A DNA stretch of 64,000 nt from an uncultured Candidatus Saccharibacteria bacterium (lineage in GTDB: Bacteria; Patescibacteriota; Saccharimonadia; Saccharimonadales; JAUPVS01). The translations under genes and the position numbers were made by a program. Of the stretch, positions 1-64,000 are shown one piece after another. A model generated the notes under the pieces. It had not been told where the DNA came from, did no database searches, and saw nothing but the letters and a program-made list of their open reading frames with translations. Position 1 is the first letter of the stretch. The number at the start of each line of letters is the position of its first letter. The stretch is from positions 2,592 to 66,591 of the forward strand of contig CAYWVZ010000005.1 in assembly GCA_964462215.1 (NCBI GenBank), given 5' to 3'.

Positions 1-3000
1 GTGGGCGCAACCGGCCAAACGTTCACCCTGCAGGGTGATGCCGCCAGTACCCTTACGGCCACTGGCGGCGGCTTTACAACCACTATTGGTTTTAACGGTA
101 CGCCAACTGGCAATGTAGCGTACAATTTTGACCGCTCGGTAACGGCCGGAACGTATACTATTTGTACAACCTATGGCAACTGTTCCGGTACCGGCGGCGG
201 GGTAACCACACCCGGCGGTACAACCGGCCGGATTGCTAAATTCACCGGCAGCTCAGTTATTGGCGACTCCATTTTGAGTGAAGCCGGCAGCGTCATAACG
301 GTGCTGGGCGACGCAGTTGTCCAGGGTGGCAGCCTGAGCGTGGGCGAGGCCAGCACCACCACCGGCGGCATAACGCTGTACAACGACACCAACGGCAACA
401 CGATCACGCTGCAAGCCGGGGCTACCGGCGGCAACCTGACCTTTACCTTGCCGACGGCCGACGGCACCAGCGGGCAATGTATCAAGACCGATGGCTTTGG
501 TAACTTTAGCTTTGGCGACTGTCTGGGCGGCGGAGGCGGCGGAGTCGCTTCGCTGAACGGTTTGACCGGTACGCTAAACATTTTGGGTGCGGCCGGCCAG
601 ATTACGGTTACCCCGGGCGGTTCGGACATTACTATTGCGCTTGACGATACGGCGGTAACACCAGGCAGTTATGGCAGCGCCAGCGCGGTAGCCACCTTCA
701 CGGTTGACCAGCAAGGCCGCCTAACCGCCGCTACCACCACCAGCATAGCCATTGACGCCAACCAGATTACGACAGGGACGCTGACGGTAGAGCGGGGCGG
801 CACGGGCGCCGGCACCTTTACCAGCGGCGGTATCCTCTACGGCAATGGCACCGGCGCCATCCAGGCTATGCCAGTACTGACCAACGGACAATTGCTGATA
901 GGCGACGGCAGCGGCGCACCCACCGCCGCAACTCTGACCCAAGGTACCGGCATAGACATCACCAACGGGGCAGGCAGTATCACGGTAGCCGTAGATACCA
1001 CCTACTTTGGCAGTAATTACTTCGCCCAAGACGGCAACAGCTTCGGCGCGGCGGCCATACTTGGCACTAACGACAACTTCGACCTGAACTTTGAAACGAA
1101 CGGCACGACCAAGATGACTGTGCTAGCCAACGGGAACGTGGGGATAGGAAATGCAAGCCCGCAGGCCAAGTTGCATGTTAGCGGCACAGGTCGGTTCGTA
1201 AGTGTAGGTACGGACGACTTTGCTGGCACCACCGGGTTATTTGTCCAAGCCGGCAACAGCAATACTGCTGTAAGCGCACTAACCTTAAGAAACAGGAATG
1301 CTGGTTCTGGGGCAGGGACAGATATAGATTTCAACCTGGGTGGAACCAACATGGTAATAGGGAGAATACGATATCAGCGTGATTCAGGAGGAGCATTTAC
1401 AGCATTTTATGGCTACAATGGCTCCACGGTCGCAGAACGGTTGCGAATAACCTCTAACGGAGACCTCAATATTACTGCTGGTGCCGGTACTTTACAAACT
1501 GCCGGCGTCACCCGTCTGACTAATTCCGGTGTCTTGCAAAACGTCACCAACGCTGACGCCAGCACGTTCTTTACGGGCGGCACTTTGACCGTGGCAAGAG
1601 GCGGCACCGGCATCGGCAGCGTCGGTTCAGCTGGCAGCTTGGCTTACAGCAACGGCACCACCTACGCGTTCACTGGTGTGGGCAGTGCCGGCGAATGTCT
1701 GATCAGCGACGGCGCAAACACGCCGCAATGGGGCAACTGTATCGCCGGGGCAGGCGACATACTGCAGGGTGGCAACTCCTTCGGCACCGACATGACGATT
1801 GGTACCAATGACAACTTCGCCCTGAACTTTGAGACGAACGGCACGACTAGAATGATCGTAACCAACGCCGGGGATGTTGGTATAGGCACCAGTAGCGTTA
1901 ATCCCTCCGGGTTTGGAACTCGTAGTTTGGCCGTTGCCGACACCAATACCAATGGAAGGGTACAACTGGACCTGATAGGCAATCGCTCTAGTTCGGGCAA
2001 CGTGGTCGGCCAGCTGGCTGGTTATCAAACAGCGAGTAACAGAATTGGCGCAGTTTCGTTTGTGCGCGGCACCAGTGCAAATTCGGGATACCTGCTATTT
2101 GCTACGGCGAACAGCGGCACTCTAACGGACCGTTTGTCGATTGGGCAAACGGGCAACGTCGATATATTAGGTGGTGACTTACAAACTGCCGGCGTCACTC
2201 GCCTGACTAATGCCGGTGTGCTGCAGAACGTTACGAACGCCGACGCCGGTACGTTCTTCACGGGTGGCACACTGACGGTGGCACGAGGCGGCACGGGTAT
2301 TGGCAGTGTTGGCAGCGCTGGATCCGTGGCGTTCAGCAACGGCTCAACCTACGGTTTCACCGGCGTTGGCACCTCTGGCCAATGTCTGGTTAGTGCCGGC
2401 ACTGGCACACCTACCTGGGGCGCATGTACCGGCCCGGGCGACATTTTGCAGAATGGTAACAGCTTTGGTGCTGACATGACTATTGGTACTAACGATAACT
2501 TCGCTTTGAACTTCGAGACCAACGGCACCACCAAGCTAACCGTACTGGCTAACGGCAATGTGGGTATCAACAACACTAACCCACAGACTGTCCTAGATGT
2601 TGAGGGTGTCATAACGGCGCGAGGTAACTCTGGTCAATTTGAAGCCTACAATGGTTCGGGTAACAGATACTTCAGGGTGAATACATCCGGCAACCAGGGC
2701 TACCTGGAGATTGCTAATGGTGCGGGTGCTTCACGGGTTCTACTAGATAGTAATGGTGTCTCATATTTGAATGGCGGTAGTGTAGGTATCGGCACCACTA
2801 ATCCGGCTGGTGGTAAATTAGAGGTGCGCACAAACCGTGATGTAGCCCAAGCCTTTGCAGTTACGGGGAACACGTCGTCCGAAGGTGTACGCATATTTAC
2901 AACTGATTCCTCAGCCGTAATTCATAGTTTTCAAGATGAGAGCAGTGGGTCTGCGGGTAATCTCGTAATCAGGCTGGGTGACAAGGTTGGACAAACACCA

Positions 3001-6000
3001 TTCTTTAGTGTCAACAACTACACCACAGGCTCAGACGTTAATCTTTTCCAGGTTGCCAGTAACGGTGACACCAACCTAGTCTCTGGTGCCCTCCAGACGG
3101 GCGGCACAACGCGCCTGACTAACGCCGGTGTTCTGCAAAACGTCACCAATGCCGACGCCGGTACGTTCTTCACGGGCGGTACCCTGACGGTGGCCCGTGG
3201 CGGCACGGGTATTGGTACAGTCGGCTCCGCCGGTAGCGTAGCATTTAGTAATGGCACCACCTACGGCTTCACGGCCGCTGGCACCTCCGGCCAGTGTCTG
3301 GTGAGCGCTGGCACTGGCACACCAACCTGGGGTGCCTGTACCGGCCCGGGTGACATCTTGCAGAACGGCAACAGCTTTGGTGCCGACATGACGATTGGTA
3401 CCAACGACAACTTTGCGCTGAACTTCGAGACCAACGGCACCACCAAGATGACTATAGACGCCGGTGGTAACGTTGGCATAGGCGGCAGTGCATCAAACAA
3501 GCTGACAGTGACAGGGAACACTAACATAACTGGTAACTTGGGTATTGGGCTTGCAACCTCTCCGACCGTAAAACTTTCCATAGAGGATGACATTGCTACT
3601 GCTTTTAACTCCAGCGACATTGCAGCCAGCGGCCTGCTGGCAGCAATTCGTAATGGCCAAAACAGCGTTGGTAATGCCTCTACAATACAACTTTCATCCT
3701 TTAACGCGAGAAGTACGATTAGCTCTGTCTACACCAGCACCAATAGTGCGGCCTTGGTGTTTGGTACCAATAATGGCAGTACCGCTGTGGTGGAGCGACT
3801 ACGCATTACGCCTGCCGGTAATGTAAATATCGTTAGCGGCGTGTTACAGACCGCCGGCGTCACTCGCCTGACTAGCGCTGGCGTTTTGCAGAACGTCACC
3901 AATGCCGATGCCGGGACTTTCTTCACCGGTGGCACTTTGACGGTTGCCCGTGGTGGTACCGGTATTGGCACTATAGGCAGTGCCGGTTCCGTAGCGTTTA
4001 GTAATGGCACGACTTACGGTTTCACCGGCGTCGGCACATCTGGCCAGTGTCTGGTCAGTGCCGGTGCCGGCACGCCAACCTGGGGCGCGTGTACTGGCCC
4101 GGGTGACATCTTGCAGAACGGCAACAGCTTTGGTGCTGACATGACCATCGGTACCAACGACAATTTCGCCCTTAATCTGGAAACCAATGGTACTACTAAA
4201 CTGACCGTAGGCACCAACGGTGACGTCAATATCGTGAGCGGTGTTCTGCAAACGGCCGGAACAACTCGCTTAACCAGCGCCGGCGTATTGCAAAACGTCA
4301 CCAATGCCAATGCCGCTACATTCTTTACGGGTGGTGCGCTAACTGTGCCGCGCGGCGGTACCGGCGTCGCCAGTATGACGGTAGGTGGCATCCTTTTCGG
4401 GAATGGCAGCAGTCCCATAACTAATTCCGGAGTCTTGACTAATGGTCAACTACTGATCGGTGACGGCAGCGGCGCACCAACTGTCGGTACGCTGACAGGC
4501 GGTACCGGTATCGGCGTGGTCAATGGGGCAGGGACGATTACCCTCAATCTAGCCAATACTGCAGTTACGCCCGCTTCCTACGGTTCGGCCAGCCAAGTTG
4601 CTACCTTCACCGTTGACCAGCAGGGCAGGCTGACGGCCGCCAGCAGCGTACCGATTGCCATCAATGCCAACCAAGTTACGGCCGGAACCCTAGCTATCGC
4701 TCGCGGTGGCACCAACAGTACGGCTACACCCACTGCTGGGGCTATCGCCTATGGCACCGGTTCGGCCTTTGCTTTCACTGCCGCCGGCACCAGCGGCCAG
4801 TGTCTGCTCAGTGCTGGCATTGGCGCTCCAACGTGGGGCAGTTGTAGCGGAGTCGGCGACATTGTCCAGGGCGGCAACAGCTTTGGCACAGCCATGATAA
4901 TTGGTACCAACGATAACCAAGCGTTGCAGCTCGAAACCAACGGCACCACCAAGATGACCGTGCTGCAGGGTGGGAACGTAGGAATAGGCACAACGAACCC
5001 AACCAGGAAGCTAGAAGTAGTTGGTGGTCAAATCTACACCGAGAGCACTGGAGGCCCCAGCGCCTTTATTGCTAACCGAACAGATGGAAGGGCCACTGCA
5101 CTTTTGGCTGGCAGTAGCAACTCAGCTTTCTTGTTTGATAGCAGTGGTCAGTTCCAGATACAGGCTCGTTCAAAAACGAATATTCTGGCTGGTTCGGGCA
5201 GCTCCTCGGCGGGGCTATTCACGATACTAGCTAACGGTAATGTCGGTATCGGCCCCAATATTACGCCGACGCAGCTGCTCGATGTGCAGGGCGGGAATAT
5301 TAACACTTCCGGTAATATCCTGACTGGCGGCACTACACGTTTGACCAACGCCGGTGTTCTGCAGAACGTTACCAATGCCGATGCCAGTACCTTCTTCACT
5401 GGTGGCCTGCTAGGCATAGCTCGTGGTGGTACGGGCATTGGCACTGTCGGCTCGGCCGGCAGCTTGGCCTTCAGCAATGGTAGTACCTATGCCTTTACGG
5501 CTGCTGGTTCCTCTGGCCAATGTCTGCTCAGTGCTGGTGCCGGCACCCCAACTTGGGGTAGCTGTAGCGGAGTGGGTGACATTGTCCAAGGTGGTAACTC
5601 ATTTGGTACGGTCATGACTATTGGTACCAACGACAACTTTGCCCTCAATCTAGAGACTAATGGCACGACCAAGCTTACAATTCTACCCGACGCAAGTAAT
5701 TATGTCGGCATAGGCACAACATCACCAACTGCCGGACTTCATATACTTCGTAGTGACACGCAGTTCTTGCTGATTGATAGATCTAGCAGTAACAATGCAC
5801 CCGTACAATATAGGAACACAATAGCTTCAATGTTCGCTGGTCTAGACGCTGCCGGCCACTTTGCAATTGGTCCGACTAATAACTTAAGCTCTGCTGGCCA
5901 GCTCCGAGTCCATCGTACTAGCGGAGATGTTGATGTAACCGGCGGTGCCCTGCAAACAGCCGGTACTACTCGCCTGACCAACGCTGGCGTATTACAAAAT

Positions 6001-9000
6001 GTTACCAATGCCGATATCAGTACCTTCTTTACCGGTGGTACGTTGCCGGTGGTTCGCGGTGGTACCGGTGTAACGAGCGTTGGCTCGGCTGGCAGCATTG
6101 CCTACAGTAACGGCTCTACCTACGCCTTCAGCTCGGCTGGCAGCACTGGCCAATGTCTGCTTTCGGGCGGTACCGGTTCGCCAACTTGGTCGACTTGTGC
6201 GCCGTCACCTGGCACCAGCCTTATGACTCTGCAAGGTACCAGCGGCACGCCGCAGTCTATCTTGGTGGGTGATACCGTCACAATTGCCGCCGGCACCAAC
6301 ATTACTACTACGGCCGGAGCCACCGACACCGTTACAGTGGCAGTGGTCGACAACCCGACCTTCGCGACCAGTGTTACTACCCCAGTTTTGAATGTCAGCA
6401 GCCGTATCAACGGTAATGCTTCCGACACCACTGCCGCACCAACCTACACCTGGACTGGCGACACCGCCACTGGTATCTACCGCCCAGGCGCCGGCCAGGT
6501 AGGCATAACCAGTGGTGGCACAACCATAGCGACTTTCAGTAGTACGGAAGTTAATTTATCATCCAGTGTTCGGCTTAATCTAGCAGGGGTGCCAGTGGTT
6601 GAGGGTAGTGCGGGTAGTGCTAACCCTAAGGTTTTCCGTAACCTTGCTTCATATTACTCAACGGCTAGTCCGGACACTGGTGCTATCGTTATAAAGACCA
6701 ACATACCGCGCGGTAACTTACTGAATCGTGTACGCCTGCTCGGATATGTATACGACTCTGGAAATCAATCACCTGTACTCGATGTTACTATATCGGGATA
6801 CTGGTACGATAGCGGCTACAGTTGGCCTAACCGGGGCTATGTTTATGAAGGTCGGCAGCCAAGCAACGTGCGCTTTGGTGTGGATGCCGGTGACAACGTG
6901 GTCATTATCGTAGGTGACGTGGCAGATACTTGGCACGATCCAAGCTTCCATATTACTGAATGGCTGGTGTCTAGAAACAATAGCACAGTTCCCGATTCTT
7001 ATGGTGACAATTGGGAGGTTGGTATAGAGAATGACCTTAGTGCTTACAGTAATATGTCATCTGTACCTGATACCACTAAGGGCTCCACAGCCAATCCATT
7101 CACGGCATTTAACGTAAGCGGCACCACTACATCGGGTTCGTTTATCCAAGGCGTGAACCAGGTCTGTGACGTCAGTAACAACTGTAACTACGCCACCGCC
7201 GGCCAGTTTGCCACGGCCATAGTTCAGGGCGGCAACAGCTTCGGTACTGACATGACGATCGGTACTAACGACAACTTTGACCTCAACCTTAAAACCAACG
7301 GTGTCACCCGTCTGATCATAAGAGCTAACGGTAACATCAACATACCCTCTAGCGCCCTGCAAACCGGCGGTACCACCCGCTTAACCAGCGCCGGTGTTCT
7401 GCAAAACGTCACCAACGCCAACGCTGGCACCTTCTTCACGGGCGGTACGTTGCCAAATGCCCAACTGGTCAACAGCGGTGCTTTGACGGTTACGGCTGGT
7501 ACCGGTTTGAGTGGTGGCGGGTCAGTGGCGCTAGGCGGCACCACCACGATTGACCTAGCTAACACCACGGTAGCCGCCGGTTCTTATGGTTCGGCCAGCC
7601 AGGTCGCCACCTTTACGGTTGACGCCCAAGGCCGCTTGACTGCTGCTGCGGACACCAGTATCGCCATAGATGCTACGCAAATTACCGGCGGTACGTTACC
7701 GGTTGCCCGCGGCGGTACCGGTGCCGCCACCTTTACCAGCGGCGGCATATTGTATGGCAACGGCACGGGCGCGGTGCAAGCCACACCGGTGCTGACCAAC
7801 GGCCAGTTACTCATTGGCGACGGCAGCGGCGCACCAACCGTTGGCACACTGACGCAAGGCACCGGCATAGACATTGCCAACGGCGCCGGCACTATCACCG
7901 TAGGCCTAGACACTACCTACCTTGGCAGCAACTACTTTGCCCAGGGCGGCAACAGCTTTGGCGGGGCAGCTACGCTGGGCACCAACGACAGCAACGTCTT
8001 AAACCTGGAAACTGCCGGCACCACCAAGGTAACCATAGACACCAGTGGCAACACCAATATAGTCAGCGGCGCCCTGCAAACCAACGGCACCACCCGGCTG
8101 ACTAACGGCGGCGCCCTGCAGAACATCTCTACCATTACGGCTTCCAGCACAGTTACCGCCGCGCTGTTCTCCGGCTCCGGCGCTAGCTTGACCAGCCTTA
8201 ACGCTTCTAACTTGTCATCTGGCACGGTAGCTAACGCCCGGATCAGCGGCGCCTACACTAACTTCAGCAACATTACCGGTTCCGGCAATGTAGACTTCGC
8301 CCGATTTTTGGGCAACACGGCAGACTCAGCCGGCGCCCCGAGCTTCTCGTGGACGGGCGATCCCAACACCGGCATGTACTGGATTGGCGCCGACCAGATT
8401 GGCTTCAGCACCGGCAGCGCCCTGCGCGTAGGTATAAGCAGTTCCGGTCTTGATGTAGCCAGCGGCAACCTACTAACCGGCGGCACTATCCGTGTTACGA
8501 GCGCTGGCGCTCTGCAGAACATTACCACCGTAACCACCTCCGGTGCGATTAACGGCCAAACCATCTCGTCGGCGGCAAACTTCACCGGCACCCTGAACGT
8601 GGTAACCAGCGTGACCAGCCCGACCTACAATGTCGGTACGCGCATCCAAGGTACCAATGTGGGTAGTCCTAGTGTACCGACGTACACTTGGAGCGCAAAC
8701 CCTGACACCGGTATATATTACGTTGGTATTGCTTCTGCTATCGGCTTTTCCATTGACGGCTCGCTCAAAGCGACCATTAGCACCGGCGGCTTCGGGGTTA
8801 GTGGTTCTATAAGCTTTGATCAGGCTTTAGGTCAGGGCTCATCGGGCGCGCCAACATATAGTTTTTTTAACGATACCAACACCGGTATGTACCGGGCTGG
8901 CGCCGACCAAATCGGCTTTAGTGCCGGTGGTACCACAGGAATGAGGGTCGACACCGGGGGGGTTGACGTGATTGGCGCCCTGGCAGTCACCGGTACCCAG

Positions 9001-10113
9001 ATAACAGCTGTTCCTGGCACCGGTGTGGCGAATTACGCAGCGTCATTCTACAATGGTGATGGTTCGTTTGCAACTCGGTACGGTCTGCTGGTGCAAGGTG
9101 GTCTGTCGGCCGGGACGGGAACAACCTATTATTTGACCGCTCGAGACGGGGATGGCAGCAGTGTCGGGTATCTGGCCAATATTAACGGCACCTTTGCCGT
9201 AACTGACGTATCGGATGTCCGTACTAAGACTAATATCGAGGATACCGAAGAGAACGGACTTGATGTAATAAACGGCCTGCGCGTAGTGGACTTTAACCGT
9301 ATCGACAGCCCTGGCGGCCCGCGTATCACCGGTTTCATCGCCCAAGAGGTCCAGGGTGTCTACAGCAAGGCTGTCACCGTTGGTGATGACGGTATGCTCG
9401 GCCTACAAAAAGACGCCTTTATACCGGTGCTGGTCAAAGCCGTCCAGGAGCAACAGGGTATGATAACCGCCTTGCAAGGTGATAACATCCAGCAGACCGG
9501 TACCATCGGCCAATTGGACACTCGGGTTGCCAGCCTTGAACAGCAGGTGAATAACCCGGTCTTGCCGCAGAGTGCCAACTTTGCCGACATCAACATCAGT
9601 AACTTGGCGACCATCAATACCCTGAGCGTTACCGGTTCGGCCACCATTGCTACCTTGACCGTGAGCGGTAACGCCAACGTTGGCGGCAACCTGATTGTTA
9701 GCGGCGACACCACCGTAGCCAACCTGTTCGTGCAGGGTAAGATCATCAGCCGCGGCGCCAAGCCGACGGCCGATCGCGGTACCGCCCTACAAAACGCCGA
9801 CGCCACAGCCGAGGTAGAAGTCAGCGGCACCGACAGTGCCGGTACACTGGTTATTACCACCGGCGCACTGGCCAACCCGGCTCAGCCGTTGACCAGCGGC
9901 ATCCTGGCCGAAGTCACGTTCTCGTCACCGTTCCCGGTCATGCCGCGGGTTGTCATCACGCCGACCACCGCCGACGCCGTCGGCCTGCCGGTCTTTATCG
10001 AAAAGACCGCCACCGGCTTCAAGCTAATAACCACCGGTGACCCGGTTCCGGGCATGACATATTCCTTCGATTACATAATTGTCGGCGGCGAGACCGTCAG
10101 CTCCACAAATTAA
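1..10113 (+). CDS. Giant tail-fibre-like repetitive surface protein (>3370 aa; 5' end lies outside the window) with an internal peptidase-S74-type intramolecular chaperone domain
   Basis: A single uninterrupted ORF runs from base 1 to TAA at 10111-10113. Composition is G/T/N/A-rich. Recurrent fibre-type motifs are present: GNVGIGTTNP..L.V, YGSASQVATFTVDQQGRLTAA, and P(T/S)Y(T/S)W.(G/A)D..TG(I/M)Y. An S74-like block lies near the C-terminus. Confidence 0.9.
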   Translation: MGATGQTFTLQGDAASTLTATGGGFTTTIGFNGTPTGNVAYNFDRSVTAGTYTICTTYGNCSGTGGGVTTPGGTTGRIAKFTGSSVIGDSILSEAGSVITVLGDAVVQGGSLSVGEASTTTGGITLYNDTNGNTITLQAGATGGNLTFTLPTADGTSGQCIKTDGFGNFSFGDCLGGGGGGVASLNGLTGTLNILGAAGQITVTPGGSDITIALDDTAVTPGSYGSASAVATFTVDQQGRLTAATTTSIAIDANQITTGTLTVERGGTGAGTFTSGGILYGNGTGAIQAMPVLTNGQLLIGDGSGAPTAATLTQGTGIDITNGAGSITVAVDTTYFGSNYFAQDGNSFGAAAILGTNDNFDLNFETNGTTKMTVLANGNVGIGNASPQAKLHVSGTGRFVSVGTDDFAGTTGLFVQAGNSNTAVSALTLRNRNAGSGAGTDIDFNLGGTNMVIGRIRYQRDSGGAFTAFYGYNGSTVAERLRITSNGDLNITAGAGTLQTAGVTRLTNSGVLQNVTNADASTFFTGGTLTVARGGTGIGSVGSAGSLAYSNGTTYAFTGVGSAGECLISDGANTPQWGNCIAGAGDILQGGNSFGTDMTIGTNDNFALNFETNGTTRMIVTNAGDVGIGTSSVNPSGFGTRSLAVADTNTNGRVQLDLIGNRSSSGNVVGQLAGYQTASNRIGAVSFVRGTSANSGYLLFATANSGTLTDRLSIGQTGNVDILGGDLQTAGVTRLTNAGVLQNVTNADAGTFFTGGTLTVARGGTGIGSVGSAGSVAFSNGSTYGFTGVGTSGQCLVSAGTGTPTWGACTGPGDILQNGNSFGADMTIGTNDNFALNFETNGTTKLTVLANGNVGINNTNPQTVLDVEGVITARGNSGQFEAYNGSGNRYFRVNTSGNQGYLEIANGAGASRVLLDSNGVSYLNGGSVGIGTTNPAGGKLEVRTNRDVAQAFAVTGNTSSEGVRIFTTDSSAVIHSFQDESSGSAGNLVIRLGDKVGQTPFFSVNNYTTGSDVNLFQVASNGDTNLVSGALQTGGTTRLTNAGVLQNVTNADAGTFFTGGTLTVARGGTGIGTVGSAGSVAFSNGTTYGFTAAGTSGQCLVSAGTGTPTWGACTGPGDILQNGNSFGADMTIGTNDNFALNFETNGTTKMTIDAGGNVGIGGSASNKLTVTGNTNITGNLGIGLATSPTVKLSIEDDIATAFNSSDIAASGLLAAIRNGQNSVGNASTIQLSSFNARSTISSVYTSTNSAALVFGTNNGSTAVVERLRITPAGNVNIVSGVLQTAGVTRLTSAGVLQNVTNADAGTFFTGGTLTVARGGTGIGTIGSAGSVAFSNGTTYGFTGVGTSGQCLVSAGAGTPTWGACTGPGDILQNGNSFGADMTIGTNDNFALNLETNGTTKLTVGTNGDVNIVSGVLQTAGTTRLTSAGVLQNVTNANAATFFTGGALTVPRGGTGVASMTVGGILFGNGSSPITNSGVLTNGQLLIGDGSGAPTVGTLTGGTGIGVVNGAGTITLNLANTAVTPASYGSASQVATFTVDQQGRLTAASSVPIAINANQVTAGTLAIARGGTNSTATPTAGAIAYGTGSAFAFTAAGTSGQCLLSAGIGAPTWGSCSGVGDIVQGGNSFGTAMIIGTNDNQALQLETNGTTKMTVLQGGNVGIGTTNPTRKLEVVGGQIYTESTGGPSAFIANRTDGRATALLAGSSNSAFLFDSSGQFQIQARSKTNILAGSGSSSAGLFTILANGNVGIGPNITPTQLLDVQGGNINTSGNILTGGTTRLTNAGVLQNVTNADASTFFTGGLLGIARGGTGIGTVGSAGSLAFSNGSTYAFTAAGSSGQCLLSAGAGTPTWGSCSGVGDIVQGGNSFGTVMTIGTNDNFALNLETNGTTKLTILPDASNYVGIGTTSPTAGLHILRSDTQFLLIDRSSSNNAPVQYRNTIASMFAGLDAAGHFAIGPTNNLSSAGQLRVHRTSGDVDVTGGALQTAGTTRLTNAGVLQNVTNADISTFFTGGTLPVVRGGTGVTSVGSAGSIAYSNGSTYAFSSAGSTGQCLLSGGTGSPTWSTCAPSPGTSLMTLQGTSGTPQSILVGDTVTIAAGTNITTTAGATDTVTVAVVDNPTFATSVTTPVLNVSSRINGNASDTTAAPTYTWTGDTATGIYRPGAGQVGITSGGTTIATFSSTEVNLSSSVRLNLAGVPVVEGSAGSANPKVFRNLASYYSTASPDTGAIVIKTNIPRGNLLNRVRLLGYVYDSGNQSPVLDVTISGYWYDSGYSWPNRGYVYEGRQPSNVRFGVDAGDNVVIIVGDVADTWHDPSFHITEWLVSRNNSTVPDSYGDNWEVGIENDLSAYSNMSSVPDTTKGSTANPFTAFNVSGTTTSGSFIQGVNQVCDVSNNCNYATAGQFATAIVQGGNSFGTDMTIGTNDNFDLNLKTNGVTRLIIRANGNINIPSSALQTGGTTRLTSAGVLQNVTNANAGTFFTGGTLPNAQLVNSGALTVTAGTGLSGGGSVALGGTTTIDLANTTVAAGSYGSASQVATFTVDAQGRLTAAADTSIAIDATQITGGTLPVARGGTGAATFTSGGILYGNGTGAVQATPVLTNGQLLIGDGSGAPTVGTLTQGTGIDIANGAGTITVGLDTTYLGSNYFAQGGNSFGGAATLGTNDSNVLNLETAGTTKVTIDTSGNTNIVSGALQTNGTTRLTNGGALQNISTITASSTVTAALFSGSGASLTSLNASNLSSGTVANARISGAYTNFSNITGSGNVDFARFLGNTADSAGAPSFSWTGDPNTGMYWIGADQIGFSTGSALRVGISSSGLDVASGNLLTGGTIRVTSAGALQNITTVTTSGAINGQTISSAANFTGTLNVVTSVTSPTYNVGTRIQGTNVGSPSVPTYTWSANPDTGIYYVGIASAIGFSIDGSLKATISTGGFGVSGSISFDQALGQGSSGAPTYSFFNDTNTGMYRAGADQIGFSAGGTTGMRVDTGGVDVIGALAVTGTQITAVPGTGVANYAASFYNGDGSFATRYGLLVQGGLSAGTGTTYYLTARDGDGSSVGYLANINGTFAVTDVSDVRTKTNIEDTEENGLDVINGLRVVDFNRIDSPGGPRITGFIAQEVQGVYSKAVTVGDDGMLGLQKDAFIPVLVKAVQEQQGMITALQGDNIQQTGTIGQLDTRVASLEQQVNNPVLPQSANFADINISNLATINTLSVTGSATIATLTVSGNANVGGNLIVSGDTTVANLFVQGKIISRGAKPTADRGTALQNADATAEVEVSGTDSAGTLVITTGALANPAQPLTSGILAEVTFSSPFPVMPRVVITPTTADAVGLPVFIEKTATGFKLITTGDPVPGMTYSFDYIIVGGETVSSTN
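1492..6200 (+). repeat. Seven in-frame copies of a ~130-aa coding module separated by variable-length unique inserts
   Basis: The module reads LQT.G.TRLT.AGVLQNVTNA.A.TFFTGG.L.V.RGGTG...GSAGS.A.SNG.TY.F...G.SGQCL.S.G.G.PTWG.C.G.GDI.Q.GNSFG..M.IGTNDN.AL..ETNGTT. Copies start at about 1492, 2179, 3091, 3844, 4246 (interrupted by another module), 5320 and 5950 (truncated). Further partial copies start at about 7357 and 8060. Amino acids are highly conserved, while many third codon positions differ between copies. Confidence 0.85.
9190..9555 (+). other. Peptidase S74-like intramolecular chaperone auto-processing domain, internal to the giant ORF
   Basis: The sequence reads VTDVSDVRTKTNIEDTEENGLDVINGLRVVDFNR...ITGFIAQEVQGVYSKAVTV...GLQKDAFIPVLVKAVQEQQGMITALQ...LEQQV. 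Ser (codon 9211-9213) and Lys (codon 9226-9228) have the S-x4-K spacing of the endosialidase / tail-spike C-terminal chaperone dyad. Confidence 0.7.
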
Positions 10114-10120
10114 GGTGTAT

Positions 10121-11050
10121 ATGACAAGCCGACTACTATATACTACATACAAAAGCATGAGCATTATGACACATCTAGTATATATTTTGCGACGTTGCAG
10201 TTTGGCTTCCGTGACGGCTTGTATAGTGGCTGTGCTGGCCGTGCCATTTGTTGCCGGAGTGGCCTTTGCCGGTAATCATCCTGCAGGCGCCCAGGTCGCC
10301 AACGCCGCCGCGTCATTATCGTATGGCTTCCCGACGCAAGATGCCGAACTGGTGGTAGGCATGGCTGCTGCCTCAATCAACGGCAGCACGCCCGATAGCA
10401 GCCAGCAACCGCCCTTGGTGGAGCGGGCCAGCAGCGACCAAGCCGATCGTTACATTGGTATCGTAACCAGCATTAAGCCGATGGCCGCCCGCCCGGGTGT
10501 CAGCGAAGTGTTTGTTACCCAATCCGGGCAGACCGAAGCCTACGCCACAGACCTAAATGGTGAGGTCCAAAAAGGGGACAGTCTTGCCTTATCGCCGTTG
10601 CGCGGAGTACTCATGAAAGCCTCTGACGCCACTCGGACAGTTGTCGGTACTGCCCAATCTGACTTTAACGTGGCCGCCGGTGAGCGGGTAGAGATAGCGA
10701 CCGGACAGAACGGCGCCCAAACGGCGCGGATCGGCTCCGTTTCGATCAACGTAAACTTGCAAACCAGGCCCGAAATCACCGGCAATGCATTCCTTATTAA
10801 TCTGGGTTCTGCTATTGCCGGCAAACCCGTTAGCCAGGGAAGGGTTATTGCCGCTGCCTTTATCCTTGCCTTGCTATTGGTTATTGAGGGGGCAATTATC
10901 TACAGTGCCGTTCATAGCAGTGTCACTGCTATTGGCCGGAACCCGCTGGCCCGCGGGGCAATCTTTAAAGAACTTATTAATGTTTCGTTGCTGATACTGC
11001 TTGTAATGACGGCCGGCCTAGGGGTCGCGTATCTTGTTGTATGGTTTTAA
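10121..11050 (+). CDS. Hypothetical membrane protein (N-terminal signal/TM segment, soluble middle, two C-terminal TM helices) located between the two fibre-like genes
   Basis: The ORF-track frame begins at 10079. ATG 10121 lies 8 nt after the upstream stop and is preceded by AAGGTG. Hydrophobic segments are ASVTACIVAVLAVPFVAGVAFAG and VIAAAFILALLLVIEGAIIY...LINVSLLILLVMTAGLGVAYLVVWF. I recognise no family. Confidence 0.6.
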   Translation: MTSRLLYTTYKSMSIMTHLVYILRRCSLASVTACIVAVLAVPFVAGVAFAGNHPAGAQVANAAASLSYGFPTQDAELVVGMAAASINGSTPDSSQQPPLVERASSDQADRYIGIVTSIKPMAARPGVSEVFVTQSGQTEAYATDLNGEVQKGDSLALSPLRGVLMKASDATRTVVGTAQSDFNVAAGERVEIATGQNGAQTARIGSVSINVNLQTRPEITGNAFLINLGSAIAGKPVSQGRVIAAAFILALLLVIEGAIIYSAVHSSVTAIGRNPLARGAIFKELINVSLLILLVMTAGLGVAYLVVWF

Positions 11051-11067
11051 AACAGTACCGGTTATAT

Positions 11068-11073
11068 TATAAT
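11068..11073 (+). promoter_or_regulatory. Candidate -10 box (TATAAT) upstream of the second fibre-like gene
   Basis: The sequence ttatatTATAATgacaac sits in the 67-nt gap after the membrane-protein gene, about 44 nt upstream of ATG 11118. Confidence 0.3.
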
Positions 11074-11117
11074 GACAACAGAGTGAGAAGCCTAATCACC
11101 ACAACTAAAACAAAACT

Positions 11118-14100
11118 ATGGCCAACATAAACCCACTTCCAGCTCGTCCATCGACCGACCCCATGCAAACAGGGAGTCTTTTTAATGCCCCGGGCTCTGA
11201 GGTTGTGACCGATGTACGGTCCCCGACAGAAGGGGTAGACAGTCTGGCCGATAGTCTGGAAGAACCTACCACCGCTGACCCGCCAAGCGGTTTTTCGGCT
11301 GCTCGTAACTCCTCAGGTGGTGGTGCCGTGAGTCCGCCGCCCCAACAACCGCTTAGTACCACTCGGCGCGTCCAGTTGGCGGTCGCCGTTATAGCGTTAC
11401 TGCTGCTAGGCGGCTTTGCCTTTGTTATTACACGCGGAGCCCGGAATTTCTCGAACCAGAACGATATCATCGCCAATACTACCCCAACCCAAGCAGTCAT
11501 GCCGACATTGAACTCCTTAGAGGTTTCGGCCAAACAACCGTTGTTATTGCAGGGTGCGGCCAGCTCCGAGCTACAATTTATTGGCGCGCAAGGCTCCACT
11601 ACACTGTTATTTGCCGAACCGACACTTGTCAATTCGATTACGTTTCCTAATGCCAGCGGCCTGGTCTGCGTAAACAGTAATAACTGCGGTTATGCTACCC
11701 AAGCCGAGCTAACCCAGCTGGCCGGTACGGTGCAACAGGTACAGCCCGGTCAGCCGGCAGTACCCGGAGCCACCGGTGTAACTTCGCTGAACGGAGCGGT
11801 GGGTACTATAGTTGTTCAAGGTAGCCCCAATCAGATAATTGTAAGCGGCAGCAATGTTATAACTATAGCCACGCCCCAAGACATCGCCTTTAGCAGTTCG
11901 CCGCAGTTTGCGGGGCTAACGCTCACTGGCACCGGCACTCAAAACGGTTCGGCTATCTGTGATGCCAGTAATAATTGTAATTATGCGCCGGCCTCTGGAT
12001 CAGGCAACTATATTTGGAACGGCACTGGTTTGCAGTCCAATGCCAACTTTAATATTCGCGGCGCTGCTGCCGGCAACGTGGTTGGTGCCATCCGCGGCGC
12101 CGCCGGCCAAACGGCCAACATCTTTGAGGTCCAAGAAGAAAGCGGCTCGACGGTTATCAGTGTAGATAGCGGCGGCAACCTTGGCGTTGGCAGTGCCGCG
12201 CCCAATGCCCGCCTCGAAGTAGCGGGCGGCCGCACGTTCCTGGGCACCGGCACTCTTACCGCCCACGACCAGAACAACGTCATCCTCTTTAGTAATGCCG
12301 CCGGTACTGCTGCCCAGGCCGGTAACTTCCAAAACGCGCTAATCCTCTATGGCGGCGGCGGGCAAACCCGCACCCTGCGCCTAAGCCAGAACTACAACGG
12401 CGCTGCCTACATCGACACTAATTTTTCTGAACTGCGTTTGCGCACCCTAGCCAATAATGCCAACATAGTGCTGGAGGCTGACGGCGCCGGGCAGATCATA
12501 CTAAACAATATTACACAGGTAGCTGCGCTGGGTGCAGCTACCGGCAACAGCCTGGTGTGCCGTAATAACCTCAACCAGCTGGCCGCTTGTACAGCCATAC
12601 CGGGCACCGGCGATATTAACCAGGACGGCAACATGTTCGGCGAGAACGTTGTCATCGGCGCTCAAGACGACTTCGGCATGGACTTCATTACCCACAACAC
12701 CGTGGTGCAGAGCCTATCGAACACCGGTCAGGCTACATTCCAAAACGCCGTCGATTCGGCCACCGCCTTTCAGATCCAAAACGCCGCCGGCACAGCCGTC
12801 TTTAATTACGATACTACCGACCAAACGCTGACTCTGCGGGCCGGCACTGACCAGGGTGTCACCGGCAGCGAGCTGGCCAACAACGATTTCAGCGGCGACT
12901 GGACAGGCAGCGGCTGGACACTCGGCGCCAGCGATGCCACTCACAACACCGGCAATACCGACACGCTGGAGCCGACTACGCCGCTAACTATAACCGGCGG
13001 CAACTACTACATTGTTTCCTATCAGGTAAGCAACCGTAATGCCGGCAGCGTCAACTTTACTCTGGGCAATACTGCCGGTACGGCGGTCATTAATAATGCG
13101 ACCACTGCTCAGGTTGTCCGGGCCGGCAACGTCGACAACCTGATACTCACGCCCACTAGCGATTTTGACGGTACCATCTCGAATGTCTCGGTTAAGCAAG
13201 TTACACCGTTCAACTCTGTCCTGACAGGGCAAAAAACCGACGGAGAGACTCGCCTGGAAGTCAGGGTCGCTGCCGAAAACGGTACGCTACTGATAGGCCG
13301 AAACGTCGGTATGCTCAACCAAGGCGGTAACAACGTTGCCCTGGGCTACGACACGTTTGCGCACAACACTACCGGCAACGGCAACACTGCGCTTGGGGCG
13401 AATGCATTGCAGCATAATGTCACTGGCAGTGTTAACACTGCTCTGGGCTACCTGGCTCTACAGTTTAATACTACCGGTTCTAACAATGTGGCTGTCGGCT
13501 GGCTAGCGCTCGGACATAATACATCGGGTGGTGATAATGTCGCCGTAGGGCGTTCCGCTCTGGAATTAAACCTAACCGGCGAGGGCAATGTGGCCCTGGG
13601 CCAAAGCGCTTTACACAATAATACCACTGGTAGCCGCAACATTGCCATTGGCCAAAATACGATGGGGGACAACACCAGCGGCGAGCTTAACGTAGCAATC
13701 GGCGGGTCTAGTCTCAACCGCAATACCACAGGGCAACTAAACGTGGTGCTTGGTCATGATGCCGGCCGGAGTATAACCACTGGTGATGGAAACCTGGTTT
13801 TGCAAGGCATGCGCGATACGGGCGTTTCGACAACCGGTACCCAAAACGTAGCATTGGGCTGGGATACGCTTAATCGTGTAACCAGCGGCCAACGCAACGT
13901 GGCAGTGGGTAGCGGAGCGGGCCAGGGCATAACCACCGGCGAATGGAATCTGGCAATCTTCGGTATGAGCAACACCGGTGCTTCAACCACCGGCAGCAAC
14001 AACATCGCCATCGGCCGTGAAACCGGTAACCAGCTGACCAGCGGCGAACTCAACACTATCGTCGGCCACACGGCGCTTAACCGGGCTAGCACCGGCAGCC

Positions 14101-15419
14101 GCAATATTGTATTAGGCGAAGGTGCGGGCAACAGCATCACTACCGGCACCTTTAATATCGCCCTGGGTGGCTTGAGGAACGCCGGTGTCTCGACCACCGG
14201 CAGCAACAACATCGCCTTAGGCGACGCCAGTTTGCATCAGCTGACCAGCGGCAGCAACAACATTGCCGTCGGGTCATTATCTTTAGGATCCACAACGGGG
14301 GACAACAACGTTGCTATCGGACTATCGAGCGGCAGGTCTAATACCACCGGTTCCAACAACACCTATTTGGGTACCAGTGCCGGCGAACAAGACGGGAACT
14401 GGGTAACTGTTGCTGCCCTGGAAAGAAGTACGGCCATAGGCTATGCCGCCCAAGTACAACAGAATGACAGTATGGTACTTGGCAAGGTACAGACGGACGG
14501 TTCGCAAACTAAGGTGGGTATTGGCACGACTATGCCGACCAACTTATTGAGTGTAGCACCGGTATTCTATAACACCGGCCAGGCCAGCCAGAGCGGTACA
14601 ACTATCAGCGGATCGGGCACCACCTGGACGGCCGATATGGTTGGCAAAGAGATTGTCTTCGCCGAAGGTATTAAGGCCATGATTACCGGCTTTACCAATG
14701 CCACTACGCTGACGGCAGGCACCAGTCAGAGCGTATCGCAACAGGATTATCGCATTCACTACGCTGGCTTGCAGGTAACAACTGCCGGCAAAATTGGTGC
14801 CAACACCATGACTATCAATAACTACTTCTCGCTCAATACGGCCGAAACCGCCGACAACGACGCGCAAGGCCTGGTGTCGACCGGCGGGGCAGGCAACAAG
14901 GGAATGGTCATCCAGGGCGTATCCGGCCAGACAGCCAACCTGCAGGAATGGCAGGACAACACCGGTGCCGTGCTGGCGTTCGTTAGTGCAGCGGGTGATC
15001 TGGAGGTAGTCAATGCTACCGTTACCGGCACCCTTACCGTTACCGGAGCGGCTACCTTCAATAACACCCTGACCGTTAATGGCCACATTATTACCGGCAA
15101 CACCAGCGGTTCAACCACGGTGGCTGCCGAGGCCGGTGCCGGGGCAGGTGCCAGTGCCTCTGTGAGCGGTAACGATACCAGCGGTACCATTACGCTTAAC
15201 ACCGGTACCGGGGCTGCCGCGGGCGACCTGGCTACCGTAACCTTTGCCAACGCCTACGGCGCTGCTCCGCAAGTGGTCATCACACCCAAGGCCGTACCCG
15301 GCGGCGGCACATTCCCGCAGTACCACTATGACTCCAGCACCGGCACTTTCACGCTCAAAAGCTTCAACGCACTAACTGACAGCGCCACCTACACCTTTAC
15401 CTACTTCATCACCCAATAG
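11118..15419 (+). CDS. Large (1433 aa) membrane-anchored fibre / beta-helix-like surface protein
   Basis: The N-terminus is disordered and P/S-rich, followed by one TM helix (VQLAVAVIALLLLGGFAFVI). Cys-pair motifs are VCVNSNNCGYA and ICDASNNCNYA. Fibre motifs include GQTANIFEVQEESGSTVISVDSGGNLGVGSAAPNARLEV. A central tract of 17-residue repeats is present. The C-terminal domain is shared with the 1-10113 protein. Confidence 0.85.
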   Translation: MANINPLPARPSTDPMQTGSLFNAPGSEVVTDVRSPTEGVDSLADSLEEPTTADPPSGFSAARNSSGGGAVSPPPQQPLSTTRRVQLAVAVIALLLLGGFAFVITRGARNFSNQNDIIANTTPTQAVMPTLNSLEVSAKQPLLLQGAASSELQFIGAQGSTTLLFAEPTLVNSITFPNASGLVCVNSNNCGYATQAELTQLAGTVQQVQPGQPAVPGATGVTSLNGAVGTIVVQGSPNQIIVSGSNVITIATPQDIAFSSSPQFAGLTLTGTGTQNGSAICDASNNCNYAPASGSGNYIWNGTGLQSNANFNIRGAAAGNVVGAIRGAAGQTANIFEVQEESGSTVISVDSGGNLGVGSAAPNARLEVAGGRTFLGTGTLTAHDQNNVILFSNAAGTAAQAGNFQNALILYGGGGQTRTLRLSQNYNGAAYIDTNFSELRLRTLANNANIVLEADGAGQIILNNITQVAALGAATGNSLVCRNNLNQLAACTAIPGTGDINQDGNMFGENVVIGAQDDFGMDFITHNTVVQSLSNTGQATFQNAVDSATAFQIQNAAGTAVFNYDTTDQTLTLRAGTDQGVTGSELANNDFSGDWTGSGWTLGASDATHNTGNTDTLEPTTPLTITGGNYYIVSYQVSNRNAGSVNFTLGNTAGTAVINNATTAQVVRAGNVDNLILTPTSDFDGTISNVSVKQVTPFNSVLTGQKTDGETRLEVRVAAENGTLLIGRNVGMLNQGGNNVALGYDTFAHNTTGNGNTALGANALQHNVTGSVNTALGYLALQFNTTGSNNVAVGWLALGHNTSGGDNVAVGRSALELNLTGEGNVALGQSALHNNTTGSRNIAIGQNTMGDNTSGELNVAIGGSSLNRNTTGQLNVVLGHDAGRSITTGDGNLVLQGMRDTGVSTTGTQNVALGWDTLNRVTSGQRNVAVGSGAGQGITTGEWNLAIFGMSNTGASTTGSNNIAIGRETGNQLTSGELNTIVGHTALNRASTGSRNIVLGEGAGNSITTGTFNIALGGLRNAGVSTTGSNNIALGDASLHQLTSGSNNIAVGSLSLGSTTGDNNVAIGLSSGRSNTTGSNNTYLGTSAGEQDGNWVTVAALERSTAIGYAAQVQQNDSMVLGKVQTDGSQTKVGIGTTMPTNLLSVAPVFYNTGQASQSGTTISGSGTTWTADMVGKEIVFAEGIKAMITGFTNATTLTAGTSQSVSQQDYRIHYAGLQVTTAGKIGANTMTINNYFSLNTAETADNDAQGLVSTGGAGNKGMVIQGVSGQTANLQEWQDNTGAVLAFVSAAGDLEVVNATVTGTLTVTGAATFNNTLTVNGHIITGNTSGSTTVAAEAGAGAGASASVSGNDTSGTITLNTGTGAAAGDLATVTFANAYGAAPQVVITPKAVPGGGTFPQYHYDSSTGTFTLKSFNALTDSATYTFTYFITQ
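13326..14385 (+). repeat. About 21 tandem 17-residue (51-nt) coding repeats, G-x-x-N-(V/I)-A-(L/V/I)-G-x-x-(A/T/S)-(L/G)-x-x-N-(T/L)-(T/S), predicted beta-helix / adhesin-head-like
   Basis: Read directly from the translation: GNGNTALGANALQHNVT / GSVNTALGYLALQFNTT / GSNNVAVGWLALGHNTS / GGDNVAVGRSALELNLT and so on through GDNNVAIGLSSGRSNTT. Confidence 0.8.
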
Positions 15420-15464
15420 ACCATTGTCAAATCGTTGCCGTAACAGGGTTAAGGTGGTAAGCTT

Positions 15465-16223
15465 ATGGTTATGCAGACCATCGCGGTGCTCAACCAAAAA
15501 GGGGGGGTGGGCAAAACCACCACGGCCATAAACCTGGCGGCCTATCTGAATAAGATGGGTAAGTCAGTATTGCTGGTAGATTTAGATCCCCAGGGTAACG
15601 CCACCAGCGGTTTGGGTCTGGATAAAACCGTTATCGATGCCGGTACGTACGAACTATTGCTCGGTACGGCAGATTTAAGCCAGGTAACCCAGACCATTAG
15701 CGACGGGTTTTATCTGCTACCGACTAACGCTGACCTGGCCGCTGTTGAGGTCGAGCTGGTCAACCGCCCCAAACGCGAAGAAGCCCTGCGCCAGGCGCTC
15801 AAGCCAGCCAGTTACGACTACGTTATCATCGACTGCCCGCCGGCACTCGGTTTGCTAACGGTTAATGCCCTGACTGCCGCCAACCGCATCATCATCCCTG
15901 TGCAAGCCGAATATTACGCGCTGGAAGGCCTGGGCCAACTCCTGCAAGTGTTCCAAGGTGTACGCCGCAACCTTAATCCGCAGCTCGAAATTATGGGGGT
16001 AGTCATTACCATGTACGATAGCCGTACCAGTCTGTCCAATCAGGTTATAACAGAGGTCAAGAAGCATTTTACCAACAAGGTTTTCAAAACCATGATACCG
16101 CGCAACGTGCGCCTGGCCGAAGCGCCCAGCTACGGCAAGCCGATTTCCGACCACGACAAATGGTCCAAAGGCGCTCGTGCCTATAAACAACTAGCCAAGG
16201 AGGTTACAGAACGTGGCAACTAA
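15465..16223 (+). CDS. parA: Chromosome partitioning ATPase ParA/Soj
   Basis: A deviant Walker A motif (NQKGGVGKTTT) is present, and similarity to the ParA family extends over the full length. An AAGGTGG SD lies 7 nt upstream. The gene is followed by parB. Confidence 0.9.
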   Translation: MVMQTIAVLNQKGGVGKTTTAINLAAYLNKMGKSVLLVDLDPQGNATSGLGLDKTVIDAGTYELLLGTADLSQVTQTISDGFYLLPTNADLAAVEVELVNRPKREEALRQALKPASYDYVIIDCPPALGLLTVNALTAANRIIIPVQAEYYALEGLGQLLQVFQGVRRNLNPQLEIMGVVITMYDSRTSLSNQVITEVKKHFTNKVFKTMIPRNVRLAEAPSYGKPISDHDKWSKGARAYKQLAKEVTERGN

Positions 16224-17097
16224 TAACAAACAAACCGGATTGGGCAGGGGTTTTGACAGCCTTATTCCCCAAAATTTCGACGACACATTACTAATGGATG
16301 AGCAAGAACGAATACAAAAGTTACTCATTTCTGACATCAAACCCGGCAGCAGTCAGCCGCGGAGTACATTTGATAACCAACTGCTGCAGGAACTGGCGGC
16401 CTCTATTAAACAACATGGTATTTTGCAGCCGGTTATTGTGCGTATCAGTGGTGATGACGGGTATACCCTAGTGGCCGGTGAACGCCGCTGGCGAGCCGCC
16501 CAAATAGCCGGCCTAACCCATATACCGGCTATCGTCCGCAGCCTGGAAGAGCTGGAGCAGCTGCAAATCGCCTTGGTCGAGAACGTCCAGCGTGTCGACC
16601 TGTCACCCCTGGAGCAGGCTGCTTCGATTAAGCGTTTGGCCGACCAGTTCAGTATGAGTTACGAAGATATTGCCCGCAAACTCGGCAAGGCTACGTCAAC
16701 CGTACACAACACCGCCCGCTTGGTCAGGTTGCCGCTGGCCGCCCAAGAGGCCTTGCGCGACAACCTCATCAACGAAGGCCATGCTCGCGCCCTTCTAGCC
16801 CTAAATAAAGACCCCGAAAGACAAGCTGAAATGCTGCGGCTTATTATTAAGAACCGCTGGACGGTCCGCCAGGCCGAGCAATTCGCCGCGGCTACCAAAG
16901 AAGGAGTCAAGGACGTCCAAGCCGCCCGGCAGCGTACCACTACCACCACGCCGGCTACCGAAAAGCTCAGCGAAAAGCTCGGGACCCCTGTTAGTATTCG
17001 CCGTTTAGCTCGCGGCGGTAAGCTCCAAATTAGTTTTACCAGTGACGAAGAACTTGACGAGCTGATTAGCTTGCTAGCCAAACTCCGGAAATCTTAA
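16213..17097 (+). CDS. parB: Chromosome partitioning protein ParB/Spo0J
   Basis: Motifs present are GLGRGFDSLIP, the GERRWRAA arginine patch, and an HTH region. The GTG start overlaps the end of parA. Confidence 0.9.
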   Translation: MATNNKQTGLGRGFDSLIPQNFDDTLLMDEQERIQKLLISDIKPGSSQPRSTFDNQLLQELAASIKQHGILQPVIVRISGDDGYTLVAGERRWRAAQIAGLTHIPAIVRSLEELEQLQIALVENVQRVDLSPLEQAASIKRLADQFSMSYEDIARKLGKATSTVHNTARLVRLPLAAQEALRDNLINEGHARALLALNKDPERQAEMLRLIIKNRWTVRQAEQFAAATKEGVKDVQAARQRTTTTTPATEKLSEKLGTPVSIRRLARGGKLQISFTSDEELDELISLLAKLRKS

Positions 17098-17104
17098 AAC
17101 AATC

Positions 17105-17725
17105 TTAAAACAGCTTGGCGTCGGTGAAAGGGAAGACACGCAGGCCCAGCTTGCCAATGATGTCATTGGCCGGCACGGTGCCAAAGTAGCGTGAATCAAG
17201 TGAATTAGTGCGGTTGTCACCGGCAACAAACACTTCGCCTTCCGGTACCACCAGGTCAACATCGCCAGGGGTACTTTTGATAACCGAACCGTACGGCAAG
17301 GCTTTGTCGGGAACAAAACCGTCGGGGTATTCTTCGTTAAATATGGTTAGCGTGCCGTCTTCGATAACAACCCGGTCGCCGGGCAGTCCAATCACCCGTT
17401 TAATCAATTGTTTGTTCGGATTGCCCTCCAACGCGGCGCCATCGGCGTGGTTGAACACAATTACGTCGCCGCGGTTGGGGATAAAGTCGTGCCGGGTAAT
17501 CCGTGCCCAGGTGCGGGGCAGTTTCATAACGATCAAACGGTCGTTGTTATGCAGGGTTGACTCCATGCTGGGGCCGTCAACCTGATACGACTGGAACACG
17601 AACATCGTCAAAAAAATAGCAATCAGCGGCGCCAATAACAGCAGCGCTATGGTCGAGACGATACTTTTGACGCCTTCTGTATGTTCCGGGCGTCCCGGGG
17701 CCGGTTGTAGCACGGGTTCTGTCAT
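17105..17725 (-). CDS. lepB: Signal peptidase I
   Basis: An N-terminal TM helix is followed by GPSMESTL (catalytic Ser), LIKRVIGLPGD (Lys region) and GDNRTNSLDSRYFG. I prefer ATG 17725 to the ORF-track start at 17890 because TATAGT lies 9 nt upstream and this avoids overlap with the divergent gene. Confidence 0.85.
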   Translation of the reverse strand: MTEPVLQPAPGRPEHTEGVKSIVSTIALLLLAPLIAIFLTMFVFQSYQVDGPSMESTLHNNDRLIVMKLPRTWARITRHDFIPNRGDVIVFNHADGAALEGNPNKQLIKRVIGLPGDRVVIEDGTLTIFNEEYPDGFVPDKALPYGSVIKSTPGDVDLVVPEGEVFVAGDNRTNSLDSRYFGTVPANDIIGKLGLRVFPFTDAKLF

Positions 17726-17734
17726 TCCGCATCC

Positions 17735-17740
17735 ACTATA
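17735..17740 (-). promoter_or_regulatory. Candidate -10 box (TATAGT on the minus strand) 9 nt upstream of the lepB ATG (leaderless-type)
   Basis: The minus strand reads gaaaatagcgTATAGTggatgcggaATG. Confidence 0.4.
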
Positions 17741-17807
17741 CGCTATTTTCGTCATGCTGCACATGTTTACGTGGACCACCCAAGCCGCTATACTAGTCTG
17801 CGCGTAT

Positions 17808-19379
17808 ATGGATAATTTTCGAAGACCACAAAAACCAAAACGCCGCGGCACTCTTGATGGTGTCATACGTAGAACCAGAACTCCGGACACTCAGCGGATA
17901 GGGGACAGTCTATCGAGCCGTCCCGAAGGTTTTAGTTCCCGGCAGGGGCAACCAATAGGCAATGCCGGCGGCCGCAGCACCATCGGTCAGCCGCTAGCGT
18001 CTGTGCCGGAAACAGAGGCCGTTGCCGCGGCGGAACCTGACGGCAAACCTCCTAAAAAAACCAAAAGACCGCGCAGCTGGCGAACTGTGACCAAACGGGC
18101 TGGTTTGGCCGTAATGGCGCTAGTGTTAATTGGCGGCAGCTACATAGGCGTCAAGGCATTTTTGAATGCCCGCAAAGTTCTGCAGGGCGGCGGCGAGGCG
18201 GCAGCGCTGCAGGCCAACGCCGACCCGTCTTTATTAAAGGGCGAAGGCGACGGCCGCATTAATATCTTGCTGTTGGGCCGCGGCGGCGGTGACCACGAAG
18301 GCCCCGACCTGACCGATACTATGCTTATCGCCAGTATCGACCCTATCCACAAAGAGGCTGCCCTGGTCAGTATTCCGCGCGATTTATGGGTTAAACCGCC
18401 AGGCAGCGGCGGCTACGCCAAAATTAATTCCGTCTATGCCAACACCAAATACCAGGGCGACCAAAAAGCTCAAGAAGCCGTCGAACAAACAGTAGAGCAA
18501 GTGTTTGGGATCCCCATCCATTATCACGGCATGATTGATTTCGAAGGTTTTCGCAAGGCTATCGATACCGTTGGCGGCGTTAACGTCGACGTTAAAGAGC
18601 AGCTATATGACCCCAGTGTAGCCTGGGAAAATAACTGGGATCCGTTGATCGCGGCACCCGGCTCGCAGCATTTTGACGGCTCAAAAGCCTTGTTGTACGT
18701 ACGGTCGCGCCACGGCAGCGCCGGCGGGGATTTCAGCCGCGGCGAACGGCAGCGCGAAGTCGTGGTTGCCCTCAAAGACAAAATCTTATCGGCCGGCACC
18801 TACAGCAATCCCCTTAAGGTGTCGCAGCTGCTTGATGCTTTTGGCGGCCATATCCAAACCAACTTCAGCCAGCAGGAACTGCTGCGGCTCTATGCGATTG
18901 CCAAAGACATTTCTTCGGATAAAGTTTCATCCATTGGCTTGACCGATCCGCCGCACGACTACTTTACTACCGACATGATCGGCGGCCAGTCGGTTGTTTT
19001 GCCCAAAGCCGGTATCGGCAACTATGCCGAGCTGCAAAATTATATCCGCAACACCTTACGCGACGCCTATCTGCGCGAGGAAAACGCCAGCCTTACCGTG
19101 CTAAATGGCACCGAAACCGACGGATTGGCAGGCACTACCGCTGCCGAACTAAAGTCCTACGGCTATAACGTAGGTACGGTTGGTGATGCGCCAACCAAAA
19201 ACTATGGCCGCACAGTACTGGTAGACCTGCGTGGCGGTGCTAAAAAATACACCAAACATTACCTGGAAAAACGGCTGAACACCACTGCTGTTACCAGTTT
19301 GCCGGCCGGAATTGATGCCGGCAGCGCCGACTTTGTTATAATAGTAGGTCGAGATGCAGACCAAACTACGCAAAATTAA
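17808..19379 (+). CDS. LytR-CpsA-Psr (LCP) family cell-envelope polymer ligase with a C-terminal LytR_C-like domain
   Basis: The N-terminus is basic, followed by a TM helix (AGLAVMALVLIGGSYIGV). Family motifs include INILLLGRGG, TDTMLIASIDP, SIPRDLWV, YVRSRHG and GDFSRGERQREV. ATG 17808 is preferred to the ORF-track start at 17649, and TATACT is found at 17789-17794. Confidence 0.85.
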   Translation: MDNFRRPQKPKRRGTLDGVIRRTRTPDTQRIGDSLSSRPEGFSSRQGQPIGNAGGRSTIGQPLASVPETEAVAAAEPDGKPPKKTKRPRSWRTVTKRAGLAVMALVLIGGSYIGVKAFLNARKVLQGGGEAAALQANADPSLLKGEGDGRINILLLGRGGGDHEGPDLTDTMLIASIDPIHKEAALVSIPRDLWVKPPGSGGYAKINSVYANTKYQGDQKAQEAVEQTVEQVFGIPIHYHGMIDFEGFRKAIDTVGGVNVDVKEQLYDPSVAWENNWDPLIAAPGSQHFDGSKALLYVRSRHGSAGGDFSRGERQREVVVALKDKILSAGTYSNPLKVSQLLDAFGGHIQTNFSQQELLRLYAIAKDISSDKVSSIGLTDPPHDYFTTDMIGGQSVVLPKAGIGNYAELQNYIRNTLRDAYLREENASLTVLNGTETDGLAGTTAAELKSYGYNVGTVGDAPTKNYGRTVLVDLRGGAKKYTKHYLEKRLNTTAVTSLPAGIDAGSADFVIIVGRDADQTTQN

Positions 19380-20103
19380 ACCCAAGAACGGGATTGCCAA
19401 CGTTTTCCACTTGGTTTTTTTAGTTTCGCTGCCGCTGCTGGTGTATATCACGGTCCGCATACATTTCCCGCAGATCGGCCTGGCGCTCATATTCCTTAGT
19501 AAGTGGCGCATGTTCGCCGTTAAACCGCGGCATTGGCCGGCTAATATCCGGGCTAACGCCATCGATATTATCGTTGGCGTATCATTGCTGATTTTTATGG
19601 TCGAGAGCGGTTCGCAGTTGTTCCAGCTGGTCTGGGCGTTATCGTACGCGGTATGGCTGCTGGTTATCCGGCCCAGCTCCCGGGTATGGGTGGTGGCGGT
19701 CCAGGCTATTATCGGCCAGTTCCTGGGCTTGACGGCGCTGTTTTTGCGGTTTGGCGATGCCAACGCCGCGGCGCTGATTGTGGCTACCTGGGGCATCTGT
19801 TATCTGGCTGCCCGGCACTTTCTGGCGAGTTTTGATGAGCCGCACACCCGGCTATTCGCATATTTATGGGGCTACTTCGCGGCAGCACTAGTGTGGATTT
19901 TGAGCCACTGGCTATTGTTTTACGGGCCGATTGCCCAGCCGACGCTACTTATCAATGTCATCGGCTTTGGCTTGGCCACGTTATACTACCTGGACGAAAC
20001 CGACCGTTTGTCTAAATTCTTCCAGCGTCAAATTGTCTTTATTATGCTGGCGGTTGTGGTGATTTTGATTGTCTTTTCGGACTGGGGCGATAAGACTATT
20101 TAG
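19354..20103 (+). CDS. Hypothetical multi-pass membrane protein
   Basis: The 249-aa ORF has at least 6 hydrophobic helices. It overlaps the LCP gene end by 26 nt, suggesting the same operon. No family recognised. Confidence 0.55.
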   Translation: MQTKLRKIKPKNGIANVFHLVFLVSLPLLVYITVRIHFPQIGLALIFLSKWRMFAVKPRHWPANIRANAIDIIVGVSLLIFMVESGSQLFQLVWALSYAVWLLVIRPSSRVWVVAVQAIIGQFLGLTALFLRFGDANAAALIVATWGICYLAARHFLASFDEPHTRLFAYLWGYFAAALVWILSHWLLFYGPIAQPTLLINVIGFGLATLYYLDETDRLSKFFQRQIVFIMLAVVVILIVFSDWGDKTI

Positions 20104-20942
20104 CCTTTTGCGGCGCCCGGCCGGCGCGGTGAACCATTTGTTTTGAACAGCTGGATGAAATCTTCGGTTCGTTGCAGGCCGTAGCCATAGTTTTTGGCTA
20201 GCTTGGCTAGGCCGTGGTGCTGGAAGGGCAGGGATTCGGTTAGAACGTAGGCCGGTTGATTGTGCTGCTGCCGAAGTTGGTTGAACAGCTGGTGGTACAG
20301 GTTGAGGCCGTCCTCGCCGCCGAAGATGGCCAGGCGCGGCTCCATCATGGCGGCGTCATTAAGTTGGTAACCGTCGGGTACGTAGGGGAGGTTGGCCAGG
20401 ATGGTGGTACTGGCCGGCAGGGTCAGGCCCTCCAGCAGGTCGGTGTGGTGCAGGTCAACAGTGGCTTTATGTTTGACGCAATTTTGACGGGCCACCTCCA
20501 GGCAGTTCGCGTCGATGTCGGTGGCGAGGACCTGGACGGTGCCTAGCTCCAAGGCGGCAGTAATAGCCAGGGCGCCGGAGCCGGTGCCGACGTCAATGAC
20601 AGTTTTACGGTCTTTGGCGGGTAATTGCTTGAGCAGGTCGATCATAGTTTCGCTTTCGGGGCGCGGTTCCAAAACTTCAGGGGTGATGACGAAATCGCGG
20701 CCGTAAAACTCGGTCTTGCCGCGGATGTAGGCCAGCGGTTCGTGGTGGGCACGGCGCGCCAGTTGGGCGCGCAGGTGCTTTTGTTGTTCGGCGGTCAGCG
20801 TGGCTTCGGGGTGCGCCAGCAGTTGAGCACGATCAGTGCGCACACAGTCTTCCAAAAGCACCAGCGCATCCAGCCGCGCCGTGCCCACCCCGGCTTTCTC
20901 TAGTTGCTTAACAGTTCTTTCGAGCCAGTTACCGACTGTCAT
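20100..20942 (-). CDS. prmC: Release-factor glutamine N5-methyltransferase PrmC/HemK
   Basis: It has the SAM motif [13 protein letters not shown] and the NPPY-type motif NLPYV. It lies immediately downstream of prfA and overlaps it. ATG 20942 is preferred to 20960. Confidence 0.85.
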
Positions 20943-21987
20943 GCAGCAATTGCCGTTCATAGTTATGCAATGCTTCGATGATGTCGTCGATGTCGCCGGC
21001 CAGGGCGCCGGGAATGTTGCTGCGGCTGTAGCCGATCCGGTGGTCGGTGATGCGGTCCTGCGGAAAGTTATAGGTGCGGATTTTTTCAGAGCGGTCGCCG
21101 CTGCCGATGAGTTTGCGCCGAGCGTCTGATAATTCTTTTTGTTCTTCTTCCAGTTTCATAGCCAGCAGGCGCGAGCGCAAGACTCCCATGGCCTTGGCTT
21201 TATTTTTGATCTGGGATTTTTCATCCTGATTAGAAACGACCAGGCCGGTGGGCAAATGGGTGATACGCACCGCCGAATCGGTGGTATTAACAGATTGGCC
21301 GCCGTGCCCGCCGCTGCGGTACACGTCAATGCGCAGGTCGGCCGGGTTGATTTCAACATCGGTTTCTTCGGCTTCGGGCAATACGGCGACCGTGACGGTA
21401 GAGGTGTGGACGCGGCCCTGGCTTTCGGTGGCCGGTACCCGTTGGACACGGTGCACGCCGGCTTCGAACTTAAAGGCACGGTAAGCTTCGTCGCCGCGGA
21501 TAGCAAAAATAATTTCTTTAAAACCGCCGACTTCGTTAGGGCTTTCGCTCAACAACTCCAGTTTGTAGCCGCGGCGTTCGCTCAAACGGGCATACATGCG
21601 GTACAGTTCGGCCGCGAACAAGCTGGCCTCGTCACCGCCGGCGGCTGCCCGAATCTCGATGATACAATCGCGTTCGTCGTTGGGGTCTTTGGGGGTCAGA
21701 GCTTCTTCCAGCTGGGCTTCAACTTCGGTCAAACGGCTGGCCAGTTCTCCCAGTTCGGTTGCTGCCAGCTCGGCTAACTCGGCATCGTTGCCGCTTGCCA
21801 TGGCTTGAGTCTCGGCTTGGGCTTGCCGAGCGGCGGCGCGGGCATCAAACAGTGCCAGCACTTCCTCAAGCTGGCTCTGGCGCTTGGCCAGCCGCGGATA
21901 TTCGGGCGAACTGAAGACGCCGGGATCCTGCAATTTGGTTTGCAGGGCTTCCAGTTCTTTACGTAGCGCGGCTTCTTTTTGTTCCAT
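20929..21987 (-). CDS. prfA: Peptide chain release factor 1
   Basis: It carries the GGQ motif ([24 protein letters not shown]) and the RF1-type P-x-T tripeptide (RVPATES). Confidence 0.95.
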
Positions 21988-21990
21988 AAT

Positions 21991-22353
21991 TTAATCCTGT
22001 GGCGCCCTTTCAATGATAGCCGATACATATCGTTCAAGGGTATCAACGGTGGTGGCCGGAGCCTTTTCTATGAACTGTATTTTTCGCGCCGCGACATCCA
22101 CGCTGCGAAGATGAATCGGCAGGATAGAGCCGGTTGTGCGGGTACCGCGCAGCGGTATTTCGAAGGGCAGACCTTTGGGGTTGGTGGTGATAGGGCAGAC
22201 AAAAGCCAGTGAGACGCGTTCAGTAAACAGCTGCGGCGACAAAACGATAGCTGGACGGCGGCCGGCTTGTTCATGGCCTTTGCGTGGGTCGAAGACAAGC
22301 CACACAATGTCACCTCGGTCAGGGATATATACGGTGCGGGTTTTGACTACCAA
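21991..22353 (-). CDS. mazF: MazF/PemK-family endoribonuclease toxin
   Basis: The sequence IPDRGDIVWLVFDPRKGHEQAGRRPAIVLSP...VCPITT is typical of PemK. The start is uncertain: either TTG 22353, which has GGAG 7 nt upstream and overlaps the antitoxin stop, or TTG 22380. Confidence 0.8.
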   Translation of the reverse strand: MVVKTRTVYIPDRGDIVWLVFDPRKGHEQAGRRPAIVLSPQLFTERVSLAFVCPITTNPKGLPFEIPLRGTRTTGSILPIHLRSVDVAARKIQFIEKAPATTVDTLERYVSAIIERAPQD

Positions 22354-22598
22354 CGCTCTGCTCCACGAGCTTGGCCCCAATCAATTTCGCCGCCGATGTC
22401 AGATGGGGTAACACCGTCAACCAGGTCGTGTAGACTGATTTTTGCCGGTTTTTTTACTGGGGTCAGCACCACCGAATCACCGCGTAGAGTAACTTCCAGT
22501 TGCTGATTGAGCTGTAGATGAGCTGCTTCAACTACTTTCTTGGGCAACCGTATGCCGGTGCCATTACCCCATTTTTGTAGTGCTTGGATATAGTTCAT
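22347..22598 (-). CDS. mazE: MazE-like AbrB/SpoVT-fold antitoxin
   Basis: It contains the AbrB-type motif WGNGTGIRLPKKVVEAAHL. It is directly upstream of mazF and overlaps it. ATG 22598 is preferred to 22616. Confidence 0.75.
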   Translation of the reverse strand: MNYIQALQKWGNGTGIRLPKKVVEAAHLQLNQQLEVTLRGDSVVLTPVKKPAKISLHDLVDGVTPSDIGGEIDWGQARGAERW

Positions 22599-22637
22599 GA
22601 ACCATAGTATATACAAGTATATACACGCGTCAAGCAG

Positions 22638-22997
22638 TTACTTGGCGGCGGCTTCAGCTGGCTTGTCTTCGGCCTTTTTGTCTTCTTCGGCTTTGTCTTT
22701 CTTGACGCGGGTTTTGGCGGCGCTCTTTTGGCGGGCTTCGCGGGCTTTTTCGGCAGCGTCGCGGCGGGCCTTGAACTTGTCGACGCGGCCTTCGATGTCA
22801 ACAATGCGCTCTTCGCCGGTAAAGAAGGGGTGCGAGGCGCTAGAAATATGCACCTTAACCAACGGATATTCTTTACCGTCTTCCCACTTAGTGGTTTCTT
22901 CGGCATCTACGGTGGAGCGTGTCAAAAACCGGGTGCCGTTGTTGAGGTCTTCAAACACGACCAAGCGGTAGTTTGTAGGGTGCAAGTCTTTTTTCAT
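22638..22997 (-). CDS. rpmE: 50S ribosomal protein L31, type B (no zinc-binding cysteines), with a Lys/Ala/Glu-rich C-terminal tail
   Basis: The core reads [10 protein letters not shown]...[23 protein letters not shown], followed by a ~40-aa tail, [43 protein letters not shown]. Confidence 0.9.
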
Positions 22998-23117
22998 GGT
23001 AATCCTGGCTCATTAGTTACCCGGTTAGCGGTGAGCGTCGCCGCAGTCGGGGTACTCCGGACGGAGCACAAAACTCCACGCAGTATACACCCCTGTTACT
23101 AAACCGTCAACCAGTAG

Positions 23118-23146
23118 TTGTAATCATCCGTCCAATCTGTTACAAT
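23118..23146 (+). promoter_or_regulatory. Candidate sigma-70-type promoter of rpsB (TTGTAA-17 nt-TACAAT)
   Basis: The hexamers lie at 23118-23123 and 23141-23146. This implies a ~95-nt leader before the AAAGGAG SD and ATG 23250. Confidence 0.4.
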
Positions 23147-23249
23147 ACTGGGGTCATAAACCAAGCAGTTCGGGGAATTATCCTCCTGCGCCCAGCCCGT
23201 GTAGGGCCGCGTTGGTACCCGGATGAAGAACAAGGATAAAGGAGACACT

Positions 23250-24014
23250 ATGGCTACGAAAGACGTAGACATCAAACAACTTTTAGAAGCCGGAGCGCAT
23301 TTTGGCCACAAGTCAAGCCGCTGGCACCCGAAGATGGCGCCGTACATTCACAGCAAACGTGACGGCACACACATTATCGACCTGACTAAAACCGTCGAGC
23401 AGCTCGAAAAAGCCCTCAAGTTTATTGAGCAAACTGCTGCTGACGGCAAACAAGTGCTGCTGGTCGGTACCAAGCGCCAGGCGCAGCCGATTATCAAGGC
23501 TGCCGCTGTCGAAACAGGCATGCCCTATGTCACCGAGCGTTGGCTGGGCGGTATGCTGACCAACCGCAATACCATTGGCGGACGCATCAAGCACCTCAAA
23601 GATCTCGAAGCCAAGATGGAATCCGGCGCCCTGGCTGCCAAATACAACAAGCTGGAGCTGCAGCGCTACCAAGAAGAAATCGACGAAATGAACCACAATT
23701 ACGGCGGCATCAAGGACATCGCCGCCAAACCCGGCGCTTTGTTTATCGTTGATATTCTCAACGAAGACAACGCCGTGCGCGAGGCCCGCAAACTGGGCGT
23801 GCCAATCGTGGCTATCGTCGATACCAACGCCGACCCCAGCCAGGTAGACTACCCGATCCCGGCCAACGACGACGCTACTAAGACCATTCAACTAATCACA
23901 GACTACGTAAAAGCTGCCATCAATACCGGCAAGGCCAAGGTCAAACAGGCGCCCGCCGACAAAACCGACAAAACCGACAAAGCAGATAAAGACGAAAAGA
24001 CGGAGGCACAATAA
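23250..24014 (+). CDS. rpsB: 30S ribosomal protein S2
   Basis: The sequence LLEAGAHFGHKSSRWHPKM... is typical of S2. The AAAGGAG SD lies 5 nt upstream of ATG 23250. The C-terminal tail is acidic/Lys-rich (DKTDKTDKADKDEKTEAQ). Confidence 0.95.
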   Translation: MATKDVDIKQLLEAGAHFGHKSSRWHPKMAPYIHSKRDGTHIIDLTKTVEQLEKALKFIEQTAADGKQVLLVGTKRQAQPIIKAAAVETGMPYVTERWLGGMLTNRNTIGGRIKHLKDLEAKMESGALAAKYNKLELQRYQEEIDEMNHNYGGIKDIAAKPGALFIVDILNEDNAVREARKLGVPIVAIVDTNADPSQVDYPIPANDDATKTIQLITDYVKAAINTGKAKVKQAPADKTDKTDKADKDEKTEAQ

Positions 24015-24610
24015 TGGCCGTAAACATTGAAGACGTAAAACGACTAAAGAACCTGACCGGTGTCGGCCTGACCGACGCTAAGGCCGCCCTGGAAGAGTCC
24101 GGCGGCGACTTCGACAAAGCCCTGGAAGCTATGCGCAAAAAAGGCCTCACCAAAGCCGAAAAGCGCGGTGAACGCGAAGCCCGCGCCGGCCTGGTAGGCG
24201 ACTACAACCACGACGGCCGCATCGGCGTCATCGTCGAAGTAAACTGCGAGACCGACTTCGTAGCCCGTAACGAAATTTTCGTTAACCTGGTTAAAGACAT
24301 TGCTATGCACATTGCCGCCTCGGCGCCGCAATATGTCAGCACCGACGATATTCCCGCCGAAGACCAAAAGAAAGTCCGGGCCGAGTTCGCCGAAAAAGCC
24401 AAGGCCGAGGGCAAGCCGGCTGACATGATCGACAAAATCGTCGACGGTATGGTTAAGAAGCACTTTGCCGAACGCTGCCTGCTCGACCAACCGTATGTCA
24501 AAAACCCCGACATCACCGTGGGTGACTACGTTAAAGAGCACAACGCCAAGTTGGGCGAGAACATCGTCGTCCGCCGCTTCAACCGCATTGCTCTGGGCGA
24601 AGTTGCCTAA
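24014..24610 (+). CDS. tsf: Elongation factor Ts (short 198-aa form)
   Basis: The N-terminal UBA-like region reads VKRLKNLTGVGLTDAKAALEESGGDFDKALEAMRKKG. There is a TAATG stop/start overlap with rpsB. Confidence 0.9.
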   Translation: MAVNIEDVKRLKNLTGVGLTDAKAALEESGGDFDKALEAMRKKGLTKAEKRGEREARAGLVGDYNHDGRIGVIVEVNCETDFVARNEIFVNLVKDIAMHIAASAPQYVSTDDIPAEDQKKVRAEFAEKAKAEGKPADMIDKIVDGMVKKHFAERCLLDQPYVKNPDITVGDYVKEHNAKLGENIVVRRFNRIALGEVA

Positions 24611-24618
24611 CAACACAG

Positions 24619-24645
24619 CGCGATCTTGAACGTATCGCGATTTCT
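24619..24645 (+). terminator. Weak candidate intrinsic terminator after tsf
   Basis: A 6-bp stem (cgcgat/atcgcg) with a 9-nt loop is followed by ATTTCT. Confidence 0.3.
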
Positions 24646-24685
24646 AATGTCAGGTTATACTGAGTGCAGTAATTAAGGAGCTCCG

Positions 24686-25249
24686 ATGGAACCCAGCCAA
24701 GTCGTTGAAAACGCTAAAGCCAAACTGAATACCGCCTTAGAGCACTTTAAAGATGAGCTAAAGAAGTTGCGTACCGGCCGCGCGCACGCCAGTATGCTGG
24801 ACGGCGTAACGGTGGATGCTTATGGTACCGAAATGCCGCTCAATCAGGTTGGCAACGTCAGCGCACCCGAGGCTCAGCTGCTGCAAATTACGCCCTTTGA
24901 CCCCAACAACATGGCCGCTATCTCGGCGGCAATTCGCGATAACCAAAGTCTGGGGCTTAACCCCAGTGACGACGGCCGGGTGATCCGCATCCCGATTCCA
25001 CCGCTCACCGAAGAACGCCGCCGCGATATCACCAAGCAAGTAGGTGCCAAGCTCGAAGACTGCATGATTAGCATGCGCACTGTTCGCCATGAGGCGATGG
25101 ACGCTATTGACCAGGCTAAAAAAGCCAAGACCGTTGGCGAAGACGACGCCAAGCGGCTCAGCGGCCAGGTAGAAGAGGTGATGACCAAAGCCAAGACCGA
25201 CGCCGAAGCGGCCGCCAAAGCCAAAGAAACCGAAATCATGACGGTGTAG
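24686..25249 (+). CDS. frr: Ribosome recycling factor
   Basis: Similarity to RRF extends over the full length (LRTGRAHASMLDGVTVDAYG...IRIPIPPLTEERRRD). An AAGGAG SD is present, and TATACT lies at 24656-24661. Confidence 0.95.
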   Translation: MEPSQVVENAKAKLNTALEHFKDELKKLRTGRAHASMLDGVTVDAYGTEMPLNQVGNVSAPEAQLLQITPFDPNNMAAISAAIRDNQSLGLNPSDDGRVIRIPIPPLTEERRRDITKQVGAKLEDCMISMRTVRHEAMDAIDQAKKAKTVGEDDAKRLSGQVEEVMTKAKTDAEAAAKAKETEIMTV

Positions 25250-25262
25250 CCGACATTTAGGC

Positions 25263-25268
25263 TATAAT
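25263..25268 (+). promoter_or_regulatory. TATAAT box 9 nt upstream of the uppS ATG (leaderless-type)
   Basis: The sequence reads ggcTATAATaggacggacATG. Confidence 0.4.
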
Positions 25269-25277
25269 AGGACGGAC

Positions 25278-25970
25278 ATGTCAGATACTACCGCACCAGT
25301 ACCGGCTCATGTGGGCATAATTTTAGACGGCAATCGAAGATGGGCTAAGGCCAAAGGGCTACCGACACTGGAGGGTCACCGCCAGGGGGCCGAGATGTTT
25401 GAAAAAGTATCAATGGCAGCTTTCGAGCGCGGCGTTCGCTACGTTTCGGCCTATGTTTTTTCGACCGAGAACTGGCAACGCACCCAAGAAGAAGTATCCT
25501 ACTTAATGAGTTTGGTTATCAGGGCCGTCGAAAGACAGCTCAAGACGTATCAAAAAGCGGGAATTAAGTTAGTTATTTTAGGTTCGCGCGAAAAGCTGGA
25601 AGAAAAGGTCATCCAGGCAATCGATAAAGCCCAAGCGGCAACCCGCGACAATACCAACGGTACATTGGCGCTTTGCTTCAACTATGGGGGACACCAAGAA
25701 ATTGCTGACGCCGCCCAACAGCTGGTTGACCAGGGTGTTAAAACCGTGACGCCCGAGGCTTTGGCGGGCGCGCTGTACGCACCGGAGATACCGCCGCTAG
25801 ACCTGGTTATTCGTACTTCCGGCGAACAGCGGTTGAGCGGTTTTATGTTATGGCGAGCTGCCTATGCCGAACTATATTTTAGCTCGAGAATGTGGCCTGA
25901 TTTTTCTGTCGCCAGCCTCGATGAGGCCTTAGCCGACTATGCCCGCCGCCAACGGAGATTTGGAGTCTAG
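25278..25970 (+). CDS. uppS: Undecaprenyl-diphosphate synthase (cis-prenyltransferase)
   Basis: Family motifs present are GIILDGNRRWA, ENWQR and the C-terminal RTSGEQRLSGFMLW. Confidence 0.95.
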   Translation: MSDTTAPVPAHVGIILDGNRRWAKAKGLPTLEGHRQGAEMFEKVSMAAFERGVRYVSAYVFSTENWQRTQEEVSYLMSLVIRAVERQLKTYQKAGIKLVILGSREKLEEKVIQAIDKAQAATRDNTNGTLALCFNYGGHQEIADAAQQLVDQGVKTVTPEALAGALYAPEIPPLDLVIRTSGEQRLSGFMLWRAAYAELYFSSRMWPDFSVASLDEALADYARRQRRFGV

Positions 25971-27098
25971 ATGTCACTGTTCTTGATTATTGTGGGCCTG
26001 GTTTTATTTGTGGGCCTGGTGATAGTGCATGAGATCGGGCACTTTATCGCTGCCCGGCGCAACGGTATCGAAGTAGAAGAATTCGGTGTCGGGTTTCCGC
26101 CCCGCGCCAAAATCCTAACCAAAAAACACGGTACAATTTTTAGTTTGAACTGGTTGCCGCTGGGCGGCTTCGTTAAGCTCAAGGGCGAGCACGATGCCGA
26201 TACCACGCCGGGCAGCTTCGGTGCCGCCAGTTTTGCTGCCAAAGTGCAGGTCATGGTAGCCGGCGTGCTAATGAACTTGCTGACGGCGTTTGTATTATTT
26301 ACCATCTTGGCGCTACTAGGTGTGCCTAAAGTCATTGAACACCAATTTACGGTTGCCAGCGACAGCAAGGTAATCAAACAACAGGTGCTGGTGGGCTATG
26401 TTGAGCCCGATTCACCGGCGGCTTCGACCGGCCTGGAGCCGCGCGACCAGTTAGTATCAATGGGCTTGCCCGGCCAAGCTCCGGTGGGCATTACCAGCCA
26501 GGAACAACTACCCGAAGTGACGCGGCAATTTGCCGGCCAAACGGTAGACGTGACAATCGAAAAAAATGGCCAGAGCGAACAAAAAACCATAACGCTGCGT
26601 TCGGCCGAAACAGTTGAACAGAGCAGGCAAACGGATGAGCCAAAAGGCTACTTGGGCGTAGCGCCCACCGAATATACGTTAACGCGCTCGACGTGGTCGG
26701 CGCCGATTGTGGCGGCCGGTTTGATCAAGCAGCTGACGTGGGCTACGCTGCAGGGTTTGGGCTCAGCACTAGCCGGCCTGTTTAGCGGCAATACCTCGCA
26801 AGCTGCCTCACAGGTAGCGGGGCCGGTCGGCATCTTCGTACTCATCAAAGACGGCAGCTTGCTCGGCTACCAATTTATTTTGCTCATTATTGCCGTTATC
26901 TCGCTAACCCTGGCAATTATGAACATTTTACCGATTCCGGCGCTGGACGGCGGCCGGCTGTTTATCATGCTGTTCTTTAGGGCTATTCGGAAACCGCTAA
27001 CCCCTAAAATGGAGGAGCGTATCAATGGCACCGGCTTCGCGCTATTGCTGCTCTTGTTCGTAGTGATAACGTTTGTTGATATCGGACGGTTTTTCTGA
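25971..27098 (+). CDS. rseP: RseP/RasP-type M50 site-2 zinc metalloprotease with a PDZ domain
   Basis: The HEIGH zinc motif lies in the first TM helix. A PDZ-like central region is present, and the C-terminal motif is NILPIPALDGG. Confidence 0.9.
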   Translation: MSLFLIIVGLVLFVGLVIVHEIGHFIAARRNGIEVEEFGVGFPPRAKILTKKHGTIFSLNWLPLGGFVKLKGEHDADTTPGSFGAASFAAKVQVMVAGVLMNLLTAFVLFTILALLGVPKVIEHQFTVASDSKVIKQQVLVGYVEPDSPAASTGLEPRDQLVSMGLPGQAPVGITSQEQLPEVTRQFAGQTVDVTIEKNGQSEQKTITLRSAETVEQSRQTDEPKGYLGVAPTEYTLTRSTWSAPIVAAGLIKQLTWATLQGLGSALAGLFSGNTSQAASQVAGPVGIFVLIKDGSLLGYQFILLIIAVISLTLAIMNILPIPALDGGRLFIMLFFRAIRKPLTPKMEERINGTGFALLLLLFVVITFVDIGRFF

Positions 27099-27901
27099 TG
27101 AGCGCCGCCGTGCCCGCAGCGCCAAAAGCAGCCGTACCGGCGGTTCCGCCCGCTAAACGGCTGCGCACCAAAGTCACCTGGGGGCCAGTGGCCGCCGTGG
27201 TCGGCACCGTCAGCCTGTATTTCGGCTCACAAGTAGTCGGCAGTATCGTTGTCATCGGCATTGCGGCTTTGCTGGGCTTTTCGGGTGAACAGATGACAGA
27301 ATGGTTCGAACAAACCGGCCCGCACTTCTTCTATATTGTTCTTATCGAGGCCTTACTCTTGGGCGGCCTGTGGTGGTTTTTGCGTCACCGCAAAGCCGGT
27401 TTTTACACGCTTGGCCTGATCAGGCCTAAGTGGCGCGACCTCGGTTACAGCCTGATCGGCTTCGCTATCTACTTTCCGGTGCTGCTGCTGACCACCCTGG
27501 CCGTGCGGGTGTGGTTTCCGGGCATTAACCTCGACCAACCGCAACAAACCGGTTTTGAGTCGGCCCACGGTTTTTGGCCGCTGGCACTCGTGTTTTTGGC
27601 CCTGGTTGTCCTGGTGCCGCTGACCGAAGAAATCCTCAGCCGCGGTTTTTTGTATTTGGGGCTAAAGTCCCGTTTGCCGCGCTACGCCGCCGTTATTCTG
27701 ACCAGCCTGATCTTTGCGGCCGCACATTTGCAGTTCGGCAGTAATGCGCCGCTGCTGTGGTCGGCGGCCATCGACACCTTTATTTTGTCGCTGGCACTTA
27801 TTTATGTGCGTGAAGCAACCGGGGCATTGTGGGCATCCATCGGCTTGCATATGATTAAGAATGGTATCGCTTTCGCGGTTCTATTTATTTTTGTGACGTA
27901 A
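27098..27901 (+). CDS. CPBP-family (CAAX-type) intramembrane glutamic endopeptidase
   Basis: It is a multi-pass membrane protein carrying the EEILSRGF and FAAAH motifs. Confidence 0.8.
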   Translation: MSAAVPAAPKAAVPAVPPAKRLRTKVTWGPVAAVVGTVSLYFGSQVVGSIVVIGIAALLGFSGEQMTEWFEQTGPHFFYIVLIEALLLGGLWWFLRHRKAGFYTLGLIRPKWRDLGYSLIGFAIYFPVLLLTTLAVRVWFPGINLDQPQQTGFESAHGFWPLALVFLALVVLVPLTEEILSRGFLYLGLKSRLPRYAAVILTSLIFAAAHLQFGSNAPLLWSAAIDTFILSLALIYVREATGALWASIGLHMIKNGIAFAVLFIFVT

Positions 27902-28008
27902 TGTTGTAGCATAGGGGCATGAGTTATTTTGTATGCGTCAAGCTCATCGCACTCATCCCACCGTACCCGGGGGCTGATGTATAGGCTGTCGTCATACACC
28001 GACCATCA

Positions 28009-28035
28009 CCCCTCGACACACCGAAGGGGTTTTTT
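28009..28035 (+). terminator. Intrinsic terminator after the CPBP gene
   Basis: The hairpin CCCCTCG-acacac-CGAAGGGG (one bulge) is followed by TTTTTT. Confidence 0.55.
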
Positions 28036-28052
28036 AATGAAAGGAAGAACTC

Positions 28053-29327
28053 ATGCGCATCTCACAACTGTTCACTAAGACCCGTAAAGAAGTACCGGCC
28101 GACGAAGTATCCAAAAACGCCCGGTTATTAATTCGAGCTGGTTTTATCCATAAAGAAATGGCCGGCGTGTACAGCTTTTTACCACTTGGCTTACGGGTTT
28201 TGAATAACGTTGCCGACATTGTCCGCGATGAGATGAACAAAGTCGGCGGCCAGGAACTGTTTATGACGGCCCTGCAGGTTAAAGAGCGCTACGAATTAAC
28301 CGGTCGCTGGGACGACAAAGTCGTCGATGACTGGTTCAAAACTACGCTAGCCAACGGCACCGATGCCGGACTGGGCTTTACGCACGAAGAAAACATCACG
28401 CCCATTGTCCAAGAGTACGTGACTTCTTACAAAGATTTACCGCTAGCCGCCTACCAGATACAAACCAAGTTCCGCAACGAGCTACGCAGTAAAAGTGGCC
28501 TTATGCGCGGCCGCGAATTCCTGATGAAAGACATGTACAGTTTTGCGCTGGACCAAAAACAGCACGATGAGTATTACGAAAAGATCAAGCAGGCTTACGG
28601 CCGCGTATACGAGCGCCTCGGTATCGGCGACCAAACATTTCTGGCCTTTGCCAGCGGCGGCAGCTTCAGTAAATTCAGCCACGAATTCCAAACTCTATCA
28701 GAGGCAGGGGAGGACACGCTGTACCTCGACCGCAGCAAAAAAATCGCCGTCAACAAAGAGGTTTTTAACGAAGCTGTCCTTAAAGAGTTGGGCCTCAACA
28801 AAAACGACCTGGAAGAAGTCAGGGCAATCGAAGTAGGGAACATCTTTAGCTTGGACACCAAGTTTAGTGCGCCGTTCGGCTTTACCGTTGATGACGAAAA
28901 CGGTAACAGCGTGACGCCAATAATGGGTTGTTACGGCATCGGCATCAGCCGGGTCATGGGCACTATTGCCGAGCTACTGAGCGACGAGCGCGGCCTGGTC
29001 TGGCCGGCTGCCATTGCGCCGGCGCAGGTGTATCTGGCGCGGCTCGGCGACGATAAAGCGATCGTCAAAGCTGCCGACGAGCTGTACCGCCTCTTGCAAG
29101 ATGCAAATATTGAAGTACTATATGATGACCGAGACACTCGGCCGGGCGAGAAGTTTGCCGATGCCGACCTCATGGGGATTCCGTACCGTATCGTGGTGAG
29201 CGCCAAAACGGTCGCCGAGGGCAAAGTCGAGCTCAAGGCCAGGACCGCATCAGAGACTACGATACTAGAGGCGCCAGAAGCCCTAAAAACAGTGACCGCC
29301 AGCATAATAAAGGAGACAACAGCATGA
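28053..29327 (+). CDS. proS: Prolyl-tRNA synthetase, short bacterial-type form lacking the large INS editing insertion
   Basis: Class II motifs are present (FRNELRSKSGLMRGREFLMKD; GCYGIGISR), along with a C-terminal anticodon-binding domain. At 424 aa it is far shorter than the ~570 aa of INS-containing ProRS. Confidence 0.9.
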   Translation: MRISQLFTKTRKEVPADEVSKNARLLIRAGFIHKEMAGVYSFLPLGLRVLNNVADIVRDEMNKVGGQELFMTALQVKERYELTGRWDDKVVDDWFKTTLANGTDAGLGFTHEENITPIVQEYVTSYKDLPLAAYQIQTKFRNELRSKSGLMRGREFLMKDMYSFALDQKQHDEYYEKIKQAYGRVYERLGIGDQTFLAFASGGSFSKFSHEFQTLSEAGEDTLYLDRSKKIAVNKEVFNEAVLKELGLNKNDLEEVRAIEVGNIFSLDTKFSAPFGFTVDDENGNSVTPIMGCYGIGISRVMGTIAELLSDERGLVWPAAIAPAQVYLARLGDDKAIVKAADELYRLLQDANIEVLYDDRDTRPGEKFADADLMGIPYRIVVSAKTVAEGKVELKARTASETTILEAPEALKTVTASIIKETTA

Positions 29328-29791
29328 AAAAAGCATTCCACTTAACCAAAGACGGCATAGCCGAACTGCAAACCGAACTTGACGAGTTAGTTGCCCAGCG
29401 CGGCCCGATTGCCGAGCGCATTAAATCGGCCCGCGAATTCGGTGATTTGGCCGAAAATGCCGAATACACGTCGGCTCTGCAGGAGCAGGAACGGGTCGAA
29501 AGCCGTATCGTCGAAATTGAACATATCCTGCAAAACGCCGAAATCATCACCAAGCCGCGCGGCGACAGCAAAGTCCAGCTGGGCTCCAAGGTCGTGCTCA
29601 AAGGCGGCGAAAGCGGCGGCAAAACCAAAGAGTTCCAGGTTGTCGGCACCGTAGAAGCCGATCCGATGAACGGTAAAATATCCGACGAGTCACCAATCGG
29701 CCAGGCTTTGCTTGGTAAAAAAGTCGGCGACGCTGTCGAGATCAAGACGCCCATCGAAACCGCCACCTACAAAGTGGTCGACATCAGCTAG
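29324..29791 (+). CDS. greA: Transcription elongation factor GreA
   Basis: The N-terminal coiled coil contains the acidic tip GDLAENAEY. A C-terminal FKBP-like domain is present. There is an ATGA overlap with proS. Confidence 0.9.
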   Translation: MKKAFHLTKDGIAELQTELDELVAQRGPIAERIKSAREFGDLAENAEYTSALQEQERVESRIVEIEHILQNAEIITKPRGDSKVQLGSKVVLKGGESGGKTKEFQVVGTVEADPMNGKISDESPIGQALLGKKVGDAVEIKTPIETATYKVVDIS

Positions 29792-29828
29792 GCTAGTGTT
29801 AGCACCAAAAATCTTATATCCTTACATC

Positions 29829-31391
29829 GTGACACAACAAGAAGAAAAAAAGTATTGGTTAGACAGTGTAACCGATCAAATTATTGAGCAGTACCCCGAG
29901 GGCGAGATTATTGTTTCCAGCGGTATTTCTCCGTCGGCGAGCTACCATATCGGGCATTTCCGTGAAGTATTAACTGCCGACGGTTTGGCATGGGCGATCC
30001 GGCAGCGGGGACGCAAAGCCCGCCATCTTCATTTTGTTGATAATTTTGACCCGTTGCGTAAGCGCTACAGTTTTCTGCCCGAAACATACGAACAATACGT
30101 CGGTTGGCCGATTTGCCTAGTGCCCGCACCGGATGGCAGCGACAAAAGTTATGCCACCTACTTTAGTGAGGAATTCCAAAAGCAGGCCGCTAAAATGGGT
30201 GTGGACATGGAGGTTATCTACAGCTACGAAGACCAGTACCAAAACGGCAAAATGGCGCCCATGATCGAAGCCGCCGTCGAACATGGCGCAGAAATCCGAA
30301 AGATTTTTGACACGGTAGCCAACCGTCAGCTGCCCGCAGATTGGATGCCGATCCAGATTCTTTCCGACGACAACAGTTTTAATGAGTGGCGCTACAAGAG
30401 CATTGATAAAAAAGCCAAGACCATCACTTGTATCAACCAGGCCGGCACAGAGAATAAGGTTAGCTACACCGACGGTCGGGTCAAACTTAATTGGCGTCTG
30501 GACTGGCCGGCCCGCTGGGCATTGTGGGGCGTGCAAGTTGAGCCTTACGGTAAAGAACACGCTACCAAGGGCGGCAGCTATGATACCGGCGCAGAGTTTG
30601 TAAGAGTAGTCTACGGCGCCCAACCGCCATTTCCGTTGCCATACGACACCATTAACCTGATTGGCGATACCAAAAAAATGAGCAGCTCGCTCGGCAACTT
30701 GGTAACACCGGCCGAAGCCCTCGAGATTATGCCGCCGGAGATTTTGCGTTATTTCGTCTATCGTAATTTACCAAAGCGGGTGCTGTATTTTGACAGCGGA
30801 CTGGGCCTCTATAACTTAATCGATGAATACAGTAAGACTGAAGAAGCGGTTATGAACGGCCAGCCGCATGAGTTCGCCGGTGCCTACAAGGTCGCCAGCG
30901 CCATAAGCCAAGACCGCACCATTACTTCAATTCCGTTTAACCACCTGGTAAGTGTGTACCAAGCTGCCCAGGGCGATACGGCAGGTATCATCGACATCCT
31001 CAACCGTACCGGCTACGAAAAAGTGGTCAGCGGGCAAAAGGCGATCTTGGAGCGTGAAATTCCGTACGCAGCCAACTGGCTCAAAAAATATGCACCCGAA
31101 TCAGTAAAATTCAGTGTCCAGAAACAACTGCCGGACGTTGTCTTAAGTGAAGAGCAAATAATTTTTGCGGATACCCTAGCCGATAAACTTGGCGCCGCCG
31201 GTGACTTAAACGGGCAAGCCATGCACGAAACAATTTACGCCGCCAAAGAGGTTGCCGATATCCAGCCAGCCCAGGCATTCAAAGCGCTCTATCTGCTCAT
31301 TTTAGGTAAGGAATCCGGGCCCAAAGCCGGCTGGTTCCTGAGCTCGTTACCGCGAGAATGGTTAGTAAAACGACTCAAGCGGGAAGAATAA
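29829..31391 (+). CDS. lysK: Class I lysyl-tRNA synthetase (LysK type)
   Basis: It has a HIGH-type motif (PSASYHIGHFRE) and a KMSKS-type motif (KKMSSSLGN). Start is GTG 29829, with GTG 29796 as an alternative. The ORF-track start at 29712 lies inside greA. Confidence 0.85.
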   Translation: MTQQEEKKYWLDSVTDQIIEQYPEGEIIVSSGISPSASYHIGHFREVLTADGLAWAIRQRGRKARHLHFVDNFDPLRKRYSFLPETYEQYVGWPICLVPAPDGSDKSYATYFSEEFQKQAAKMGVDMEVIYSYEDQYQNGKMAPMIEAAVEHGAEIRKIFDTVANRQLPADWMPIQILSDDNSFNEWRYKSIDKKAKTITCINQAGTENKVSYTDGRVKLNWRLDWPARWALWGVQVEPYGKEHATKGGSYDTGAEFVRVVYGAQPPFPLPYDTINLIGDTKKMSSSLGNLVTPAEALEIMPPEILRYFVYRNLPKRVLYFDSGLGLYNLIDEYSKTEEAVMNGQPHEFAGAYKVASAISQDRTITSIPFNHLVSVYQAAQGDTAGIIDILNRTGYEKVVSGQKAILEREIPYAANWLKKYAPESVKFSVQKQLPDVVLSEEQIIFADTLADKLGAAGDLNGQAMHETIYAAKEVADIQPAQAFKALYLLILGKESGPKAGWFLSSLPREWLVKRLKREE

Positions 31392-31762
31392 CCTTGACGG
31401 TACCAACAGACGACGAGTTTGACGTAATTATCAGCAAAGCGCTCGACACGCTGCCGCAAAAATACACCTCACGCATGACTAACGTGGCGATCGTTTACGC
31501 CGACGAACCGAGCGCGGCTCAGAGGGAGCAGCTCAAGCTGCGCGACAACCAGAGTCTGTTCGGCCTCTACCAAGGTGTACCGTTGCCGGCCCGCGGCGGC
31601 CACGAACCGCTGTTGCCAGATAAAATCACTATTTTCAAAGTACCGCTCACCATGGCCAGCCAAACACCCGAGCAGCTGCAAGAGAACGTCCGCCACACCT
31701 TGTGGCACGAGATGGCGCACTACTTCGGACTCAACCACAAACGTATCCACGAACTCGAATAA
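31358..31762 (+). CDS. Zincin-like metallopeptidase family protein (HExxH; DUF1025-like)
   Basis: The C-terminal sequence is TLWHEMAHYFGLNHKRIHELE. The alternative TTG start at 31394 lies just after the lysK stop. Confidence 0.65.
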   Translation: MVSKTTQAGRITLTVPTDDEFDVIISKALDTLPQKYTSRMTNVAIVYADEPSAAQREQLKLRDNQSLFGLYQGVPLPARGGHEPLLPDKITIFKVPLTMASQTPEQLQENVRHTLWHEMAHYFGLNHKRIHELE

Positions 31763-31773
31763 AACGCTTATGC

Positions 31774-31802
31774 TTGCACAGGCAACCGGAGGCGGGTATG
31801 CT
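31774..31802 (+). promoter_or_regulatory. Candidate promoter TTGCAC-17 nt-TATGCT, 8 nt upstream of ATG 31811 (leaderless-type)
   Basis: The hexamers lie at 31774-31779 and 31797-31802. Confidence 0.45.
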
Positions 31803-31810
31803 GGCCTATC

Positions 31811-32233
31811 ATGAGTACCGGCGAATTACCATTTTCAGCCAATGATTTTTATGAACACGCTGCCAGGTTCCTGGACATGCTTGACCTAGTCGAAGAGGGC
31901 TATGCGCAGCCAATGGAACTGCTGCAGGATTTGAATAATCGATGTGGCTTCAGGGGTGCGGAAATCAAGGTCGAGTCCACGGAGCATCGCCTTGACTGGT
32001 CGGATGGGCGTGATCTTATTGCCAGAATCACCGATCTGCAAAAGACAGGCGGAACATTCCACGGTTACTTCATCGGCTACCTTGCCCTCGTGCTGGAAAC
32101 AGACCTCGGGCATGAACGGCCTTTTCTGACTACCGTCCTTCAAACCACTTACTACGACTTTGACAACAAAGTATACCAGCCCCTCCTGGTAGCTACCCCG
32201 ATAGCTCGCGCATCTATCGACTTTTGTTTATAA
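31811..32233 (+). CDS. Hypothetical protein (140 aa)
   Basis: The ORF has its own promoter-like signal. No motif recognised. Confidence 0.5.
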   Translation: MSTGELPFSANDFYEHAARFLDMLDLVEEGYAQPMELLQDLNNRCGFRGAEIKVESTEHRLDWSDGRDLIARITDLQKTGGTFHGYFIGYLALVLETDLGHERPFLTTVLQTTYYDFDNKVYQPLLVATPIARASIDFCL

Positions 32234-32254
32234 TGGTGGCAGTTAGGGGGTGAT

Positions 32255-32569
32255 ATGAAAGCAATATGGAACAAACAGGTGATAGCCGAGGCCGGCAAAG
32301 AGGAACTCATTTATATAGAGGGGAACTGGTACTTTCCGCCGTCCGCGGTCAAGCAGGACTTCTTGCGCAAAAGCGACACGCCCTACACCTGCCCATGGAA
32401 GGGCAAGTGTCAGTACTATGATATCGGGCAGGGCGACAACTGGAGCCGTGACAACGCCTGGAGCTACCCTAAGCCCAAACCATCGGCCATTGAAATCGTC
32501 AAGCAAAGTTCCGGCAAGGATTTTAGCGGCTACATTGCTTTCTGGCGCGACGTCACCGTAGAAGACTAA
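32255..32569 (+). CDS. DUF427 domain protein
   Basis: The pattern IEGNWYFPPSAV...TPYTCPWKGKCQYYDI...NAWSYPKPKPSA...GYIAFWRDV matches DUF427. Confidence 0.7.
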   Translation: MKAIWNKQVIAEAGKEELIYIEGNWYFPPSAVKQDFLRKSDTPYTCPWKGKCQYYDIGQGDNWSRDNAWSYPKPKPSAIEIVKQSSGKDFSGYIAFWRDVTVED

Positions 32570-32664
32570 CGGCAAAACTAACAGTTTAGAAACACGCCGG
32601 GTCTTGCTTTTGCTTAGACTTTAGGGCATTATTAGGCCATAGAGACCTAAAAGGAGGGAACTTT

Positions 32665-33216
32665 ATGGCAAAAAGAGCACAAGAACTCGCCGTTCACTGG
32701 TGGGCGCTCACACTGCGCGGTGTCGCCGCAATTTTATTCGGTATCGCCGCAGTTTTTTGGCCAGGCTTAACCCTGGTAACACTAGTATATCTGCTGAGTG
32801 CATTTATCCTGGTAATAGGTGTTATTAACGTGGTACAGTCTGCTATCGCTATCGGCAAGCACCGTGCATGGGCCTTAACGCTCGTGATGGGTCTGGCCGA
32901 GGTAGCGGTTGGTCTATACCTCGTGCGTCACCCAAACATAACCTTCGACGTCTTCATTTTGGTCGCCGGCTTGCTGTTCGTAGCTCGCGGTGTGATCGAA
33001 GTGGTCGCCTCTCTGGCCGAAAGTGCCGGCAGCGCGACATCCCGGACTTTGTCGGTTATCGTTGGTATCGCCGCTTTCCTGATCGGTATCATCCTGCTCT
33101 TCCAACCGGAAGCAGGCGGTGTCGCCTTCGTCTGGATTCTCGGCCTATACGCCTTGATTACCGGACCGCTCATGATTGCCTTGTCGCTTGACGTCAAGTC
33201 ATCACTCGACCAATAG
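32665..33216 (+). CDS. HdeD/DUF308 family membrane protein
   Basis: Repeated DUF308 helices are present (WWALTLRGVAAILFGIAAVFWPG...). An AAGGAGGG SD precedes the gene. Confidence 0.7.
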   Translation: MAKRAQELAVHWWALTLRGVAAILFGIAAVFWPGLTLVTLVYLLSAFILVIGVINVVQSAIAIGKHRAWALTLVMGLAEVAVGLYLVRHPNITFDVFILVAGLLFVARGVIEVVASLAESAGSATSRTLSVIVGIAAFLIGIILLFQPEAGGVAFVWILGLYALITGPLMIALSLDVKSSLDQ

Positions 33217-33269
33217 TAAGAGTTAACAATAATAGCCATCCCGGTCTCTAAAACCAAAAACCCTAAAAG

Positions 33270-33297
33270 ACCAGCCGCCAAAACCGCGGCTGGTTTT
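33270..33297 (+). terminator. Intrinsic terminator after the hdeD-like gene
   Basis: A perfect 9-bp stem (ACCAGCCGC/GCGGCTGGT) with a 7-nt loop runs directly into TTTT. Confidence 0.7.
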
Positions 33298-33340
33298 ACT
33301 TTTTAGCCGCCTCGGACTTGTCTGGGCATTATAATTTTGT

Positions 33341-33346
33341 TATAAT
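33341..33346 (+). promoter_or_regulatory. TATAAT box 6 nt upstream of antitoxin ATG 33353; a second TATAAT lies at 33330-33335
   Basis: The sequence reads catTATAATtttgtTATAATacttttATG. Confidence 0.45.
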
Positions 33347-33352
33347 ACTTTT

Positions 33353-33571
33353 ATGATTAAAAGCACCCAAACAATTATCAAAATCGGCTCTAGCGCCGGT
33401 GTAACTATTCCGGCCAAGGAGCTTAAGCGCGAAAATATCAATTTTGGTGATGAGGTTACTATTACCGTAAAGCCGGCGCCCAAAAAAGACTCCCAAACCA
33501 ATCTGGTAGCTGATTACGAAACCTTTAAAAAGACGTACCACGAGACGCTAAAAAACCTGGCCGATAGGTAA
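33353..33571 (+). CDS. AbrB/SpoVT-fold antitoxin (Phd-equivalent partner of Doc)
   Basis: It contains the AbrB-like IKIGSSAGVTIPAKELKRENINFGDEVTI. It is directly upstream of the doc gene with a TAATG overlap. Confidence 0.7.
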   Translation: MIKSTQTIIKIGSSAGVTIPAKELKRENINFGDEVTITVKPAPKKDSQTNLVADYETFKKTYHETLKNLADR

Positions 33572-33984
33572 TGAAGTACCTGACTCTCGAAGATATACTT
33601 CGTTTACATTTCGAGTTGATCGAAGATTTTGGCGGTTCACATGGCGTGCGCGAAGGAGAACGCTTAAAATCGGTTATCGAAGCACCACGACAGCAGATTT
33701 TCGGCCAAGAGCAGTACGCAACGGTCTTTGAAAAAGCTGCCGTCTATGCGCGCAATATTATTGCCGACCATCCGTTTGTCGACGGCAACAAGCGCAGCGG
33801 TATTACCTGCATGGCGGTGTTTTTGTTGGGTAACGGTTATATGTTGACGGCCAAGCCTAAAGACCTAGAAGATTTCGCTGTGCAGATTGCAGTAGAACAC
33901 CTGGACGTAGAAGCGATTGCCCAATGGCTGCAGAAGCATACCAAGGCCAAGAAGGCCAAGAAGGCCAAGAGAGGGAAGTCATAA
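33571..33984 (+). CDS. doc: Fic/Doc family toxin (death-on-curing)
   Basis: The Fic motif HPFVDGNKRSG is present. The C-terminal tail is Lys-rich. Confidence 0.85.
   Translation: MKYLTLEDILRLHFELIEDFGGSHGVREGERLKSVIEAPRQQIFGQEQYATVFEKAAVYARNIIADHPFVDGNKRSGITCMAVFLLGNGYMLTAKPKDLEDFAVQIAVEHLDVEAIAQWLQKHTKAKKAKKAKRGKS
33943..33969 (+). repeat. Perfect 3 x 9-nt tandem repeat (aaggccaag) encoding (KAK)3 in the Doc C-terminal tail
   Basis: Read directly from the sequence. Confidence 0.85.
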
Positions 33985-33986
33985 CC

Positions 33987-34478
33987 ATGGCCGCAAAAAC
34001 AGAAAAAGCCCTCTTCGCCGGCGGTTGCTTCTGGGGTGTGCAGTACTACTTCGACCAAATTCCAGGGGTAGTGCAAACCAAAGTTGGCTATACCGGCGGC
34101 CATACGGCCAACCCTACTTACGAGGACGTGTGTAGCCACACTACCGGCCATGCCGAAGCGGTGCTGGTAGAATATGACCCAGTTACAGTTAACTACCGAA
34201 CTCTGCTAAAGCATTTTTTCCGGCTCCATGACCCGACGCAGCTGAACCGGCAAGGTCCGGATATAGGCGATAATTACCGCAGCGCTGTTTTCTACTTTAA
34301 TGACGCACAAAAGCAAACGGCCCAACAAACCAAGACGAAGGCCCAAGCAAACCATGTGGTGCCGGTTGTCACTGAAATTACCAAAGCCGGTACTTTTTAT
34401 CCGGCCGAAAGTTATCATCAAAAATATACTGAACGTACCGGCCGCGGCATGTGCCACGTACCGTACAAGCCACTATGA
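33987..34478 (+). CDS. msrA: Peptide-methionine (S)-S-oxide reductase MsrA
   Basis: The GGCFWG active-site motif is present. ATG 33987 lies 2 nt after the doc stop. The ORF-track start at 33924 lies inside doc. Confidence 0.9.
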   Translation: MAAKTEKALFAGGCFWGVQYYFDQIPGVVQTKVGYTGGHTANPTYEDVCSHTTGHAEAVLVEYDPVTVNYRTLLKHFFRLHDPTQLNRQGPDIGDNYRSAVFYFNDAQKQTAQQTKTKAQANHVVPVVTEITKAGTFYPAESYHQKYTERTGRGMCHVPYKPL

Positions 34479-34524
34479 ACCCGCTGCTGCCATATCGGAC
34501 TGTTTCCTGTAAAATAGGAACCAG

Positions 34525-35148
34525 ATGAGGCATATCATTTTTGACTTTGACGGCACGCTGGCAGATAGCCTGCCGGTAGTCGTCGGTATTGCCAAAGAGT
34601 TAGTGCCGGAGTTCGACCTCAGTGACAAAGAGGTCGCCCGGCTGCGCAACATGTCGGCCCGGGATATTCTGAAGCACAGCGGCCTTCCGTACTGGAAGCT
34701 ACTTAAATTGCTGCTTCGGGGCAAGCGGCTGTTCTCGCAGCGCCTGGACCAGCTAAAGATATTCCCCGGAATTCCAGAAACCCTAAAGCAACTGCACAAA
34801 GAGGGCTATCAAATAGCGGTGGTCAGCTCTAACACCGAAGATAATATCCGCAAGGTGCTGGAGCATGAAAAAATCGACCAGTATGTAAGTAGCGTCTACG
34901 GCAACCTCGGCCTGTTTAATAAGGCGCGGGCCTTTAAAACGGTGCTGCGCGACCAGCAAACGGATGTTAGTGATGCCATCTACATTGGCGATGAGGTACG
35001 CGACATCGAGGCCGCCAAACGCGGCCACATACCGGTGATTTCGGTGACCTGGGGATATAACGGTGAACGGATTCTGCGCGAGCACCACCCGACATACGTT
35101 GCCCACACGCCCCAAGAATTGCTGACCATAATTGCTCGTCACGGTTAA
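34525..35148 (+). CDS. HAD-superfamily hydrolase (phosphoglycolate-phosphatase-like)
   Basis: It has the IIFDFDGTLADS motif I and the later VSSN and GDEVRD motifs. Confidence 0.75.
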   Translation: MRHIIFDFDGTLADSLPVVVGIAKELVPEFDLSDKEVARLRNMSARDILKHSGLPYWKLLKLLLRGKRLFSQRLDQLKIFPGIPETLKQLHKEGYQIAVVSSNTEDNIRKVLEHEKIDQYVSSVYGNLGLFNKARAFKTVLRDQQTDVSDAIYIGDEVRDIEAAKRGHIPVISVTWGYNGERILREHHPTYVAHTPQELLTIIARHG

Positions 35149-35152
35149 ACCT

Positions 35153-35845
35153 ATGCGGCTGCATCGCTTTTATGTTGGCTCTGTCGTGGCGCTTGACCAC
35201 TATGTTGAATTAACCGACGTACGGATCATCGGCCAATGGAACAAGGTACTGCGCTACCGGCCGGGGCAGGAAGTAGTGCTGTTTGATGGCATTGCCAAAG
35301 AACGGCTGTATGTAATCAGCGAACTGACCGCCCGCCAAGCCCGCCTAGAACTGGTGACCGATCTTGACCGCACAACGCCGGAACGCGAAGTGTATCTGTT
35401 CTGGAGCCTGCTCAAAAAAGATAAAAATGACTGGGTGTTGCAAAAATGCACCGAACTCGGCGTCAGCCGCTTTGTGCCGTTGCTGGCCGAACGGTCCGAA
35501 AAGACTGGCTTTAACCTGGAGCGGGCCGAGAAGATTGTGGTTGAGGCCGCCGAACAGTGCGGCCGCAGTGATATCCCACGCGTCCATGAGCCGCTGCTGG
35601 TACAGACCGCATTGCATACATACGGCGCCGAAATGCCGCTGTTCGTTTGCGAACAGCATGAAGCCGCGCCGCAGAAACCTCATTACAAAACAGCCGGTGT
35701 GCTAGTAGGGCCGGAGGGTGGCTGGAGCGACAGCGAAAAGCGCCTATTTGCCACCCAAGAGCTGGGCAAACTGCGCCTCGGCGACTTCACGCTGCGCGCC
35801 GAAACTGCCAGTATCGTGGCTGCCGCCCGACTTGCAGGGTTGTGA
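35153..35845 (+). CDS. rsmE: 16S rRNA (uracil1498-N3)-methyltransferase RsmE
   Basis: The N-terminus reads MRLHRFYV and the C-terminal SPOUT motif is VGPEGGWSDSE. Confidence 0.8.
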   Translation: MRLHRFYVGSVVALDHYVELTDVRIIGQWNKVLRYRPGQEVVLFDGIAKERLYVISELTARQARLELVTDLDRTTPEREVYLFWSLLKKDKNDWVLQKCTELGVSRFVPLLAERSEKTGFNLERAEKIVVEAAEQCGRSDIPRVHEPLLVQTALHTYGAEMPLFVCEQHEAAPQKPHYKTAGVLVGPEGGWSDSEKRLFATQELGKLRLGDFTLRAETASIVAAARLAGL

Positions 35846-35871
35846 TATAGTTAAGTCCAAGAGTTGTCCTG

Positions 35872-36315
35872 ATGAAAACACCCCCTAACCGCACCAAACA
35901 AACAGCCAAGCCCGTCTCTTCGGAGCCAACCGGCAACTATGTCACAATGAGTCCCGAAGGCTACGTCGAGATCGTCGCCATCGGTGACCAGACGCCGCAA
36001 ACCATTGAAAAAGTCTCCCAAGAAGGCGCGGCACTGGTTAGGAAAGTCACCAAGGGCGATCCCGAACACAGCCGGCAATTGGTGGATATCTCGCGTTCCG
36101 GCAGCTATTCGTCGGAGTCCAACAAAGCGGCCATGAAAGTCATCGAATTTCTGGAATACGAACGGGTGGCGATCTTCGGCGGCAGCCACCTGCTCAACGA
36201 TGTTATCAATATGGTAATTATGCTGATGGGCAAGGGCGGCAAGATCAAAACCTTTGATACCCGGGACGAGGCAGTAGCTTGGCTGTCCGAGCCGCGCAAG
36301 CCGCTTGGCGCGTAA
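35872..36315 (+). CDS. Hypothetical protein, possibly STAS/SpoIIAA-like
   Basis: The 147-aa ORF shows only a weak, by-eye resemblance to STAS-like domains. Confidence 0.35.
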   Translation: MKTPPNRTKQTAKPVSSEPTGNYVTMSPEGYVEIVAIGDQTPQTIEKVSQEGAALVRKVTKGDPEHSRQLVDISRSGSYSSESNKAAMKVIEFLEYERVAIFGGSHLLNDVINMVIMLMGKGGKIKTFDTRDEAVAWLSEPRKPLGA

Positions 36316-36372
36316 GCCGGCGCAAAAACCCGGCCGGCGGCGCAGCCAACATACGGTATAATACCTACTCAC

Positions 36373-37161
36373 ATGGCAGATACTTCTTATTCGCGGCGGC
36401 GTTCGCAACCTTACAAACCGGGCCAGACCGATCCGTTTAAAGTCAGCCGCAGTAAAATCGAGCTGTTTAAGCAGTGTCCGCGCTGTTTTTGGCTGGATAC
36501 ACGGCTCAAGATTACCCGCCCCAGCAGCCCGCCGTTTAACATCAACAAAGCCATCGACGAATTACTCAAAAAAGAATTCGATAGCTACCGCGCCCAGGCT
36601 AAACCACACCCCTTAATGGTCAAAAACAGTATCCAGGCCGTACCGTACCAGCACGACGACCTTGATACGTGGCGCTACAATTTCACCGGCGTATTTACGC
36701 TGCATGAACCGACCAACCTGCACGTTTTTGGCGCGGTCGACGATATCTGGGTTAACGACAATCACGAGTTAATCGTGGTCGACTACAAAGCAACCGCCAA
36801 AAACAAAGAAGTCGATATCGAATCAGACTGGCAGATCAGCTACAAACGCCAAATGGAAGTCTACCAGTGGCTGCTGCGCCAAAACGCCTTCGCGGTCAGC
36901 GACACCGCCTACTTTGTATATACCAACGGCCGCATCGACCTGGATGGGTTTAACGACCGTGTCGAGTTCCGTACCAAAGTTATTCCGTACACCGGCAACG
37001 CTGATTGGGTGGAACCGACCCTGCTTCAGATGAAAGAATGTATGGAAGGCGACATGCCGGCTATCGGCACGGCCGCCATGGGCGGCGAATGCGAATTTTG
37101 CGCCTACGCCCGCGAGCGCACCACATTGACCTTAAATCATATCCAAAATAAGCAGAAATAG
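36373..37161 (+). CDS. PD-(D/E)XK nuclease, Cas4/RecB-like with four cysteines
   Basis: It has an N-terminal CPRCFW, the VVDYK (D/E-x-K) motif, QMEVYQWLL (QxxxY) and a C-terminal CEFCAY. TATAAT at 36357-36362 lies 10 nt upstream of the ATG. Confidence 0.7.
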   Translation: MADTSYSRRRSQPYKPGQTDPFKVSRSKIELFKQCPRCFWLDTRLKITRPSSPPFNINKAIDELLKKEFDSYRAQAKPHPLMVKNSIQAVPYQHDDLDTWRYNFTGVFTLHEPTNLHVFGAVDDIWVNDNHELIVVDYKATAKNKEVDIESDWQISYKRQMEVYQWLLRQNAFAVSDTAYFVYTNGRIDLDGFNDRVEFRTKVIPYTGNADWVEPTLLQMKECMEGDMPAIGTAAMGGECEFCAYARERTTLTLNHIQNKQK

Positions 37162-37164
37162 ACG

Positions 37165-37170
37165 TATAAT
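37165..37170 (+). promoter_or_regulatory. TATAAT box 6 nt upstream of the serS ATG (leaderless-type)
   Basis: The sequence reads gacgTATAATacaattATG. Confidence 0.45.
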
Positions 37171-37176
37171 ACAATT

Positions 37177-38463
37177 ATGCTAGATATTCAGTTTATCCGC
37201 GACAATCCCGAACTGGTCGCCGAAAAGTCTAAACAAAAAGGTAACAAAGTCGATATCAACACGTTGCTCAAGCTTGACGCCAAAATCCGCAAGCTACAAC
37301 CCGAACTCGAGATTGCCCAGCAAGAGCGCAACACCCTGGCGGCACAATCTAAGGGTCAAAAACCGACTGCCCAGCAGATTGCCGCTGGCAAAACTCTGCG
37401 CCAGAAAATTACCAAACTCGAAGACCAGCTCAACGATGTGCGTAAAGATTATACGACGCTTCTCAAGGCCGTTCCGAACATGCCGTTTGATGATGTGCCG
37501 GTTGGTACCAGCGAGGACGACAATCAAGTTGTCAAAACGGTCGGTGAGCCAACCGCGTTTGATTTTAAACCCAAAACGCACGCCGAACTGGGCATAGCTA
37601 AAGATTGGCTCGACAAAGAGCGGGCCGCTAAAGTCACCGGTAGCCGTTTTGCGTATCTTAAGGGCGACCTGGTTAAGATACAGTTTGCCATCGTCCAATT
37701 TGTATTGCGTACTCTGACCGACGAGAAAGTTATTCAGAAGCGTATCATCGACAACGGGCTTAAAGTGGCAGCCAAACCGTTCGTACCAATATTGCCGCCA
37801 TACATGCTGCGCACTGATGTCTACGATGCTATGGATCGGCTGGAGCCGCGCGACGACCGCTATAAAGTTGGCGAAACCAAAGACGACCTATGGTTGCAGG
37901 GCAGTGCCGAACATGTCATCGGGTCTATGTATATGAACGAGATTATCCCAGAGGCCGAACTGCCGCTGCGGTTTATCGGCTATGCCACCAGTTTCCGGCG
38001 TGAGGCAGGGACGTATGGCAAAGATACCGAAGGCCTGATCCGCATGCACCAGTTTGATAAACTCGAAATGGAAGTACTCAGTACGCCCGAAACCGGTGCC
38101 GACGAGCACACATTACTGGTCGCTATCCAGGAGTATCTTATGCAACAACTGCAGCTTCCGTACCAGCTTATCCAGAAATGTACGGCCGACATCGGCAAAC
38201 CGAACGCCCGCGGCGTTGATATCGACGCCTGGATGCCGGGGCAGGGCAAGTACCGCGAAACCCACACTGCCGACTACATGACCGACTACCAGGCTCGCCG
38301 GCTCAAAACCAGGGTCCGCAAAGCCGATGGTTCCGTTGAACTTGTCCATAGCAATGACGCCACCGCTTTTGCGCTGGGGCGTACCATGGCGGTTATCATG
38401 GAGAATTACCAAACCGCAGCCGGGAATATCTTGATACCCGAAGTCCTCAAACCGTATATGTAA
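37177..38463 (+). CDS. serS: Seryl-tRNA synthetase
   Basis: An N-terminal coiled-coil arm is followed by a class II core (FRREAGTYGKDTEGLIRMHQFDKLE). Confidence 0.95.
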   Translation: MLDIQFIRDNPELVAEKSKQKGNKVDINTLLKLDAKIRKLQPELEIAQQERNTLAAQSKGQKPTAQQIAAGKTLRQKITKLEDQLNDVRKDYTTLLKAVPNMPFDDVPVGTSEDDNQVVKTVGEPTAFDFKPKTHAELGIAKDWLDKERAAKVTGSRFAYLKGDLVKIQFAIVQFVLRTLTDEKVIQKRIIDNGLKVAAKPFVPILPPYMLRTDVYDAMDRLEPRDDRYKVGETKDDLWLQGSAEHVIGSMYMNEIIPEAELPLRFIGYATSFRREAGTYGKDTEGLIRMHQFDKLEMEVLSTPETGADEHTLLVAIQEYLMQQLQLPYQLIQKCTADIGKPNARGVDIDAWMPGQGKYRETHTADYMTDYQARRLKTRVRKADGSVELVHSNDATAFALGRTMAVIMENYQTAAGNILIPEVLKPYM

Positions 38464-38484
38464 AGCCAAAGGAGCTCCAAGCCC

Positions 38485-38847
38485 ATGATCCAAAAAATCG
38501 AAATCAACGGCGTACATGCCGACGTCAACGAAGACTTGCGTAAATACGTACTCAAGAAGATCGGCAACCTCGACAAATATATGTCCAAGCATACCCGTAC
38601 GTCAGCACATGCCGAGGTCAGACTTAAAGAATCTAAAGCCAAAGATAAACGCGAACACACCTGCGAGGTCGTGCTATACCTGCCGCACGAAGTGCTGACG
38701 ACGCACGAGACAACCATGAACATCTACGCGGCCGTCGATATCGTCGAAGCTAAACTGCGCAACCAGCTCAAAAAATACAAAGAAACACACGAGTCGGTGC
38801 GCTTGCGCCAGCGGGTGATCGCCCGTTTTAAGCGCCAAACGCCGTAA
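38485..38847 (+). CDS. hpf: Ribosome hibernation factor HPF/RaiA (short form)
   Basis: The sequence reads IEINGVHADVNEDLRKYVLKKIGNLDKY...VDIVEAKLRNQLKKYKE. An AAAGGAG SD precedes the gene. Confidence 0.85.
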   Translation: MIQKIEINGVHADVNEDLRKYVLKKIGNLDKYMSKHTRTSAHAEVRLKESKAKDKREHTCEVVLYLPHEVLTTHETTMNIYAAVDIVEAKLRNQLKKYKETHESVRLRQRVIARFKRQTP

Positions 38848-38929
38848 AATTGTCTTTTTAGACTGAATTTCAAGCTTTTTTAGGCTACAATAGGTACGAT
38901 ACCAATCCGGAGGGAATGACAGTTTAGTA

Positions 38930-41545
38930 ATGAAAAAAATCTTGAAGAAGTTTTTGGGTGACCCGCAAGCGAAAACATTAAAACGTTTGCGTAAGCGCGT
39001 GGCTGAGGTTAATGCCCTGGCGCCAACCTACAAAAAAATGACCGACGCGCAGCTACGCGCCCAAACCGACAAGCTCAAAAAACGTCTCGACAAAGACTCG
39101 CTCGAGAAGCTCTTGCCTGATGCGTTCGCGTTGGTGCGCGAGGCGGCCGACCGCACGCTCGGCATGCGCCACTTCGATGTACAGCTGATCGGCGGCATGG
39201 TCCTGCACGAGGGCAACGTTGCCGAAATGAAAACCGGTGAAGGCAAGACCTTAGTAGCCACGCTGCCGGTCTATCTCAACGCGTTAACCGGCAAAGGCGT
39301 CCATGTGGTCACCGTCAACGATTACCTGGCCCAGCGCGACGTCGGCTGGATGGGGCCGGTGTATCATTTCTTAGGGCTGAGTACCGGTGTTATCATCGCC
39401 GAAGAATCATTCTTATACGATCCGGAATTCATTAACACCAAGCATGAAGATAAGCGTCTGCAGCACTTGCGTCCCTGCACCCGCCAAGAGGCCTATAACG
39501 CCGACGTTACCTATGGTACCAACAACGAGTTCGGTTTCGACTACCTGCGCGACAACATGGTGCGCGAGGTCGACCAGTTGCGCCAACGTGACCTGCACTT
39601 TGCCATTGTCGACGAAGTCGACTCTATCTTGATTGACGAAGCCCGCACACCGTTGATTATTTCGGCGCCGTCGATGACCAGCGCCGAAGCCTACGAGCAA
39701 TTTACCAAAGTCGTACGCCAGTTGCGCAAAGACGACCACTACGAAGTCGATGAAAAACGCAAAGCCGTGGTACTAACTGACGACGGCGTAGAAAAGGTCG
39801 AGAAAGTCCTGGGCATCGACAACCTCTACGGCACCGATAATATCCGTACCATTTACCATTTAGAACAAGCTCTGCGCGCCCAGGCGCTGTTTAAGCGCGA
39901 CAAAGACTACGTTGTCAGCGGCGACGGCGAAGTGGTCATCGTCGATGAATTCACCGGCCGGTTGCTGCGCGGCCGCCGCTATAACGAGGGTCTGCACCAG
40001 GCTATCGAAGCCAAAGAAGCCGTCGCCGTACAAGAAGAGTCGATGACGTTGGCTACCATTTCGTTTCAGAACTACTTCCGTCTGTACGAAAAGCTGGCCG
40101 GTATGACCGGCACCGCCCAAACCGAAAGCGAAGAATTCCACCAGATCTACAAGCTTGAAGTGGTTGAAGTGCCGGCCAACAAGCCGCTGCGCCGCGTGGA
40201 CTTGCCCGACCGCATCTATAAGACCGAAACCGGCAAGTTTAGCGCCGTTATTAAAGAAATCAGGGTGCTGCACCAGAAGGGCCAGCCTATCCTAATTGGT
40301 ACGGCTTCGATTGAAAAGAATGAGGTAATGAGCCGTTTGCTCAAAAAGGCTGGCATACCGCACCAAATCTTAAACGCCAAAAATAATGAAAAAGAAGCTT
40401 CGATTGTCGCCCAAGCCGGCCAAAAAGGCGCGGTGACGCTCGCTACCAACATCGCCGGGCGCGGTACCGACATCTTGCTGGGCGATGGCGTCAAAGAGCT
40501 AGGCGGCTTGTTTATCCTGGGTAGCGAGCGTCACGAATCCCGCCGTATCGACAACCAGCTGCGCGGCCGCGCCGGCCGGCAGGGCGACAAGGGTACCACC
40601 CAATTCTTTGTCAGTACCGAAGACGACCTGATGCGTGTATTCGGCGGCGATCGTATCGGCGGCATGATGGCTCGCATGAATGTGCCCGAAGACATGCCTA
40701 TCGAGAACCGCATTATTTCGCGCAGCCTCGAAGCCGCCCAGAAAAAGGTAGAAGGCCATAACTTTGATATGCGTAAAAATGTTGTTCAATATGACGATGT
40801 TATGAACCGGCACCGTAAAGCCACCTACGCCATGCGCAAAGAGATTCTGCACCAGGTCAACATCCAGAAACGCATTAAAATCTTTATCGAACAAGAGGTC
40901 GAGGCGCTGGCCAACTCGCCGCTGGCCACAACCGACCTGTACGAGGAGCTGATTACCGAAGTATTGCCGTTCGATGATGCCACGCTGGACCGGCTGTTCG
41001 ACACCGCGGCCAGCGGCTTTGAAAAAGTTCTGCTCAGCGAAGCCCAGGACTTGTACGAAGCGCGCGAAGCGGCCTTTGGCGCCGAAACCATGCGCAAAGT
41101 GGAGCGCGATATTTATCTGCAAATCTTGGACAATCTGTGGATGCAGCACCTGGAAAACATGGCTCACTTGCGCGAGGGCATCGGCTGGATCAGCGTTGGC
41201 CAGCGCGACCCGCTGGTGGAATATCGCAGGCAAGGCCAACACCTCTTTGAAGAAATGCAGGCAACGCTGCGTCATGACGTGGTTCGGACATTGTTCCACG
41301 CCGAACCGGTGGCCGACCTCGACCGGCCGGTCGAGACCGACCTAACCCGCGCCGCCCGCCAGTCGGTCGATAACGCCGACAAAATTATCGACGTTGAAGA
41401 ATTCGAAGAGTCAGACTTCCAACTGCCAGTCACGCCGGTGCCAGTTGCCGCCTCCAGTACCAAAAAAGTCGTCAGTCACCGCAACCGCAAGAAAGCCCGC
41501 AAAGCCGAACGCAAACGCCGCGCCAAAGGAAAGCGCAAAAAGTGA
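38930..41545 (+). CDS. secA: Preprotein translocase ATPase SecA
   Basis: It has the Walker A MKTGEGKTL and the DEAD-like IVDEVDSILIDEARTPLIIS. Length is 871 aa with a basic C-terminal tail. A GGAGGG SD precedes the gene. Confidence 0.95.
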   Translation: MKKILKKFLGDPQAKTLKRLRKRVAEVNALAPTYKKMTDAQLRAQTDKLKKRLDKDSLEKLLPDAFALVREAADRTLGMRHFDVQLIGGMVLHEGNVAEMKTGEGKTLVATLPVYLNALTGKGVHVVTVNDYLAQRDVGWMGPVYHFLGLSTGVIIAEESFLYDPEFINTKHEDKRLQHLRPCTRQEAYNADVTYGTNNEFGFDYLRDNMVREVDQLRQRDLHFAIVDEVDSILIDEARTPLIISAPSMTSAEAYEQFTKVVRQLRKDDHYEVDEKRKAVVLTDDGVEKVEKVLGIDNLYGTDNIRTIYHLEQALRAQALFKRDKDYVVSGDGEVVIVDEFTGRLLRGRRYNEGLHQAIEAKEAVAVQEESMTLATISFQNYFRLYEKLAGMTGTAQTESEEFHQIYKLEVVEVPANKPLRRVDLPDRIYKTETGKFSAVIKEIRVLHQKGQPILIGTASIEKNEVMSRLLKKAGIPHQILNAKNNEKEASIVAQAGQKGAVTLATNIAGRGTDILLGDGVKELGGLFILGSERHESRRIDNQLRGRAGRQGDKGTTQFFVSTEDDLMRVFGGDRIGGMMARMNVPEDMPIENRIISRSLEAAQKKVEGHNFDMRKNVVQYDDVMNRHRKATYAMRKEILHQVNIQKRIKIFIEQEVEALANSPLATTDLYEELITEVLPFDDATLDRLFDTAASGFEKVLLSEAQDLYEAREAAFGAETMRKVERDIYLQILDNLWMQHLENMAHLREGIGWISVGQRDPLVEYRRQGQHLFEEMQATLRHDVVRTLFHAEPVADLDRPVETDLTRAARQSVDNADKIIDVEEFEESDFQLPVTPVPVAASSTKKVVSHRNRKKARKAERKRRAKGKRKK

Positions 41546-42825
41546 AACACACCGTCAGTGAACTGAAGCTGAAAAACGGGGTGAGGGGCTTGCTGGTACA
41601 CATACCGGACGCGAGTGTCATGACGTTCGACCTGAATTTCAGGGCCGGTGAATGTCTGGTCGAAAAAAGGTTGTGGGAAACGCCGCACCTGATGGAACAT
41701 GTATTGCTCGGTGCTAATCAGCTGATCCCGAGGGCGCGGGCGTTCCAGGCGGAATTCGAAAAAAACGGCGCTTATTCTAACGCTTCGACCGGCAGCTACG
41801 ATATCACCTATGAAGCCGAGTGTGCCGATTTTGAATGGGAACGTATCCTTGACTTGTTGCTCGTGGCTATCACTAAGCCGTTATTTTTGGCCGACGAGTT
41901 CGCGGCCGAGTTCGGCAACGTGCGCGAGGAGCTGACGGCCCGTTCCAATAATCATTTTCGGCATTTAAGCCTGGCGTTGCGCGAAGCCTACGGCTTTAAG
42001 GCTTTGACCGACCAGGAGCGGTTGCGCCTTATGAAAAACGTCACCCTGCAAGACGTGCAAGACCATTACCGAGCGACACATACCAGCAGTAACGTGCGTT
42101 TCGTTATTGCCGGCAACCTGAACCCGGAGCGCCGGGCCATTATCAAAAAGGTTTTTGGCTCAATCGAACTGCCGGAAGGCGGGGGGCGTATCGAATTGCC
42201 GGTTGAAGTACCGCATAGTCTGACTAAACCGTTATATATTCCCAACAATACCGTCGATAACGTCTATTTCTATATAGATACCTTTAAACAGCGGCGCCTG
42301 ACCGACCCGGAAGCGGACGCCCTGGGCCTACTCAACACTATGCTGACCGAGACGTTATACTCGCGCATTTTGGGTACTGCCCGGGAGCGCGGCCTGCTGT
42401 ATGACATGACCTCCGGCTACACCCAAACCCGCGACAGCAGCAATTGGTGGTTTGGTGCCCAGGTTATGCCGCGTAACGCCAAGGCCCTGTTCGACATTAT
42501 TATCGGCGAATTAAGAATGCTGTGCGAGGGCGGCTTGGCCGACGAAGACGTCCAGGCTGCCAAGCAGTACGTTATCGGCCGCTACCAGCGCAGCGCCCAG
42601 ACCGTAGGCGGTACCGCCAACGGCTATGCCCATCGTTACTTCTTTGATGAACATATCGAAGATTATTACCAGTTGTCGCAGCGCGTCAAAGCCATTACCA
42701 AAAATCGGGTCATTAAAGTTGCCAACACCATGTTCGAAGATAAAGTTTGGGGCTTTGGCTGTCTAAGTAACATCGGTGACGCCCGGACCGACAAACTCTA
42801 TAAACAAATTAGTACCCTTTGGTAG
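41542..42825 (+). CDS. M16 (pitrilysin/insulinase) family peptidase
   Basis: The inverted zinc motif HLMEH is present. The GTG start overlaps the secA stop (GTGA). Confidence 0.8.
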   Translation: MKHTVSELKLKNGVRGLLVHIPDASVMTFDLNFRAGECLVEKRLWETPHLMEHVLLGANQLIPRARAFQAEFEKNGAYSNASTGSYDITYEAECADFEWERILDLLLVAITKPLFLADEFAAEFGNVREELTARSNNHFRHLSLALREAYGFKALTDQERLRLMKNVTLQDVQDHYRATHTSSNVRFVIAGNLNPERRAIIKKVFGSIELPEGGGRIELPVEVPHSLTKPLYIPNNTVDNVYFYIDTFKQRRLTDPEADALGLLNTMLTETLYSRILGTARERGLLYDMTSGYTQTRDSSNWWFGAQVMPRNAKALFDIIIGELRMLCEGGLADEDVQAAKQYVIGRYQRSAQTVGGTANGYAHRYFFDEHIEDYYQLSQRVKAITKNRVIKVANTMFEDKVWGFGCLSNIGDARTDKLYKQISTLW

Positions 42826-42885
42826 CCGCTATATAATCCGCTTATGGTATGATACATTTATACGTAATAATAAGTGAGATTAACC

Positions 42886-43320
42886 ATGCCTCCACAAGAC
42901 CCAACCAACCCTAATCCGAGTCCTATGCCGGATACACCGGTGCAGCCGGCCGTCGATCCGTTAAGCCCGTTGCCGCCAAACCCGGCTGGCGGGTTCGCAG
43001 CCAACCAGCCGCCCGCGGATGCCGCGGTGCCGCCGCAGCCCGTTGCCGCACCAGCACCTGATCCAGCGCCAAGCCCGGTACCCGATTTTACCGTGCCGCC
43101 GCAGCCGCCGGCCGGCCCGACTACGTCCGACCCGGCCGCTACGCCGCTGCCGATTACAGCCCAGCCCGCACCAACTAAAGGCGGTAAAAAAGGCCTTCTA
43201 ATCGCTATCATTGTCGGTGCCGTGTTCATTGTGCTACTGCTGTTGGTGGTCATATTATTTGCCAAACCCTCTAATTCGGGCGGCAATACTATCAACCAAG
43301 ACACCACGATACCGCAGTAG
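42886..43320 (+). CDS. Proline-rich protein with a single C-proximal TM helix
   Basis: The first ~105 aa are P/A-rich low complexity. They are followed by KKGLLIAIIVGAVFIVLLLLVVILF. An alternative GTG start lies at 42874. Confidence 0.55.
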   Translation: MPPQDPTNPNPSPMPDTPVQPAVDPLSPLPPNPAGGFAANQPPADAAVPPQPVAAPAPDPAPSPVPDFTVPPQPPAGPTTSDPAATPLPITAQPAPTKGGKKGLLIAIIVGAVFIVLLLLVVILFAKPSNSGGNTINQDTTIPQ

Positions 43321-43325
43321 TACGG

Positions 43326-43331
43326 TATAAT
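43326..43331 (+). promoter_or_regulatory. TATAAT box 9 nt upstream of the prfB ATG (leaderless-type)
   Basis: The sequence reads acggTATAATctgccgtagATG. Confidence 0.4.
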
Positions 43332-43340
43332 CTGCCGTAG

Positions 43341-44432
43341 ATGCAGGAACTGGTTACCCAACTTAAACAATTACAAACCGCCGTGGCTGACGCCCTGGAG
43401 CGGCTGCAGCTTGATGCCCTGGAGGCGGAGCTACAGACGTTGCAAGTCCAGAGCCAGGCGCCCGACTTTTGGTCAAACCAAACCAAAGCCCAAGCTGTTA
43501 TGCAGCGCCAGGCCAAACTGCAGGCCCGGATTGAGCCGTGGCGCCAGCTGCAGAAGCAGGTAGGCGAGGCCTTAGAGCTGGCCGGGCTGGAGGATGCCAG
43601 CGTCCAAAAAGAGCTGGAACAGCAACGGGCAGATCTGTCCACGACCTTTAGTAATCTCAAGCAAGAACTGCAATTTAGCGGGCCGTACGACGACAATGAC
43701 GTTATTATAAGTATCCACGCCGGTGCCGGCGGTACCGATGCCCAGGATTGGGCGCAGATGCTGCTGCGGATGTACGTTCGTTGGGCCGAACAGCACGGCT
43801 ACACGGTTACGACCATTGACCAGTCTGCCGGCGAAGAAGCCGGTATCAAAAGCGCCACGCTGGAAGTCAGCGGCCCTTTTGCTTACGGTAAGCTACAGGG
43901 TGAGCACGGCGTCCACCGTCTGGTCCGCCTAAGCCCCTTTAACTCCGACAACTTGCGCCAGACCAGTTTCGCCAAAATCGAAATATTGCCCAAAATCGAG
44001 AGCCCCGAGGCCCTGGAAATCGACGACAAAGACCTCAAAATCGACGTCTACCGCAGCGGCGGCCACGGCGGCCAATCGGTCAACACCACCGATTCGGCAG
44101 TACGGGTAACACATCTGCCCACTGGCATTACCGTGGCTATCCAAAACGAGCGTTCCCAGCTGCAAAACAAAGAAACAGCTCTAACCATTGTGCGCTCACG
44201 CCTGGCCCAACTCCAGGCCGAACAGCACCTCGAAAAATTAAGCGAACTTAAAGGTCCGAACCAGTCGGCCGAGTGGGGAAACCAAATCCGCAGCTATGTG
44301 CTGCATCCGTACAAACAAGTCAAAGATTTACGCACCCGCTACGAAACCAGTGATGTCACGGGCGTTTTAGGCGGCAAGCTTGACCCGCTTATCGAAGCCT
44401 ACTTGGAATATAGTTTGTCTGATAAGCACTAG
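43341..44432 (+). CDS. prfB: Peptide chain release factor 2, encoded in one continuous frame (no programmed +1 frameshift)
   Basis: It has the SPF tripeptide (RLSPFNS) and the GGQ motif ([12 protein letters not shown]). The 363-aa protein comes from a single ORF. Confidence 0.95.
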   Translation: MQELVTQLKQLQTAVADALERLQLDALEAELQTLQVQSQAPDFWSNQTKAQAVMQRQAKLQARIEPWRQLQKQVGEALELAGLEDASVQKELEQQRADLSTTFSNLKQELQFSGPYDDNDVIISIHAGAGGTDAQDWAQMLLRMYVRWAEQHGYTVTTIDQSAGEEAGIKSATLEVSGPFAYGKLQGEHGVHRLVRLSPFNSDNLRQTSFAKIEILPKIESPEALEIDDKDLKIDVYRSGGHGGQSVNTTDSAVRVTHLPTGITVAIQNERSQLQNKETALTIVRSRLAQLQAEQHLEKLSELKGPNQSAEWGNQIRSYVLHPYKQVKDLRTRYETSDVTGVLGGKLDPLIEAYLEYSLSDKH

Positions 44433-44437
44433 CGTCC

Positions 44438-44443
44438 TATAAT
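44438..44443 (+). promoter_or_regulatory. TATAAT box 7 nt upstream of the ftsE ATG (leaderless-type)
   Basis: The sequence reads gtccTATAATagatacgATG. Confidence 0.4.
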
Positions 44444-44450
44444 AGATACG

Positions 44451-45137
44451 ATGATTCTGCTGGACAGAGTAACAAAAGTATATGGAAAAGGTGCGGCGCC
44501 GGCGCTCGACCGGGTTAGTCTGCATGTTGAGGCGCGTGAGTTCGTGATCGTCGTCGGTCCCAGCGGTGCCGGTAAATCGACCCTGCTTAAATTATTGACC
44601 CGTGAAGAGAAGCCTAGCAGCGGCAAGATTATCGTCGGCGGCATCGACTACGACAAACTCAAAGACAAAGAAATCCCATATTTACGGCGGCGCATCGGTA
44701 CGGTTTTCCAGGACTTTAAACTTCTGCCCAATAAGACCGTTTTCGAGAACGTCGCCTTTGCCCTGGAAATCGTTGGCACCGGCAACAAAGAAATCCGCCA
44801 TACGGTGCCGCGGGTGTTGGATATTGTCGGCCTGAAGGGTAAAGAGAAGCGCATGCCGCTGGAGCTGTCGGGCGGCGAACGCCAGCGCGTAGCTATTGCC
44901 CGGGCCATTGCCCGCCAGCCCAAGATCTTAATCGCCGACGAACCTACCGGTAACCTCGACCCCAAACATGCGTGGGACGTGGTAAAAGTGCTCGAAAAAA
45001 TTAACCAGTATGGCACCACCGTACTGCTAACTACTCACAACCAAGATATTGTCAACAAATTGAAGCGGCGAGTCATTACCATCAAAGACGGTAAAATTGC
45101 CAGCGACCGGGCCGGCGGGGGGTATAAGAACTCATGA
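44451..45137 (+). CDS. ftsE: Cell-division ABC ATPase FtsE
   Basis: It has Walker A GPSGAGKST, the signature LSGGERQRVAIARA, and Walker B ILIADEPTGNLD. Confidence 0.9.
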   Translation: MILLDRVTKVYGKGAAPALDRVSLHVEAREFVIVVGPSGAGKSTLLKLLTREEKPSSGKIIVGGIDYDKLKDKEIPYLRRRIGTVFQDFKLLPNKTVFENVAFALEIVGTGNKEIRHTVPRVLDIVGLKGKEKRMPLELSGGERQRVAIARAIARQPKILIADEPTGNLDPKHAWDVVKVLEKINQYGTTVLLTTHNQDIVNKLKRRVITIKDGKIASDRAGGGYKNS

Positions 45138-46078
45138 AACGCCGAATGATCGTTTTGGGCCGGGTTATCAAGGCCGGCGGCGTTAACTTCATCCGTAACG
45201 CCTGGCTGGCTATTGCTGCTATTGCCGTCATGGTGATTACGCTTAGTATTGTATTGTTTTCGGTTATCGCCAGCGCTACGTTCAACAACACCATTACCCA
45301 AATTACCGATCGCATCGATGTGTCGGTGTATCTGCAGGACGATATCACCAACCAGCAGCGCGATCAGCTGGTGACGCAAATCAACCAACTTAACACCGTT
45401 AAATCGGTGGCGTATGTTTCCAAAGACGAAGCTCTGGAAGTATATAAAGCCGCTAACCAGGATAACCCCGACTTGTTGGTGGCGATCTCGCAAACCGACA
45501 ACCCGCTGCCGGCCAGCCTGCGCATCCAACCTGTTGACCCGGATAACCTCAACGAACTGAAAACCTTTTTGGAACAACCCGACATTCTGGCCTTGCAATC
45601 GGACGAAACCTCGTACTCCGGCGACCGCAAAGAGGCTATCGATAAGATTGCCAGCGCTACCAGCTTCTTCCAAACGGCGGGCCTGGTAGGGATTATTGTC
45701 TTTACGGTTATTTCTATGCTGATTATCTTTAATACCATCCGTATGGCTATTTTCAACCGGCGCGACGAACTCAATATTATGCGCTTGCTGGGTGCCAGTA
45801 CCTGGTATATCCGCGGGCCGTTCATCGTCGAGACTATTCTGTACGGCTTTATTGCGGCGGCTATTTCGGTATTGCTCTGCAACCTGTTGTTCGCGGTTTC
45901 TTCGACGGCCTTTGAGGCCAGCAGCCTGGGGCTGCTGGACATCAGCTACGCCAACACCTACTTCACCGGCCACTACTGGCTGATATTGACCGGGCAAATC
46001 GCTATTGGTATAATTATCGGAGCCGTATCGTCCTACTTTGCCACGCGGCGCTACCTCAAATTTAAAACCAGTAAATAA
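45134..46078 (+). CDS. ftsX: Cell-division permease-like protein FtsX
   Basis: Four TM helices and a large first extracellular loop are present. There is an ATGA overlap with ftsE. Confidence 0.85.
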   Translation: MKRRMIVLGRVIKAGGVNFIRNAWLAIAAIAVMVITLSIVLFSVIASATFNNTITQITDRIDVSVYLQDDITNQQRDQLVTQINQLNTVKSVAYVSKDEALEVYKAANQDNPDLLVAISQTDNPLPASLRIQPVDPDNLNELKTFLEQPDILALQSDETSYSGDRKEAIDKIASATSFFQTAGLVGIIVFTVISMLIIFNTIRMAIFNRRDELNIMRLLGASTWYIRGPFIVETILYGFIAAAISVLLCNLLFAVSSTAFEASSLGLLDISYANTYFTGHYWLILTGQIAIGIIIGAVSSYFATRRYLKFKTSK

Positions 46079-46140
46079 CAACACAATAAACAGTACGAAA
46101 CACTATAATCTAATTATTGCAACGCGTTGCAGGGTGTGGT

Positions 46141-47334
46141 ATGATCAAAGTGTTCATGCTAAAACAAAAACTCAAACATATTAAAACACTCCCGCGTAAA
46201 ACTGCCCTGATTAGTCTGGCAGTAGCGGCTGTTTTTGGTTTGAGCCTGCTGGGCGGCGCCTTAGTGTCTTCACAGTCGCTGCAGGAGCAGATTAATAATT
46301 TACGTTCCGAAAACAACCAAAAACGCGAAGCCCAGTACAGCCTGGGGCAAGAAGCGCTCGACCTTAATGACAAAATCAGCAAACTGCAAGCCCAGATCGA
46401 CAGTTTGCAAGCCAAGATCAACGACAACCAAAGCCGCAGCGAAGATTTACAGAAACAGATCGAAACCGCCGAAGCCGAACTAGCCAAGCAGAAGAAAGTC
46501 CTGGGCAACAATATCCGGCAAATGTACCTAGAAGGCCAAATCAGTACGCTGGAGATGCTGGCGTCCAGCAAAAACATTAGTGAATTCGTTGACAAGCAGC
46601 AGTACCGAAACGCCGTCAAAGATAAAATCAAGGCAACGCTCGATAAAATCACTGAGCTTAAACACCAGCTGCGCAGCCAGCGCGACGAAGTCGAAAAATT
46701 ACTGGCCGAACAAAAACTGGCCCAGAGCGAACTGGGAGCCCAGCGGGGCGAGCAAAACAACCTATTGTCACTAAACGAAGGCCAACGCAGCCAGCTGGAT
46801 AGCGAAATCAAACAAAACGCCGGTCGGATCGCCGAACTGCAACGCCAGCAGGTGCTGGAAAACGCCCGTTTGTTTGGCGGCAGCGTACCGTCGGGCATAC
46901 CGGGCGGCGGCGGTTACCCATGGGGCGATGCCGGCTGTCTGCACGCCGGTTACCCCGATGCCCAATGTCCTAATTATGACTGGGGCTATCCGGGCTATGG
47001 CATGTGGGACAGCTGGGGGTACGGGTACCGTAACTGTACCAGTTGGGTAGCCTTCAAGGTTGCTTCATCCGGCCGCTATATGCCCTCCGGCCTTGGCAAC
47101 GCCAATAACTGGCCCGGCAACGCCGCGGCCCGCGGTTATAGCGTTAGTTATGGCGAAGGCGCTCGTGTCGGAGACGCCGCCGTTAATCCCAATGGTTTTT
47201 ATGGCCACGTCATGTATGTGGAGGCCGTCGAAGGCAATACCGTCTACGTCAGCGACTACAACGCCGGCGGCGACGGCTACTACCGCGGCCCGCGGCCCGT
47301 TTCGGCCAGCGGCCTGGTCTTCATTCATTTCTAG
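46141..47334 (+). CDS. PcsB-like peptidoglycan hydrolase: signal/TM segment, long coiled coil, C-terminal CHAP domain
   Basis: The coiled coil is Q/E/K/L-rich (roughly residues 40-230). The CHAP region contains NCTSWVAF (Cys) and YGHVMYVEAV (His). Confidence 0.75.
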   Translation: MIKVFMLKQKLKHIKTLPRKTALISLAVAAVFGLSLLGGALVSSQSLQEQINNLRSENNQKREAQYSLGQEALDLNDKISKLQAQIDSLQAKINDNQSRSEDLQKQIETAEAELAKQKKVLGNNIRQMYLEGQISTLEMLASSKNISEFVDKQQYRNAVKDKIKATLDKITELKHQLRSQRDEVEKLLAEQKLAQSELGAQRGEQNNLLSLNEGQRSQLDSEIKQNAGRIAELQRQQVLENARLFGGSVPSGIPGGGGYPWGDAGCLHAGYPDAQCPNYDWGYPGYGMWDSWGYGYRNCTSWVAFKVASSGRYMPSGLGNANNWPGNAAARGYSVSYGEGARVGDAAVNPNGFYGHVMYVEAVEGNTVYVSDYNAGGDGYYRGPRPVSASGLVFIHF

Positions 47335-47396
47335 AATAAAACCCGCCAGTGTGCGATAATAGGCAGGTCAATTGCTAAAACCTGGAGGGTAGGGGA

Positions 47397-48620
47397 TTGC
47401 AAACCCGCGTTGAGCCACCGGCTCACAAAACAAAACGTTTCAAGTTAAAACCGTGGCTCAAAATTACGCTGAGCGTGGTGGTGGCTGTTGGTATCTTTGT
47501 TGCCGGCTGGGGCGTAGGCAGCGGCCGTATCGGTGTAGCTGCTTTTGGCGGCCCGCAGTCATTGAATAAACAATTACCTAACTCGCTCGACTTTAGCTCG
47601 GTTAACATGGTTTACCAGGCGCTCAAAGGTAATTTTGACGGCGAACTGAGCGAGCAGGAACTGCTCGACGGCCTAAAATCCGGCCTGGTCAAAGCCGCCG
47701 GTGACCCGTACACCGAATATCTCAACGAAGATCGATATGATGAGTTCAGTGACGCGCTGAACGGGTCTTTTGAGGGAATCGGGGCGGAGTTGGGCCAAGA
47801 CGACGACGGTAATATAGAAGTTGTCGCCCCGATTTCGGGGTATCCGGCCGAAAAAGCCGGCTTGCGGGGCGGTGATATCATCATCAAAGTCGACGACACC
47901 TTTACGACCGGCATGACCGTAACTGAGGCTGTTGAAAAAATCCGCGGACCCAAAGACACTACTGTAACGTTAACAGTTATCCGCGGCGGCCAGCAACTGG
48001 AGCTGGCTATTACGCGCGACACCATTGTCACTCCCAGCGTCCATTGGGAAGTAGAGGGCGGCATCGGTTACATGCAGATAAGCCGCTTTAACGCCGAAAC
48101 GGGGCGCTTGGCGCGCCAGGCCGCCGAAGACTTTAAGCAACAGAACGTTACGGGCGTAGTGGTCGACCTGCGCAATAATATCGGCGGCCTGACTACCGGC
48201 GCCGTCGACATATCCAGCCTATGGCTGCCGAAGGGCACTGTCGTCCTGACGGAGCGCCGCGGCGGCGATATTATTGCGACTATGCGGGCCACCGGGGATC
48301 CTGTTCTGCAAGGCATTCCGGCAGTTGTCTTAATTAACGGCGGCACCGCCAGCTCGGCCGAAATTGTCGCCGGCGCTCTGCATGACAACGGCGCAGCTAC
48401 TCTGGTCGGAACCAAGACCTACGGCAAAGGCAGCGTCCAAAAGCTGGTCAACGTAGGCAGCGGCGGGGTGCTTAAAGTTACCGTAGCCCGTTGGTACACA
48501 CCGGATGGCAAAAACATCGACAAAGAAGGTATAACCCCCGACAAAGAAGTTACTATCAGCGAAGAAGATATCCAAAACGGCCGCGACCCGCAAGAAGCCG
48601 CCGCGCTGGAAAATCTCTGA
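47397..48620 (+). CDS. S41 family C-terminal processing peptidase (CtpA/Prc-like) with a PDZ domain
   Basis: An N-terminal TM helix is followed by a PDZ region (GYPAEKAGLRGGDIIIKVD). Family motifs include VVDLRNNIGG, GGTASSAEIVAGAL and TYGKGSVQ. The TTG start has GGAGG 8 nt upstream. Confidence 0.85.
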   Translation: MQTRVEPPAHKTKRFKLKPWLKITLSVVVAVGIFVAGWGVGSGRIGVAAFGGPQSLNKQLPNSLDFSSVNMVYQALKGNFDGELSEQELLDGLKSGLVKAAGDPYTEYLNEDRYDEFSDALNGSFEGIGAELGQDDDGNIEVVAPISGYPAEKAGLRGGDIIIKVDDTFTTGMTVTEAVEKIRGPKDTTVTLTVIRGGQQLELAITRDTIVTPSVHWEVEGGIGYMQISRFNAETGRLARQAAEDFKQQNVTGVVVDLRNNIGGLTTGAVDISSLWLPKGTVVLTERRGGDIIATMRATGDPVLQGIPAVVLINGGTASSAEIVAGALHDNGAATLVGTKTYGKGSVQKLVNVGSGGVLKVTVARWYTPDGKNIDKEGITPDKEVTISEEDIQNGRDPQEAAALENL

Positions 48621-48667
48621 CGACTGTGTTATTCTCGAGATTGAAAAACAGGAGAGGTGTATAAGCG

Positions 48668-50269
48668 GTGGCAAAACGACCGACTAAGTTCATTTTTGTA
48701 ACAGGTGGTGTGCTTTCCGGACTCGGCAAGGGCATTACCGCCGCCTCCATCGGTAACCTCTTAAAAGCCCGCGGCCTCAAAGTCAACCTGCAAAAGTGCG
48801 ACCCCTACCTTAACACCGATGCCGGTACGCTGAACCCGGCCGAACATGGCGAATGCTTTGTTACCCGCGACGGTGCCGAAACTGATCTCGACCTCGGCCA
48901 CTATGAACGATTCTTAGACCAGGAGTTAACCCAAGCCAGCTCCCTAATGAGCGGCCGGGTGCTCAGCAGGGTTATTAAAGACGAACGCGACGGCAAGTAC
49001 CTCGGCCAGACCGTCCAATTTATTCCGCACGTGACCACAGCCAGCCAGGCAGAGATCATGAAGGCTGCCGAGGGCTTCGACGTGCAAATTGTCGAAATCG
49101 GCGGTACCGTCGGCGACTACGAGGGCCTTAGCTTCCTGGAAGCCATCCGCGAACTGTCGCTTAAAATCGGCCGCGACAACTGTATGTTTGTGCACGTTGT
49201 TTATATGCCGTACTTGGGCGCCAGCCACGAGTTCAAGACCAAGCCGGCCCAGAACGCCGTGCGCGAGTTACGGGGCCTGGGCATCGTCCCCGACGTACTG
49301 GTGGTGCGCAGCGAAGAGCCGGCTCTGCCCTCGGTCGTCAACAAACTGAGCCTGTTTTCCGGGATTTCGGCCGAAGCCATTGCTTTGCTGCCCAACGCCA
49401 ACAGTATTTACGAGGTGCCGCTGACGCTCGAGGATACCGGTATCGCCAACGTTATCTGCCGGCGTTTGGGGCTAAAAGTCCGCAAGCCCAACCTCAAAGC
49501 GTGGCGCGACGTTGTGCAGCGGGCCACCAGGCGTCAGCCGCACAAGGTCAAGGTAGGCGTGGTCGCCAAATACCTCGACAATCAAGACACCTACATGTCG
49601 GTATTCGAGGCATTGCGGGCCGCCGGCTGGTGGAATGATACAGAAGTCGTTTTACAGTGGATTGATGCCGAAAAAATCGAAAAGAAAGGTGCTGCGGCAA
49701 CTCTGGCTAAACTGGATGGGGTAGTCGTGCCCGGCGGGTTCGGTACGCGCGGTTTGGAAGGTAAAATTCAGGCGGCCCAATATTGCCTGAAGCACAAGAA
49801 GCCGTATCTGGGGCTGTGTTTGGGCCTGCAAATGGCCGTTATCGCTGCCGCCCGCAATGCCGGCCTGGCCGATGCCACCACCGTTGAGCTCGACTCCGCC
49901 AGCCCGGCCCAGGTTATCAATATCATGAACGGTCAAGAGGGCAAACAAAACACCGGCGGCACCATGCGGCTGGGCGACTATCCATGTTTGCTGGCCAAAG
50001 GCAGCAAAGTTGCCAAGCTTTACGGTACTACTAAAATCGTCGAACGCCACCGCCACCGCTACGAATGCAACAATGATTACCGCGATGAGTACGAAGAATG
50101 GGGTATCCGCGCCGTCGGTTTGTCGCCGGACCACCATTTGGTCGAAATCATCGAAGCCACCGACCACCCCTTTATGGTCGCCAGCCAGTTCCATCCGGAA
50201 TTCAAGTCCCGGCCCAACCGGCCGCACCCTATGTTCGACGGCTTTATTAAAGCACTGTTGCAGAAATAG
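48668..50269 (+). CDS. pyrG: CTP synthase
   Basis: The N-terminus reads KFIFVTGGVLSGLGKGI. A C-terminal glutamine amidotransferase domain is present (GLCLGLQ; HRHRYE). The start codon is GTG. Confidence 0.95.
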   Translation: MAKRPTKFIFVTGGVLSGLGKGITAASIGNLLKARGLKVNLQKCDPYLNTDAGTLNPAEHGECFVTRDGAETDLDLGHYERFLDQELTQASSLMSGRVLSRVIKDERDGKYLGQTVQFIPHVTTASQAEIMKAAEGFDVQIVEIGGTVGDYEGLSFLEAIRELSLKIGRDNCMFVHVVYMPYLGASHEFKTKPAQNAVRELRGLGIVPDVLVVRSEEPALPSVVNKLSLFSGISAEAIALLPNANSIYEVPLTLEDTGIANVICRRLGLKVRKPNLKAWRDVVQRATRRQPHKVKVGVVAKYLDNQDTYMSVFEALRAAGWWNDTEVVLQWIDAEKIEKKGAAATLAKLDGVVVPGGFGTRGLEGKIQAAQYCLKHKKPYLGLCLGLQMAVIAAARNAGLADATTVELDSASPAQVINIMNGQEGKQNTGGTMRLGDYPCLLAKGSKVAKLYGTTKIVERHRHRYECNNDYRDEYEEWGIRAVGLSPDHHLVEIIEATDHPFMVASQFHPEFKSRPNRPHPMFDGFIKALLQK

Positions 50270-50284
50270 GCGGAGTCTTGTAGC

Positions 50285-50707
50285 ATGAGCATTATGACCG
50301 ACCAACCCACAGCCGCACCGCCAGCCGATACTTCCAAGCACAAAATCCTGCTTGTCGAAGATGATGATGCCCTGGCCAGCGTGTACCAGACCCGCCTTCA
50401 GGCCGAAGGCTTTGAAATTAAGCGGGTACCCAACGGGGAAGACGCCTTATCGACCGCTTTGCAGTTCCGCCCGGACCTTATTCTGCTTGACGTTATGATG
50501 CCTAAAGTCAGCGGTTTTGACGTGCTGGACATCCTGCGCAACACGCCCGAAACCGCCAAAATCAAGGTCATCATGTTAACCGCCCTGAGCCAAGAAAGCG
50601 ACAAAGAGCGCGCCAGCAAACTGGGCGCCGACGATTACCTGGTTAAGTCGCAAGTAGTCATCGCCGACGTAATCGACCGTATCAACCACCATCTTGGTAT
50701 CCAATAA
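50285..50707 (+). CDS. Single-domain response regulator (CheY-like receiver) with intact phospho-acceptor residues
   Basis: Receiver motifs are intact: KILLVEDDD, DLILLDVMMP (Asp), VIMLTA (Thr) and DYLVKS (Lys). Confidence 0.85.
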   Translation: MSIMTDQPTAAPPADTSKHKILLVEDDDALASVYQTRLQAEGFEIKRVPNGEDALSTALQFRPDLILLDVMMPKVSGFDVLDILRNTPETAKIKVIMLTALSQESDKERASKLGADDYLVKSQVVIADVIDRINHHLGIQ

Positions 50708-50787
50708 CCCCTGTAGCGTTGACATATGTAAGCATAAGTGCTACTATGTTCTTTGTTATCACAAAACACATAAAAAAAGGAAACAGT

Positions 50788-51129
50788 ATGCAACCAACTG
50801 ACCCGACCGACCCAACAACTAACCCAGCTCCGGCTGACGATGTAGCTCCGGCCGCACCGGCTGCCGACAGCACACCGCAAGACACTCCCGCCGAGCCAGT
50901 CGCTCCGGAAGTATCTGAGCCTACCGTCGAAACACCGGTAGTTGGAGACGCAGCTCCGGTTGAGCCTGCCGCCGGTTCCGACGAACCGCAGCAACCCCTT
51001 GGCAATAGTGTCCCCGGCGAAGCTACTGCTCCGGCAGCCGAACCGGCCGCTCCGGCCACTGAAGCTCCGGCGCCTGTCGCCGAAGAGCCTGCCGCCGGTT
51101 CCGACGAACCGCAGCAATCAGCTCTCTAA
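50788..51129 (+). CDS. Pro/Ala/Glu-rich low-complexity protein with an internal 33-nt perfect direct repeat
   Basis: An AAGGA SD lies 7 nt upstream of ATG 50788. The sequence gagcctgccgccggttccgacgaaccgcagcaa occurs at both 50962-50994 and 51085-51117. Confidence 0.5.
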   Translation: MQPTDPTDPTTNPAPADDVAPAAPAADSTPQDTPAEPVAPEVSEPTVETPVVGDAAPVEPAAGSDEPQQPLGNSVPGEATAPAAEPAAPATEAPAPVAEEPAAGSDEPQQSAL

Positions 51130-51148
51130 GGTATTACGAGACGCGCGC

Positions 51149-51176
51149 AAAAGACCCTCTACGTAGAGGGTCTTTT
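51149..51176. terminator. Strong, potentially bidirectional intrinsic terminator
   Basis: The palindrome AAAAGACCCTCTAC/GTAGAGGGTCTTTT has an A-tract on one side and a T-tract on the other. Confidence 0.8.
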
Positions 51177-51296
51177 GCTATACTATTCACATTATGGAAT
51201 TGCATGGTCAGACACCCGAAACAGCGGCCTCGCGCGAGCCCAATGATGATAAATCGGTGCCGGTCATTAAGCCGATATAATCAGACAAACATTTTA

Positions 51297-51325
51297 TTGA
51301 CTTTTTATAAAACTTATGCTAATAT
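51297..51325 (+). promoter_or_regulatory. Near-consensus sigma-70-type promoter TTGACT-17 nt-TAATAT
   Basis: The hexamers lie at 51297-51302 and 51320-51325, in an A/T-rich gap. An AAGGAAAG SD and ATG 51353 lie downstream. Confidence 0.55.
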
Positions 51326-51352
51326 GAGAGACGTTAAGGAAAGATAAAAACC

Positions 51353-52153
51353 ATGTCCGAACAAGCAAATCCTGATTCCATCGAACACAGCGCCAGCGGC
51401 GAGTGGCAAAAATTGCCGCAAGGTGCTACCAGTCAGTACATTGAAGGCTTGCTAGCCAACCATGCCGATACTATTACCCCCGGCGTTGTTATGGACCGTC
51501 TGGTCGGTTCAATATTTCGAGCAGAAGGTGTTCAGCGGGCGGGGCAGGACGTAGCTCATTTACAGGAAGTTATCAAAGGCACCGAGGGCCAAAAGATTCC
51601 GGCAATGTTCCTGTCGGCATTTACCCGTACCGAAGGAGTTCGCCGGGCGCTAGCGGCCGTGGGGGCTAATTCGTTGGTTGGCGGCCAGAGCGCTTTGGAT
51701 AGTTTTCAGCCGCCCATTGCCGACCCGGCCAGTGGCGAATTACTACTTGGTTCGCTGGACCAGGTTGCCGGCTATGTCGAAACCGCTGCTCCGGCCGAAG
51801 CAGGTCTGGGCATGGAAGGCGCTACGCCCTGGAAGCAAACTCTCTTACAGGAAATAACTGATTATGTGAACCACCCCAGCACCGATGTGCAGGGTGCCTG
51901 GAAAACCCGCGACCACGTAGGTTCGAGTGCAGCTTCGGTTAAAGCCCGCCAGCAGGCTTGGGATCGAGCCGAGGTAACTGCCCGCCAGGCCGGCCTGGAT
52001 ATGGATTTCTTGACTCGTTCAGCCGATATGCTGCGGGATAAACACCTTAGCGGTGCCCGCATGGCTAATCTGCCGGTCGGCAGCCCGGAACTTGTGCAGC
52101 AGCCATTTCAAACTGAGCCAGTTACAGACTACGGACACTTGTTAGAGCCGTAA
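51353..52153 (+). CDS. Hypothetical soluble protein (266 aa)
   Basis: The ORF has its own strong promoter and SD. It has no TM helix or signal peptide, and no recognisable motif. Confidence 0.55.
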   Translation: MSEQANPDSIEHSASGEWQKLPQGATSQYIEGLLANHADTITPGVVMDRLVGSIFRAEGVQRAGQDVAHLQEVIKGTEGQKIPAMFLSAFTRTEGVRRALAAVGANSLVGGQSALDSFQPPIADPASGELLLGSLDQVAGYVETAAPAEAGLGMEGATPWKQTLLQEITDYVNHPSTDVQGAWKTRDHVGSSAASVKARQQAWDRAEVTARQAGLDMDFLTRSADMLRDKHLSGARMANLPVGSPELVQQPFQTEPVTDYGHLLEP

Positions 52154-52154
52154 A

Positions 52155-52427
52155 TTATTCGACGGTGACTTCGGTGCGGCGGACGGTTTTGCCGGTGAAA
52201 CGGCGGACTTTGCGGGTTTTGTAGGTGACAACGCCGTCTTTCTCGGCGTGGACGGTGTAATTGCGACTAAGTGTAGTGCCTTTGCCGGCGCGCTTGCTGA
52301 GGCCGACCTGACGGACGATAACCTGGCCGGTTTTGACTTTTTGGCCGCCAAACAGCTTAACACCGAGCCGCTGGCCGGGGCTGTCATGAACGTTTTTACT
52401 GGAACCACCTGCTTTGACGTGTGACAT
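52155..52427 (-). CDS. rpmA: 50S ribosomal protein L27
   Basis: The sequence reads MSHVKAGGSSKNVHDSPGQRLGVKLFGGQ... Confidence 0.95.
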   Translation of the reverse strand: MSHVKAGGSSKNVHDSPGQRLGVKLFGGQKVKTGQVIVRQVGLSKRAGKGTTLSRNYTVHAEKDGVVTYKTRKVRRFTGKTVRRTEVTVE

Positions 52428-52428
52428 A

Positions 52429-53646
52429 TTACTTCCTTATTAGTACTACCAGTTCACGGCCGACAATTTGGCCTTCACGGTGATAGACCAAGTCTGTATC
52501 GCGAGCGTGAACAAAACTCTTGCGAGTATACCCCAAATCTTCCAGAGAAGCAAGCGTTTTAAGGTGTTTTAGGCCGTCACGCGTGAACCAGGCCGGCACG
52601 GCGATGCACATACGAAAACCGGGTTTGGTCTGGCGGGTGACATTTTGCAGGAATGTGCGGTGGATGGCATCGGTTTCGTCCATGGCAGCTTTTAGTTCGG
52701 CGGGGCGGGGCGGGTGAGCGAACGGCGTACCCAAGTAGGTTTCGGTGGCGATAAGGTCAATGGGCTGCTCCCACTGGAAAGAGGTAGCGTCGCCAACAGA
52801 TACCTTAAACGAGCCGGCGGCTGGGTGCTTTTCGAGCAACCAGTCGAGATTAGCCTGAGAATATTCGACCATACGCGGTTCCAGGTCGGTACCGTATGCG
52901 TCGTAACCCATCAGCAGTGCTTCTTGTAGTACGACGCCGGTGCCGCAAAACGGATCAAGCAAACGGGACAGACGTTCACTGTGTGTAATGGTAGTTTGTT
53001 CCTCGGGAGTCATAGCTGAAACATGCAGTCCGGCCAGGTTGATGATAATTTGAGCCAGTTTGGGTGGCAGCATGCCGACTTTGGCGTCGCGCTTGGGACG
53101 TTTTTGGTCGCGGGCGGCGTAGGCGTTGATGTCTTGGGCGGCTACGACCTGGGCCAGCAGGGTGGTACGACCATCGCGGATGATCAGGATCTCTAAGCCC
53201 GTCGGGCCGGTGAGTTGGTTGTGGAATGTTTGGGCGCTGCTGAGTGTTTGAGCGGTGTTGGGCACGACCCGGACTGAACGGCCGGTGTTCTTGATGACTT
53301 TTTTAATCTGCAAGCCGGCACGGTTTATGTCGTTTACCGATACGTCGAAGCCGTAATTATTGAGCCCTAGCCGCAGCTTGCCTTCGGGAAAGTAGCCCAG
53401 GTGTTCCGGCACGTTCTGGCAGAGGTGGGCTATGGCCTCTTTCCAGCTGGCTGATTCGAGGCGGGTGAGTATTTTAGCCAGCTTGACGCTGCCACCCAGG
53501 CGGCCGAAGGCAACTTCGGAATGGTGTTTGTCGAGTAGGGTAAGGCCGCCGGGCAGAGGGTGTAGGGCATCGGCGCCGTACAGGCTTTCCAGTTCGGCCA
53601 GGCCCAAGGCTGGTTGCCGGCCCAGGATTGCAATGGTTTGATTCAT
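52429..53646 (-). CDS. SAM-dependent methyltransferase, UPF0020/Trm11-like (probable RNA methyltransferase)
   Basis: SAM motif I is LLDPFCGTGVVLQEA, followed by YGTDLEP. At the motif IV position it reads IATETYLG rather than (D/N)PPY. ATG 53646 is preferred: TATAAT on the minus strand at 53659-53654 lies 7 nt upstream, and the alternative ATG 53655 overlaps that box. Confidence 0.6.
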   Translation of the reverse strand: MNQTIAILGRQPALGLAELESLYGADALHPLPGGLTLLDKHHSEVAFGRLGGSVKLAKILTRLESASWKEAIAHLCQNVPEHLGYFPEGKLRLGLNNYGFDVSVNDINRAGLQIKKVIKNTGRSVRVVPNTAQTLSSAQTFHNQLTGPTGLEILIIRDGRTTLLAQVVAAQDINAYAARDQKRPKRDAKVGMLPPKLAQIIINLAGLHVSAMTPEEQTTITHSERLSRLLDPFCGTGVVLQEALLMGYDAYGTDLEPRMVEYSQANLDWLLEKHPAAGSFKVSVGDATSFQWEQPIDLIATETYLGTPFAHPPRPAELKAAMDETDAIHRTFLQNVTRQTKPGFRMCIAVPAWFTRDGLKHLKTLASLEDLGYTRKSFVHARDTDLVYHREGQIVGRELVVLIRK

Positions 53647-53661
53647 CGGCTTCATTATACC

Positions 53662-53750
53662 GCAGAACAGGTGTGCGCGGCACCGCAAGTCCTCGCAGTC
53701 GCAAAAATGAACGACTGCCGCGGAAGGCTCTCCGCGCACACCTGTTCTGC
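53662..53750. promoter_or_regulatory. Perfect 19-bp inverted repeat (gcagaacaggtgtgcgcgg / ccgcgcacacctgttctgc) with a 51-bp spacer; each arm abuts an outward-facing TATAAT box
   Basis: The arms lie at 53662-53680 and 53732-53750. The inner spacer contains a further 7-bp inverted repeat (gcagtcg at 53695-53701 and cgactgc at 53712-53718). The flanking -10 boxes lie at 53659-53654 (minus strand) and 53751-53756 (plus strand). Confidence 0.7.
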
Positions 53751-53764
53751 TATAATGAGTGGCG

Positions 53765-54811
53765 ATGAGCGAACAAGAGAAGACTAAGCGTTGGAAGCTA
53801 ATTCTTAACATCGTAACCGTGGGTGCTTTGTTGCTGTTATGTTACTTCTTGCGCGACCAGATCATGGAGACTATCGACAACCTCAGCCGGGTTAACGCCT
53901 ACGCGCTATTGTTGATTCTGCCGATTCAATTCTTTAATTATGATTCGTACGCGAGAATGTACGTGTACTTGTTCGCTATTTTGGGGAACAAAACTAAGTA
54001 TTGGGACATGTTCAAGGTGTCGCTGGAGCTTAATTTGGTTAATCACGTGTTTCCGAGCGGTGGCGTGTCGGGCTTTTCATATTTCGGTATCCGGATGAAA
54101 GATTTTGATGTCTCTACCGGTAAATCGACACTGGTGCAGACTATGAAGTTCGTGTTGTTATTCGTATCGTTCGAGGTTTTGATTATTTTAGGGCTGTTCT
54201 TTTTGGCGGTTGGCAACCAGGCTAACAACGTTACTATTTTAGTGGCCAGTTCACTAGCAACCTTCTTGCTGGTTGGCACTTTTGGCGCGGCTTTTCTGAT
54301 TGGCAGCCAGAAGCGCATCAATAGCTTTTTTACCTACGCGACGAAGTTTTTTAATAAAACGGTCCACCTGGTGCGGCGTAAACATCCGGAGACTATCGAC
54401 GTTGGGCGTGTGCAGCGGATGTTTAAGGAGCTACACGAAAATTACATGGTCCTAAAAAGTGATTACCGTAAACTGGTAAGGCCGGTGGTCTGTGCTTTGA
54501 TTGCTAACACCAGCGAGATTTTAACGATTTACGTGGTATACGTCGCTTTTGGCCATTGGGTCAACCCCGGAGCGATTATTTTGGCTTACGCCATTGCTAA
54601 CTTTGCCGGCTTAATTTCGGTATTGCCGGGCGGCATCGGTATTTACGAGGCTATCATGACGGCAGTGCTGGCTACTGCCGGTATTCCGCCGGCCGTCAGT
54701 ATCCCGGTGACGGTAATGTACCGGGTGCTCAACGCAGTAATACAGATTACACCAGGCTACTATTTTTACCACAAAGCGTTGCGCGGCAAGCCTAAACCTT
54801 CGGCGGCGTGA
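53765..54811 (+). CDS. UPF0104 / lysylphosphatidylglycerol-synthase-TM-region (flippase-like) membrane protein
   Basis: It has about 8 TM helices. The N-terminus is KRWKLILNIVTVGALLLLCYFL and the C-terminal region reads LPGGIGIYEAIMTAVL...YRVLN. ATG 53765 lies 8 nt after TATAAT. Confidence 0.6.
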   Translation: MSEQEKTKRWKLILNIVTVGALLLLCYFLRDQIMETIDNLSRVNAYALLLILPIQFFNYDSYARMYVYLFAILGNKTKYWDMFKVSLELNLVNHVFPSGGVSGFSYFGIRMKDFDVSTGKSTLVQTMKFVLLFVSFEVLIILGLFFLAVGNQANNVTILVASSLATFLLVGTFGAAFLIGSQKRINSFFTYATKFFNKTVHLVRRKHPETIDVGRVQRMFKELHENYMVLKSDYRKLVRPVVCALIANTSEILTIYVVYVAFGHWVNPGAIILAYAIANFAGLISVLPGGIGIYEAIMTAVLATAGIPPAVSIPVTVMYRVLNAVIQITPGYYFYHKALRGKPKPSAA

Positions 54812-55920
54812 ACGACGTTGTTTTAAGTGTTTCGGATTTTGTTGGTTCGCTGAACCAAACACTGGAATATGCCTATCCGAACGTGGTAATTGTTGGAGAG
54901 CTAGCCAACTTTCGCGTTAGCAAGAACCGTTGGGTGTACTTTGACCTGAAAGATGAATATGCCAGCGTGAAGTTCTTTGGTTCGGTGTATCAGCTGCCGG
55001 GGCCGTTGGAAGACGGGCTGATGCTGCACGTCCGCGGCAACCCGCGCTTGCACCCGCTATATGGCTTTAGCGTGACGGTGCAGTCGATTCAGCCGGTGGG
55101 CGAGGGGTCGCTACGCAAAGCGGCTGCCTTGTTGGAGGCCAAACTGCGGGCCGAGGGGTTGTTCGAGCCGAGCCGCAAGCGCGGGTTGCCGTACCCGCCG
55201 GCCAGTGTCGGCTTGGTGACCTCGGGCGAGTCGGCGGCTTACGCGGACTTTATGAAAATTCTGAACCGGCGCTGGGGCGGCCTGGGCGTGGAACTGGCGG
55301 ACGTGCAGGTGCAGGGCGAGGCGGCAATAGAGCAAATCGTGCGGGCTATTGAATATTTCAACGCCCAGGCCGCCCCGCCGGAGGTCCTAGTGCTGACGCG
55401 CGGCGGCGGCAGTGCCGAAGACTTGGCGGCCTTCAACACCGAGCAGGTCACCCGTGCCGTGGCGGCCAGCCGCATCCCGACATTGGTTGCCATCGGCCAC
55501 GAAGTCGACCTCAGCCTAGCCGAGCTGGCCGCCGACCAGCGCGCCAGCACGCCCAGCAACGCCGCCGAACTGCTGACTCCCGACAAGCGGCAGGTTCAGT
55601 CGCAACTGGCTTCATACCAGGCTCGCTTAGGCCAGTTCCTGCATGGTCAGGTTACTGCCGCCAAACAGCAGCTTCAGACACAAAACTTGCATCTCCAAGA
55701 CCGTTTTGACCGGTTTTTCCGCTATCAGCACGAAGCTGTGGAGCGTAAACACCAGCTGCTCGAAGCTCTCAACCCGGCTCGGGTGCTAGAACGAGGTTAC
55801 GCTGTTGTTAGTGCGCCGAGCGGCTCTATTCATTCTGTTACACAACTTCAGCCTGGTACCGAGGTGCGTATTCGTTTTAGCGATGGCCAAGCCCAAGCCA
55901 AGGTAACTAAGGTACAATAA
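54808..55920 (+). CDS. xseA: Exodeoxyribonuclease VII large subunit
   Basis: An N-terminal OB fold is present (VSDFVGSLNQTLE...VVIVGELANF), along with the TRGGGS motif and a C-terminal coiled coil. There is a GTGA overlap with the upstream gene. Confidence 0.9.
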   Translation: MNDVVLSVSDFVGSLNQTLEYAYPNVVIVGELANFRVSKNRWVYFDLKDEYASVKFFGSVYQLPGPLEDGLMLHVRGNPRLHPLYGFSVTVQSIQPVGEGSLRKAAALLEAKLRAEGLFEPSRKRGLPYPPASVGLVTSGESAAYADFMKILNRRWGGLGVELADVQVQGEAAIEQIVRAIEYFNAQAAPPEVLVLTRGGGSAEDLAAFNTEQVTRAVAASRIPTLVAIGHEVDLSLAELAADQRASTPSNAAELLTPDKRQVQSQLASYQARLGQFLHGQVTAAKQQLQTQNLHLQDRFDRFFRYQHEAVERKHQLLEALNPARVLERGYAVVSAPSGSIHSVTQLQPGTEVRIRFSDGQAQAKVTKVQ

Positions 55921-55924
55921 GGCC

Positions 55925-56125
55925 ATGGCAAAAGAAACTGTTAATTACCGAAAACTGCACGAGGAGCTGGAGGCAATCTTGGCCCGGCTTGAAACCAACG
56001 AACTGGAAGTCGAGGAGGCTATCAAGCAATACCAGCGGGGCAGCGAGATCGTTAAGCAACTGCAACAGTACCTCAAGACGGCCGAGAACAAAGTCAAGAA
56101 AGTGACCACCGAGCGCTCGGCATGA
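55925..56125 (+). CDS. xseB: Exodeoxyribonuclease VII small subunit
   Basis: It is a 66-aa helical protein (LEAILARLETNELEVEEAIKQYQRGSEIVKQLQQYL) directly downstream of xseA. Confidence 0.85.
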   Translation: MAKETVNYRKLHEELEAILARLETNELEVEEAIKQYQRGSEIVKQLQQYLKTAENKVKKVTTERSA

Positions 56126-56613
56126 TTTTCCTTATCCTCGGCGGGGTAGTGCTGTTATTCGGTTTTGTCATACTATTTGGCGCGCCGTACGTGCCGACCC
56201 TGAAACCGCAGACCAAACAAGCCCTGGACTTGTTGAACCTCAAAAAAGGCCAAACGCTGCTGGAGCTGGGTTGCGGCGACGGGCGGGTAATGCGCGCGGC
56301 GGCTGCCCGCGGGCTCACAGTGGTTGGCTACGAGCTCAATCCTATATTAGTTATAATCGCCAAAGCCGTAACCTGGAAGTACCGTACAACTACCACAGTT
56401 ATTTGGGGTAATTTCTGGCGCGCTACCTGGCCGCCAGCCGACGGCATCTTCGTCTTCCTGCTAGACAAATACATGGAAAAATTGGATAAAAAAATTGCAC
56501 ACAAGCACAAGCATGACGCGCGGCCAATCCGGCTGGTTAGCTTCACTTTTCAGATTCCCGGCCGTAAGCCTGCCAAAAAGCGCGGCGGCCTCTTTCGCTA
56601 TGATTACACCTAA
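56122..56613 (+). CDS. Class I SAM-dependent methyltransferase with an N-terminal TM helix
   Basis: The N-terminus is LILGGVVLLFGFVILFG and motif I is LLELGCGDGRV. There is an ATGA overlap with xseB. Confidence 0.65.
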   Translation: MIFLILGGVVLLFGFVILFGAPYVPTLKPQTKQALDLLNLKKGQTLLELGCGDGRVMRAAAARGLTVVGYELNPILVIIAKAVTWKYRTTTTVIWGNFWRATWPPADGIFVFLLDKYMEKLDKKIAHKHKHDARPIRLVSFTFQIPGRKPAKKRGGLFRYDYT

Positions 56614-56644
56614 ACACTTGCCTCGAGCGTCGAAGTCGTTTACC

Positions 56645-57316
56645 ATGAGCGGTATGAAGAAGCTGAATGCCCACGGGGCTATCAACGGCTTGTTGATTCC
56701 ACTGATTATGGTTGTCATCCTCCTGTTGGCCGCCGGCGCGTTTGGCGTTTGGGCCTACATGGAGCGCCAGGATTACAAAAACAACGTCGACCAAAAGATT
56801 GCCGCCGCCGTCGAGGTAGCCAAACGGCAACTGTCTTCCGAAAAAGACAACGAGTTTTTGGAAAGAGAAAAGGAACCGCTGAAAGAGTACAAAGGTCCGG
56901 CCGCTTACGGCAGCCTGGTCATAAAATACCCCAAGACGTGGGGTGCCTATGTTAGCGAGAATGCCAGCGGCAATACTCCCGTCGACGGTTACTTTAATCC
57001 GGTGTTCGTACCGGGCGTAACCGGAGAAAACTCCTACGCCCTGCGGGCCCAAATCGCAAACAGCGCCTATGCCCAAGAGATTAAAAGGTTTGATTCGCAG
57101 GTCAAGACCGGAAAAGTTTCTGCCACGCCGTACATACCGGCTAATGTGCCCGGTGTGACGGGCATGCGTTTTGACGGCGAGATTATGCCCAACAAAGTCG
57201 GCAGTATGGTGGTAGTACCAATGCGCGACAAGACACTCAAACTGTGGACCGAATCAAACAACTATCTTGGCGATTTCAACAACATTATTTTGCCCAATTA
57301 CACGTTCGAACAATAG
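56645..57316 (+). CDS. Hypothetical membrane-anchored (N-terminal TM) extracytoplasmic protein
   Basis: ATG 56645 follows the upstream stop; the ORF-track start at 56495 lies inside the methyltransferase gene. The TM helix is LLIPLIMVVILLLAAGAFGVWAY. Confidence 0.5.
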   Translation: MSGMKKLNAHGAINGLLIPLIMVVILLLAAGAFGVWAYMERQDYKNNVDQKIAAAVEVAKRQLSSEKDNEFLEREKEPLKEYKGPAAYGSLVIKYPKTWGAYVSENASGNTPVDGYFNPVFVPGVTGENSYALRAQIANSAYAQEIKRFDSQVKTGKVSATPYIPANVPGVTGMRFDGEIMPNKVGSMVVVPMRDKTLKLWTESNNYLGDFNNIILPNYTFEQ

Positions 57317-57360
57317 ACAAGTGATATACTAAAGGCATAAATACGGGGGTCGAGGGTCTT

Positions 57361-58074
57361 ATGCCTGTTCTATCATCGCCGGTGGCTACAGAGCGACTAT
57401 TGCGGGCTATGGCCGAAGAACTCAAACTGCCTTTGCTGCAGATTGCCCGCCAGGCCGAACTGGCGCAGACCGTACCGGACGAGTCGCTGCTAGAGGGGAT
57501 TGAAACTTCGGCCACCCAGGCATTGTGGTTTGTTGACAGCTACCTGTTGAGCCAGCGATTGGCCCAACAAACTAGCTTAGACCTGGAGCCGGTAGCGGTG
57601 TCGGCAGCCTTGCATGACGCTGCGCACCAGTTGGCCGGCCTGGCCAAACAGTACGATTACGAACTTGAGCTGCGCCTAAGCGGCCGTTACGAGCCGGTGA
57701 TGGCCCACGCCCGCGGCTTACGGACGGCATTAGTGGGCTTGGGGAACACGCTGATTGGCGCGGCTGATGCCGCTGCCGGAGCCGCCGCCCCGCGGCGTCT
57801 GGTTTTGGCTGCCCACAGGAGCCGGGGCGGCGTGGTAGCCGGCGTATTCTCACAAACCGAGGGCTTAAGCCAGGCAGTGTACCGCCAAGGCAAGGCGCTG
57901 TACGGCCGTACCCGCCAGCCGCTGACTGGCTTTTCGGTCCAGGGCGGCGCCGGCGTATTTATGGCCGACATTCTGTTTGCCTCGATGCAGTCACGTTTGC
58001 GGGTGGCCCGCCATCACAACTTAACCGGCCTGGCCGCCACGCTGCCGCCTAGCCGTCAGCTGGTACTTGTGTAA
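57361..58074 (+). CDS. Histidine-kinase-like protein (DHp plus degenerate HATPase_c) with no sensor/TM region and with Glu at the H-box histidine position
   Basis: The H-box-like MAEELKLPLLQI compares with the consensus SHELRTPL. The N-box-like motif is LVGLGNTLIGAA. The G2-like tail is GGAGVFMADILFASMQSRLRVARHHNLTGLAATLP. Confidence 0.5.
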   Translation: MPVLSSPVATERLLRAMAEELKLPLLQIARQAELAQTVPDESLLEGIETSATQALWFVDSYLLSQRLAQQTSLDLEPVAVSAALHDAAHQLAGLAKQYDYELELRLSGRYEPVMAHARGLRTALVGLGNTLIGAADAAAGAAAPRRLVLAAHRSRGGVVAGVFSQTEGLSQAVYRQGKALYGRTRQPLTGFSVQGGAGVFMADILFASMQSRLRVARHHNLTGLAATLPPSRQLVLV

Positions 58075-58460
58075 TGGCCGACATCCTACTGCTCGAGCCC
58101 GACCGTTTACTGGCCCGCAGTTACTGCCAGGCTCTGGCGGCAGCGGGGCACCGGCCGCACTGGCAAACCGACGCCCAGGCAGCCCTCGGCGTACTGGATG
58201 AACATGACATCGGCTTGATCGTGCTGGAATTGGAACTGGCCGGACACAACGGTGTGGAATTTTTGTACGAACTGCGCTCGTATCCGGATTGGAACCACAT
58301 CCCGATTATCTTGCACACCATGGTTGCCGCGTCACACCCCGGCTTGGGTCGAGCTTTCTGGAAAGAACTGGGGATCGCGGGCTATCAGTACAAACCCCAG
58401 ACTTCGCTAGAGCAGTTGGTTACCCGCGCAAACCGCCAGTTAAACCTGCAGACCGTATGA
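58074..58460 (+). CDS. Receiver-domain-like protein with Glu at the phospho-acceptor Asp position
   Basis: Strand 1 reads ILLLEPD. Strand 3 reads GLIVLELELAGHNG, where the consensus is D-L-x-x-L-D. The conserved Thr (PIILHT) and Lys-Pro (YQYKP) are retained. There is a TAATG overlap with the upstream gene. Confidence 0.55.
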   Translation: MADILLLEPDRLLARSYCQALAAAGHRPHWQTDAQAALGVLDEHDIGLIVLELELAGHNGVEFLYELRSYPDWNHIPIILHTMVAASHPGLGRAFWKELGIAGYQYKPQTSLEQLVTRANRQLNLQTV

Positions 58461-59146
58461 ACCAAGTCGTCACCAAAGGCATTGTTTTGACGCGCACTAA
58501 CTTCGGTGAAGCCGACCGCATCTTAACTATACTAACCCCGGACCACGGCAAAATCCGGGTCATGGCCAAGGGCGTCCGTAAGGTCAAAAGCAAACTGGCT
58601 GGCGGCATCGAGCTGTTTAGCATCAGCAACATTACCTATATTCCGGGTAAAAAAGATATTCACACACTGGTGTCAACACGATTGGACAGGCACTTTGGCA
58701 ACCTGGTTCACGACCTTACGCGGACAATGTCCGGGTATGATTTGCTCAAACAAACCAATCGGGCCACCGAAGAAGTATCCGAGCCGGAATACTTTACGGT
58801 CCTGGCAGTGGCCCTCCAGGCGTTGGACGACGGTGTTAGTCAGGCACTGGTTGAGCTGTGGTTCAACGCCCAATTACTCAAGTTGGCCGGCCACCAGCCT
58901 AATCTGACAACCGATACCACCGGCACAAAACTCGAGGCTAACAAGCTCTACACGTTCGACTTCGACAGTATGAGCTTTGCCCAAGCCGGGCAGGGGCTAC
59001 TAACGCCAGCGCATATTACGTTCCTGCGCCTGATCTTCGGTGTAGCTAATCCATCTCAACTGCAGCAAGTCCAAGACGCCGCCCGAGTCCTCGGCCCCTG
59101 CGTGCAACTTCTACTATCTTTACGTGCACAATCTGCAAATACGTGA
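58457..59146 (+). CDS. recO: DNA repair protein RecO
   Basis: An N-terminal OB fold is present (GIVLTRTNFGEADRILTILTPDHGKIRVMAKGVRK). There is an ATGA overlap with the upstream gene. The ORF-track start at 58289 is rejected. Confidence 0.8.
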   Translation: MNQVVTKGIVLTRTNFGEADRILTILTPDHGKIRVMAKGVRKVKSKLAGGIELFSISNITYIPGKKDIHTLVSTRLDRHFGNLVHDLTRTMSGYDLLKQTNRATEEVSEPEYFTVLAVALQALDDGVSQALVELWFNAQLLKLAGHQPNLTTDTTGTKLEANKLYTFDFDSMSFAQAGQGLLTPAHITFLRLIFGVANPSQLQQVQDAARVLGPCVQLLLSLRAQSANT

Positions 59147-59162
59147 TATAACTAACACATCT

Positions 59163-59423
59163 ATGAACGAAAGAGTGCAAAAAATTGCTGCCGTAGGTGC
59201 TGGGTTAGCAGTTGCCGGCGGCACCTATATGGGCGTAGAGGCTTTGAGCGACGAACTGGCAGCCCACCATGAAACGGTTCTGGCCGTAGCGGGGATAGGC
59301 TTAATCGGCTATGGCTTAAGTATAGAAAAACCGTTTGTATGGGCCTACCGCGGCATCCGAAACAGAACACAACAGCGCCTTGGCAACCTGGCCGTCCCCG
59401 AACAAACTGAAGAAACACCCTAA
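59163..59423 (+). CDS. Small hypothetical two-TM protein (86 aa)
   Basis: The two hydrophobic helices are IAAVGAGLAVAGG and VLAVAGIGLIGYGL. TATAAC at 59147-59152 lies 10 nt upstream of the ATG. Confidence 0.45.
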   Translation: MNERVQKIAAVGAGLAVAGGTYMGVEALSDELAAHHETVLAVAGIGLIGYGLSIEKPFVWAYRGIRNRTQQRLGNLAVPEQTEETP

Positions 59424-59467
59424 GTTTTATCCGGCACAGATACATATACCCTACAGATGGCGTCTGT

Positions 59468-59473
59468 TATAAT
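59468..59473 (+). promoter_or_regulatory. TATAAT box 8 nt upstream of the glyQS ATG (leaderless-type)
   Basis: The sequence reads ctgtTATAATacggcgtaATG. Confidence 0.4.
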
Positions 59474-59481
59474 ACGGCGTA

Positions 59482-60825
59482 ATGAGCGCTAACGACCAAA
59501 AAGTATCCATGGAAGATATTGTATCGCTGTGCAAACGCCGCGGGTTTGTATTTCAGGCCTCAGAGATTTACGGTGGTTTAGCTGGTTTTTGGGACTACGG
59601 CCCGTTAGGGGTGGAGCTAGCTACTAAAATAAAGGCTGAATGGTGGAAAGCTACGGTCACTGAAAATGATAATATCTTTGGCGTGGACGGAGCGATTATC
59701 CAGAACCCCAAGCTTTGGGAGGCCAGCGGCCACATTGCCGGCTTTACCGACCCGATGGTCGAAGACCCGGTAACACACAAGCGCTACCGTGCTGATCATA
59801 TGGCTGGTGTTGATTCGACCAATCTCGAGGAATTGTCCAAGCTATTGAAAGACAAAAAATCACCAGATGGTAATCCACTCAGCGAGCCGCGCTACTTTAA
59901 CATGATGCTTAAAACCTGGGTCGGGGCGGTAGAAGATGAATCATCGGTAGCTTACTTGCGGCCGGAGACCGCTGGCTCCATCTTTACTAATTATGAAAAT
60001 GTGCGTGAGACTATGCGCGCCAAAATACCATTTGGTATCGCCCAGATAGGTAAGGCCTTTCGTAACGAAATTAGTCCCCGTGATTTCATCTTCCGGGTTC
60101 GCGAATTGGAACAGATGGAGATGCAATATTTTATCAAGCCGGACACGCAAGCCGAGACATACGAGCAGTGGCGCCAGTTTGCGTGGAAGTTTTTAATCGA
60201 GAACCTCGGTGTGGCCGAGAAGAACCTGCAGTGGCATGAACACAACGAAGACGAACGGGCACATTATGCCGCCGCGGCGCACGATATCTACTTCAATTTC
60301 CCGCAAGGTTTTAAAGAATTGTGGGGCACGCATAACCGCACTGATTTCGACCTCAGCAACCATGCCCGCGTTAGCGGCAAAGACCTGTCATACTTTGATG
60401 AAACCACGCGCGAGCGTTTTACGCCCTATGTGATTGAATCATCAGTCGGTGTGGGCCGTATGTTCCTGGCTGTTTTGACCGACGCGTATCATGAAGAAGA
60501 GGTTAACGGCGAGAAGCGGGTGGTACTTAAACTCAAGCCGGAGCTGGCGCCGTACCGGTTTGCCGTCAGCCCATTGCTTAAAAATAAACCCGAACTGGTT
60601 GCAAAAGCCCGCGAAGTTTACCAGGTGCTTAAAGCCAAATACGGCAACGTCATGTGGGACGACAACGGCAACATCGGCAAACGCTACCGCCGCCAAGACG
60701 AGATCGGTACGCCGCAATGCGTGGTCATCGACTTCGATACGTTAGAGGACGGCACCGTCACCGTCCGCGACCGCGACACCACCAAACAAAAACGCGTCGA
60801 CATCACAAGCTTGTTTAGGGATTAA
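59482..60825 (+). CDS. glyQS: Glycyl-tRNA synthetase, homodimeric (alpha2) type
   Basis: The N-terminus reads CKRRGFVFQASEIYGGLAGFWDYGPLG, followed by a class II core and a C-terminal anticodon-binding domain. Confidence 0.95.
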   Translation: MSANDQKVSMEDIVSLCKRRGFVFQASEIYGGLAGFWDYGPLGVELATKIKAEWWKATVTENDNIFGVDGAIIQNPKLWEASGHIAGFTDPMVEDPVTHKRYRADHMAGVDSTNLEELSKLLKDKKSPDGNPLSEPRYFNMMLKTWVGAVEDESSVAYLRPETAGSIFTNYENVRETMRAKIPFGIAQIGKAFRNEISPRDFIFRVRELEQMEMQYFIKPDTQAETYEQWRQFAWKFLIENLGVAEKNLQWHEHNEDERAHYAAAAHDIYFNFPQGFKELWGTHNRTDFDLSNHARVSGKDLSYFDETTRERFTPYVIESSVGVGRMFLAVLTDAYHEEEVNGEKRVVLKLKPELAPYRFAVSPLLKNKPELVAKAREVYQVLKAKYGNVMWDDNGNIGKRYRRQDEIGTPQCVVIDFDTLEDGTVTVRDRDTTKQKRVDITSLFRD

Positions 60826-60880
60826 CCCCTCAGCCAGTATTTCTAAGTACTTTTTAATAAGTCGTTGCTAGGCTTGGTGT

Positions 60881-61258
60881 ATGCGGCGCACACGGAACGT
60901 TGTCTATTATACGAGCGCCAGGAGCGAAAAATACGCCTGGGAATTTGAACGTTTGCTTGAAACCGGGCTGTATGAGCTACGCATACGCAGCCGCAACGAA
61001 ACCCGGGTCTTCTTTACTGTCGAGGCACCTATTGCCAAAATGCGCCGGGCTTACCGCGCGCTAGATGAAGAATTTGCCATGATCGAGATGCTGCTTAAGG
61101 CTCGGTCAGAACGTCACATGACCCAAGCTGAACTAGCCCAAGCAGCGGGCATGAAACAAGAAGTCATTGCTCGGCTGGAAAGTGGTCGCGGCAACCCAAC
61201 CTATCATACGCTTAGCCGTATCGCCAAAGCCCTTAACAAAAAAGTTACGCTGGCGTAA
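60881..61258 (+). CDS. XRE-family HTH antitoxin-like protein (HigA-like) fused in frame to a remnant of a Gp49/HigB-like toxin
   Basis: The C-terminal 59 aa, from ATG 61079, read MIEMLLKARSERHMTQAELAQAAGMKQEVIARLESGRGNPTYHTLSRIAKAL (HTH_XRE). The N-terminal GLYELRIRSRNETRVFFTV resembles the core strand of Gp49-family toxins, but the flanking toxin sequence is missing. Confidence 0.5.
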   Translation: MRRTRNVVYYTSARSEKYAWEFERLLETGLYELRIRSRNETRVFFTVEAPIAKMRRAYRALDEEFAMIEMLLKARSERHMTQAELAQAAGMKQEVIARLESGRGNPTYHTLSRIAKALNKKVTLA

Positions 61259-61312
61259 CGTCCCGAAGGGCTTATGCTTGCGTTGCTACCTCTGTCGCAC
61301 TACACTGTAACC

Positions 61313-61855
61313 ATGCTTGAGATGCCACAATTAAAGAGTATGTATGAAAAGCTGCAGGTTTACGATGTTGACCAGCGGGGTTGGGCGCATGAGCATAACG
61401 GCGTCGGCTTCAACCTGAAGCACGTAGTACTGCATATAGTCGATGTCCTTGACCGTAAGGATTTTTCTGATTCCAAGGCTGTAGAAAGTAACATTGCCCC
61501 CGATTCGCTGCAATACGCCTTGCGTCTGGCCCGGTGGGGCGGGCTAGCGACGAGGATGATACCCGGCTCGGTATCCGAAGAAGAGGCCACCACAGGGCCC
61601 AATTATAAAGCCATGGAACCTGATTATGCGGCCCTACTTAAGGCTAATGGTGAGGTGGGCAGGCTTGCCCACGACTTCGACCATGCCGACAGGGAAGTAA
61701 AGCTGACGCCAGACGTAAGTGCCCGCTTTTACCGGCCGGCCGGCTTTTTAATCTATAGCGCCGAACACCAGGCCAACTCCTATGGATTCGACCTTGAGGC
61801 GGCCTTTGACGAGCGTCTTGCTAATCTGCGCGAACGCAAGCATCTGCTATTATAG
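61313..61855 (+). CDS. Hypothetical protein (180 aa)
   Basis: TACACT at 61301-61306 lies 6 nt upstream of ATG 61313; the ORF-track start is 61274. The protein is predicted helical and His/Asp/Glu-rich (HEHNG, LHIVDVLDR, HDFDHADRE). No confident family assignment. Confidence 0.45.
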   Translation: MLEMPQLKSMYEKLQVYDVDQRGWAHEHNGVGFNLKHVVLHIVDVLDRKDFSDSKAVESNIAPDSLQYALRLARWGGLATRMIPGSVSEEEATTGPNYKAMEPDYAALLKANGEVGRLAHDFDHADREVKLTPDVSARFYRPAGFLIYSAEHQANSYGFDLEAAFDERLANLRERKHLLL

Positions 61856-61862
61856 GGAGAGG

Positions 61863-62453
61863 ATGAGAAGATTCCGCAGTAAATCAAAACCGGACACCTA
61901 TGCCTTTATTGACAGCCAAAACCTTAATCTGGGCGTCCAAAAAGCCGGCTGGAAGCTCGACTGGAAGAAATTCCGGCAGTATTTGGCCGACGAATACAAT
62001 GTCACCCAGGCCTACCTGTTTATCGGCTACATTGCCGAAAACGAGGCGATGTATAACCAGCTGCACGAAGCCGGCTACCGGATCGTGCTAAAGCCGACAA
62101 TCGAAACCAGCATCGCCAAAAAGCCCGACGCTAAAAGCTCGGGCGGCCAAGACCAACCTGAGCATAAACCGGTTATCAAGGGTAACATCGACGCCGAGCT
62201 GGTGCTCTACGCCATGAAAGAGATGCCAAACTACCAAAAGGCGATTATCGTATCCGGTGATGGCGACTTTTATTGTCTGGCCGAATACCTGGCCGAAAAG
62301 AAGCGTCTGCTGCACCTGATGACGCCCAACTGGCAATATTCTTCGCTGCTTAAGCCCTACGAACCGTATATCGTGCGTATCGACACGTTGCGCCGCCAGC
62401 TTGAGCACAAAAGCTACCGCCGCAAACCCAAAACCGCCCGGCCAGCGGCCTAG
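61863..62453 (+). CDS. NYN-domain (LabA/DUF88-like) predicted ribonuclease
   Basis: Family motifs are YAFIDSQNL, KGNIDAELVLYAM and IIVSGDGDFYCL. A GGGAGAGG SD lies upstream of ATG 61863. Confidence 0.75.
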   Translation: MRRFRSKSKPDTYAFIDSQNLNLGVQKAGWKLDWKKFRQYLADEYNVTQAYLFIGYIAENEAMYNQLHEAGYRIVLKPTIETSIAKKPDAKSSGGQDQPEHKPVIKGNIDAELVLYAMKEMPNYQKAIIVSGDGDFYCLAEYLAEKKRLLHLMTPNWQYSSLLKPYEPYIVRIDTLRRQLEHKSYRRKPKTARPAA

Positions 62454-62518
62454 ACTTTTTACGCCGGCGGGCGCATACTACACCCTATACTATAAGCATT
62501 CTTACGGAGGGTAACGGT

Positions 62519-62959
62519 ATGCTAGCGTACGTAGAAGTCAATATCTGGGCGGTTTTACTGGCTACGGCCAGCAGTATGGTGCTGGGCGTTATCTGGTACG
62601 CCAAGGGCGTCTTTGGCGCCACATGGCAAAAACTTGTTAAACTTGACGATAAACAGATGAAAGAAGGCAGTGCCAAGGCCATTATTATTACCGTGGTCGC
62701 CAGTTTTATCACGGCCTATATTTTGGCGCATCTGGCGTTTATCGTACATATGTTCTTTGGCGACTCATTTTTCAAAGACTCGCTGCTGACGGCCTTTTGG
62801 CTGTGGTTCGGCCTGAGCGCCGCCCGCTTCATTGCGCACGACGCGTTTGAACGCCGCCCGCTGCAACTAACACTTATGAACATCTCCTATGAATTTGTAA
62901 CGTTGATGGTAATGGGCGCGATTATCGGTTGGCTACAACCGGCCGTCGGCGTGCTTTAA
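62519..62959 (+). CDS. DUF1761 family membrane protein
   Basis: The N-terminus VNIWAVLLATASSMVLGVIWYAKGVFGATWQKL is typical of DUF1761, and four TM helices are present. Confidence 0.65.
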   Translation: MLAYVEVNIWAVLLATASSMVLGVIWYAKGVFGATWQKLVKLDDKQMKEGSAKAIIITVVASFITAYILAHLAFIVHMFFGDSFFKDSLLTAFWLWFGLSAARFIAHDAFERRPLQLTLMNISYEFVTLMVMGAIIGWLQPAVGVL

Positions 62960-62987
62960 GCAGCGGAATCCGTAGTACAATACAGTG

Positions 62988-63716
62988 ATGGTAACGGCCG
63001 AACAACTGCAGACCGAGCTGGACAGCTTGGGCAACCCGACCGATGCGGAGTTCTTGCAGCGGTTTTTCAAGACTGGGCCGGGGCAGTATGGTGAGGGCGA
63101 TATCTTTTTGGGCGTGCGGGTGCCGGTGACGCGCAAAGTGGCTGCCCGCTACCGTGATATGCCGCTGGCTGGGATCGAAAAGCTGCTGGACAGCCCTATC
63201 CACGAACATCGCCTGGCGGCAGTCATTATTATGACGGAGCAAGCCAAACGCGCCGACCAGGCCGGCAAAAAGGCTCTGTTTGACCTGTATCTGCGCCGCA
63301 CCGACCGCGTTAACAACTGGGATATCGTCGACCTGAGTTGCCGCGAAATAGTCGGCGGCTACCTGATTGATAAGCCGCGCGACATCTTGTACACGCTGGC
63401 CCGGTCGCCGGATATCTGGGAGCGCCGGATTGCTATGGTCAGCACCTGGCAGTTCATCCGCGCCGCCCAGCTTAACGACACCTTCCAGATTGCCGAGTTA
63501 TTGCTGTCTGATACCCACGACCTGATCCACAAAGCCGTCGGCTGGATGCTGCGCGAGGCCGGCAAGAAGGATGAAGCTGCCCTTCGGCGGTTTTTGGACA
63601 AGTATGCCGCCGTTATGCCGCGCACCGCCCTGCGTTACGCCGTGGAACGGCTGCATACTACCGATAAGACCCACTACATGACCCGAAAAAACTCAACCCG
63701 AAAGGCGGCTGCCTGA
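62988..63716 (+). CDS. DNA alkylation repair protein (AlkD-like HEAT-repeat glycosylase family)
   Basis: Family motifs are FLQRFFKTGPGQYGEGDIFLGVRVP, NNWDIVD and WERRIAMVSTW. TACAAT at 62976-62981 lies 6 nt upstream of ATG 62988, and an alternative GTG start lies at 62985. Confidence 0.75.
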   Translation: MVTAEQLQTELDSLGNPTDAEFLQRFFKTGPGQYGEGDIFLGVRVPVTRKVAARYRDMPLAGIEKLLDSPIHEHRLAAVIIMTEQAKRADQAGKKALFDLYLRRTDRVNNWDIVDLSCREIVGGYLIDKPRDILYTLARSPDIWERRIAMVSTWQFIRAAQLNDTFQIAELLLSDTHDLIHKAVGWMLREAGKKDEAALRRFLDKYAAVMPRTALRYAVERLHTTDKTHYMTRKNSTRKAAA

Positions 63717-63717
63717 C

Positions 63718-64000
63718 ATGTCCAAAACTACACCTAAAACACCGTTTCCCGACGATTTTTTCTGGGGCGCCAGCACCGCCAGCCATCAGGTAGAGGGCGG
63801 TAATCACAACCAATGGTCGGTGTGGGAGCTAGGCCATGCCGCCGAGCTGGCCCGCAGCGCCCAGAGCCGGCTGGACTGGCTGCCGGTGTGGCCGGATATC
63901 GCCGCCCAAGCCCAGGATCCGCACAACTATGTGTCGGGCAAGGGCGTCGAACATTACACGCGCTTCCGCGAAGATTTCGACATCGTCAAACAGCTCAACC
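63718..64000 (+). CDS. Glycoside hydrolase family 1 (beta-glucosidase-like), 3'-truncated by the window end
   Basis: The N-terminal GH1 signature FPDDFFWGASTASHQVEGG is present. ATG 63718 lies 1 nt after the upstream stop. The frame stays open to base 64000. Confidence 0.75.
   Translation, partial: MSKTTPKTPFPDDFFWGASTASHQVEGGNHNQWSVWELGHAAELARSAQSRLDWLPVWPDIAAQAQDPHNYVSGKGVEHYTRFREDFDIVKQLN

What the first reader, a model, noticed from the sequence alone, without database searches (positions are those of the whole stretch)
9691..10110. A ~125-aa C-terminal domain is shared by the two fibre-like proteins (second copy at 15033-15416)
The last ~130 residues of the two proteins align by eye without large gaps. 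Protein 1 reads L.V.G......L.V.G.II.....(~20 aa)..VSG(T/N)D(S/T)(A/S)GT(L/I).(I/L).TG........(I/L)A.VTF...(F/Y)...P.VVITP...........(~12 aa)..TG(F/T)(K/F).L.......(M/A)TY(S/T)F.Y.I. Protein 2 matches it with LTVNGHIITG...VSGNDTSGTITLNTG...LATVTFANAYGAAPQVVITP...TGTFTLKS...ATYTFTYFI. The upstream architectures of the two proteins differ. The V.F...F...P.V pattern loosely resembles H-type-lectin-like sandwich domains, so this could be a common tip (ligand-binding) or a common anchoring module. That resemblance is speculation.
Basis: seen in the sequence. Interest (0 to 1): 0.55.

Follow-up and report, generated by a model that had tools for sequence, protein, structure and literature searches.

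The report
Shared end-knob of bacterial surface fibres
Two giant surface-fibre proteins of a Saccharibacteria (candidate phyla radiation) genome end in the same ~115-residue beta-sandwich knob, a distant relative of H-type lectins that caps thousands of such fibres and a few tail proteins of phages infecting Actinobacteria, so it probably forms the fibre tip that touches another cell.

Summary
The last ~115-121 residues of protein 1 (nt 9721-10083) and protein 2 (nt 15066-15416) are homologous: BLASTP E=3e-8, and an HMM built without either copy scores them at E=4e-25 and 3e-38. No other copy lies in the window.

The domain defines a very large, Pfam-unannotated family (7,464 cluster representatives). 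It sits at the extreme C-terminus of proteins of 130-3,452 aa, mostly from Saccharibacteria/Patescibacteria. Most complete members have an N-terminal transmembrane anchor.

AlphaFold gives the same confident eight-strand beta-sandwich for both copies (pLDDT 89 and 92). H_lectin (PF09458) is the only recurrent Pfam match. It is sub-threshold for both window copies (14.6 and 16.0 bits against a cut-off of 24). One relative reaches the cut-off. Foldseek against the PDB is inconclusive.

Protein 1 carries an intact self-cleaving Peptidase_S74 chaperone domain upstream of its knob. About 42% of classifiable family members carry S74 or Peptidase_G2 at that position.

The same knob ends tailspike-like minor tail proteins of Curtobacterium and Gordonia phages. 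Cultivated Saccharibacteria grow on Actinobacteria.

Best reading: a distal, probably trimeric head that registers the fibre and binds a surface glycan. Ligand binding, trimer formation and cleavage are all untested.

The parts
1..10113 (+). Protein 1: giant fibre-like protein, at least 3370 aa, N-terminus outside the window
   Evidence: ORF list. The only Pfam hit reaching its curated cut-off is Peptidase_S74.
9151..9480 (+). Intramolecular-chaperone, self-cleaving domain (Peptidase_S74) of protein 1. Predicted catalytic Ser3071 at nt 9211-9213 and Lys3076 at nt 9226-9228.
   Evidence: Pfam PF13884 scores 49.8 bits against a cut-off of 22, E=4e-13. The 'SDVRTK' motif aligns to 'SDERLK' of PDB 8jov tail fibre. 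It matches the extreme C-termini of 17 PHROG families, 13 in the tail category. Coordinates.
9433..9555 (+). Helical, coiled-coil-like segment after the S74 core (VKAVQEQQ...LEQQVNN)
   Evidence: Read from the sequence. This is an inference; no coiled-coil predictor was run.
9592..9720 (+). Beta-helix-like 'LxVxG' repeat neck leading into knob 1
   Evidence: Read from the sequence. The equivalent region of relatives gives weak Bactofilin (beta-helix) hits, 10 of 58 members.
9721..10083 (+). Knob copy 1: C-terminal beta-sandwich domain of protein 1, followed by a 9-aa extension to the stop
   Evidence: Independent family HMM E=3.8e-25. AlphaFold model pLDDT 88.9 with 8 strands. H_lectin E=0.036.
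10079..11050 (+). Membrane protein gene between the two fibre genes. The true start is probably downstream of the listed TTG. It is conserved next to related fibre genes.
   Evidence: 37% identity, E=4e-41, to the ORF directly upstream of the orthologous fibre gene in L001. Homologues also occur in L002, L012 and L024. No Pfam, NCBIfam or PHROG hit.
11118..15419 (+). Protein 2: fibre-like protein of 1433 aa. Public calls start at Met16 (P0023).
   Evidence: No Pfam or NCBIfam family.
11376..11432 (+). N-terminal transmembrane helix of protein 2 (LAVAVIALLLLGGFAFVIT)
   Evidence: Mean Kyte-Doolittle hydropathy 2.73 over 19 residues.
14913..15065 (+). 'QGvsGQTANLQEWQ..G.VLA' motif and 'LTVTG' repeats that precede the knob in members lacking a chaperone domain
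   Evidence: Read from the sequences of protein 2 and relatives.
15066..15416 (+). Knob copy 2: C-terminal beta-sandwich domain of protein 2, ending ...TYTFTYFITQ followed by the stop codon
   Evidence: Independent family HMM E=3e-38. AlphaFold model pLDDT 91.9, pTM 0.85, same 8-strand order as copy 1. H_lectin E=0.012-0.013.

Best explanation
The two segments are copies of one ancient ~115-residue beta-sandwich domain, a divergent branch of the H-type-lectin-like folds. It forms the free C-terminal head ('knob') of phage-tail-fibre-like surface fibres of Saccharibacteria and other Patescibacteria. The fibres are held in the cell membrane by an N-terminal transmembrane helix, so the knob lies at the far end (inferred). 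Proposed mechanism, in three inferred steps. First, three chains associate, and the knob with its 'NGH-IITGG' neck acts as the C-terminal registration and capping unit of the beta-helical shaft. Second, the conserved loops and the C-terminus face the shaft. Third, the four variable, indel-rich loops face outward and bind a surface carbohydrate of another cell, plausibly the actinobacterial host envelope. In protein 1 and about 42% of relatives, a self-cleaving chaperone domain (S74 or G2) lies just upstream. In those proteins the knob may be shed with the chaperone after folding, or the protease may be used differently.
For: Homology. Family size and strict C-terminal position: 7,464 representatives at E<=1e-3, and all 150 listed matches end at or within three residues of the protein end. 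In 25 of 29 domain matches across the 28 independent genome loci the stop codon follows the last matched residue directly. The last residue is Q in 131 of 156 members and E in 18. Same confident fold for both copies. N-terminal anchor: protein 2, and 70 of 84 complete long relatives. Extracellular location: 74 of 156 members carry two or more Cys in the domain. Trimeric fibre context: Peptidase_S74 and Peptidase_G2 domains, tail-fibre PHROG matches and beta-helix repeats lie upstream. H_lectin is the only recurrent Pfam match, and one relative reaches the gathering score. The most variable columns and the indels lie in the loops beta1-2, beta3-4, beta5-6 and beta7-8. In an up-and-down sandwich these sit at the end opposite the shaft connection. 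They align with the HPA sugar-site positions D26, R63 and W83/H84 (inference). Phage counterpart: the family HMM hits the C-terminal end of Gordonia phage BobBob gp23 (E=2.7e-14). It also hits the pectate-lyase-type tailspike gp10 of Curtobacterium phage Eevee, which ends ...YEILQ-stop (E=8.5e-10), and a tail-module protein of an actinophage-like viral contig (E=3e-26). Weak Foldseek hits are dominated by C-terminal domains of tailspikes, pyocin fibre feet and phage receptor-binding heads.
Against: No binding, trimer formation or cleavage was tested. Both window copies are below the H_lectin threshold. Foldseek finds no significant PDB match. The HPA sugar-binding residues are not conserved. 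The knob is the most conserved part of the protein: between protein 2 and its relative P0042 the knob is 79% identical, the last 472 aa are 58% identical and the middle is unalignable. That pattern is the opposite of a rapidly evolving receptor tip. An intact Ser-Lys S74 dyad upstream of copy 1 predicts that its knob is cut off. Short relatives of about 330 aa place the same knob only a short beta-helix away from the membrane. The phage evidence rests on three independent lineages. In one of them the domain is N-terminal.
Confidence: 0.55

Rival explanations
1. Assembly-only cap. The knob is a C-terminal trimerisation and folding nucleus and end-cap for the beta-helical shaft. It has no ligand of its own, and the variable middle of each fibre carries the function.
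For: It is the most conserved part of otherwise variable proteins. The invariant residues (F, P, F, Y, Y and the GxDxxG hairpin) look like core or turn positions rather than a pocket. It always follows beta-helix repeats. C-terminal domains of tailspikes, the best weak fold matches, often serve trimerisation.
Against: About 42% of classifiable members already carry a dedicated chaperone domain (S74 or G2) directly upstream, which would make a second folding nucleus redundant. The loops at one end are variable and indel-rich, as expected for a binding face. There is recurrent H_lectin similarity.
Confidence: 0.2
2. Self-anchoring module. The knob binds a polymer of the producer's own envelope (peptidoglycan, wall polysaccharide or S-layer) and is the common attachment point of a family of otherwise different surface proteins.
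For: The pattern of a conserved module on variable proteins is typical of anchoring domains. The ~330-aa relatives place the knob within a few nm of the membrane. Lectin-type domains can bind wall glycans.
Against: The proteins already have an N-terminal transmembrane helix. In phage tail proteins the particle is attached through the N-terminus, and the domain sits at the other end in Eevee gp10 and BobBob gp23. There is no match to known wall-binding or sorting domains in Pfam or NCBIfam.
Confidence: 0.12
3. Shed pro-domain. This applies to protein 1 and other S74/G2-type members. The chaperone plus knob is cleaved off after folding, as in phage endosialidase and T5 pb1, and the mature fibre tip is the new C-terminus. 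The knob then acts only before cleavage or as a released soluble trimer.
For: Peptidase_S74 scores well above threshold with Ser3071 and Lys3076 in the canonical i, i+5 spacing. S74 starts 245-320 aa from the C-terminus in 14 members where it is fully present. G2 is found in at least 28 members.
Against: 58% of classifiable members, including protein 2, have no protease domain, so their knob cannot be removed this way. In the phage PHROG families the S74 domain is terminal, not followed by about 190 further residues. That difference suggests another use here.
Confidence: 0.1
4. Chance or compositional similarity of two Thr/Gly/Ala-rich tails.
For: Both proteins are low in complexity and rich in T, G, A and S.
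Against: BLASTP with compositional adjustment gives E=3e-8. An independent HMM gives E=4e-25 and 3e-38 over the full model. There are thousands of homologues with invariant columns.
Confidence: 0.01

Closest known systems
H-type lectin domain (Pfam PF09458; Helix pomatia agglutinin, discoidins, coral SLL-2)
   Same: Small all-beta sandwich of about 100 aa. The 'v-T-F-a-x-x-F/Y-x-x-x-P-x-V' and 'tGF' motifs are shared, and the seven HPA-length strands map one to one. It is the only recurrent Pfam match, and one relative reaches the gathering score.
   Different: Both window copies are sub-threshold. There is an extra N-terminal strand and an 'NGHIITGG' neck. The HPA sugar-binding residues are not conserved. 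Foldseek TM is only 0.32-0.44. The domain is fused to the end of giant membrane-anchored fibres instead of being a free lectin.
C-terminal domains of phage tailspikes and tail fibres (Curtobacterium phage Eevee gp10, Gordonia phage BobBob gp23; weak fold matches to phi297 gp61, Det7 gp208 and R-pyocin fibre feet)
   Same: Homologous domain at the distal end of beta-helical tail proteins, with the same C-terminal 'Y.x.Y...Q-stop' in Eevee gp10.
   Different: It is rare in phages. Two cultured lineages were found among 50,697 records, there is no PHROG family, and tblastn with tail 2 finds none. Here it is chromosomal, in a syntenic locus beside parA/parB, and the carrier is anchored in a cell membrane.
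Internal intramolecular-chaperone architecture of MYRF (Peptidase_S74 followed by further domains)
   Same: In protein 1 the S74 domain with an intact Ser-Lys dyad is internal and followed by about 190 residues, so cleavage would separate two functional parts. Knowledge of MYRF comes from the literature and was not tested here.
   Different: In MYRF the membrane anchor is C-terminal of the protease. Here the anchor, where known, is N-terminal, and the piece after the protease is a soluble knob.
Adenovirus fibre knob and other terminal heads of trimeric fibres
   Same: Works like: a globular C-terminal head that both registers the trimer and carries the receptor site (analogy only).
   Different: No sequence or fold relationship was shown.

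Membership tests
H_lectin (PF09458) | Pfam HMM score at or above the gathering cut-off (24 bits) | tested here: not met
   Tail 1 scores 14.6 bits (E=0.036) and tail 2 16.0-16.2 bits (E=0.012-0.013). Relative P0011 scores 24.2 bits and P0013 23.4 bits. 12 of 58 members match at E<=0.1.
H_lectin (PF09458) | Fold superposable on HPA, discoidin or SLL-2 | tested here: inconclusive
H_lectin (PF09458) | Conserved GalNAc-site residues (HPA D26, R63, W83/H84, Y89) | tested here: not met
   In a low-confidence global profile alignment these positions fall in the variable loops of the family. No invariant Asp, Arg, Trp or His counterpart exists. Only a strand Tyr may correspond.
H_lectin (PF09458) | Homotrimer with sugar sites at subunit interfaces; carbohydrate binding | not testable with these tools
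   Only monomer prediction was available, and no binding assay is possible.
Peptidase_S74 (intramolecular chaperone of endosialidase and tail fibres), upstream of copy 1 | HMM above threshold and Ser-Lys dyad | tested here: met
   49.8 bits against a cut-off of 22. S3071 and K3076 in 'SDVRTK' align to 'SDERLK' of 8jov.
Peptidase_S74 (intramolecular chaperone of endosialidase and tail fibres), upstream of copy 1 | Located at the extreme C-terminus and released by autoproteolysis | tested here: not met
   The domain starts 319 aa before the end of protein 1 and is followed by a helical segment, beta-helix repeats and the knob. Cleavage itself cannot be tested here.
Phage tail-fibre / tailspike terminal domain | Homologues at the distal end of phage tail proteins | tested here: met
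   The family HMM hits BobBob gp23 (E=2.7e-14, aa 332-429 of 438) and Eevee gp10 (E=8.5e-10, aa 442-528 of 528). Eevee gp10 also carries a pectate-lyase-type beta-helix.
C-terminal sorting or wall-anchor domains (T9SS CTD, LPXTG, SLH and similar) | Match to the family model or a C-terminal hydrophobic/sorting motif | tested here: not met
   No such Pfam or NCBIfam hit at E<=1. The tail ends in a beta strand plus Q/E with no hydrophobic segment.
Bactofilin (PF04519), the public annotation of the short relatives | Cytoplasmic polymer-forming beta-helix protein | tested here: not met
   The short relatives have an N-terminal transmembrane helix before the beta-helix and end in the knob. The Bactofilin score is at or below the cut-off: 27.2 against 27.9 bits for P0199, and 15.9 bits for P0240.

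The most novel reading that the evidence does not exclude
Saccharibacterial epibionts and phages of Actinobacteria use the same terminal knob to recognise the actinobacterial cell envelope. Under this reading the fibres are cell-borne equivalents of phage receptor-binding proteins. The knob's variable loops would help set which host a CPR bacterium can attach to, and the internal S74/G2 proteases would give a way to shed or unmask tips.
Probability: 0.25. Interest if true: 0.75.

Novelty: new variant of a known kind. Interest (0 to 1): 0.5.

Why it matters
How ultrasmall CPR/Patescibacteria recognise and hold on to their host cells is largely unknown beyond type IV pili. This domain marks, with one profile, thousands of otherwise unannotatable giant surface proteins, including two in this window. 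It also marks a conserved ~330-aa protein that public annotation calls a cytoskeletal bactofilin. It gives a compact, well-folded ~115-aa target for binding assays, antibodies and structure work. Its presence on actinophage tail proteins yields a concrete, testable hypothesis that the ligand is an actinobacterial surface glycan. If the knob is only a folding cap, the finding is still a useful domain definition but biologically ordinary.

Tried and rejected
- **PDB sequence searches.** Profiles A1 and A2 gave no meaningful hit. The family HMM against HPA gives E=4.2 at PDB scale.
- **Source contig.** The look-up of encoding contigs located neither protein 2 nor P0023.
- **Genome scan.** It was repeated with the last 300 aa of protein 2.
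- **Phage searches.** tblastn of tail 2 against 50,697 phages found nothing. The PHROGs scan of both tails found nothing. Further IMG/VR and phage searches with the phage copies and with alignment A3 found only the queries themselves.
- **Literature.** Four searches found no paper describing this domain in Patescibacteria. The Cell 2023 Tn-seq paper mentions essential adhesins with other domains only.
- **Sorting signal.** A C-terminal sorting signal (T9SS-like) was considered and rejected. There is no model match, no hydrophobic tail, and an N-terminal anchor is present.
- **Recent gene conversion.** This was rejected because the two window copies are only 32-34% identical and fall in different sub-groups.
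- **Metal site.** The conserved His of 'NGH' might form a metal site on a threefold axis, as in T4 and pyocin fibres. This is speculation only and was not tested.
- **Tandem repeats.** A DNA tandem-repeat scan of nt 1-15500 found nothing.
Full report
**1. What is in the window**

Nucleotides 1-10113 (+) are the 3' part of a giant ORF, protein 1, of at least 3370 aa. Nucleotides 11118-15419 (+) encode protein 2, of 1433 aa. A membrane-protein ORF lies between them (10079-11050). parA and parB follow at 15465-17097.

**2. Is the similarity real?**

- BLASTP of the last 270 aa of each protein gives a single significant HSP. It has 34% identity over 85 aa and E=3e-8 with compositional adjustment.
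- For a test independent of the two sequences, I built an HMM from 143 homologous tails. I left out both window copies and their near relatives.
- That HMM matches protein 1 at aa 3241-3361 (nt 9721-10083, E=3.8e-25). It matches protein 2 at aa 1317-1433 (nt 15066-15416, E=3e-38). Each match covers essentially the whole 115-position model.
- No third copy exists in any frame of the 64 kb.

The unit is about 115-121 aa. The two copies are only 32-34% identical and fall into different sub-groups, so they are old paralogues and not a recent duplication.

**3. The family**

*Size and distribution*
- Word-indexed searches found 1 and 15 relatives, named Saccharimonadales and Minisyncoccia where named.
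- A full HMMER scan of 1.84 billion cluster representatives with the 18-sequence profile found 7,464 proteins at E<=1e-3 and 572 at E<=1e-30.
- A scan of one genome per species with the last 300 aa of protein 2 returned 28 loci. Where the record title names a taxon it is Saccharibacteria or Patescibacteria, apart from one Amesbacteria and one Blastocatellia MAG. Seven titles name no taxon.
- That scan includes a syntenic orthologue, L001, with the order membrane protein, fibre, IleRS, ParA, ParB. The window is therefore chromosomal Saccharibacteria DNA, not a phage.

*Position at the C-terminus*
- In all 150 listed proteins, of 130-3,452 aa, the match ends at or within three residues of the last residue.
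- The family HMM gave 29 domain matches across the 28 loci, because some loci hold two copies or a split match. In 25 of them the stop codon follows the last matched residue directly.
- The final residue is Q in 131 of 156 members and E in 18.

*Conserved residues and location*
- Invariant or nearly invariant columns are the hairpin G-x-D-x-x-G, two loop glycines, F, P, F, Y, Y and the 'NGH' neck.
- 74 of 156 members have at least two Cys in the domain, which fits an extracellular location. The two window copies have none.

**4. Architecture of the carriers**

- Protein 2 has a strong N-terminal transmembrane helix at nt 11376-11432. So do 70 of 84 complete relatives of at least 600 aa.
- What lies between anchor and knob is highly variable: FG-GAP, Kelch, parallel beta-helix, LamG, or nothing recognisable.
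- Immediately upstream of the knob there are three alternatives among 125 classifiable members:
  - a Peptidase_S74 intramolecular chaperone (15 members, including protein 1);
  - a Peptidase_G2-type chaperone (37 members; best Pfam E=2.6e-9);
  - neither, but a 'QG..GQTANLQEWQ' motif (73 members, including protein 2).
- In protein 1 the S74 hit is strong (49.8 bits, E=4e-13). The catalytic Ser3071 and Lys3076 are present in the canonical spacing and align with 'SDERLK' of a solved tail fibre.
- In the matching PHROG families, 13 of 17 of which are in the tail category, this domain lies at the very end of the protein. Here about 190 more residues follow it: a helical segment, beta-helix repeats and the knob.

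**5. Fold**

- AlphaFold2 gives confident models for both copies. Tail 1 has pLDDT 88.9. Tail 2, run with a 58-sequence alignment, has pLDDT 91.9 and pTM 0.85. Both show the same order of eight strands.
- Foldseek against the PDB finds nothing at E<=1e-3.
- The weak list is dominated by terminal domains of tailspikes (phi297 gp61, Det7 gp208, Pam1), R-pyocin fibre feet, lactococcal phage receptor-binding heads and carbohydrate-binding modules. HPA, HAA and discoidin II appear at TM 0.32-0.44.
- Against predicted viral structures, two 'uncultured Caudovirales' proteins match well (E=2e-8 and 3e-7; TM 0.69). Several proteins named 'H-type lectin domain' appear among the weaker hits.

**6. Relation to H-type lectins**

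*Evidence for*
- PF09458 is the only Pfam family that recurs. Both window tails hit it (E=0.036 and 0.013), as do 6 of 18 and 12 of 58 family members, the phage copies and the short relatives. The hit always covers the same segment.
- P0011 is 39% identical to tail 2 over its whole length and scores 24.2 bits, just above the gathering cut-off of 24. P0013 scores 23.4 bits.
- I recalled the HPA sequence from memory and verified it as identical to PDB 2cgy_A.
- A local profile-profile alignment of the family against HPA, HAA and SLL-2 gives P=4.3e-4 but only 34% probability, because the template alignment is tiny.
- The family HMM against HPA gives E=4.2 at PDB scale. The alignment is register-consistent: 'GNDTsG' matches 'CGDDAG', and 'vTFa.ayg.aP.Vvl' matches 'ITFASPYCRPPVVLL'.

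*Evidence against*
- The GalNAc-site residues of HPA (D26, R63, W83/H84) fall, in a low-confidence global alignment, into the family's variable loops and are not conserved.

*Verdict:* distant homology to H-type lectins is likely. Membership in the strict sense is not established, and sugar specificity cannot be inferred.

**7. Which end faces out?**

With all-antiparallel connections, the loops beta1-2, beta3-4, beta5-6 and beta7-8 lie at one end of the sandwich. At the other end lie the beta2-3 hairpin (GNDTxG), the beta4-5 loop (F...Y/F G..P), the entry from the shaft and the C-terminus.

Column entropies and indels are concentrated in the first set. Mean entropy there is 1.8-2.4 bits, with a 6-aa insertion in tail 1 and a 2-aa insertion in tail 2. 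The beta2-3 hairpin scores 0.5 bits. This pattern of a conserved shaft-proximal face with variable distal loops is what a receptor-binding head would show. It coincides with where HPA binds sugar. This step is inference from secondary structure, not from coordinates.

**8. Phage counterparts**

- tblastn of tail 2 against 50,697 phage genomes finds nothing.
- An IMG/VR contig with GC 63% carries a protein whose first 100 residues are 51% identical to tail 2 (family HMM E=3e-26). That protein sits in a siphovirus tail module next to a Sipho_Gp37 minor tail protein. All 2,591 phage relatives of that neighbouring protein are from phages of Mycobacterium, Gordonia, Rhodococcus, Corynebacterium or Nocardia.
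- Using that copy as a query finds minor tail proteins of Curtobacterium phages Eevee, Yotsuba and JoyLin and of Gordonia phage BobBob.
- The Patescibacteria-only HMM scores BobBob gp23 at E=2.7e-14 and Eevee gp10 at E=8.5e-10, both at the C-terminal end. Eevee gp10 is a pectate-lyase-type beta-helix tailspike that ends '...YEILQ-stop', like the family.
- All three independent phage lineages infect, or look like phages of, Actinobacteria, the hosts of all cultivated Saccharibacteria (statement from PMC10633639).
- The sample is small and actinophages are over-represented among sequenced phages, so this is a lead and not proof. Further scans found no more copies.

**9. Things that complicate the tip model**

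- The knob is the best-conserved part of the protein between species. Between protein 2 and P0042 the knob is 79% identical, the last 472 aa are 58% identical, the N-terminal 200 aa are 34% identical, and the middle is unalignable.
- The S74 dyad predicts that protein 1 loses its last ~300 residues unless the protease is inactive or the fragments stay together.
- A very common set of complete ~320-345-aa Saccharibacteria proteins has an acidic tail, a transmembrane helix, about 90 aa of bactofilin-like beta-helix, 'NRHIDAGG', and the same knob ending 'FDYIVID'. NCBI and JGI call them 'polymer-forming cytoskeletal protein' or 'CcmA'. In them the knob can be only a few nanometres from the membrane.

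These facts keep an assembly-cap role and a self-envelope-binding role alive.

**10. Conclusion**

The finding is a true shared domain. It is best described as a Patescibacteria-wide, H-type-lectin-related C-terminal knob of N-terminally anchored, phage-fibre-like surface proteins.

| Reading | Probability |
|---|---|
| Distal trimeric head that registers the fibre and binds a surface glycan | ~0.55 |
| Assembly-only cap | ~0.2 |
| Self-anchoring module | ~0.12 |
| Shed pro-domain (S74/G2 classes) | ~0.1 |

It is a new variant of known kinds (H-type lectin folds; phage fibre and tailspike terminal domains), not a new category. Its main value is as a handle on host recognition by CPR epibionts.

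Noticed in passing
window 9151-9480 (Ser3071 at 9211-9213): Protein 1 has a Peptidase_S74 self-cleaving chaperone domain that is internal, 319 aa from the end, and not terminal as in phage fibres. Among 125 classifiable family members, 15 have S74 and 37 have a Peptidase_G2-type domain upstream of the knob.
   Followed up: partly
window 10079-11050: The membrane-protein ORF between the two fibre genes is conserved next to related fibre genes in other Saccharibacteria (L001, L002, L012, L024; 37% identity, E=4e-41 to L001). It has no family match. Its segment 'KGDSLALSPLRGVLMKA' resembles 'PGDFLTASATHPGYAMKAT' of the G2-type module found upstream of knobs in other members. The listed TTG start overlaps the end of protein 1 and is probably not the real start.
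   Followed up: partly
P0187, P0199, P0204, P0236, P0240, P0252; L029 8001-9032: A widespread family of complete ~320-345-aa Saccharibacteria proteins has an acidic N-tail, a TM helix, a short bactofilin-like beta-helix and the same knob. Public annotation calls them a cytoskeletal bactofilin (CcmA), which is probably a misannotation. In L029 the gene stands alone beside the ATP synthase operon. It is not present in this window.
   Followed up: partly
L032 7947-9134; L033 2660-4246; L034 2945-4261: The knob occurs in tail proteins of actinophages. It is C-terminal in Curtobacterium phage Eevee gp10 (a pectate-lyase-type tailspike) and in Gordonia phage BobBob gp23. It is N-terminal in a 395-aa protein of an actinophage-like IMG/VR contig.
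   Followed up: yes
window 14913-15030; P0024 throughout: A repeated motif 'QG..GQTA(N/D)L(Q/F)(E/Q)(W/A)Q.S.G.VLA.I...G.L' precedes the knob in members without a chaperone domain. It is iterated many times along some fibres such as P0024. It has no Pfam match.
   Followed up: no
window 1-9000: Protein 1 is built from several long, imperfect protein-level repeats (recurring '...GVLQNVTNADA.TFFTGGTLTVARGGTGIG...GNSFG..M.IGTNDNFALNFETNGTT...'). No DNA tandem repeat is detectable, and no Pfam family other than S74 reaches its curated cut-off.
   Followed up: no
family alignment: About half of the family (74 of 156) carries a conserved pair of cysteines flanking the beta1-2 and beta3-4 loops ('AAAC..P...GNDT.GTIT..TGTGC'). 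Both window copies lack them.
   Followed up: no
window 15465-17097: parA (252 aa) and parB (294 aa) lie directly downstream of protein 2, and the same order is seen in L001. This shows the fibre locus is chromosomal and syntenic across species.
   Followed up: partly

Follow-up and report, generated by a model that had tools for sequence, protein, structure and literature searches.

Intergenic regions of the tetR/tetA type contain divergent promoter pairs that share a palindromic operator. The Correia elements of Neisseria, together with other MITEs, provide a second kind of palindromic DNA associated with promoters, which they carry or create at TA targets. Inverted repeats are also reported to be homogenised, extended and maintained by template switching (PMC5941160, PMC8794818, PMC13100816): perfect inverted repeats are over-represented and conserved in Proteobacteria (PMC5941160), hairpins are created and maintained by this route (PMC8794818), and inverted-repeat expansion has been described at a yeast promoter (PMC13100816). 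With regard to the promoters themselves, models of leaderless transcription from −10-only promoters exist for a large number of bacterial genomes (Lomsadze et al. 2018, PMC6028130, as cited in PMC7441243). Here, we analysed a 64-kb stretch of a Saccharibacteria genome (the window), in which two divergent operons are separated by a palindromic spacer. Based on its sequence and that of its relatives, we put at about one half the probability that this inherited, dispensable spacer would form a hairpin or cruciform and that template switching homogenised its arms, which would then not be a sequence-specific operator.

Divergent promoters and flanking genes

The genes on either side of the spacer are listed in Table 1. 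The methyltransferase has 8000 homologues of the Saccharibacteria type, the best at 70% identity, with N-termini that read MNQS or MKQS, and the N-terminus of LPG_synthase_TM, MSEQEKTKRW, similarly agrees with relatives. ATG 53646 and ATG 53765 are consistent with these homologue N-termini; the alternative methyltransferase start at ATG 53655 (MKPMNQ) was dismissed, given that the homologue N-termini disagree with it. The rpmA gene, directly downstream of the methyltransferase gene, is probably part of the same operon, and the methyltransferase-rpmA gene order recurs in relatives. On the other side, the start of xseA overlaps the stop codon of LPG_synthase_TM and it is therefore assigned to the same operon; xseA carries two intragenic perfect inverted repeats.

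Both arms of the inverted repeat adjoin a TATAAT box. At least 12 genes in the window begin 5–11 nt downstream of a TATAAT-like box, a spacing that leaves no room for a Shine-Dalgarno sequence. Since this is a Saccharibacteria genome in which at least that many genes are organised alike, and since the boxes are kept in relatives, the reading of the locus as a divergent pair of leaderless promoters is well supported, and transcription presumably starts next to the start codons. Given this geometry, the arms would lie upstream of both transcription starts, and the two promoters share the same DNA between −13 and about −31. The preliminary description of this DNA had proposed two mirror-image leaderless-type promoters, and the position of the boxes 7 and 8 nt from the ATGs, their retention in orthologous loci and the occurrence of the same geometry across the window all agree with that proposal. 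It had also placed the arms in the −35 region, a wording which stands in a geometric sense only, as no −35 hexamer was recognisable on either side of the locus.

The comparison set comprised 11 related loci, and ten relatives keep the divergent arrangement (L043, with a different synteny, is an exception). Both −10 boxes are present in almost all of the 11 loci. On the methyltransferase side, TATAAT or TATACT stands 6–10 nt before the ATG in L033, L036, L037, L039, L040, L041, L043, L045, and L046, the exception being L044, where the box is 31 nt upstream; a GG directly before this TATAAT is common to L033, L036, L039, L043, and L045. On the LPG_synthase_TM side, ATTATA (the reverse complement of TATAAT) lies 6–9 nt from the start codon in 10/10 divergent relatives. 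The distance between the two boxes ranges from overlapping, as in L040 (ATTATACT), to 96 nt, and the intervening DNA changes completely.

The palindromic spacer in the window and in relatives

The spacer between the two promoters comprises 91 bases and is hairpin-forming. Its arms are complementary at 19/19 positions, with 51 nt in between, so that the perfect 19-bp inverted repeat and the central 7-bp repeat were recovered with the coordinates and sequences given in the preliminary description. The symmetry extends through the −10 boxes (TCATTATA at 53652–53659 and TATAATGA at 53751–53758), and the entire intergenic region forms one long hairpin (DNA fold −40.8 kcal/mol, z = −8.9), in which the perfectly copied tract ends, on its outer side, at the bulge beside the methyltransferase-side box. 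Besides GCAGTCG/CGACTGC, the centre contains a second pair, CGCGGCA/TGCCGCG, and a small dyad, ACAnnTGT, is found inside each arm. When the window was simulated 40 times with a third-order Markov model, perfect inverted repeats with a gap of ≤150 nt were never longer than 15 nt, which puts the observed arms far outside chance. The 19-mer itself occurs only at its two arm sites in the 64-kb window, even when up to 3 mismatches are allowed (0.04 expected). A small ORF in the centre was set aside, as it has 26 codons here and 7 in L039 (sequences read by eye) and is not conserved.

Table 1. Features of the divergent locus and inverted repeats of the window
Feature	Position	Strand	Remarks
rpmA (ribosomal protein L27)	52155..52427	−	Pfam PF01016, E = 4e-22
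Trm11-like / UPF0020 SAM-dependent methyltransferase gene	52429..53646	−	start ATG 53646..53644; Pfam PF13847, PF01170
−10 box TATAAT, methyltransferase promoter	53654..53659	−	7 nt before ATG 53646
2-nt bulge between arm and −10 box	53660..53661		CC on +, GG on −
Arm on the methyltransferase side (19-nt perfect inverted repeat)	53662..53680		GCAGAACAGGTGTGCGCGG on +; putatively ancestral
51-nt centre of palindromic spacer	53681..53731		40/51 nt alignable to L039 centre
Centre motif of palindromic spacer, as a pattern			CTTCCGC-N9-TCATTTTTGCG-N3-GCGAGGACTT
Inner hairpin	53695..53718		stem GCAGTCG / CGACTGC (53695–53701 / 53712–53718), A/T-rich loop CAAAAATGAA (53702–53711)
LPG-synthase-side arm	53732..53750		CCGCGCACACCTGTTCTGC on +; putative inverted copy
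−10 box TATAAT, LPG_synthase_TM / xseA / xseB operon	53751..53756	+	8 nt before ATG 53765
LPG_synthase_TM (formerly UPF0104) membrane protein gene	53765..54811	+	Pfam PF03706, E = 2e-31
xseA (exonuclease VII large subunit)	54808..55920	+	Pfam PF02601, E = 2e-73
Inverted repeats in the window (arm positions)	53662/53732, 55035/55175, 55274/55361, 48171/48266, 40433/40520, 20744/20875		

The palindromic spacer was found only in the window genome and in L039; it is absent from the other nine related loci, which keep both promoters. In the methyltransferase tree the window is sister to (L039, L033), a topology compatible with one gain and one deletion of the spacer, and the short spacer of L033 looks like an internal deletion, reading CACCT... 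and then CACATCTGTTTTGTGG. Conservation in close relatives, which the preliminary description had made a test of its proposal, holds for the pairing, but not for the sequence of the arms, which are identical to those of L039 at only 7/14 positions each (50%). Pairing itself is retained in the two genomes at 14 of the 14 positions that can be compared: six pairs are unchanged, six have changed on both sides, and two have changed to wobble. These pairs were counted on a structure-anchored alignment, a MAFFT-based consensus folding having misaligned the arms. The outer stem of L039 has 14 pairs, compared to 19/19 in the window; three of them are G-T, all on the methyltransferase-sense strand, a weak sign that a single strand or an RNA may fold here. 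The window and L039 regions both fold much more stably than shuffled sequence (z = −7 to −9).

The arms are less conserved than the centre, where 33/40 positions (83%) are identical. The loop of the inner hairpin is conserved in L039, and two of its stem pairs have changed on both sides (A-T to C-G and T-A to C-G). With 33/40 identities and an invariant loop, conservation of the centre far exceeds what would be expected of neutral intergenic DNA at 70% protein identity, which points to a selected function outside the explanation favored here.

Origin of the repeat and alternative explanations

The minus strand of the methyltransferase-side arm, CACACCTGTTCTGCGG followed by TATAAT, matches CACATCTGTTTTGTGG followed by TATAAT in L033 at 13/16 positions, whereas the position of the LPG-side arm in L033 and L039 instead reads ...AGGTG(G) before TATAAT. 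Because the methyltransferase-side arm matches native promoter-proximal DNA of L033, the LPG-side arm is probably the inverted copy, although the nearest relative (70% protein identity) is too distant for rigorous polarising of the changes, and only two genomes carry the element. The suggestion of a duplicated promoter cassette is thereby upheld in part: one arm is homologous to L033 and the other replaces the sequence seen in L033 and L039, but a short template-switch conversion within an older palindrome is more likely than the duplication of a functional cassette.

The repeat is one of six perfect inverted repeats of ≥15 nt in the window, where about 0.05 would be expected; in 53 kb from relatives, none was found besides terminators. 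The repeat arms in xseA, the S41 peptidase gene and secA contain lineage-specific, clustered and partly non-synonymous changes which create complementarity, those in one arm being the complement of the opposite arm (examples are RKR[A/P]LP to RKRGLP, GGVEID to GGLGVE, NPGG to NIGG, VTIATN to VTLATN, and GTERH to GSERH). For the promoter repeat, such a one-sided change is seen only indirectly, in the 13/16 match of one arm to L033 and the replacement of the other. A strong surplus of intragenic repeats that result from clustered changes over conserved residues is the pattern by which template-switch (quasi-palindrome) correction is recognised. Alternatively, this surplus could reflect selection for nucleic-acid structure, and not mutational bias.

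We therefore favor the following scenario, which we infer from the comparisons above. Two conserved, back-to-back, −10-only leaderless promoters would direct transcription of methyltransferase-rpmA leftward and of LPG_synthase_TM-xseA-xseB rightward. In a small Saccharibacteria clade, a palindromic spacer (~90 nt) would have come to separate the −10 boxes, with an outer stem, internal loops, an inner stem, and the conserved A/T-rich loop as its cap. An intramolecular template switch during replication then likely put inverted methyltransferase-side promoter-proximal DNA onto the other side, and the same process may have given rise to several other perfect inverted repeats within genes of the window. 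If copied in this way, the arms would be a by-product of palindrome homogenisation. Any effect of the spacer would be exerted at the DNA level; for example, cruciform extrusion under the negative supercoiling caused by divergent transcription could bury both −10 boxes.

Two stronger readings, taken jointly, seem rather doubtful, namely that the spacer is a selected, clade-specific DNA structure and that the genome has an unusually active template-switch process. As a selected structure, the spacer might act as a cruciform that responds to supercoiling, or offer a platform to a putative protein that reads the conserved A/T-rich apex, and would in both cases couple two divergent Saccharibacteria leaderless promoters. 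An unusually active process would have rewritten universally conserved motifs (SecA VTIATN/GTERH, S41 peptidase NPGG, and XseA) into perfect inverted repeats.

A shared operator, at which a putative regulator would bind each of the identical arms or the conserved centre and control both operons together by blocking the −10 and spacer regions, is unlikely. Although the arms cover −13 to −31 of both promoters, their ACAnnTGT dyad also occurs in the promoter-proximal DNA of L033, and the sequence of the centre is conserved between the window and L039, half of the arm positions differ in L039, with compensatory changes, and the element as a whole is missing from nine related loci that have both promoters. 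The centres of the two arms lie 70 bp from each other. Among the neighbouring genes scanned (within about 8 kb), which encode the methyltransferase, L27, LPG_synthase_TM, XseA, a CHAP hydrolase, an S41 peptidase, a receiver-only response regulator and RecO, no DNA-binding regulator was found, some of the scanned proteins being without a Pfam match. Outside of the window, where it is unique, the 19-mer gave matches that are at chance level or in unrelated contexts: 4 chance-level matches in 596 Gb of genomes and 28 matches in metagenomes, mostly from one Verrucomicrobiota protein-coding locus. This locus shares exactly 26 nt with window positions 53660–53685, but its flanks align with a score of 9.5, compared to up to 8.5 for unrelated sequences, and we took the match as a coincidence. 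Each arm is also one mismatch away from the LexA (Cheo) box, GAAC-N4-GTTC; this likeness occurs at no more than chance frequency (16 matches vs. 22 expected) and is absent in relatives. Given the divergence of the arms, the absence of the element from nine loci, the lack of further copies of the 19-mer in these searches, the arm spacing, and the gene content of the neighbourhood, the shared sequence-specific operator put forward in the preliminary description is not supported.

Insertion of a MITE-like (Correia/REP/RPE-style) element into overlapping −10 boxes (ATTATAAT), with duplication of TATA and re-creation of one −10 box at each end, is decidedly unlikely. Such an element would explain the long terminal inverted repeat, the length of about 90 nt, the variable presence among relatives and the TATA at both ends (which is also part of both −10 boxes), and the overlapping boxes of L040 have the architecture postulated for an empty site. 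However, the element is present as a single copy in the 64-kb window and was not found in 96 kb from relatives, nor did a profile search of 160 kb of Saccharibacteria DNA reveal a further copy. No in-context match was obtained in genome, metagenome, or viral collections, and the centre motif had no match in viral contigs. The terminal arms (50%) are less conserved than the centre (83%), the opposite of what transposition needs, and one of them is homologous to native L033 promoter DNA. One gain and one deletion fit the tree, and the scan of neighbouring genes turned up no transposase.

We regard it as very unlikely that transcription from a promoter outside of the palindrome yields a 5′ leader with secondary structure, or a methyltransferase-sense small RNA, that controls methyltransferase-rpmA or acts in trans. 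Covarying pairs and a conserved loop are a classic signature of structured RNA, and 3/3 non-Watson-Crick pairs of L039 are G-U on the methyltransferase-sense strand, a bias with a chance probability of about 1 in 4. The conserved −10 boxes, however, sit at the two ends of the palindrome and face away from it, which would put the hairpin upstream of both transcription starts, and no promoter-like site was found elsewhere in the palindrome region. A terminator-like T-run is absent, no known RNA or tRNA was found, and a search of the window with Rfam 15 at gathering threshold gave no family match, the only match in 53550–53860 being noise (E = 7.5).

An invertible DNA switch, in which recombination between the 19-nt arms would invert the 51-nt centre, is extremely improbable. 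Perfect inverted repeats do flank a short piece of promoter DNA here, but a segment of 51 nt is very small for inversion by site-specific recombination, the −10 boxes are outside of the invertible part, and a −35 hexamer is missing from the centre whichever way it is turned. The neighbouring genes scanned include no recombinase that we could find, and flipping the analogous intragenic repeats creates stop codons in 3/5 cases, by which recoding invertons were rejected for those repeats as well.

Significance and comparison with known systems

The stakes of the promoter finding are modest. It adds a record of divergent promoters of the leaderless, −10-only type from a Saccharibacteria lineage that is uncultured. 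The spacer offers a clean natural example of a promoter-embedded palindrome that keeps its pairing, and not its sequence, across species; if functional, it would be a rare case in which a DNA structure, and not a protein operator, links two promoters. The wider observation may matter more, namely that a small genome harbors many perfect inverted repeats in essential genes, at the cost of conserved residues. This set of repeats could serve to quantify template-switch mutagenesis in reduced genomes whose capacity for DNA repair is limited.

Like the leaderless −10-only promoters modelled in the source cited above, the two promoters have TATAAT 5–11 nt ahead of the start codon, too close to it to fit a Shine-Dalgarno sequence, and this arrangement recurs across the window. 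Nothing about them is unusual by that standard, and the promoter part of the locus is ordinary for such genomes.

Intergenic regions of the tetR/tetA type are similar in that they have back-to-back promoters, dyad symmetry in between, and symmetric DNA over the promoter cores. They differ from the locus described here, where the arm centres are separated by 70 bp, and not by one or two helical turns, the arms are not conserved in sequence, no gene for a regulator is adjacent, and the element is dispensable in relatives. With Correia elements and other MITEs, the spacer shares a palindromic module of about 100 nt, TA-rich flanks, TATAAT at both ends, and variable presence; in contrast to them, it is single copy in the available sequence, its termini are less conserved than its centre, and one arm derives from native promoter DNA.

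When compared to quasi-palindrome correction (the Ripley model of short template-switch mutation), the present case differs in its location exactly between two leaderless promoters and in its conserved centre, which template switching alone does not explain. It is alike in that the repeat is imperfect in the relative, L039, and perfect here, in that one arm is donor-like and the other copy-like, and in that clustered multi-nucleotide changes have led to complementarity in other repeats of the same genome.

The intergenic region and its promoters

The DNA between the two divergent genes is exactly as the preliminary description had it, with a perfect 19-bp inverted repeat whose arms lie 51 nt apart and a further 7-bp repeat in the centre. 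When the window was simulated 40 times under a third-order Markov model, perfect inverted repeats with a gap of ≤150 nt never had arms beyond 15 nt. Beyond the arms, the symmetry extends across both −10 boxes (TCATTATA / TATAATGA), interrupted by a 2-nt bulge, and the complete intergenic region is predicted to form a single long hairpin (DNA folding, −40.8 kcal/mol, z = −8.9).

Coordinates of the flanking genes, the intergenic repeat, and the intragenic repeats
Feature	Position	Strand	Remark
Trm11-like / UPF0020 SAM methyltransferase gene	52429-53646	minus	
LPG_synthase_TM (formerly UPF0104) membrane protein gene	53765-54811	plus	
Methyltransferase-side arm, GCAGAACAGGTGTGCGCGG	53662-53680		perfect reverse complement of other arm
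LPG_synthase_TM-side arm, CCGCGCACACCTGTTCTGC	53732-53750		51 nt from first arm
2-nt bulge	53660-53661		interrupts symmetry
7-bp repeat	53695-53701 / 53712-53718		within centre
xseA inverted repeats	55035-55051 / 55175-55191; 55265-55293 / 55357-55385		
S41 peptidase inverted repeat	48171-48186 / 48263-48278		
secA inverted repeat	40433-40447 / 40520-40534		
prmC inverted repeat	20744-20758 / 20875-20889		nested, 20764-20783 / 20853-20872

The methyltransferase gene is directly followed by rpmA, the stop codon of the LPG_synthase_TM gene is overlapped by xseA, and the top database homologues all come from Candidatus Saccharibacteria (identity ≤70%). Homologue N-termini (MNQS..., MKQS...) place the methyltransferase start at ATG 53646 and rule out the upstream ATG within TATAATG. 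Between the response-regulator region and rpmA lies a 266-aa ORF without a Pfam match (51353-52153), in a slot that we regard as variable because relatives carry different, mostly unannotated genes there (a Fic-like protein, an FHA protein, small ORFs). Two giant ORFs lie farther away, one at 1-10113 (>3370 aa, running off the window start, with a C-terminal Peptidase_S74 endosialidase chaperone domain) and one at 11118-15419 (1433 aa); the domain of the first suggests fibre-like surface proteins.

We compared 11 distinct orthologous loci from Saccharibacteria relatives (L033, L036, L037, L039, L040, L041, L043, L044, L045, L046, plus duplicates), and gene order is kept in 10 of the 11. ATTATA, which is TATAAT on the opposite strand, lies 6–9 nt from the membrane-protein start in 10 of 10 loci, and TATAAT or TATACT lies 6–10 nt from the methyltransferase start in nine of 10, the exception being L044, with its box at 31 nt. 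Since at least 12 long ORFs of the window also have TATAAT or a one-off variant 5–11 nt 5′ of the start, the reading of both promoters as divergent and leaderless is well supported. Neither promoter has a recognisable −35 hexamer; both appear to be −10-only, and the earlier placement of the arms in the "−35 region" holds in geometry alone. Both promoters are ordinary for such genomes and do not need the repeat. Elsewhere, the leaderless promoter of the gene starting at 59482 carries a 5-nt dyad (ACAGA-N5-TCTGT, 59449-59473) immediately 5′ of TATAAT, different in sequence from the 19-mer arms, and ~700 nt without a long ORF (33216-33924) hold two plus-strand TATAAT 11 nt apart (33330, 33341) and one on the minus strand (33333).

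The spacer across relatives

The window has 91 nt of inter-box DNA and L039 has 96 nt; among the other relatives, the boxes overlap in L040 (ATTATACT) or are separated by 21, 23, 27, 40, 51, or 93 nt. These sequences are unrelated, except those of L039 and L033 to the window. Strong hairpin folding is confined to the window and L039 (z = −7.5 and −5.4, folding versus shuffled), and folding of the remaining loci was not clearly different from that of shuffled sequence, except that the two −10 boxes pair trivially. The L039 spacer is a homologue of that in the window: the centre, CTTCCGC-stem-TCATTTTTGCG-stem-GCGAGGACTT, is identical at 33 of 40 positions, two inner-stem pairs are altered on both sides, and the outer stems coincide in position when the alignment is anchored on the centre. 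Each arm is identical at only 7 of 14 positions, but both genomes retain every one of the 14 pairs (six unchanged, six altered on both sides, and two changed to G-T). Conservation of the repeat therefore holds for its pairing in L039, but not for its arm sequence or for the other loci.

In a methyltransferase tree built by neighbour joining, the window branches as sister to (L039, L033). L033 has no palindrome; its 27-nt spacer starts as the left end of L039 does (CACCT) and ends CACATCTGTTTTGTGG/TATAAT, matching the methyltransferase-side arm plus GG of the window at 13 of 16 positions, with all three differences C/T. The simplest history would be that the palindrome arose once, in the common ancestor of this small clade, and was later reduced in L033 by an internal deletion.

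Operator, mobile element, RNA, or switch?

We consider it unlikely that the arms form a sequence-specific shared operator, as had been proposed, since the conserved arms, recurrence, and nearby regulator expected of one were looked for and not found. Arm sequence has diverged from L039; the 19-mer has no third site in the window at ≤3 mismatches (0.04 expected), occurs in genome and metagenome collections only at chance level or in unrelated contexts, and gave no further copy by profile search in relatives' DNA; and no regulator was found among the neighbouring genes scanned. A Gram-positive LexA box in each arm was rejected, its resemblance being at chance level and the box absent from relatives. 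Separately, 26 nt (53660-53685) occur exactly in L005:5528-5553 and ~20 orthologous Verrucomicrobiota metagenome loci (including L004, L008, L009, L012, L015, L018, L025-L028, and L032), within a conserved protein-coding gene (...RRTGVRGTVLAVNQ...). The 7-nt extension past the searched 19-mer was unexpected, and the match is probably a coincidence, because flank alignments are no better than those of unrelated matches.

A MITE or mobile palindromic element is slightly less probable again: TATA stands at both ends and the overlapping boxes of L040 are what an empty site would look like, but further copies are missing from the window, 96 kb of relatives, and genome, metagenome, and viral collections, and the termini, expected to be well conserved, are the least conserved part. 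A transcribed RNA hairpin would be consistent with the covariation, but seems improbable given that both conserved promoters point outward from the palindrome ends, that the region holds no further promoter-like site, and that Rfam gave no match; no Rfam families or tRNAs were found anywhere in the window. An invertible DNA switch we regard as very improbable indeed.

Origin of the perfect arms

The explanation we favour, with a probability of about 0.5, is that the palindromic spacer was inherited and the repeat forms its outer stem, template switching having most probably made the two arms identical. Of these arms, the one on the methyltransferase side appears native (13 of 16 positions shared with L033), and the LPG_synthase_TM-side arm stands in place of AGGTG(G)/TATAAT common to L033 and L039. 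The copied tract ends exactly at the GG that several relatives have ahead of the methyltransferase −10 box. The conserved centre and pairing of the spacer are the one feature not accounted for; they may stem from a structural role at the level of DNA (for example, cruciform formation under the negative supercoiling that divergent transcription brings, or recognition of the A/T-rich apex by a protein), or from plain self-maintenance of the palindrome.

Six perfect inverted repeats with arms ≥15 nt and gaps ≤150 nt occur in the window (~0.05 expected); four are intragenic and one is a terminator-like palindrome. The latter (51147-51178; GCAAAAGACCCTCTACGTAGAGGGTCTTTTGC, a perfect 32-nt palindrome with an A-run before and a T-run after) lies just 3′ of an ORF that ends at 51129 and resembles a bidirectional intrinsic terminator. 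With an additional 13-nt perfect repeat at a fifth gene site, five of seven perfect repeats lie at 48.1–55.4 kb, surrounding the promoter palindrome; in 53 kb from relatives, comparable repeats were limited to terminators and, in xseA, a single repeat of 13 nt. Recoding invertons were rejected for the intragenic repeats, because segment inversion brings stop codons in three of five.

These intragenic repeats are perfect or near-perfect, lie in essential genes, and are absent from relatives. In comparable orthologues, their complementarity is made by clustered lineage-specific changes, partly non-synonymous, at otherwise conserved residues: in xseA, the usual RKR[A/P]LP, WGGVEID, and [S/A]HAE are RKRGLP, WGGLGVE, and AQAA in the window; in the S41 peptidase, NPGG (as in L036) is NIGG; and in secA, VTIATN and GTERH (as in solved structures) are VTLATN and GSERH. 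Such clustering is the pattern expected of quasi-palindrome correction via replication template switching, a process reported to homogenise inverted repeats, to lengthen them, and to preserve them (PMC5941160, PMC8794818, PMC13100816).

Follow-up and report, generated by a model that had tools for sequence, protein, structure and literature searches.

Two adjacent genes in a 64,000-nucleotide stretch of Candidatus Saccharibacteria DNA (the window) encode a histidine-kinase-like protein and a receiver-like protein, each carrying Glu at the position where a phosphorylated residue would be expected. The two proteins probably form a phosphorylation-independent pseudo-kinase/pseudo-receiver complex that descended from an OmpR/EnvZ-type system and acts through protein contacts. 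The phospho-acceptors are lost on both sides and the kinase-like protein has also lost its Mg-ATP-binding and phosphatase residues, which argues for a way of working that is independent of phosphorylation. The kinase-like/receiver-like pair is a Saccharibacteria-wide family, with intact ORFs in 265 clusters at 50% identity (E<1e-30) and in 145 GTDB species. Taken singly, both proteins are of known kinds; as a matched dead pair they form a new variant.

Gene layout around the pair

The pseudo-histidine kinase gene (57361..58074, + strand) encodes 237 aa comprising a DHp hairpin and a degenerate CA-like domain, and the pseudo-receiver gene (58074..58460, +) encodes a single-domain, aspartate-less protein of 128 aa without an output domain. 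Both ORFs exist as the first-pass annotation had described them, and their proposed translational coupling is reflected in a 1-nt overlap between the TAA stop of the first and the ATG of the second. The stop of the receiver-like ORF in turn overlaps by 4 nt (ATGA) the ATG (58457) of recO (58457..59146, +; RecO_N, RecO_C, and TIGR00613 matches), and the kinase-like, receiver-like, and recO genes are probably co-translated as a group of three. A promoter and terminator scan of positions 53500-61000 performed no better than shuffled sequence, so the overlaps and synteny are the sole basis of the operon structure. Upstream, a gene of uncertain start (ATG 56645 or 56654; 56645..57316, +) encodes a membrane-anchored protein with one N-terminal TM helix and an extracytoplasmic domain, for which Pfam and NCBIfam returned no match. 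At least 75/83 loci encode a homologue of this protein directly 5' of the kinase-like gene, making it a conserved neighbor that is possibly a member of the module as well.

The kinase-like protein was described as free of any TM or sensor region, and this description was upheld. Its stop-to-stop frame starts at 57325, so at most 12 additional codons are possible, and its top 19-residue Kyte-Doolittle mean is 1.29, a maximum at which a TM segment is not expected. Elsewhere in the window, the receiver encoded at 50285-50707 is canonical, as claimed, scoring 87.6 bits with DD, D, T, and K all intact. It is the sole support for the accompanying claim that the organism uses normal phosphotransfer, and no canonical kinase was found within the 64-kb window.

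Active-site residues of the two proteins

The kinase-like protein is annotated as a hypothetical protein. Pfam yielded no HisKA or HATPase_c match to it even at E<10, and among 150 relatives gave weak HisKA matches in 8 and a weak HATPase_c match in 1; the NCBIfam CreC match (E 0.008) was far under the family cut-off and no other was useful. Because these libraries were uninformative, homology was established through family profiles and folds. The family profiles matched PDB histidine kinases down to E 3e-9 and DivL at E 1e-7. The AF2 model (pLDDT 88, pTM 0.85) contains a DHp four-helix-bundle hairpin and, after it, a CA domain of Bergerat fold, and Foldseek aligned it to HK853 with an E-value of 8e-11 over 238 columns, its further matches including DivL (TM 0.69-0.72), CpxA, ChpT, and RetS. 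The DHp-like helical hairpin spans residues 7-69 (57379..57567, +; AF2 helices 7-37 and 41-69) and bears the H-box remnant AEELKLPLLQIARQAE, and the CA-like alpha/beta domain spans residues 76-237 (57586..58071, +) and is without ATP-binding residues.

When MAEELKLPLLQI was aligned on SHELRTPL of CpxA, Glu19 (codon GAA, 57415..57417, +) fell over the phospho-accepting His248, which agrees with the earlier placement of Glu at this site; the roles of CpxA His248, Glu249, and Asn360 have been described (PMC3904827). The same register was returned by single-sequence, family-profile, hhalign, and canonical-kinase HMM alignment, with E-values of 7e-5, improving to 2e-8, for the family profiles. The HMM alignments that had been proposed as a check thus placed Glu19, and no His, at the H-box site with significant profile E-values. 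In hhalign comparisons with CpxA, EnvZ, and PhoR, the N-box Asn (CpxA Asn360) corresponds to Thr130 and the Asp of G1 (DxGxG) to Ser164, with G2 retaining its glycines, Gly196 and Gly198; the description of the N-box and G2-box as degenerate was therefore fair, and G1 is lost in addition. Leu23 replaces the phosphatase-motif residue (H+4 Thr/Asn). Across a pooled set of 146 non-redundant kinase-like/receiver-like pairs, position 130 is never Asn, and the ATP-binding residues are absent from every family member; residues of the kinase-like protein beyond 136 were scored from other family alignments, as an insertion shifts the numbering in the 146-pair set. No conserved His occurs in residues 1-75, which cover the DHp helices, so the conserved phosphorylatable His on a DHp-like helix that defines ChpT/Spo0B-type proteins is lacking. 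The DHp hairpin is the family's best-conserved stretch, with K22, P24, L25, L26, Q27, I28, A29, R30, A32, and E33 each conserved at 90% or above, and the CA-like domain is conserved as well as the DHp, including a lid-like L180-x-G182-x-x-R185-Q186-P187. By its fold and by its loss of the phospho-site and of ATP binding, the protein is a pseudo-histidine kinase, one whose coupling to a receiver is seen as genetic linkage only.

The receiver-like protein scored 37.3 bits against PF00072 (Response_reg; gathering score 30.2), and its AF2 model (pLDDT 92) adopts the (beta-alpha)5 receiver fold, with Foldseek TM values of 0.8-0.9 against RR468, PmrA, VicR, and DivK. Alignment to PhoB E9-D10 showed that Glu8-Pro9-Asp10 (58095..58103, +) retains the first acid and has Pro in place of the second, metal-binding acid. 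Alignment to FleR, ArcA, PhoB, and CpxR placed Glu52 (codon GAA, 58227..58229, +) over the phospho-acceptor Asp, and Thr82 (58317..58319, +) and Lys107 (58392..58394, +), which is followed by Pro108, over the conserved quintet residues T and K; Tyr104 is also retained. The quintet DD-D-T-K is consequently incomplete, with E8, T82, and K107 kept, P9 for an acid, and E52 for D. The receiver layout with Glu at the acceptor site, as initially read, was thus confirmed, and the protein is an aspartate-less receiver as defined by a PF00072 match without the phospho-acceptor Asp (PMC12632262). The pattern extends through the 146 receivers, with E8 in 144, P9 in 137, an acid at position 9 in none, T or S at position 82 in 139, and K at position 107 in 145. 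The best-conserved parts of the receiver are the active-site loops and alpha3 (E62, E66, R68, S69).

Co-inheritance across Saccharibacteria

Both Glu residues are widespread, as a survey of orthologues, suggested at the outset, established. Among close homologues, E occupies position 19 in 113/120 and position 52 in 117/120, a conservation beyond chance given a mean column identity of about 50%. In the pooled pairs, receiver position 52 is acidic in 144/146 (E 132, D 12), kinase-like position 19 is E in 122, D in 11, H in 4, and A in 3, the rest being L, Q, G, and Y, with Tyr in one family member, and 117 of the 146 pairs are Glu/Glu. Position 19 is therefore less strict than the receiver site, and Glu at the His position appears to be preferred rather than obligatory. 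A living His+Asp ancestor within the family was sought and rejected, since none of the 146 pairs combines His with Asp: the four members with His19 have a partner receiver with Glu and a dead CA domain, and the receivers with Asp52 have Pro, Ser, or Thr at the metal-binding position and a kinase-like partner without His. With the catalytic residues gone on both sides, the phosphorylation-independence first claimed for the pair is the natural conclusion to draw from the sequences. The covariation of Asp19 with Asp52 (7 D/D pairs) was discarded as independent evidence because all of these pairs lie within one neighbor-joining clade, although the occurrence of one clade with Asp on both sides hints that sites 19 and 52 are matched.

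The two genes are adjacent in every assessable locus (81/81 and 68/68; 149/149), recO lies 3' of the receiver-like gene in 76/77 loci, and the 4-nt overlap is present in 59/76. HAMP-HisKA-HATPase kinases with OmpR-type partner regulators stand closest among canonical relatives; the nearest such kinases, P0466 and P0470, were considered as occupants of the recO locus and rejected, being encoded in ordinary regulator-kinase operons elsewhere.

At the same position in Southlakia epibionticum, SEML1_0246 and SEML1_0247 were called essential at T2 in Tn-seq, with transposon insertions falling from 8 to 3 to 1 and from 2 to 1 to 0, respectively, and insertions in the downstream recO were tolerated (PMC10633639 Table S1). 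The neighboring SEML1_0245, a class I essential gene, has a Mog1p/PsbP-like model (PMC10633639 Tables S1, S2); its homology to the 56645..57316 protein is inferred from synteny only. SEML1_0246 has weak Pfam HisKA and HATPase_c matches, is named a HAMP domain-containing histidine kinase, and may be less degenerate than the kinase-like family of the window. Searches with divergent family members retrieved no Southlakia or TM7x sequence, and a comparison of gene lengths at the Southlakia/TM7x locus found no identical locus. Extension of the Tn-seq phenotype to the window family is accordingly provisional, the genes being matched by position and not by residues.

Interpretation, alternatives, and significance

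Our preferred explanation is that a former OmpR/EnvZ-type system was pared to its core, the kinase having lost its sensor, HAMP, and TM segments and the regulator its DNA-binding domain, which would leave the pair with its surfaces of mutual recognition alone. For both halves, the nearest sequence relatives are CpxA/CpxR, EnvZ/OmpR, and PhoR/PhoB, whose H-box context (acidic H+1, basic H+3, Pro H+5) recurs in the kinase-like protein. TM, HAMP, and sensor regions, the catalytic His, Asn, and Asp, and a DNA-binding output characterize these canonical systems and are all absent from the window pair, and the canonical genes run regulator-then-kinase, whereas the order here is reversed. The kinase-like protein would dimerize through its DHp hairpin, and the receiver-like protein would dock on it in the manner of a response regulator and its kinase, by way of the alpha1 helix and the active-site loops, to give a stable, phosphorylation-independent complex from which neither an enzymatic nor a DNA-binding output is expected. 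The invariant alpha3 helix of the receiver and the remodelled CA-like domain are candidate contact surfaces. Conservation centered on the DHp helix after position 19, the receiver active-site loops, and alpha3 fits interaction surfaces rather than catalysis; the presumed interface is nearly invariant.

The Glu residues may have a further role. Glu52 and the loss of the second acid appear to copy the two changes of the engineered PhoB D10A/D53E (PDB 2jb9, 'constitutively-active double mutant'), which is among the matches of the receiver-like protein, and with its T, Y, and K switch residues retained the receiver is probably held in an 'activated-like' shape. Glu is the commonest substitution in aspartate-less receivers, in which the first acid and Lys are retained (reviewed in PMC4395418, PMC12632262). 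ChxR, plant PRRs, and fungal Rim15p share with the window receiver the PF00072 domain, Glu at D, the kept first acid and Lys, and the lost second acid; the window receiver differs in being bare and encoded beside a matching dead kinase. By analogy, the proposed 'on-mimic' role of the Glu residues is plausible, but Glu19 gives way to D, H, A, L, Q, G, or Y across the wider family, so a strict phospho-His mimic is unlikely to be essential. Facing Glu19 and Glu52 would also repel each other without a cation or a Lys/Arg bridge, a point that counts against the preferred explanation. A bolder form of it, which we offer only tentatively, holds that this is the first cognate kinase-receiver pair of which both members turned into pseudoenzymes and were kept together, locked in a phosphotransfer-like geometry with Glu19 and Glu52 bridged by a cation or Lys107, and serving Saccharibacteria as an essential structural or regulatory adaptor. 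Such a frozen complex, if real, could take part in, for example, cell-envelope or division control or the mother/swarmer transition, possibly acting jointly with the PsbP-like membrane protein, also essential, whose gene precedes the pair.

A ligand might occupy the CA-like pocket, in which case the kinase-like protein would be a sensor and not a passive scaffold. An unlikely alternative is a ligand-sensing pseudokinase: in a reversed pathway resembling that of DivL, the CA-like domain or DHp would sense a small molecule or the state of a further protein, and the regulated event would be binding or release of the receiver, making the pair a switch rather than a constitutive complex. DivL ranks with the best matches by structure and by profile, acts in this manner with the single-domain regulator DivK (PMC4211667), and has Tyr at the His site, as does one member of our family at position 19; the conservation of the CA-like domain, lid-like segment included, would also suit a sensor. 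The Caulobacter DivL-DivK system shares with the window pair a DHp+CA fold without a phosphorylatable His and a stand-alone receiver partner, and works by binding rather than phosphotransfer, as is likewise inferred here. However, DivL carries PAS domains and a membrane anchor, whereas neither PAS nor other sensor domains occur in the kinase-like protein, in which no ligand-binding motif was recognized. DivK is a true receiver whose phosphorylation DivL senses, whereas the receiver-like protein cannot be phosphorylated, leaving no obvious variable to be read. The DivL and DivK genes also form no fixed operon pair, in contrast to the window pair, in which both proteins are dead and minimal and the genes are always adjacent.

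It is improbable that the proteins instead act as decoys or insulators, the dead kinase binding true receivers (e.g., 50285-50707) or the dead receiver binding true kinases, and so titrate or buffer phosphotransfer. Pseudo-kinases such as RetS, itself among the fold matches, act on other kinases, and the canonical receiver lying 7 kb upstream is an orphan with no kinase beside it. The invariable adjacency and co-inheritance of the dead genes nevertheless point to each other as partners, Leu23 leaves no phosphatase residue at H+4, and in Southlakia the canonical receiver and a canonical PAS kinase/regulator pair are non-essential, whereas the same-position pair, if orthologous, is essential.

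Residual chemistry, for example by Glu phosphorylation or methylation, by transfer via a different His or Asp, or through a phosphorylated Ser/Thr in the receiver-like protein, is very unlikely. Asp10, Thr/Ser82, and Lys107 are retained and 12/146 receivers have Asp52, and methylation or another modification of Glu in aspartate-less receivers has been raised as a possibility (PMC4395418). Such chemistry is nonetheless opposed by the missing DHp His, by the loss of ATP-binding residues throughout the family, and by the altered metal site and His-less partners of the Asp52 receivers. ChpT and Spo0B, which share a DHp-like dimerization hairpin followed by a CA-like domain without ATP binding (ChpT, 4fpp, is among the fold matches), keep their His and shuttle phosphate between receivers, whereas the kinase-like family is without His in 142/146 and its partner receiver cannot accept phosphate. 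Decaying pseudogenes or a functionless chance resemblance, as the lost catalytic residues and the missing Pfam match might suggest, are refuted by conservation, given the intact ORFs across clusters and species, the strong sequence conservation, the confident models, and a gene order kept in very reduced genomes.

Although pseudo-receivers are common, they are poorly understood, and pseudo-histidine kinases are rare, with about 0.9% of HisKA domains lacking His (PMC12632262). Regulation in Saccharibacteria episymbionts is almost unknown (PMC11665869). These bacteria shed almost everything non-essential, and the retention of the pair, together with the apparent essentiality of the same-position genes in Southlakia, which is genetically tractable, argues for an important function. 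Since the kinase-like protein is labelled hypothetical and is invisible to Pfam, its recognition fills an annotation gap in at least several hundred lineages, and a dead yet strictly co-inherited pair provides a natural system for studying the kinase-receiver interface without phosphate.

Ancestry and genomic setting of the gene pair

Our ORF check found the two genes where the first-pass annotation had placed them on the forward strand, a kinase-like ORF of 237 aa at 57361-58074 and a receiver-like ORF of 128 aa at 58074-58460, with recO (58457-59146) directly downstream. The proposed translational coupling was borne out, as the TAA stop of the kinase-like gene and the ATG of the receiver-like gene have one base in common; the TGA stop of the latter and the ATG of recO overlap as ATGA. 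The kinase-like ORF had been described as lacking a transmembrane or sensor region, and this agrees with our data: its stop-to-stop frame opens at 57325, leaving no room upstream for a hidden N-terminal sensor, and neither protein has a segment hydrophobic enough to form a membrane helix.

Pfam returned zero matches for the kinase-like protein, and NCBIfam gave CreC alone, below threshold. A profile of 40 relatives searched against the PDB reached CpxA (E 7e-5), and a broader profile of 150 relatives retrieved a hybrid kinase (E 3e-9), CpxA (2e-8), a further kinase spanning columns 10-217 (6e-8), DivL (1e-7), and HK853 (5e-5). When a profile of divergent members was searched through 5.8 billion proteins, the next matches beyond the family were canonical HAMP-HisKA-HATPase_c kinases (E 2e-9 to 8e-4). 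The AlphaFold model, which is confident (pLDDT 88, pTM 0.85), consists of two long helices (7-37 and 41-69) leading into an alpha/beta domain, and its closest PDB folds are the whole cytoplasmic cores of HK853, DivL, EnvZ chimeras, CusS, CpxA, RetS, and ChpT. Homology to histidine kinases is thus secure, the silence of Pfam notwithstanding. For the receiver-like protein, the receiver layout noted at first pass was recovered by Pfam Response_reg (37.3 bits against a threshold of 30.2) and by a confident (beta-alpha)5 model (pLDDT 92) that superposes on RR468, PmrA, VicR, DivK, and PhoB at TM 0.8-0.9. The ancestors of both proteins were two-component proteins.

Relatives of each protein number in the hundreds, those with names belonging to Saccharibacteria. 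An exhaustive search of cluster representatives yielded 265 kinase-like clusters at 50% identity (E<1e-30), about 230-250 aa long throughout, and a one-genome-per-species scan found relatives in 145 species, nearly all labeled Saccharibacteria, Saccharimonadales, or Patescibacteria. Their NCBI product names are "hypothetical protein" (kinase-like) and "response regulator" (receiver-like); Pfam HisKA matched 8 of 150 kinase-like relatives, and weakly at that. The shared gene order is LPG_synthase_TM, xseA, xseB, (methyltransferase), a membrane-anchored protein, kinase-like, receiver-like, recO, followed by glyS with zero to one or two small genes between. The two genes are adjacent, the kinase-like one first, in 81/81 assessable genome loci and 68/68 metagenome loci, five apparent exceptions among the latter being artefacts of unbounded ORF starts; recO comes next in 76/77 loci, with the 4-nt overlap in 59 of the 76. 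With recO adjoining and xseA and xseB a few genes upstream, the pair is located among DNA-repair genes. The observation made in the window is correct, and the pair represents a large Saccharibacteria family whose two proteins are inherited and translated together. The membrane-anchored protein upstream (56645-57316), conserved in at least 75 of 83 loci, might be the extracytoplasmic partner of the dead pair, although its cytoplasmic tail is only ~15 residues long.

Phospho-sites and catalytic residues

The by-eye placement of Glu at the phospho-His site of the H-box was upheld by every alignment, including those of the HMM/profile type, in which Glu19 falls on the phospho-His (AEELKLPL versus SHELRTPL). 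The HisKA phosphatase motif has Thr or Asn at H+4, where the kinase-like protein has Leu23. Full-length hhalign comparisons with CpxA, EnvZ, and PhoR aligned the G1 Asp with Ser164 and the N-box Asn with Thr130; in CpxA this Asn is residue 360, which is essential to autophosphorylation (PMC3904827). The first-pass description of degenerate N-box and G2-box elements is fair, and the G1 Asp is lost as well; the G2 glycines persist as Gly196 and Gly198. With Glu19, Thr130, Ser164, and Leu23 at key sites, the protein is a kinase fold stripped of the residues it would need to bind ATP, autophosphorylate, transfer phosphate, or act as a phosphatase. One CpxA chain in the PDB, 4biz_A, carries SEELRTPL where other CpxA entries carry SHELRTPL; it outscores wild-type CpxA against the family profile, as the top CpxA sequence there, and no reason for its Glu substitution was found in PMC3904827.

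Pairwise alignments of the receiver-like protein to FleR, ArcA, PhoB, and CpxR assigned Glu8 and Pro9 to the first and second (metal-binding) acidic residues of receivers, Glu52 to the phospho-Asp, as the first-pass annotation had proposed, and Thr82 and Lys107 to the conserved T and K; Tyr104 preserves the aromatic switch residue. This make-up is typical of aspartate-less receivers, in which Glu is the most frequent Asp replacement and the first acid and Lys are usually retained, usually without the second acid (PMC4395418; PMC12632262).

Glu prevails at both sites among close homologues, at position 19 in 113/120 and at position 52 in 117/120. Because motif-based retrieval could bias site counts, metagenomes were sampled with a DNA pattern for the receiver alpha3 helix, which covers neither phospho-site; all 120 loci so retrieved carried the family receiver. 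In the pooled set of 146 non-redundant pairs from all sources, 117 were Glu/Glu (kinase-like/receiver-like site), the others including Asp/Asp (7), Glu/Asp (4), His/Glu (4), Asp/Glu (3), and a few more, while His with Asp occurred in none. The kinase-like site (E 122, D 11, H 4, A 3, L 2, Q 2, G 1, Y 1) is less strict than the receiver site, which is acidic in 144 of 146. Lys107 is kept in 145/146 pairs, and the second metal-binding position holds Pro, Ser, or Thr and is never acidic. Asn was never present at the N-box position in the 146 members, and in the four His19 members the CA domain is nonetheless dead and the receiver carries Glu. Since the Asp/Asp pairs form a single clade in a neighbour-joining tree, they were counted as roughly one event; this Asp19 clade, mostly with Asp52 too (L095, L097, L109, L118, L126, L140, L149, L155, L158, L178, and L181), could reflect a matched two-site change or a single phylogenetic event, Glu/Glu being dominant in the rest of the family. 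Gln, Asp, and His, the commonest non-Glu residues at position 19, have codons that are single-nucleotide neighbours along the path from a His to a Glu codon, which fits derivation of the Glu from an ancestral His.

Possible mode of action

In the HK853-RR468 complex, the active-site loops, the beta5-alpha5 loop, and helix alpha1 of the regulator face the DHp. Conservation is highest in the DHp helix just past position 19 of the kinase-like protein (K22, P24-R30, A32, E33) and in the active-site and beta5-alpha5 loops (K107-P108-Q109-T110) of the receiver-like protein, and the two may bind each other in a kinase-regulator manner. The near-invariant receiver alpha3 helix (E62, E66, R68, S69) could touch the CA-like domain or else a partner outside the pair. 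Glu52, together with the intact T/Y/K switch, would plausibly stabilise an active-like conformation. A parallel is PhoB D10A/D53E (PDB 2jb9), an engineered mutant that is constitutively active; it has the same two changes and turns up in the match lists of the receiver-like protein. Neither protein has an output domain, so the output would have to be protein-protein interaction. The first-pass suggestion of phosphorylation-independence is right: phosphotransfer residues are lost on both sides, no pair combines His with Asp, and neither protein is capable of phosphotransfer. The on-mimic and scaffold roles suggested with it are candidate ones. Overall, a bound, phosphorylation-independent pair acting through protein contacts is the probable arrangement.

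DivL, the archetypal pseudo-kinase, binds a single-domain regulator (PMC4211667), and a DivL-like switch sensing a ligand or state is conceivable but unlikely for a pair devoid of a sensor region. The window also holds a canonical stand-alone receiver with intact catalytic residues (50285-50707), near which no kinase was found. That the pair serves as a decoy for canonical two-component proteins is improbable, and residual non-canonical chemistry is more improbable still.

Pseudo-receivers are an established class, as are pseudo-histidine kinases: the Asp is missing from about 2% of receivers and the His from about 0.9% of HisKA domains, and only 2 of 20 bacterial atypical regulators reviewed were non-orphans (PMC12632262 and preprint). 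Each half of the phosphorylation-independent pair is of a known kind, a pseudo-kinase and an aspartate-less receiver; what is new is the strictly paired, sensor-less, output-less arrangement fixed beside recO, with Glu on both sides. In the literature searched, we found neither a report of a dead kinase matched with a dead receiver nor an account of two-component signalling for Saccharibacteria.

Surrounding genes and Southlakia counterparts

The canonical receiver closes, after pyrG, a cell-division/wall cluster (44451-50707) comprising FtsE, FtsX, a PcsB-like coiled-coil+CHAP hydrolase, and an S41/PDZ CtpB-like protease. The order CHAP, S41, receiver also occurs in Southlakia epibionticum (SEML1_0236-0238), where the receiver is non-essential (PMC10633639). 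A giant ORF at 1..10113 runs past the window start (at least 3370 aa), its sole Pfam match, close to the C-terminus, being a Peptidase_S74 intramolecular-chaperone domain, and Pfam gave no match for the 323-aa and 1433-aa ORFs that follow; the ORFs of 1-15419 resemble giant proteins of the surface or adhesin type. Downstream of glyS, 60881-63716 encodes an HTH_3 protein extended at its N-terminus, a 193-aa ORF of no assigned family overlapping a NYN-domain protein, a DUF1761 protein, and a DNA-alkylation-repair protein; NYN likewise follows glyS at a relative's locus, L001.

The gene order of the pair recurs in the Southlakia Tn-seq study as SEML1_0245-0249 (PMC10633639, Tables S1 and S2), which does not discuss these genes. 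SEML1_0245, a hypothetical protein with a PsbP-like (also PsbP/Mog1-like) model, is class I, essential at every time point; SEML1_0246 was called GD, GD, ES (insertions 8, 3, 1), and SEML1_0247, a response regulator of 366 nt, NE, GD, ES (insertions 2, 1, 0). As recO (SEML1_0248) tolerated insertions (25, 36, 29), a polar effect on recO is unlikely to underlie the depletion in SEML1_0246 and SEML1_0247; glyS (SEML1_0249) is essential. The Southlakia genes are tied to the family by synteny and size only, and because SEML1_0246 has weak HisKA and HATPase_c matches (PMC10633639), it may be less degenerate than the family of the window. Since genes at the same positions exist in a tractable organism, the pair merits experiments.
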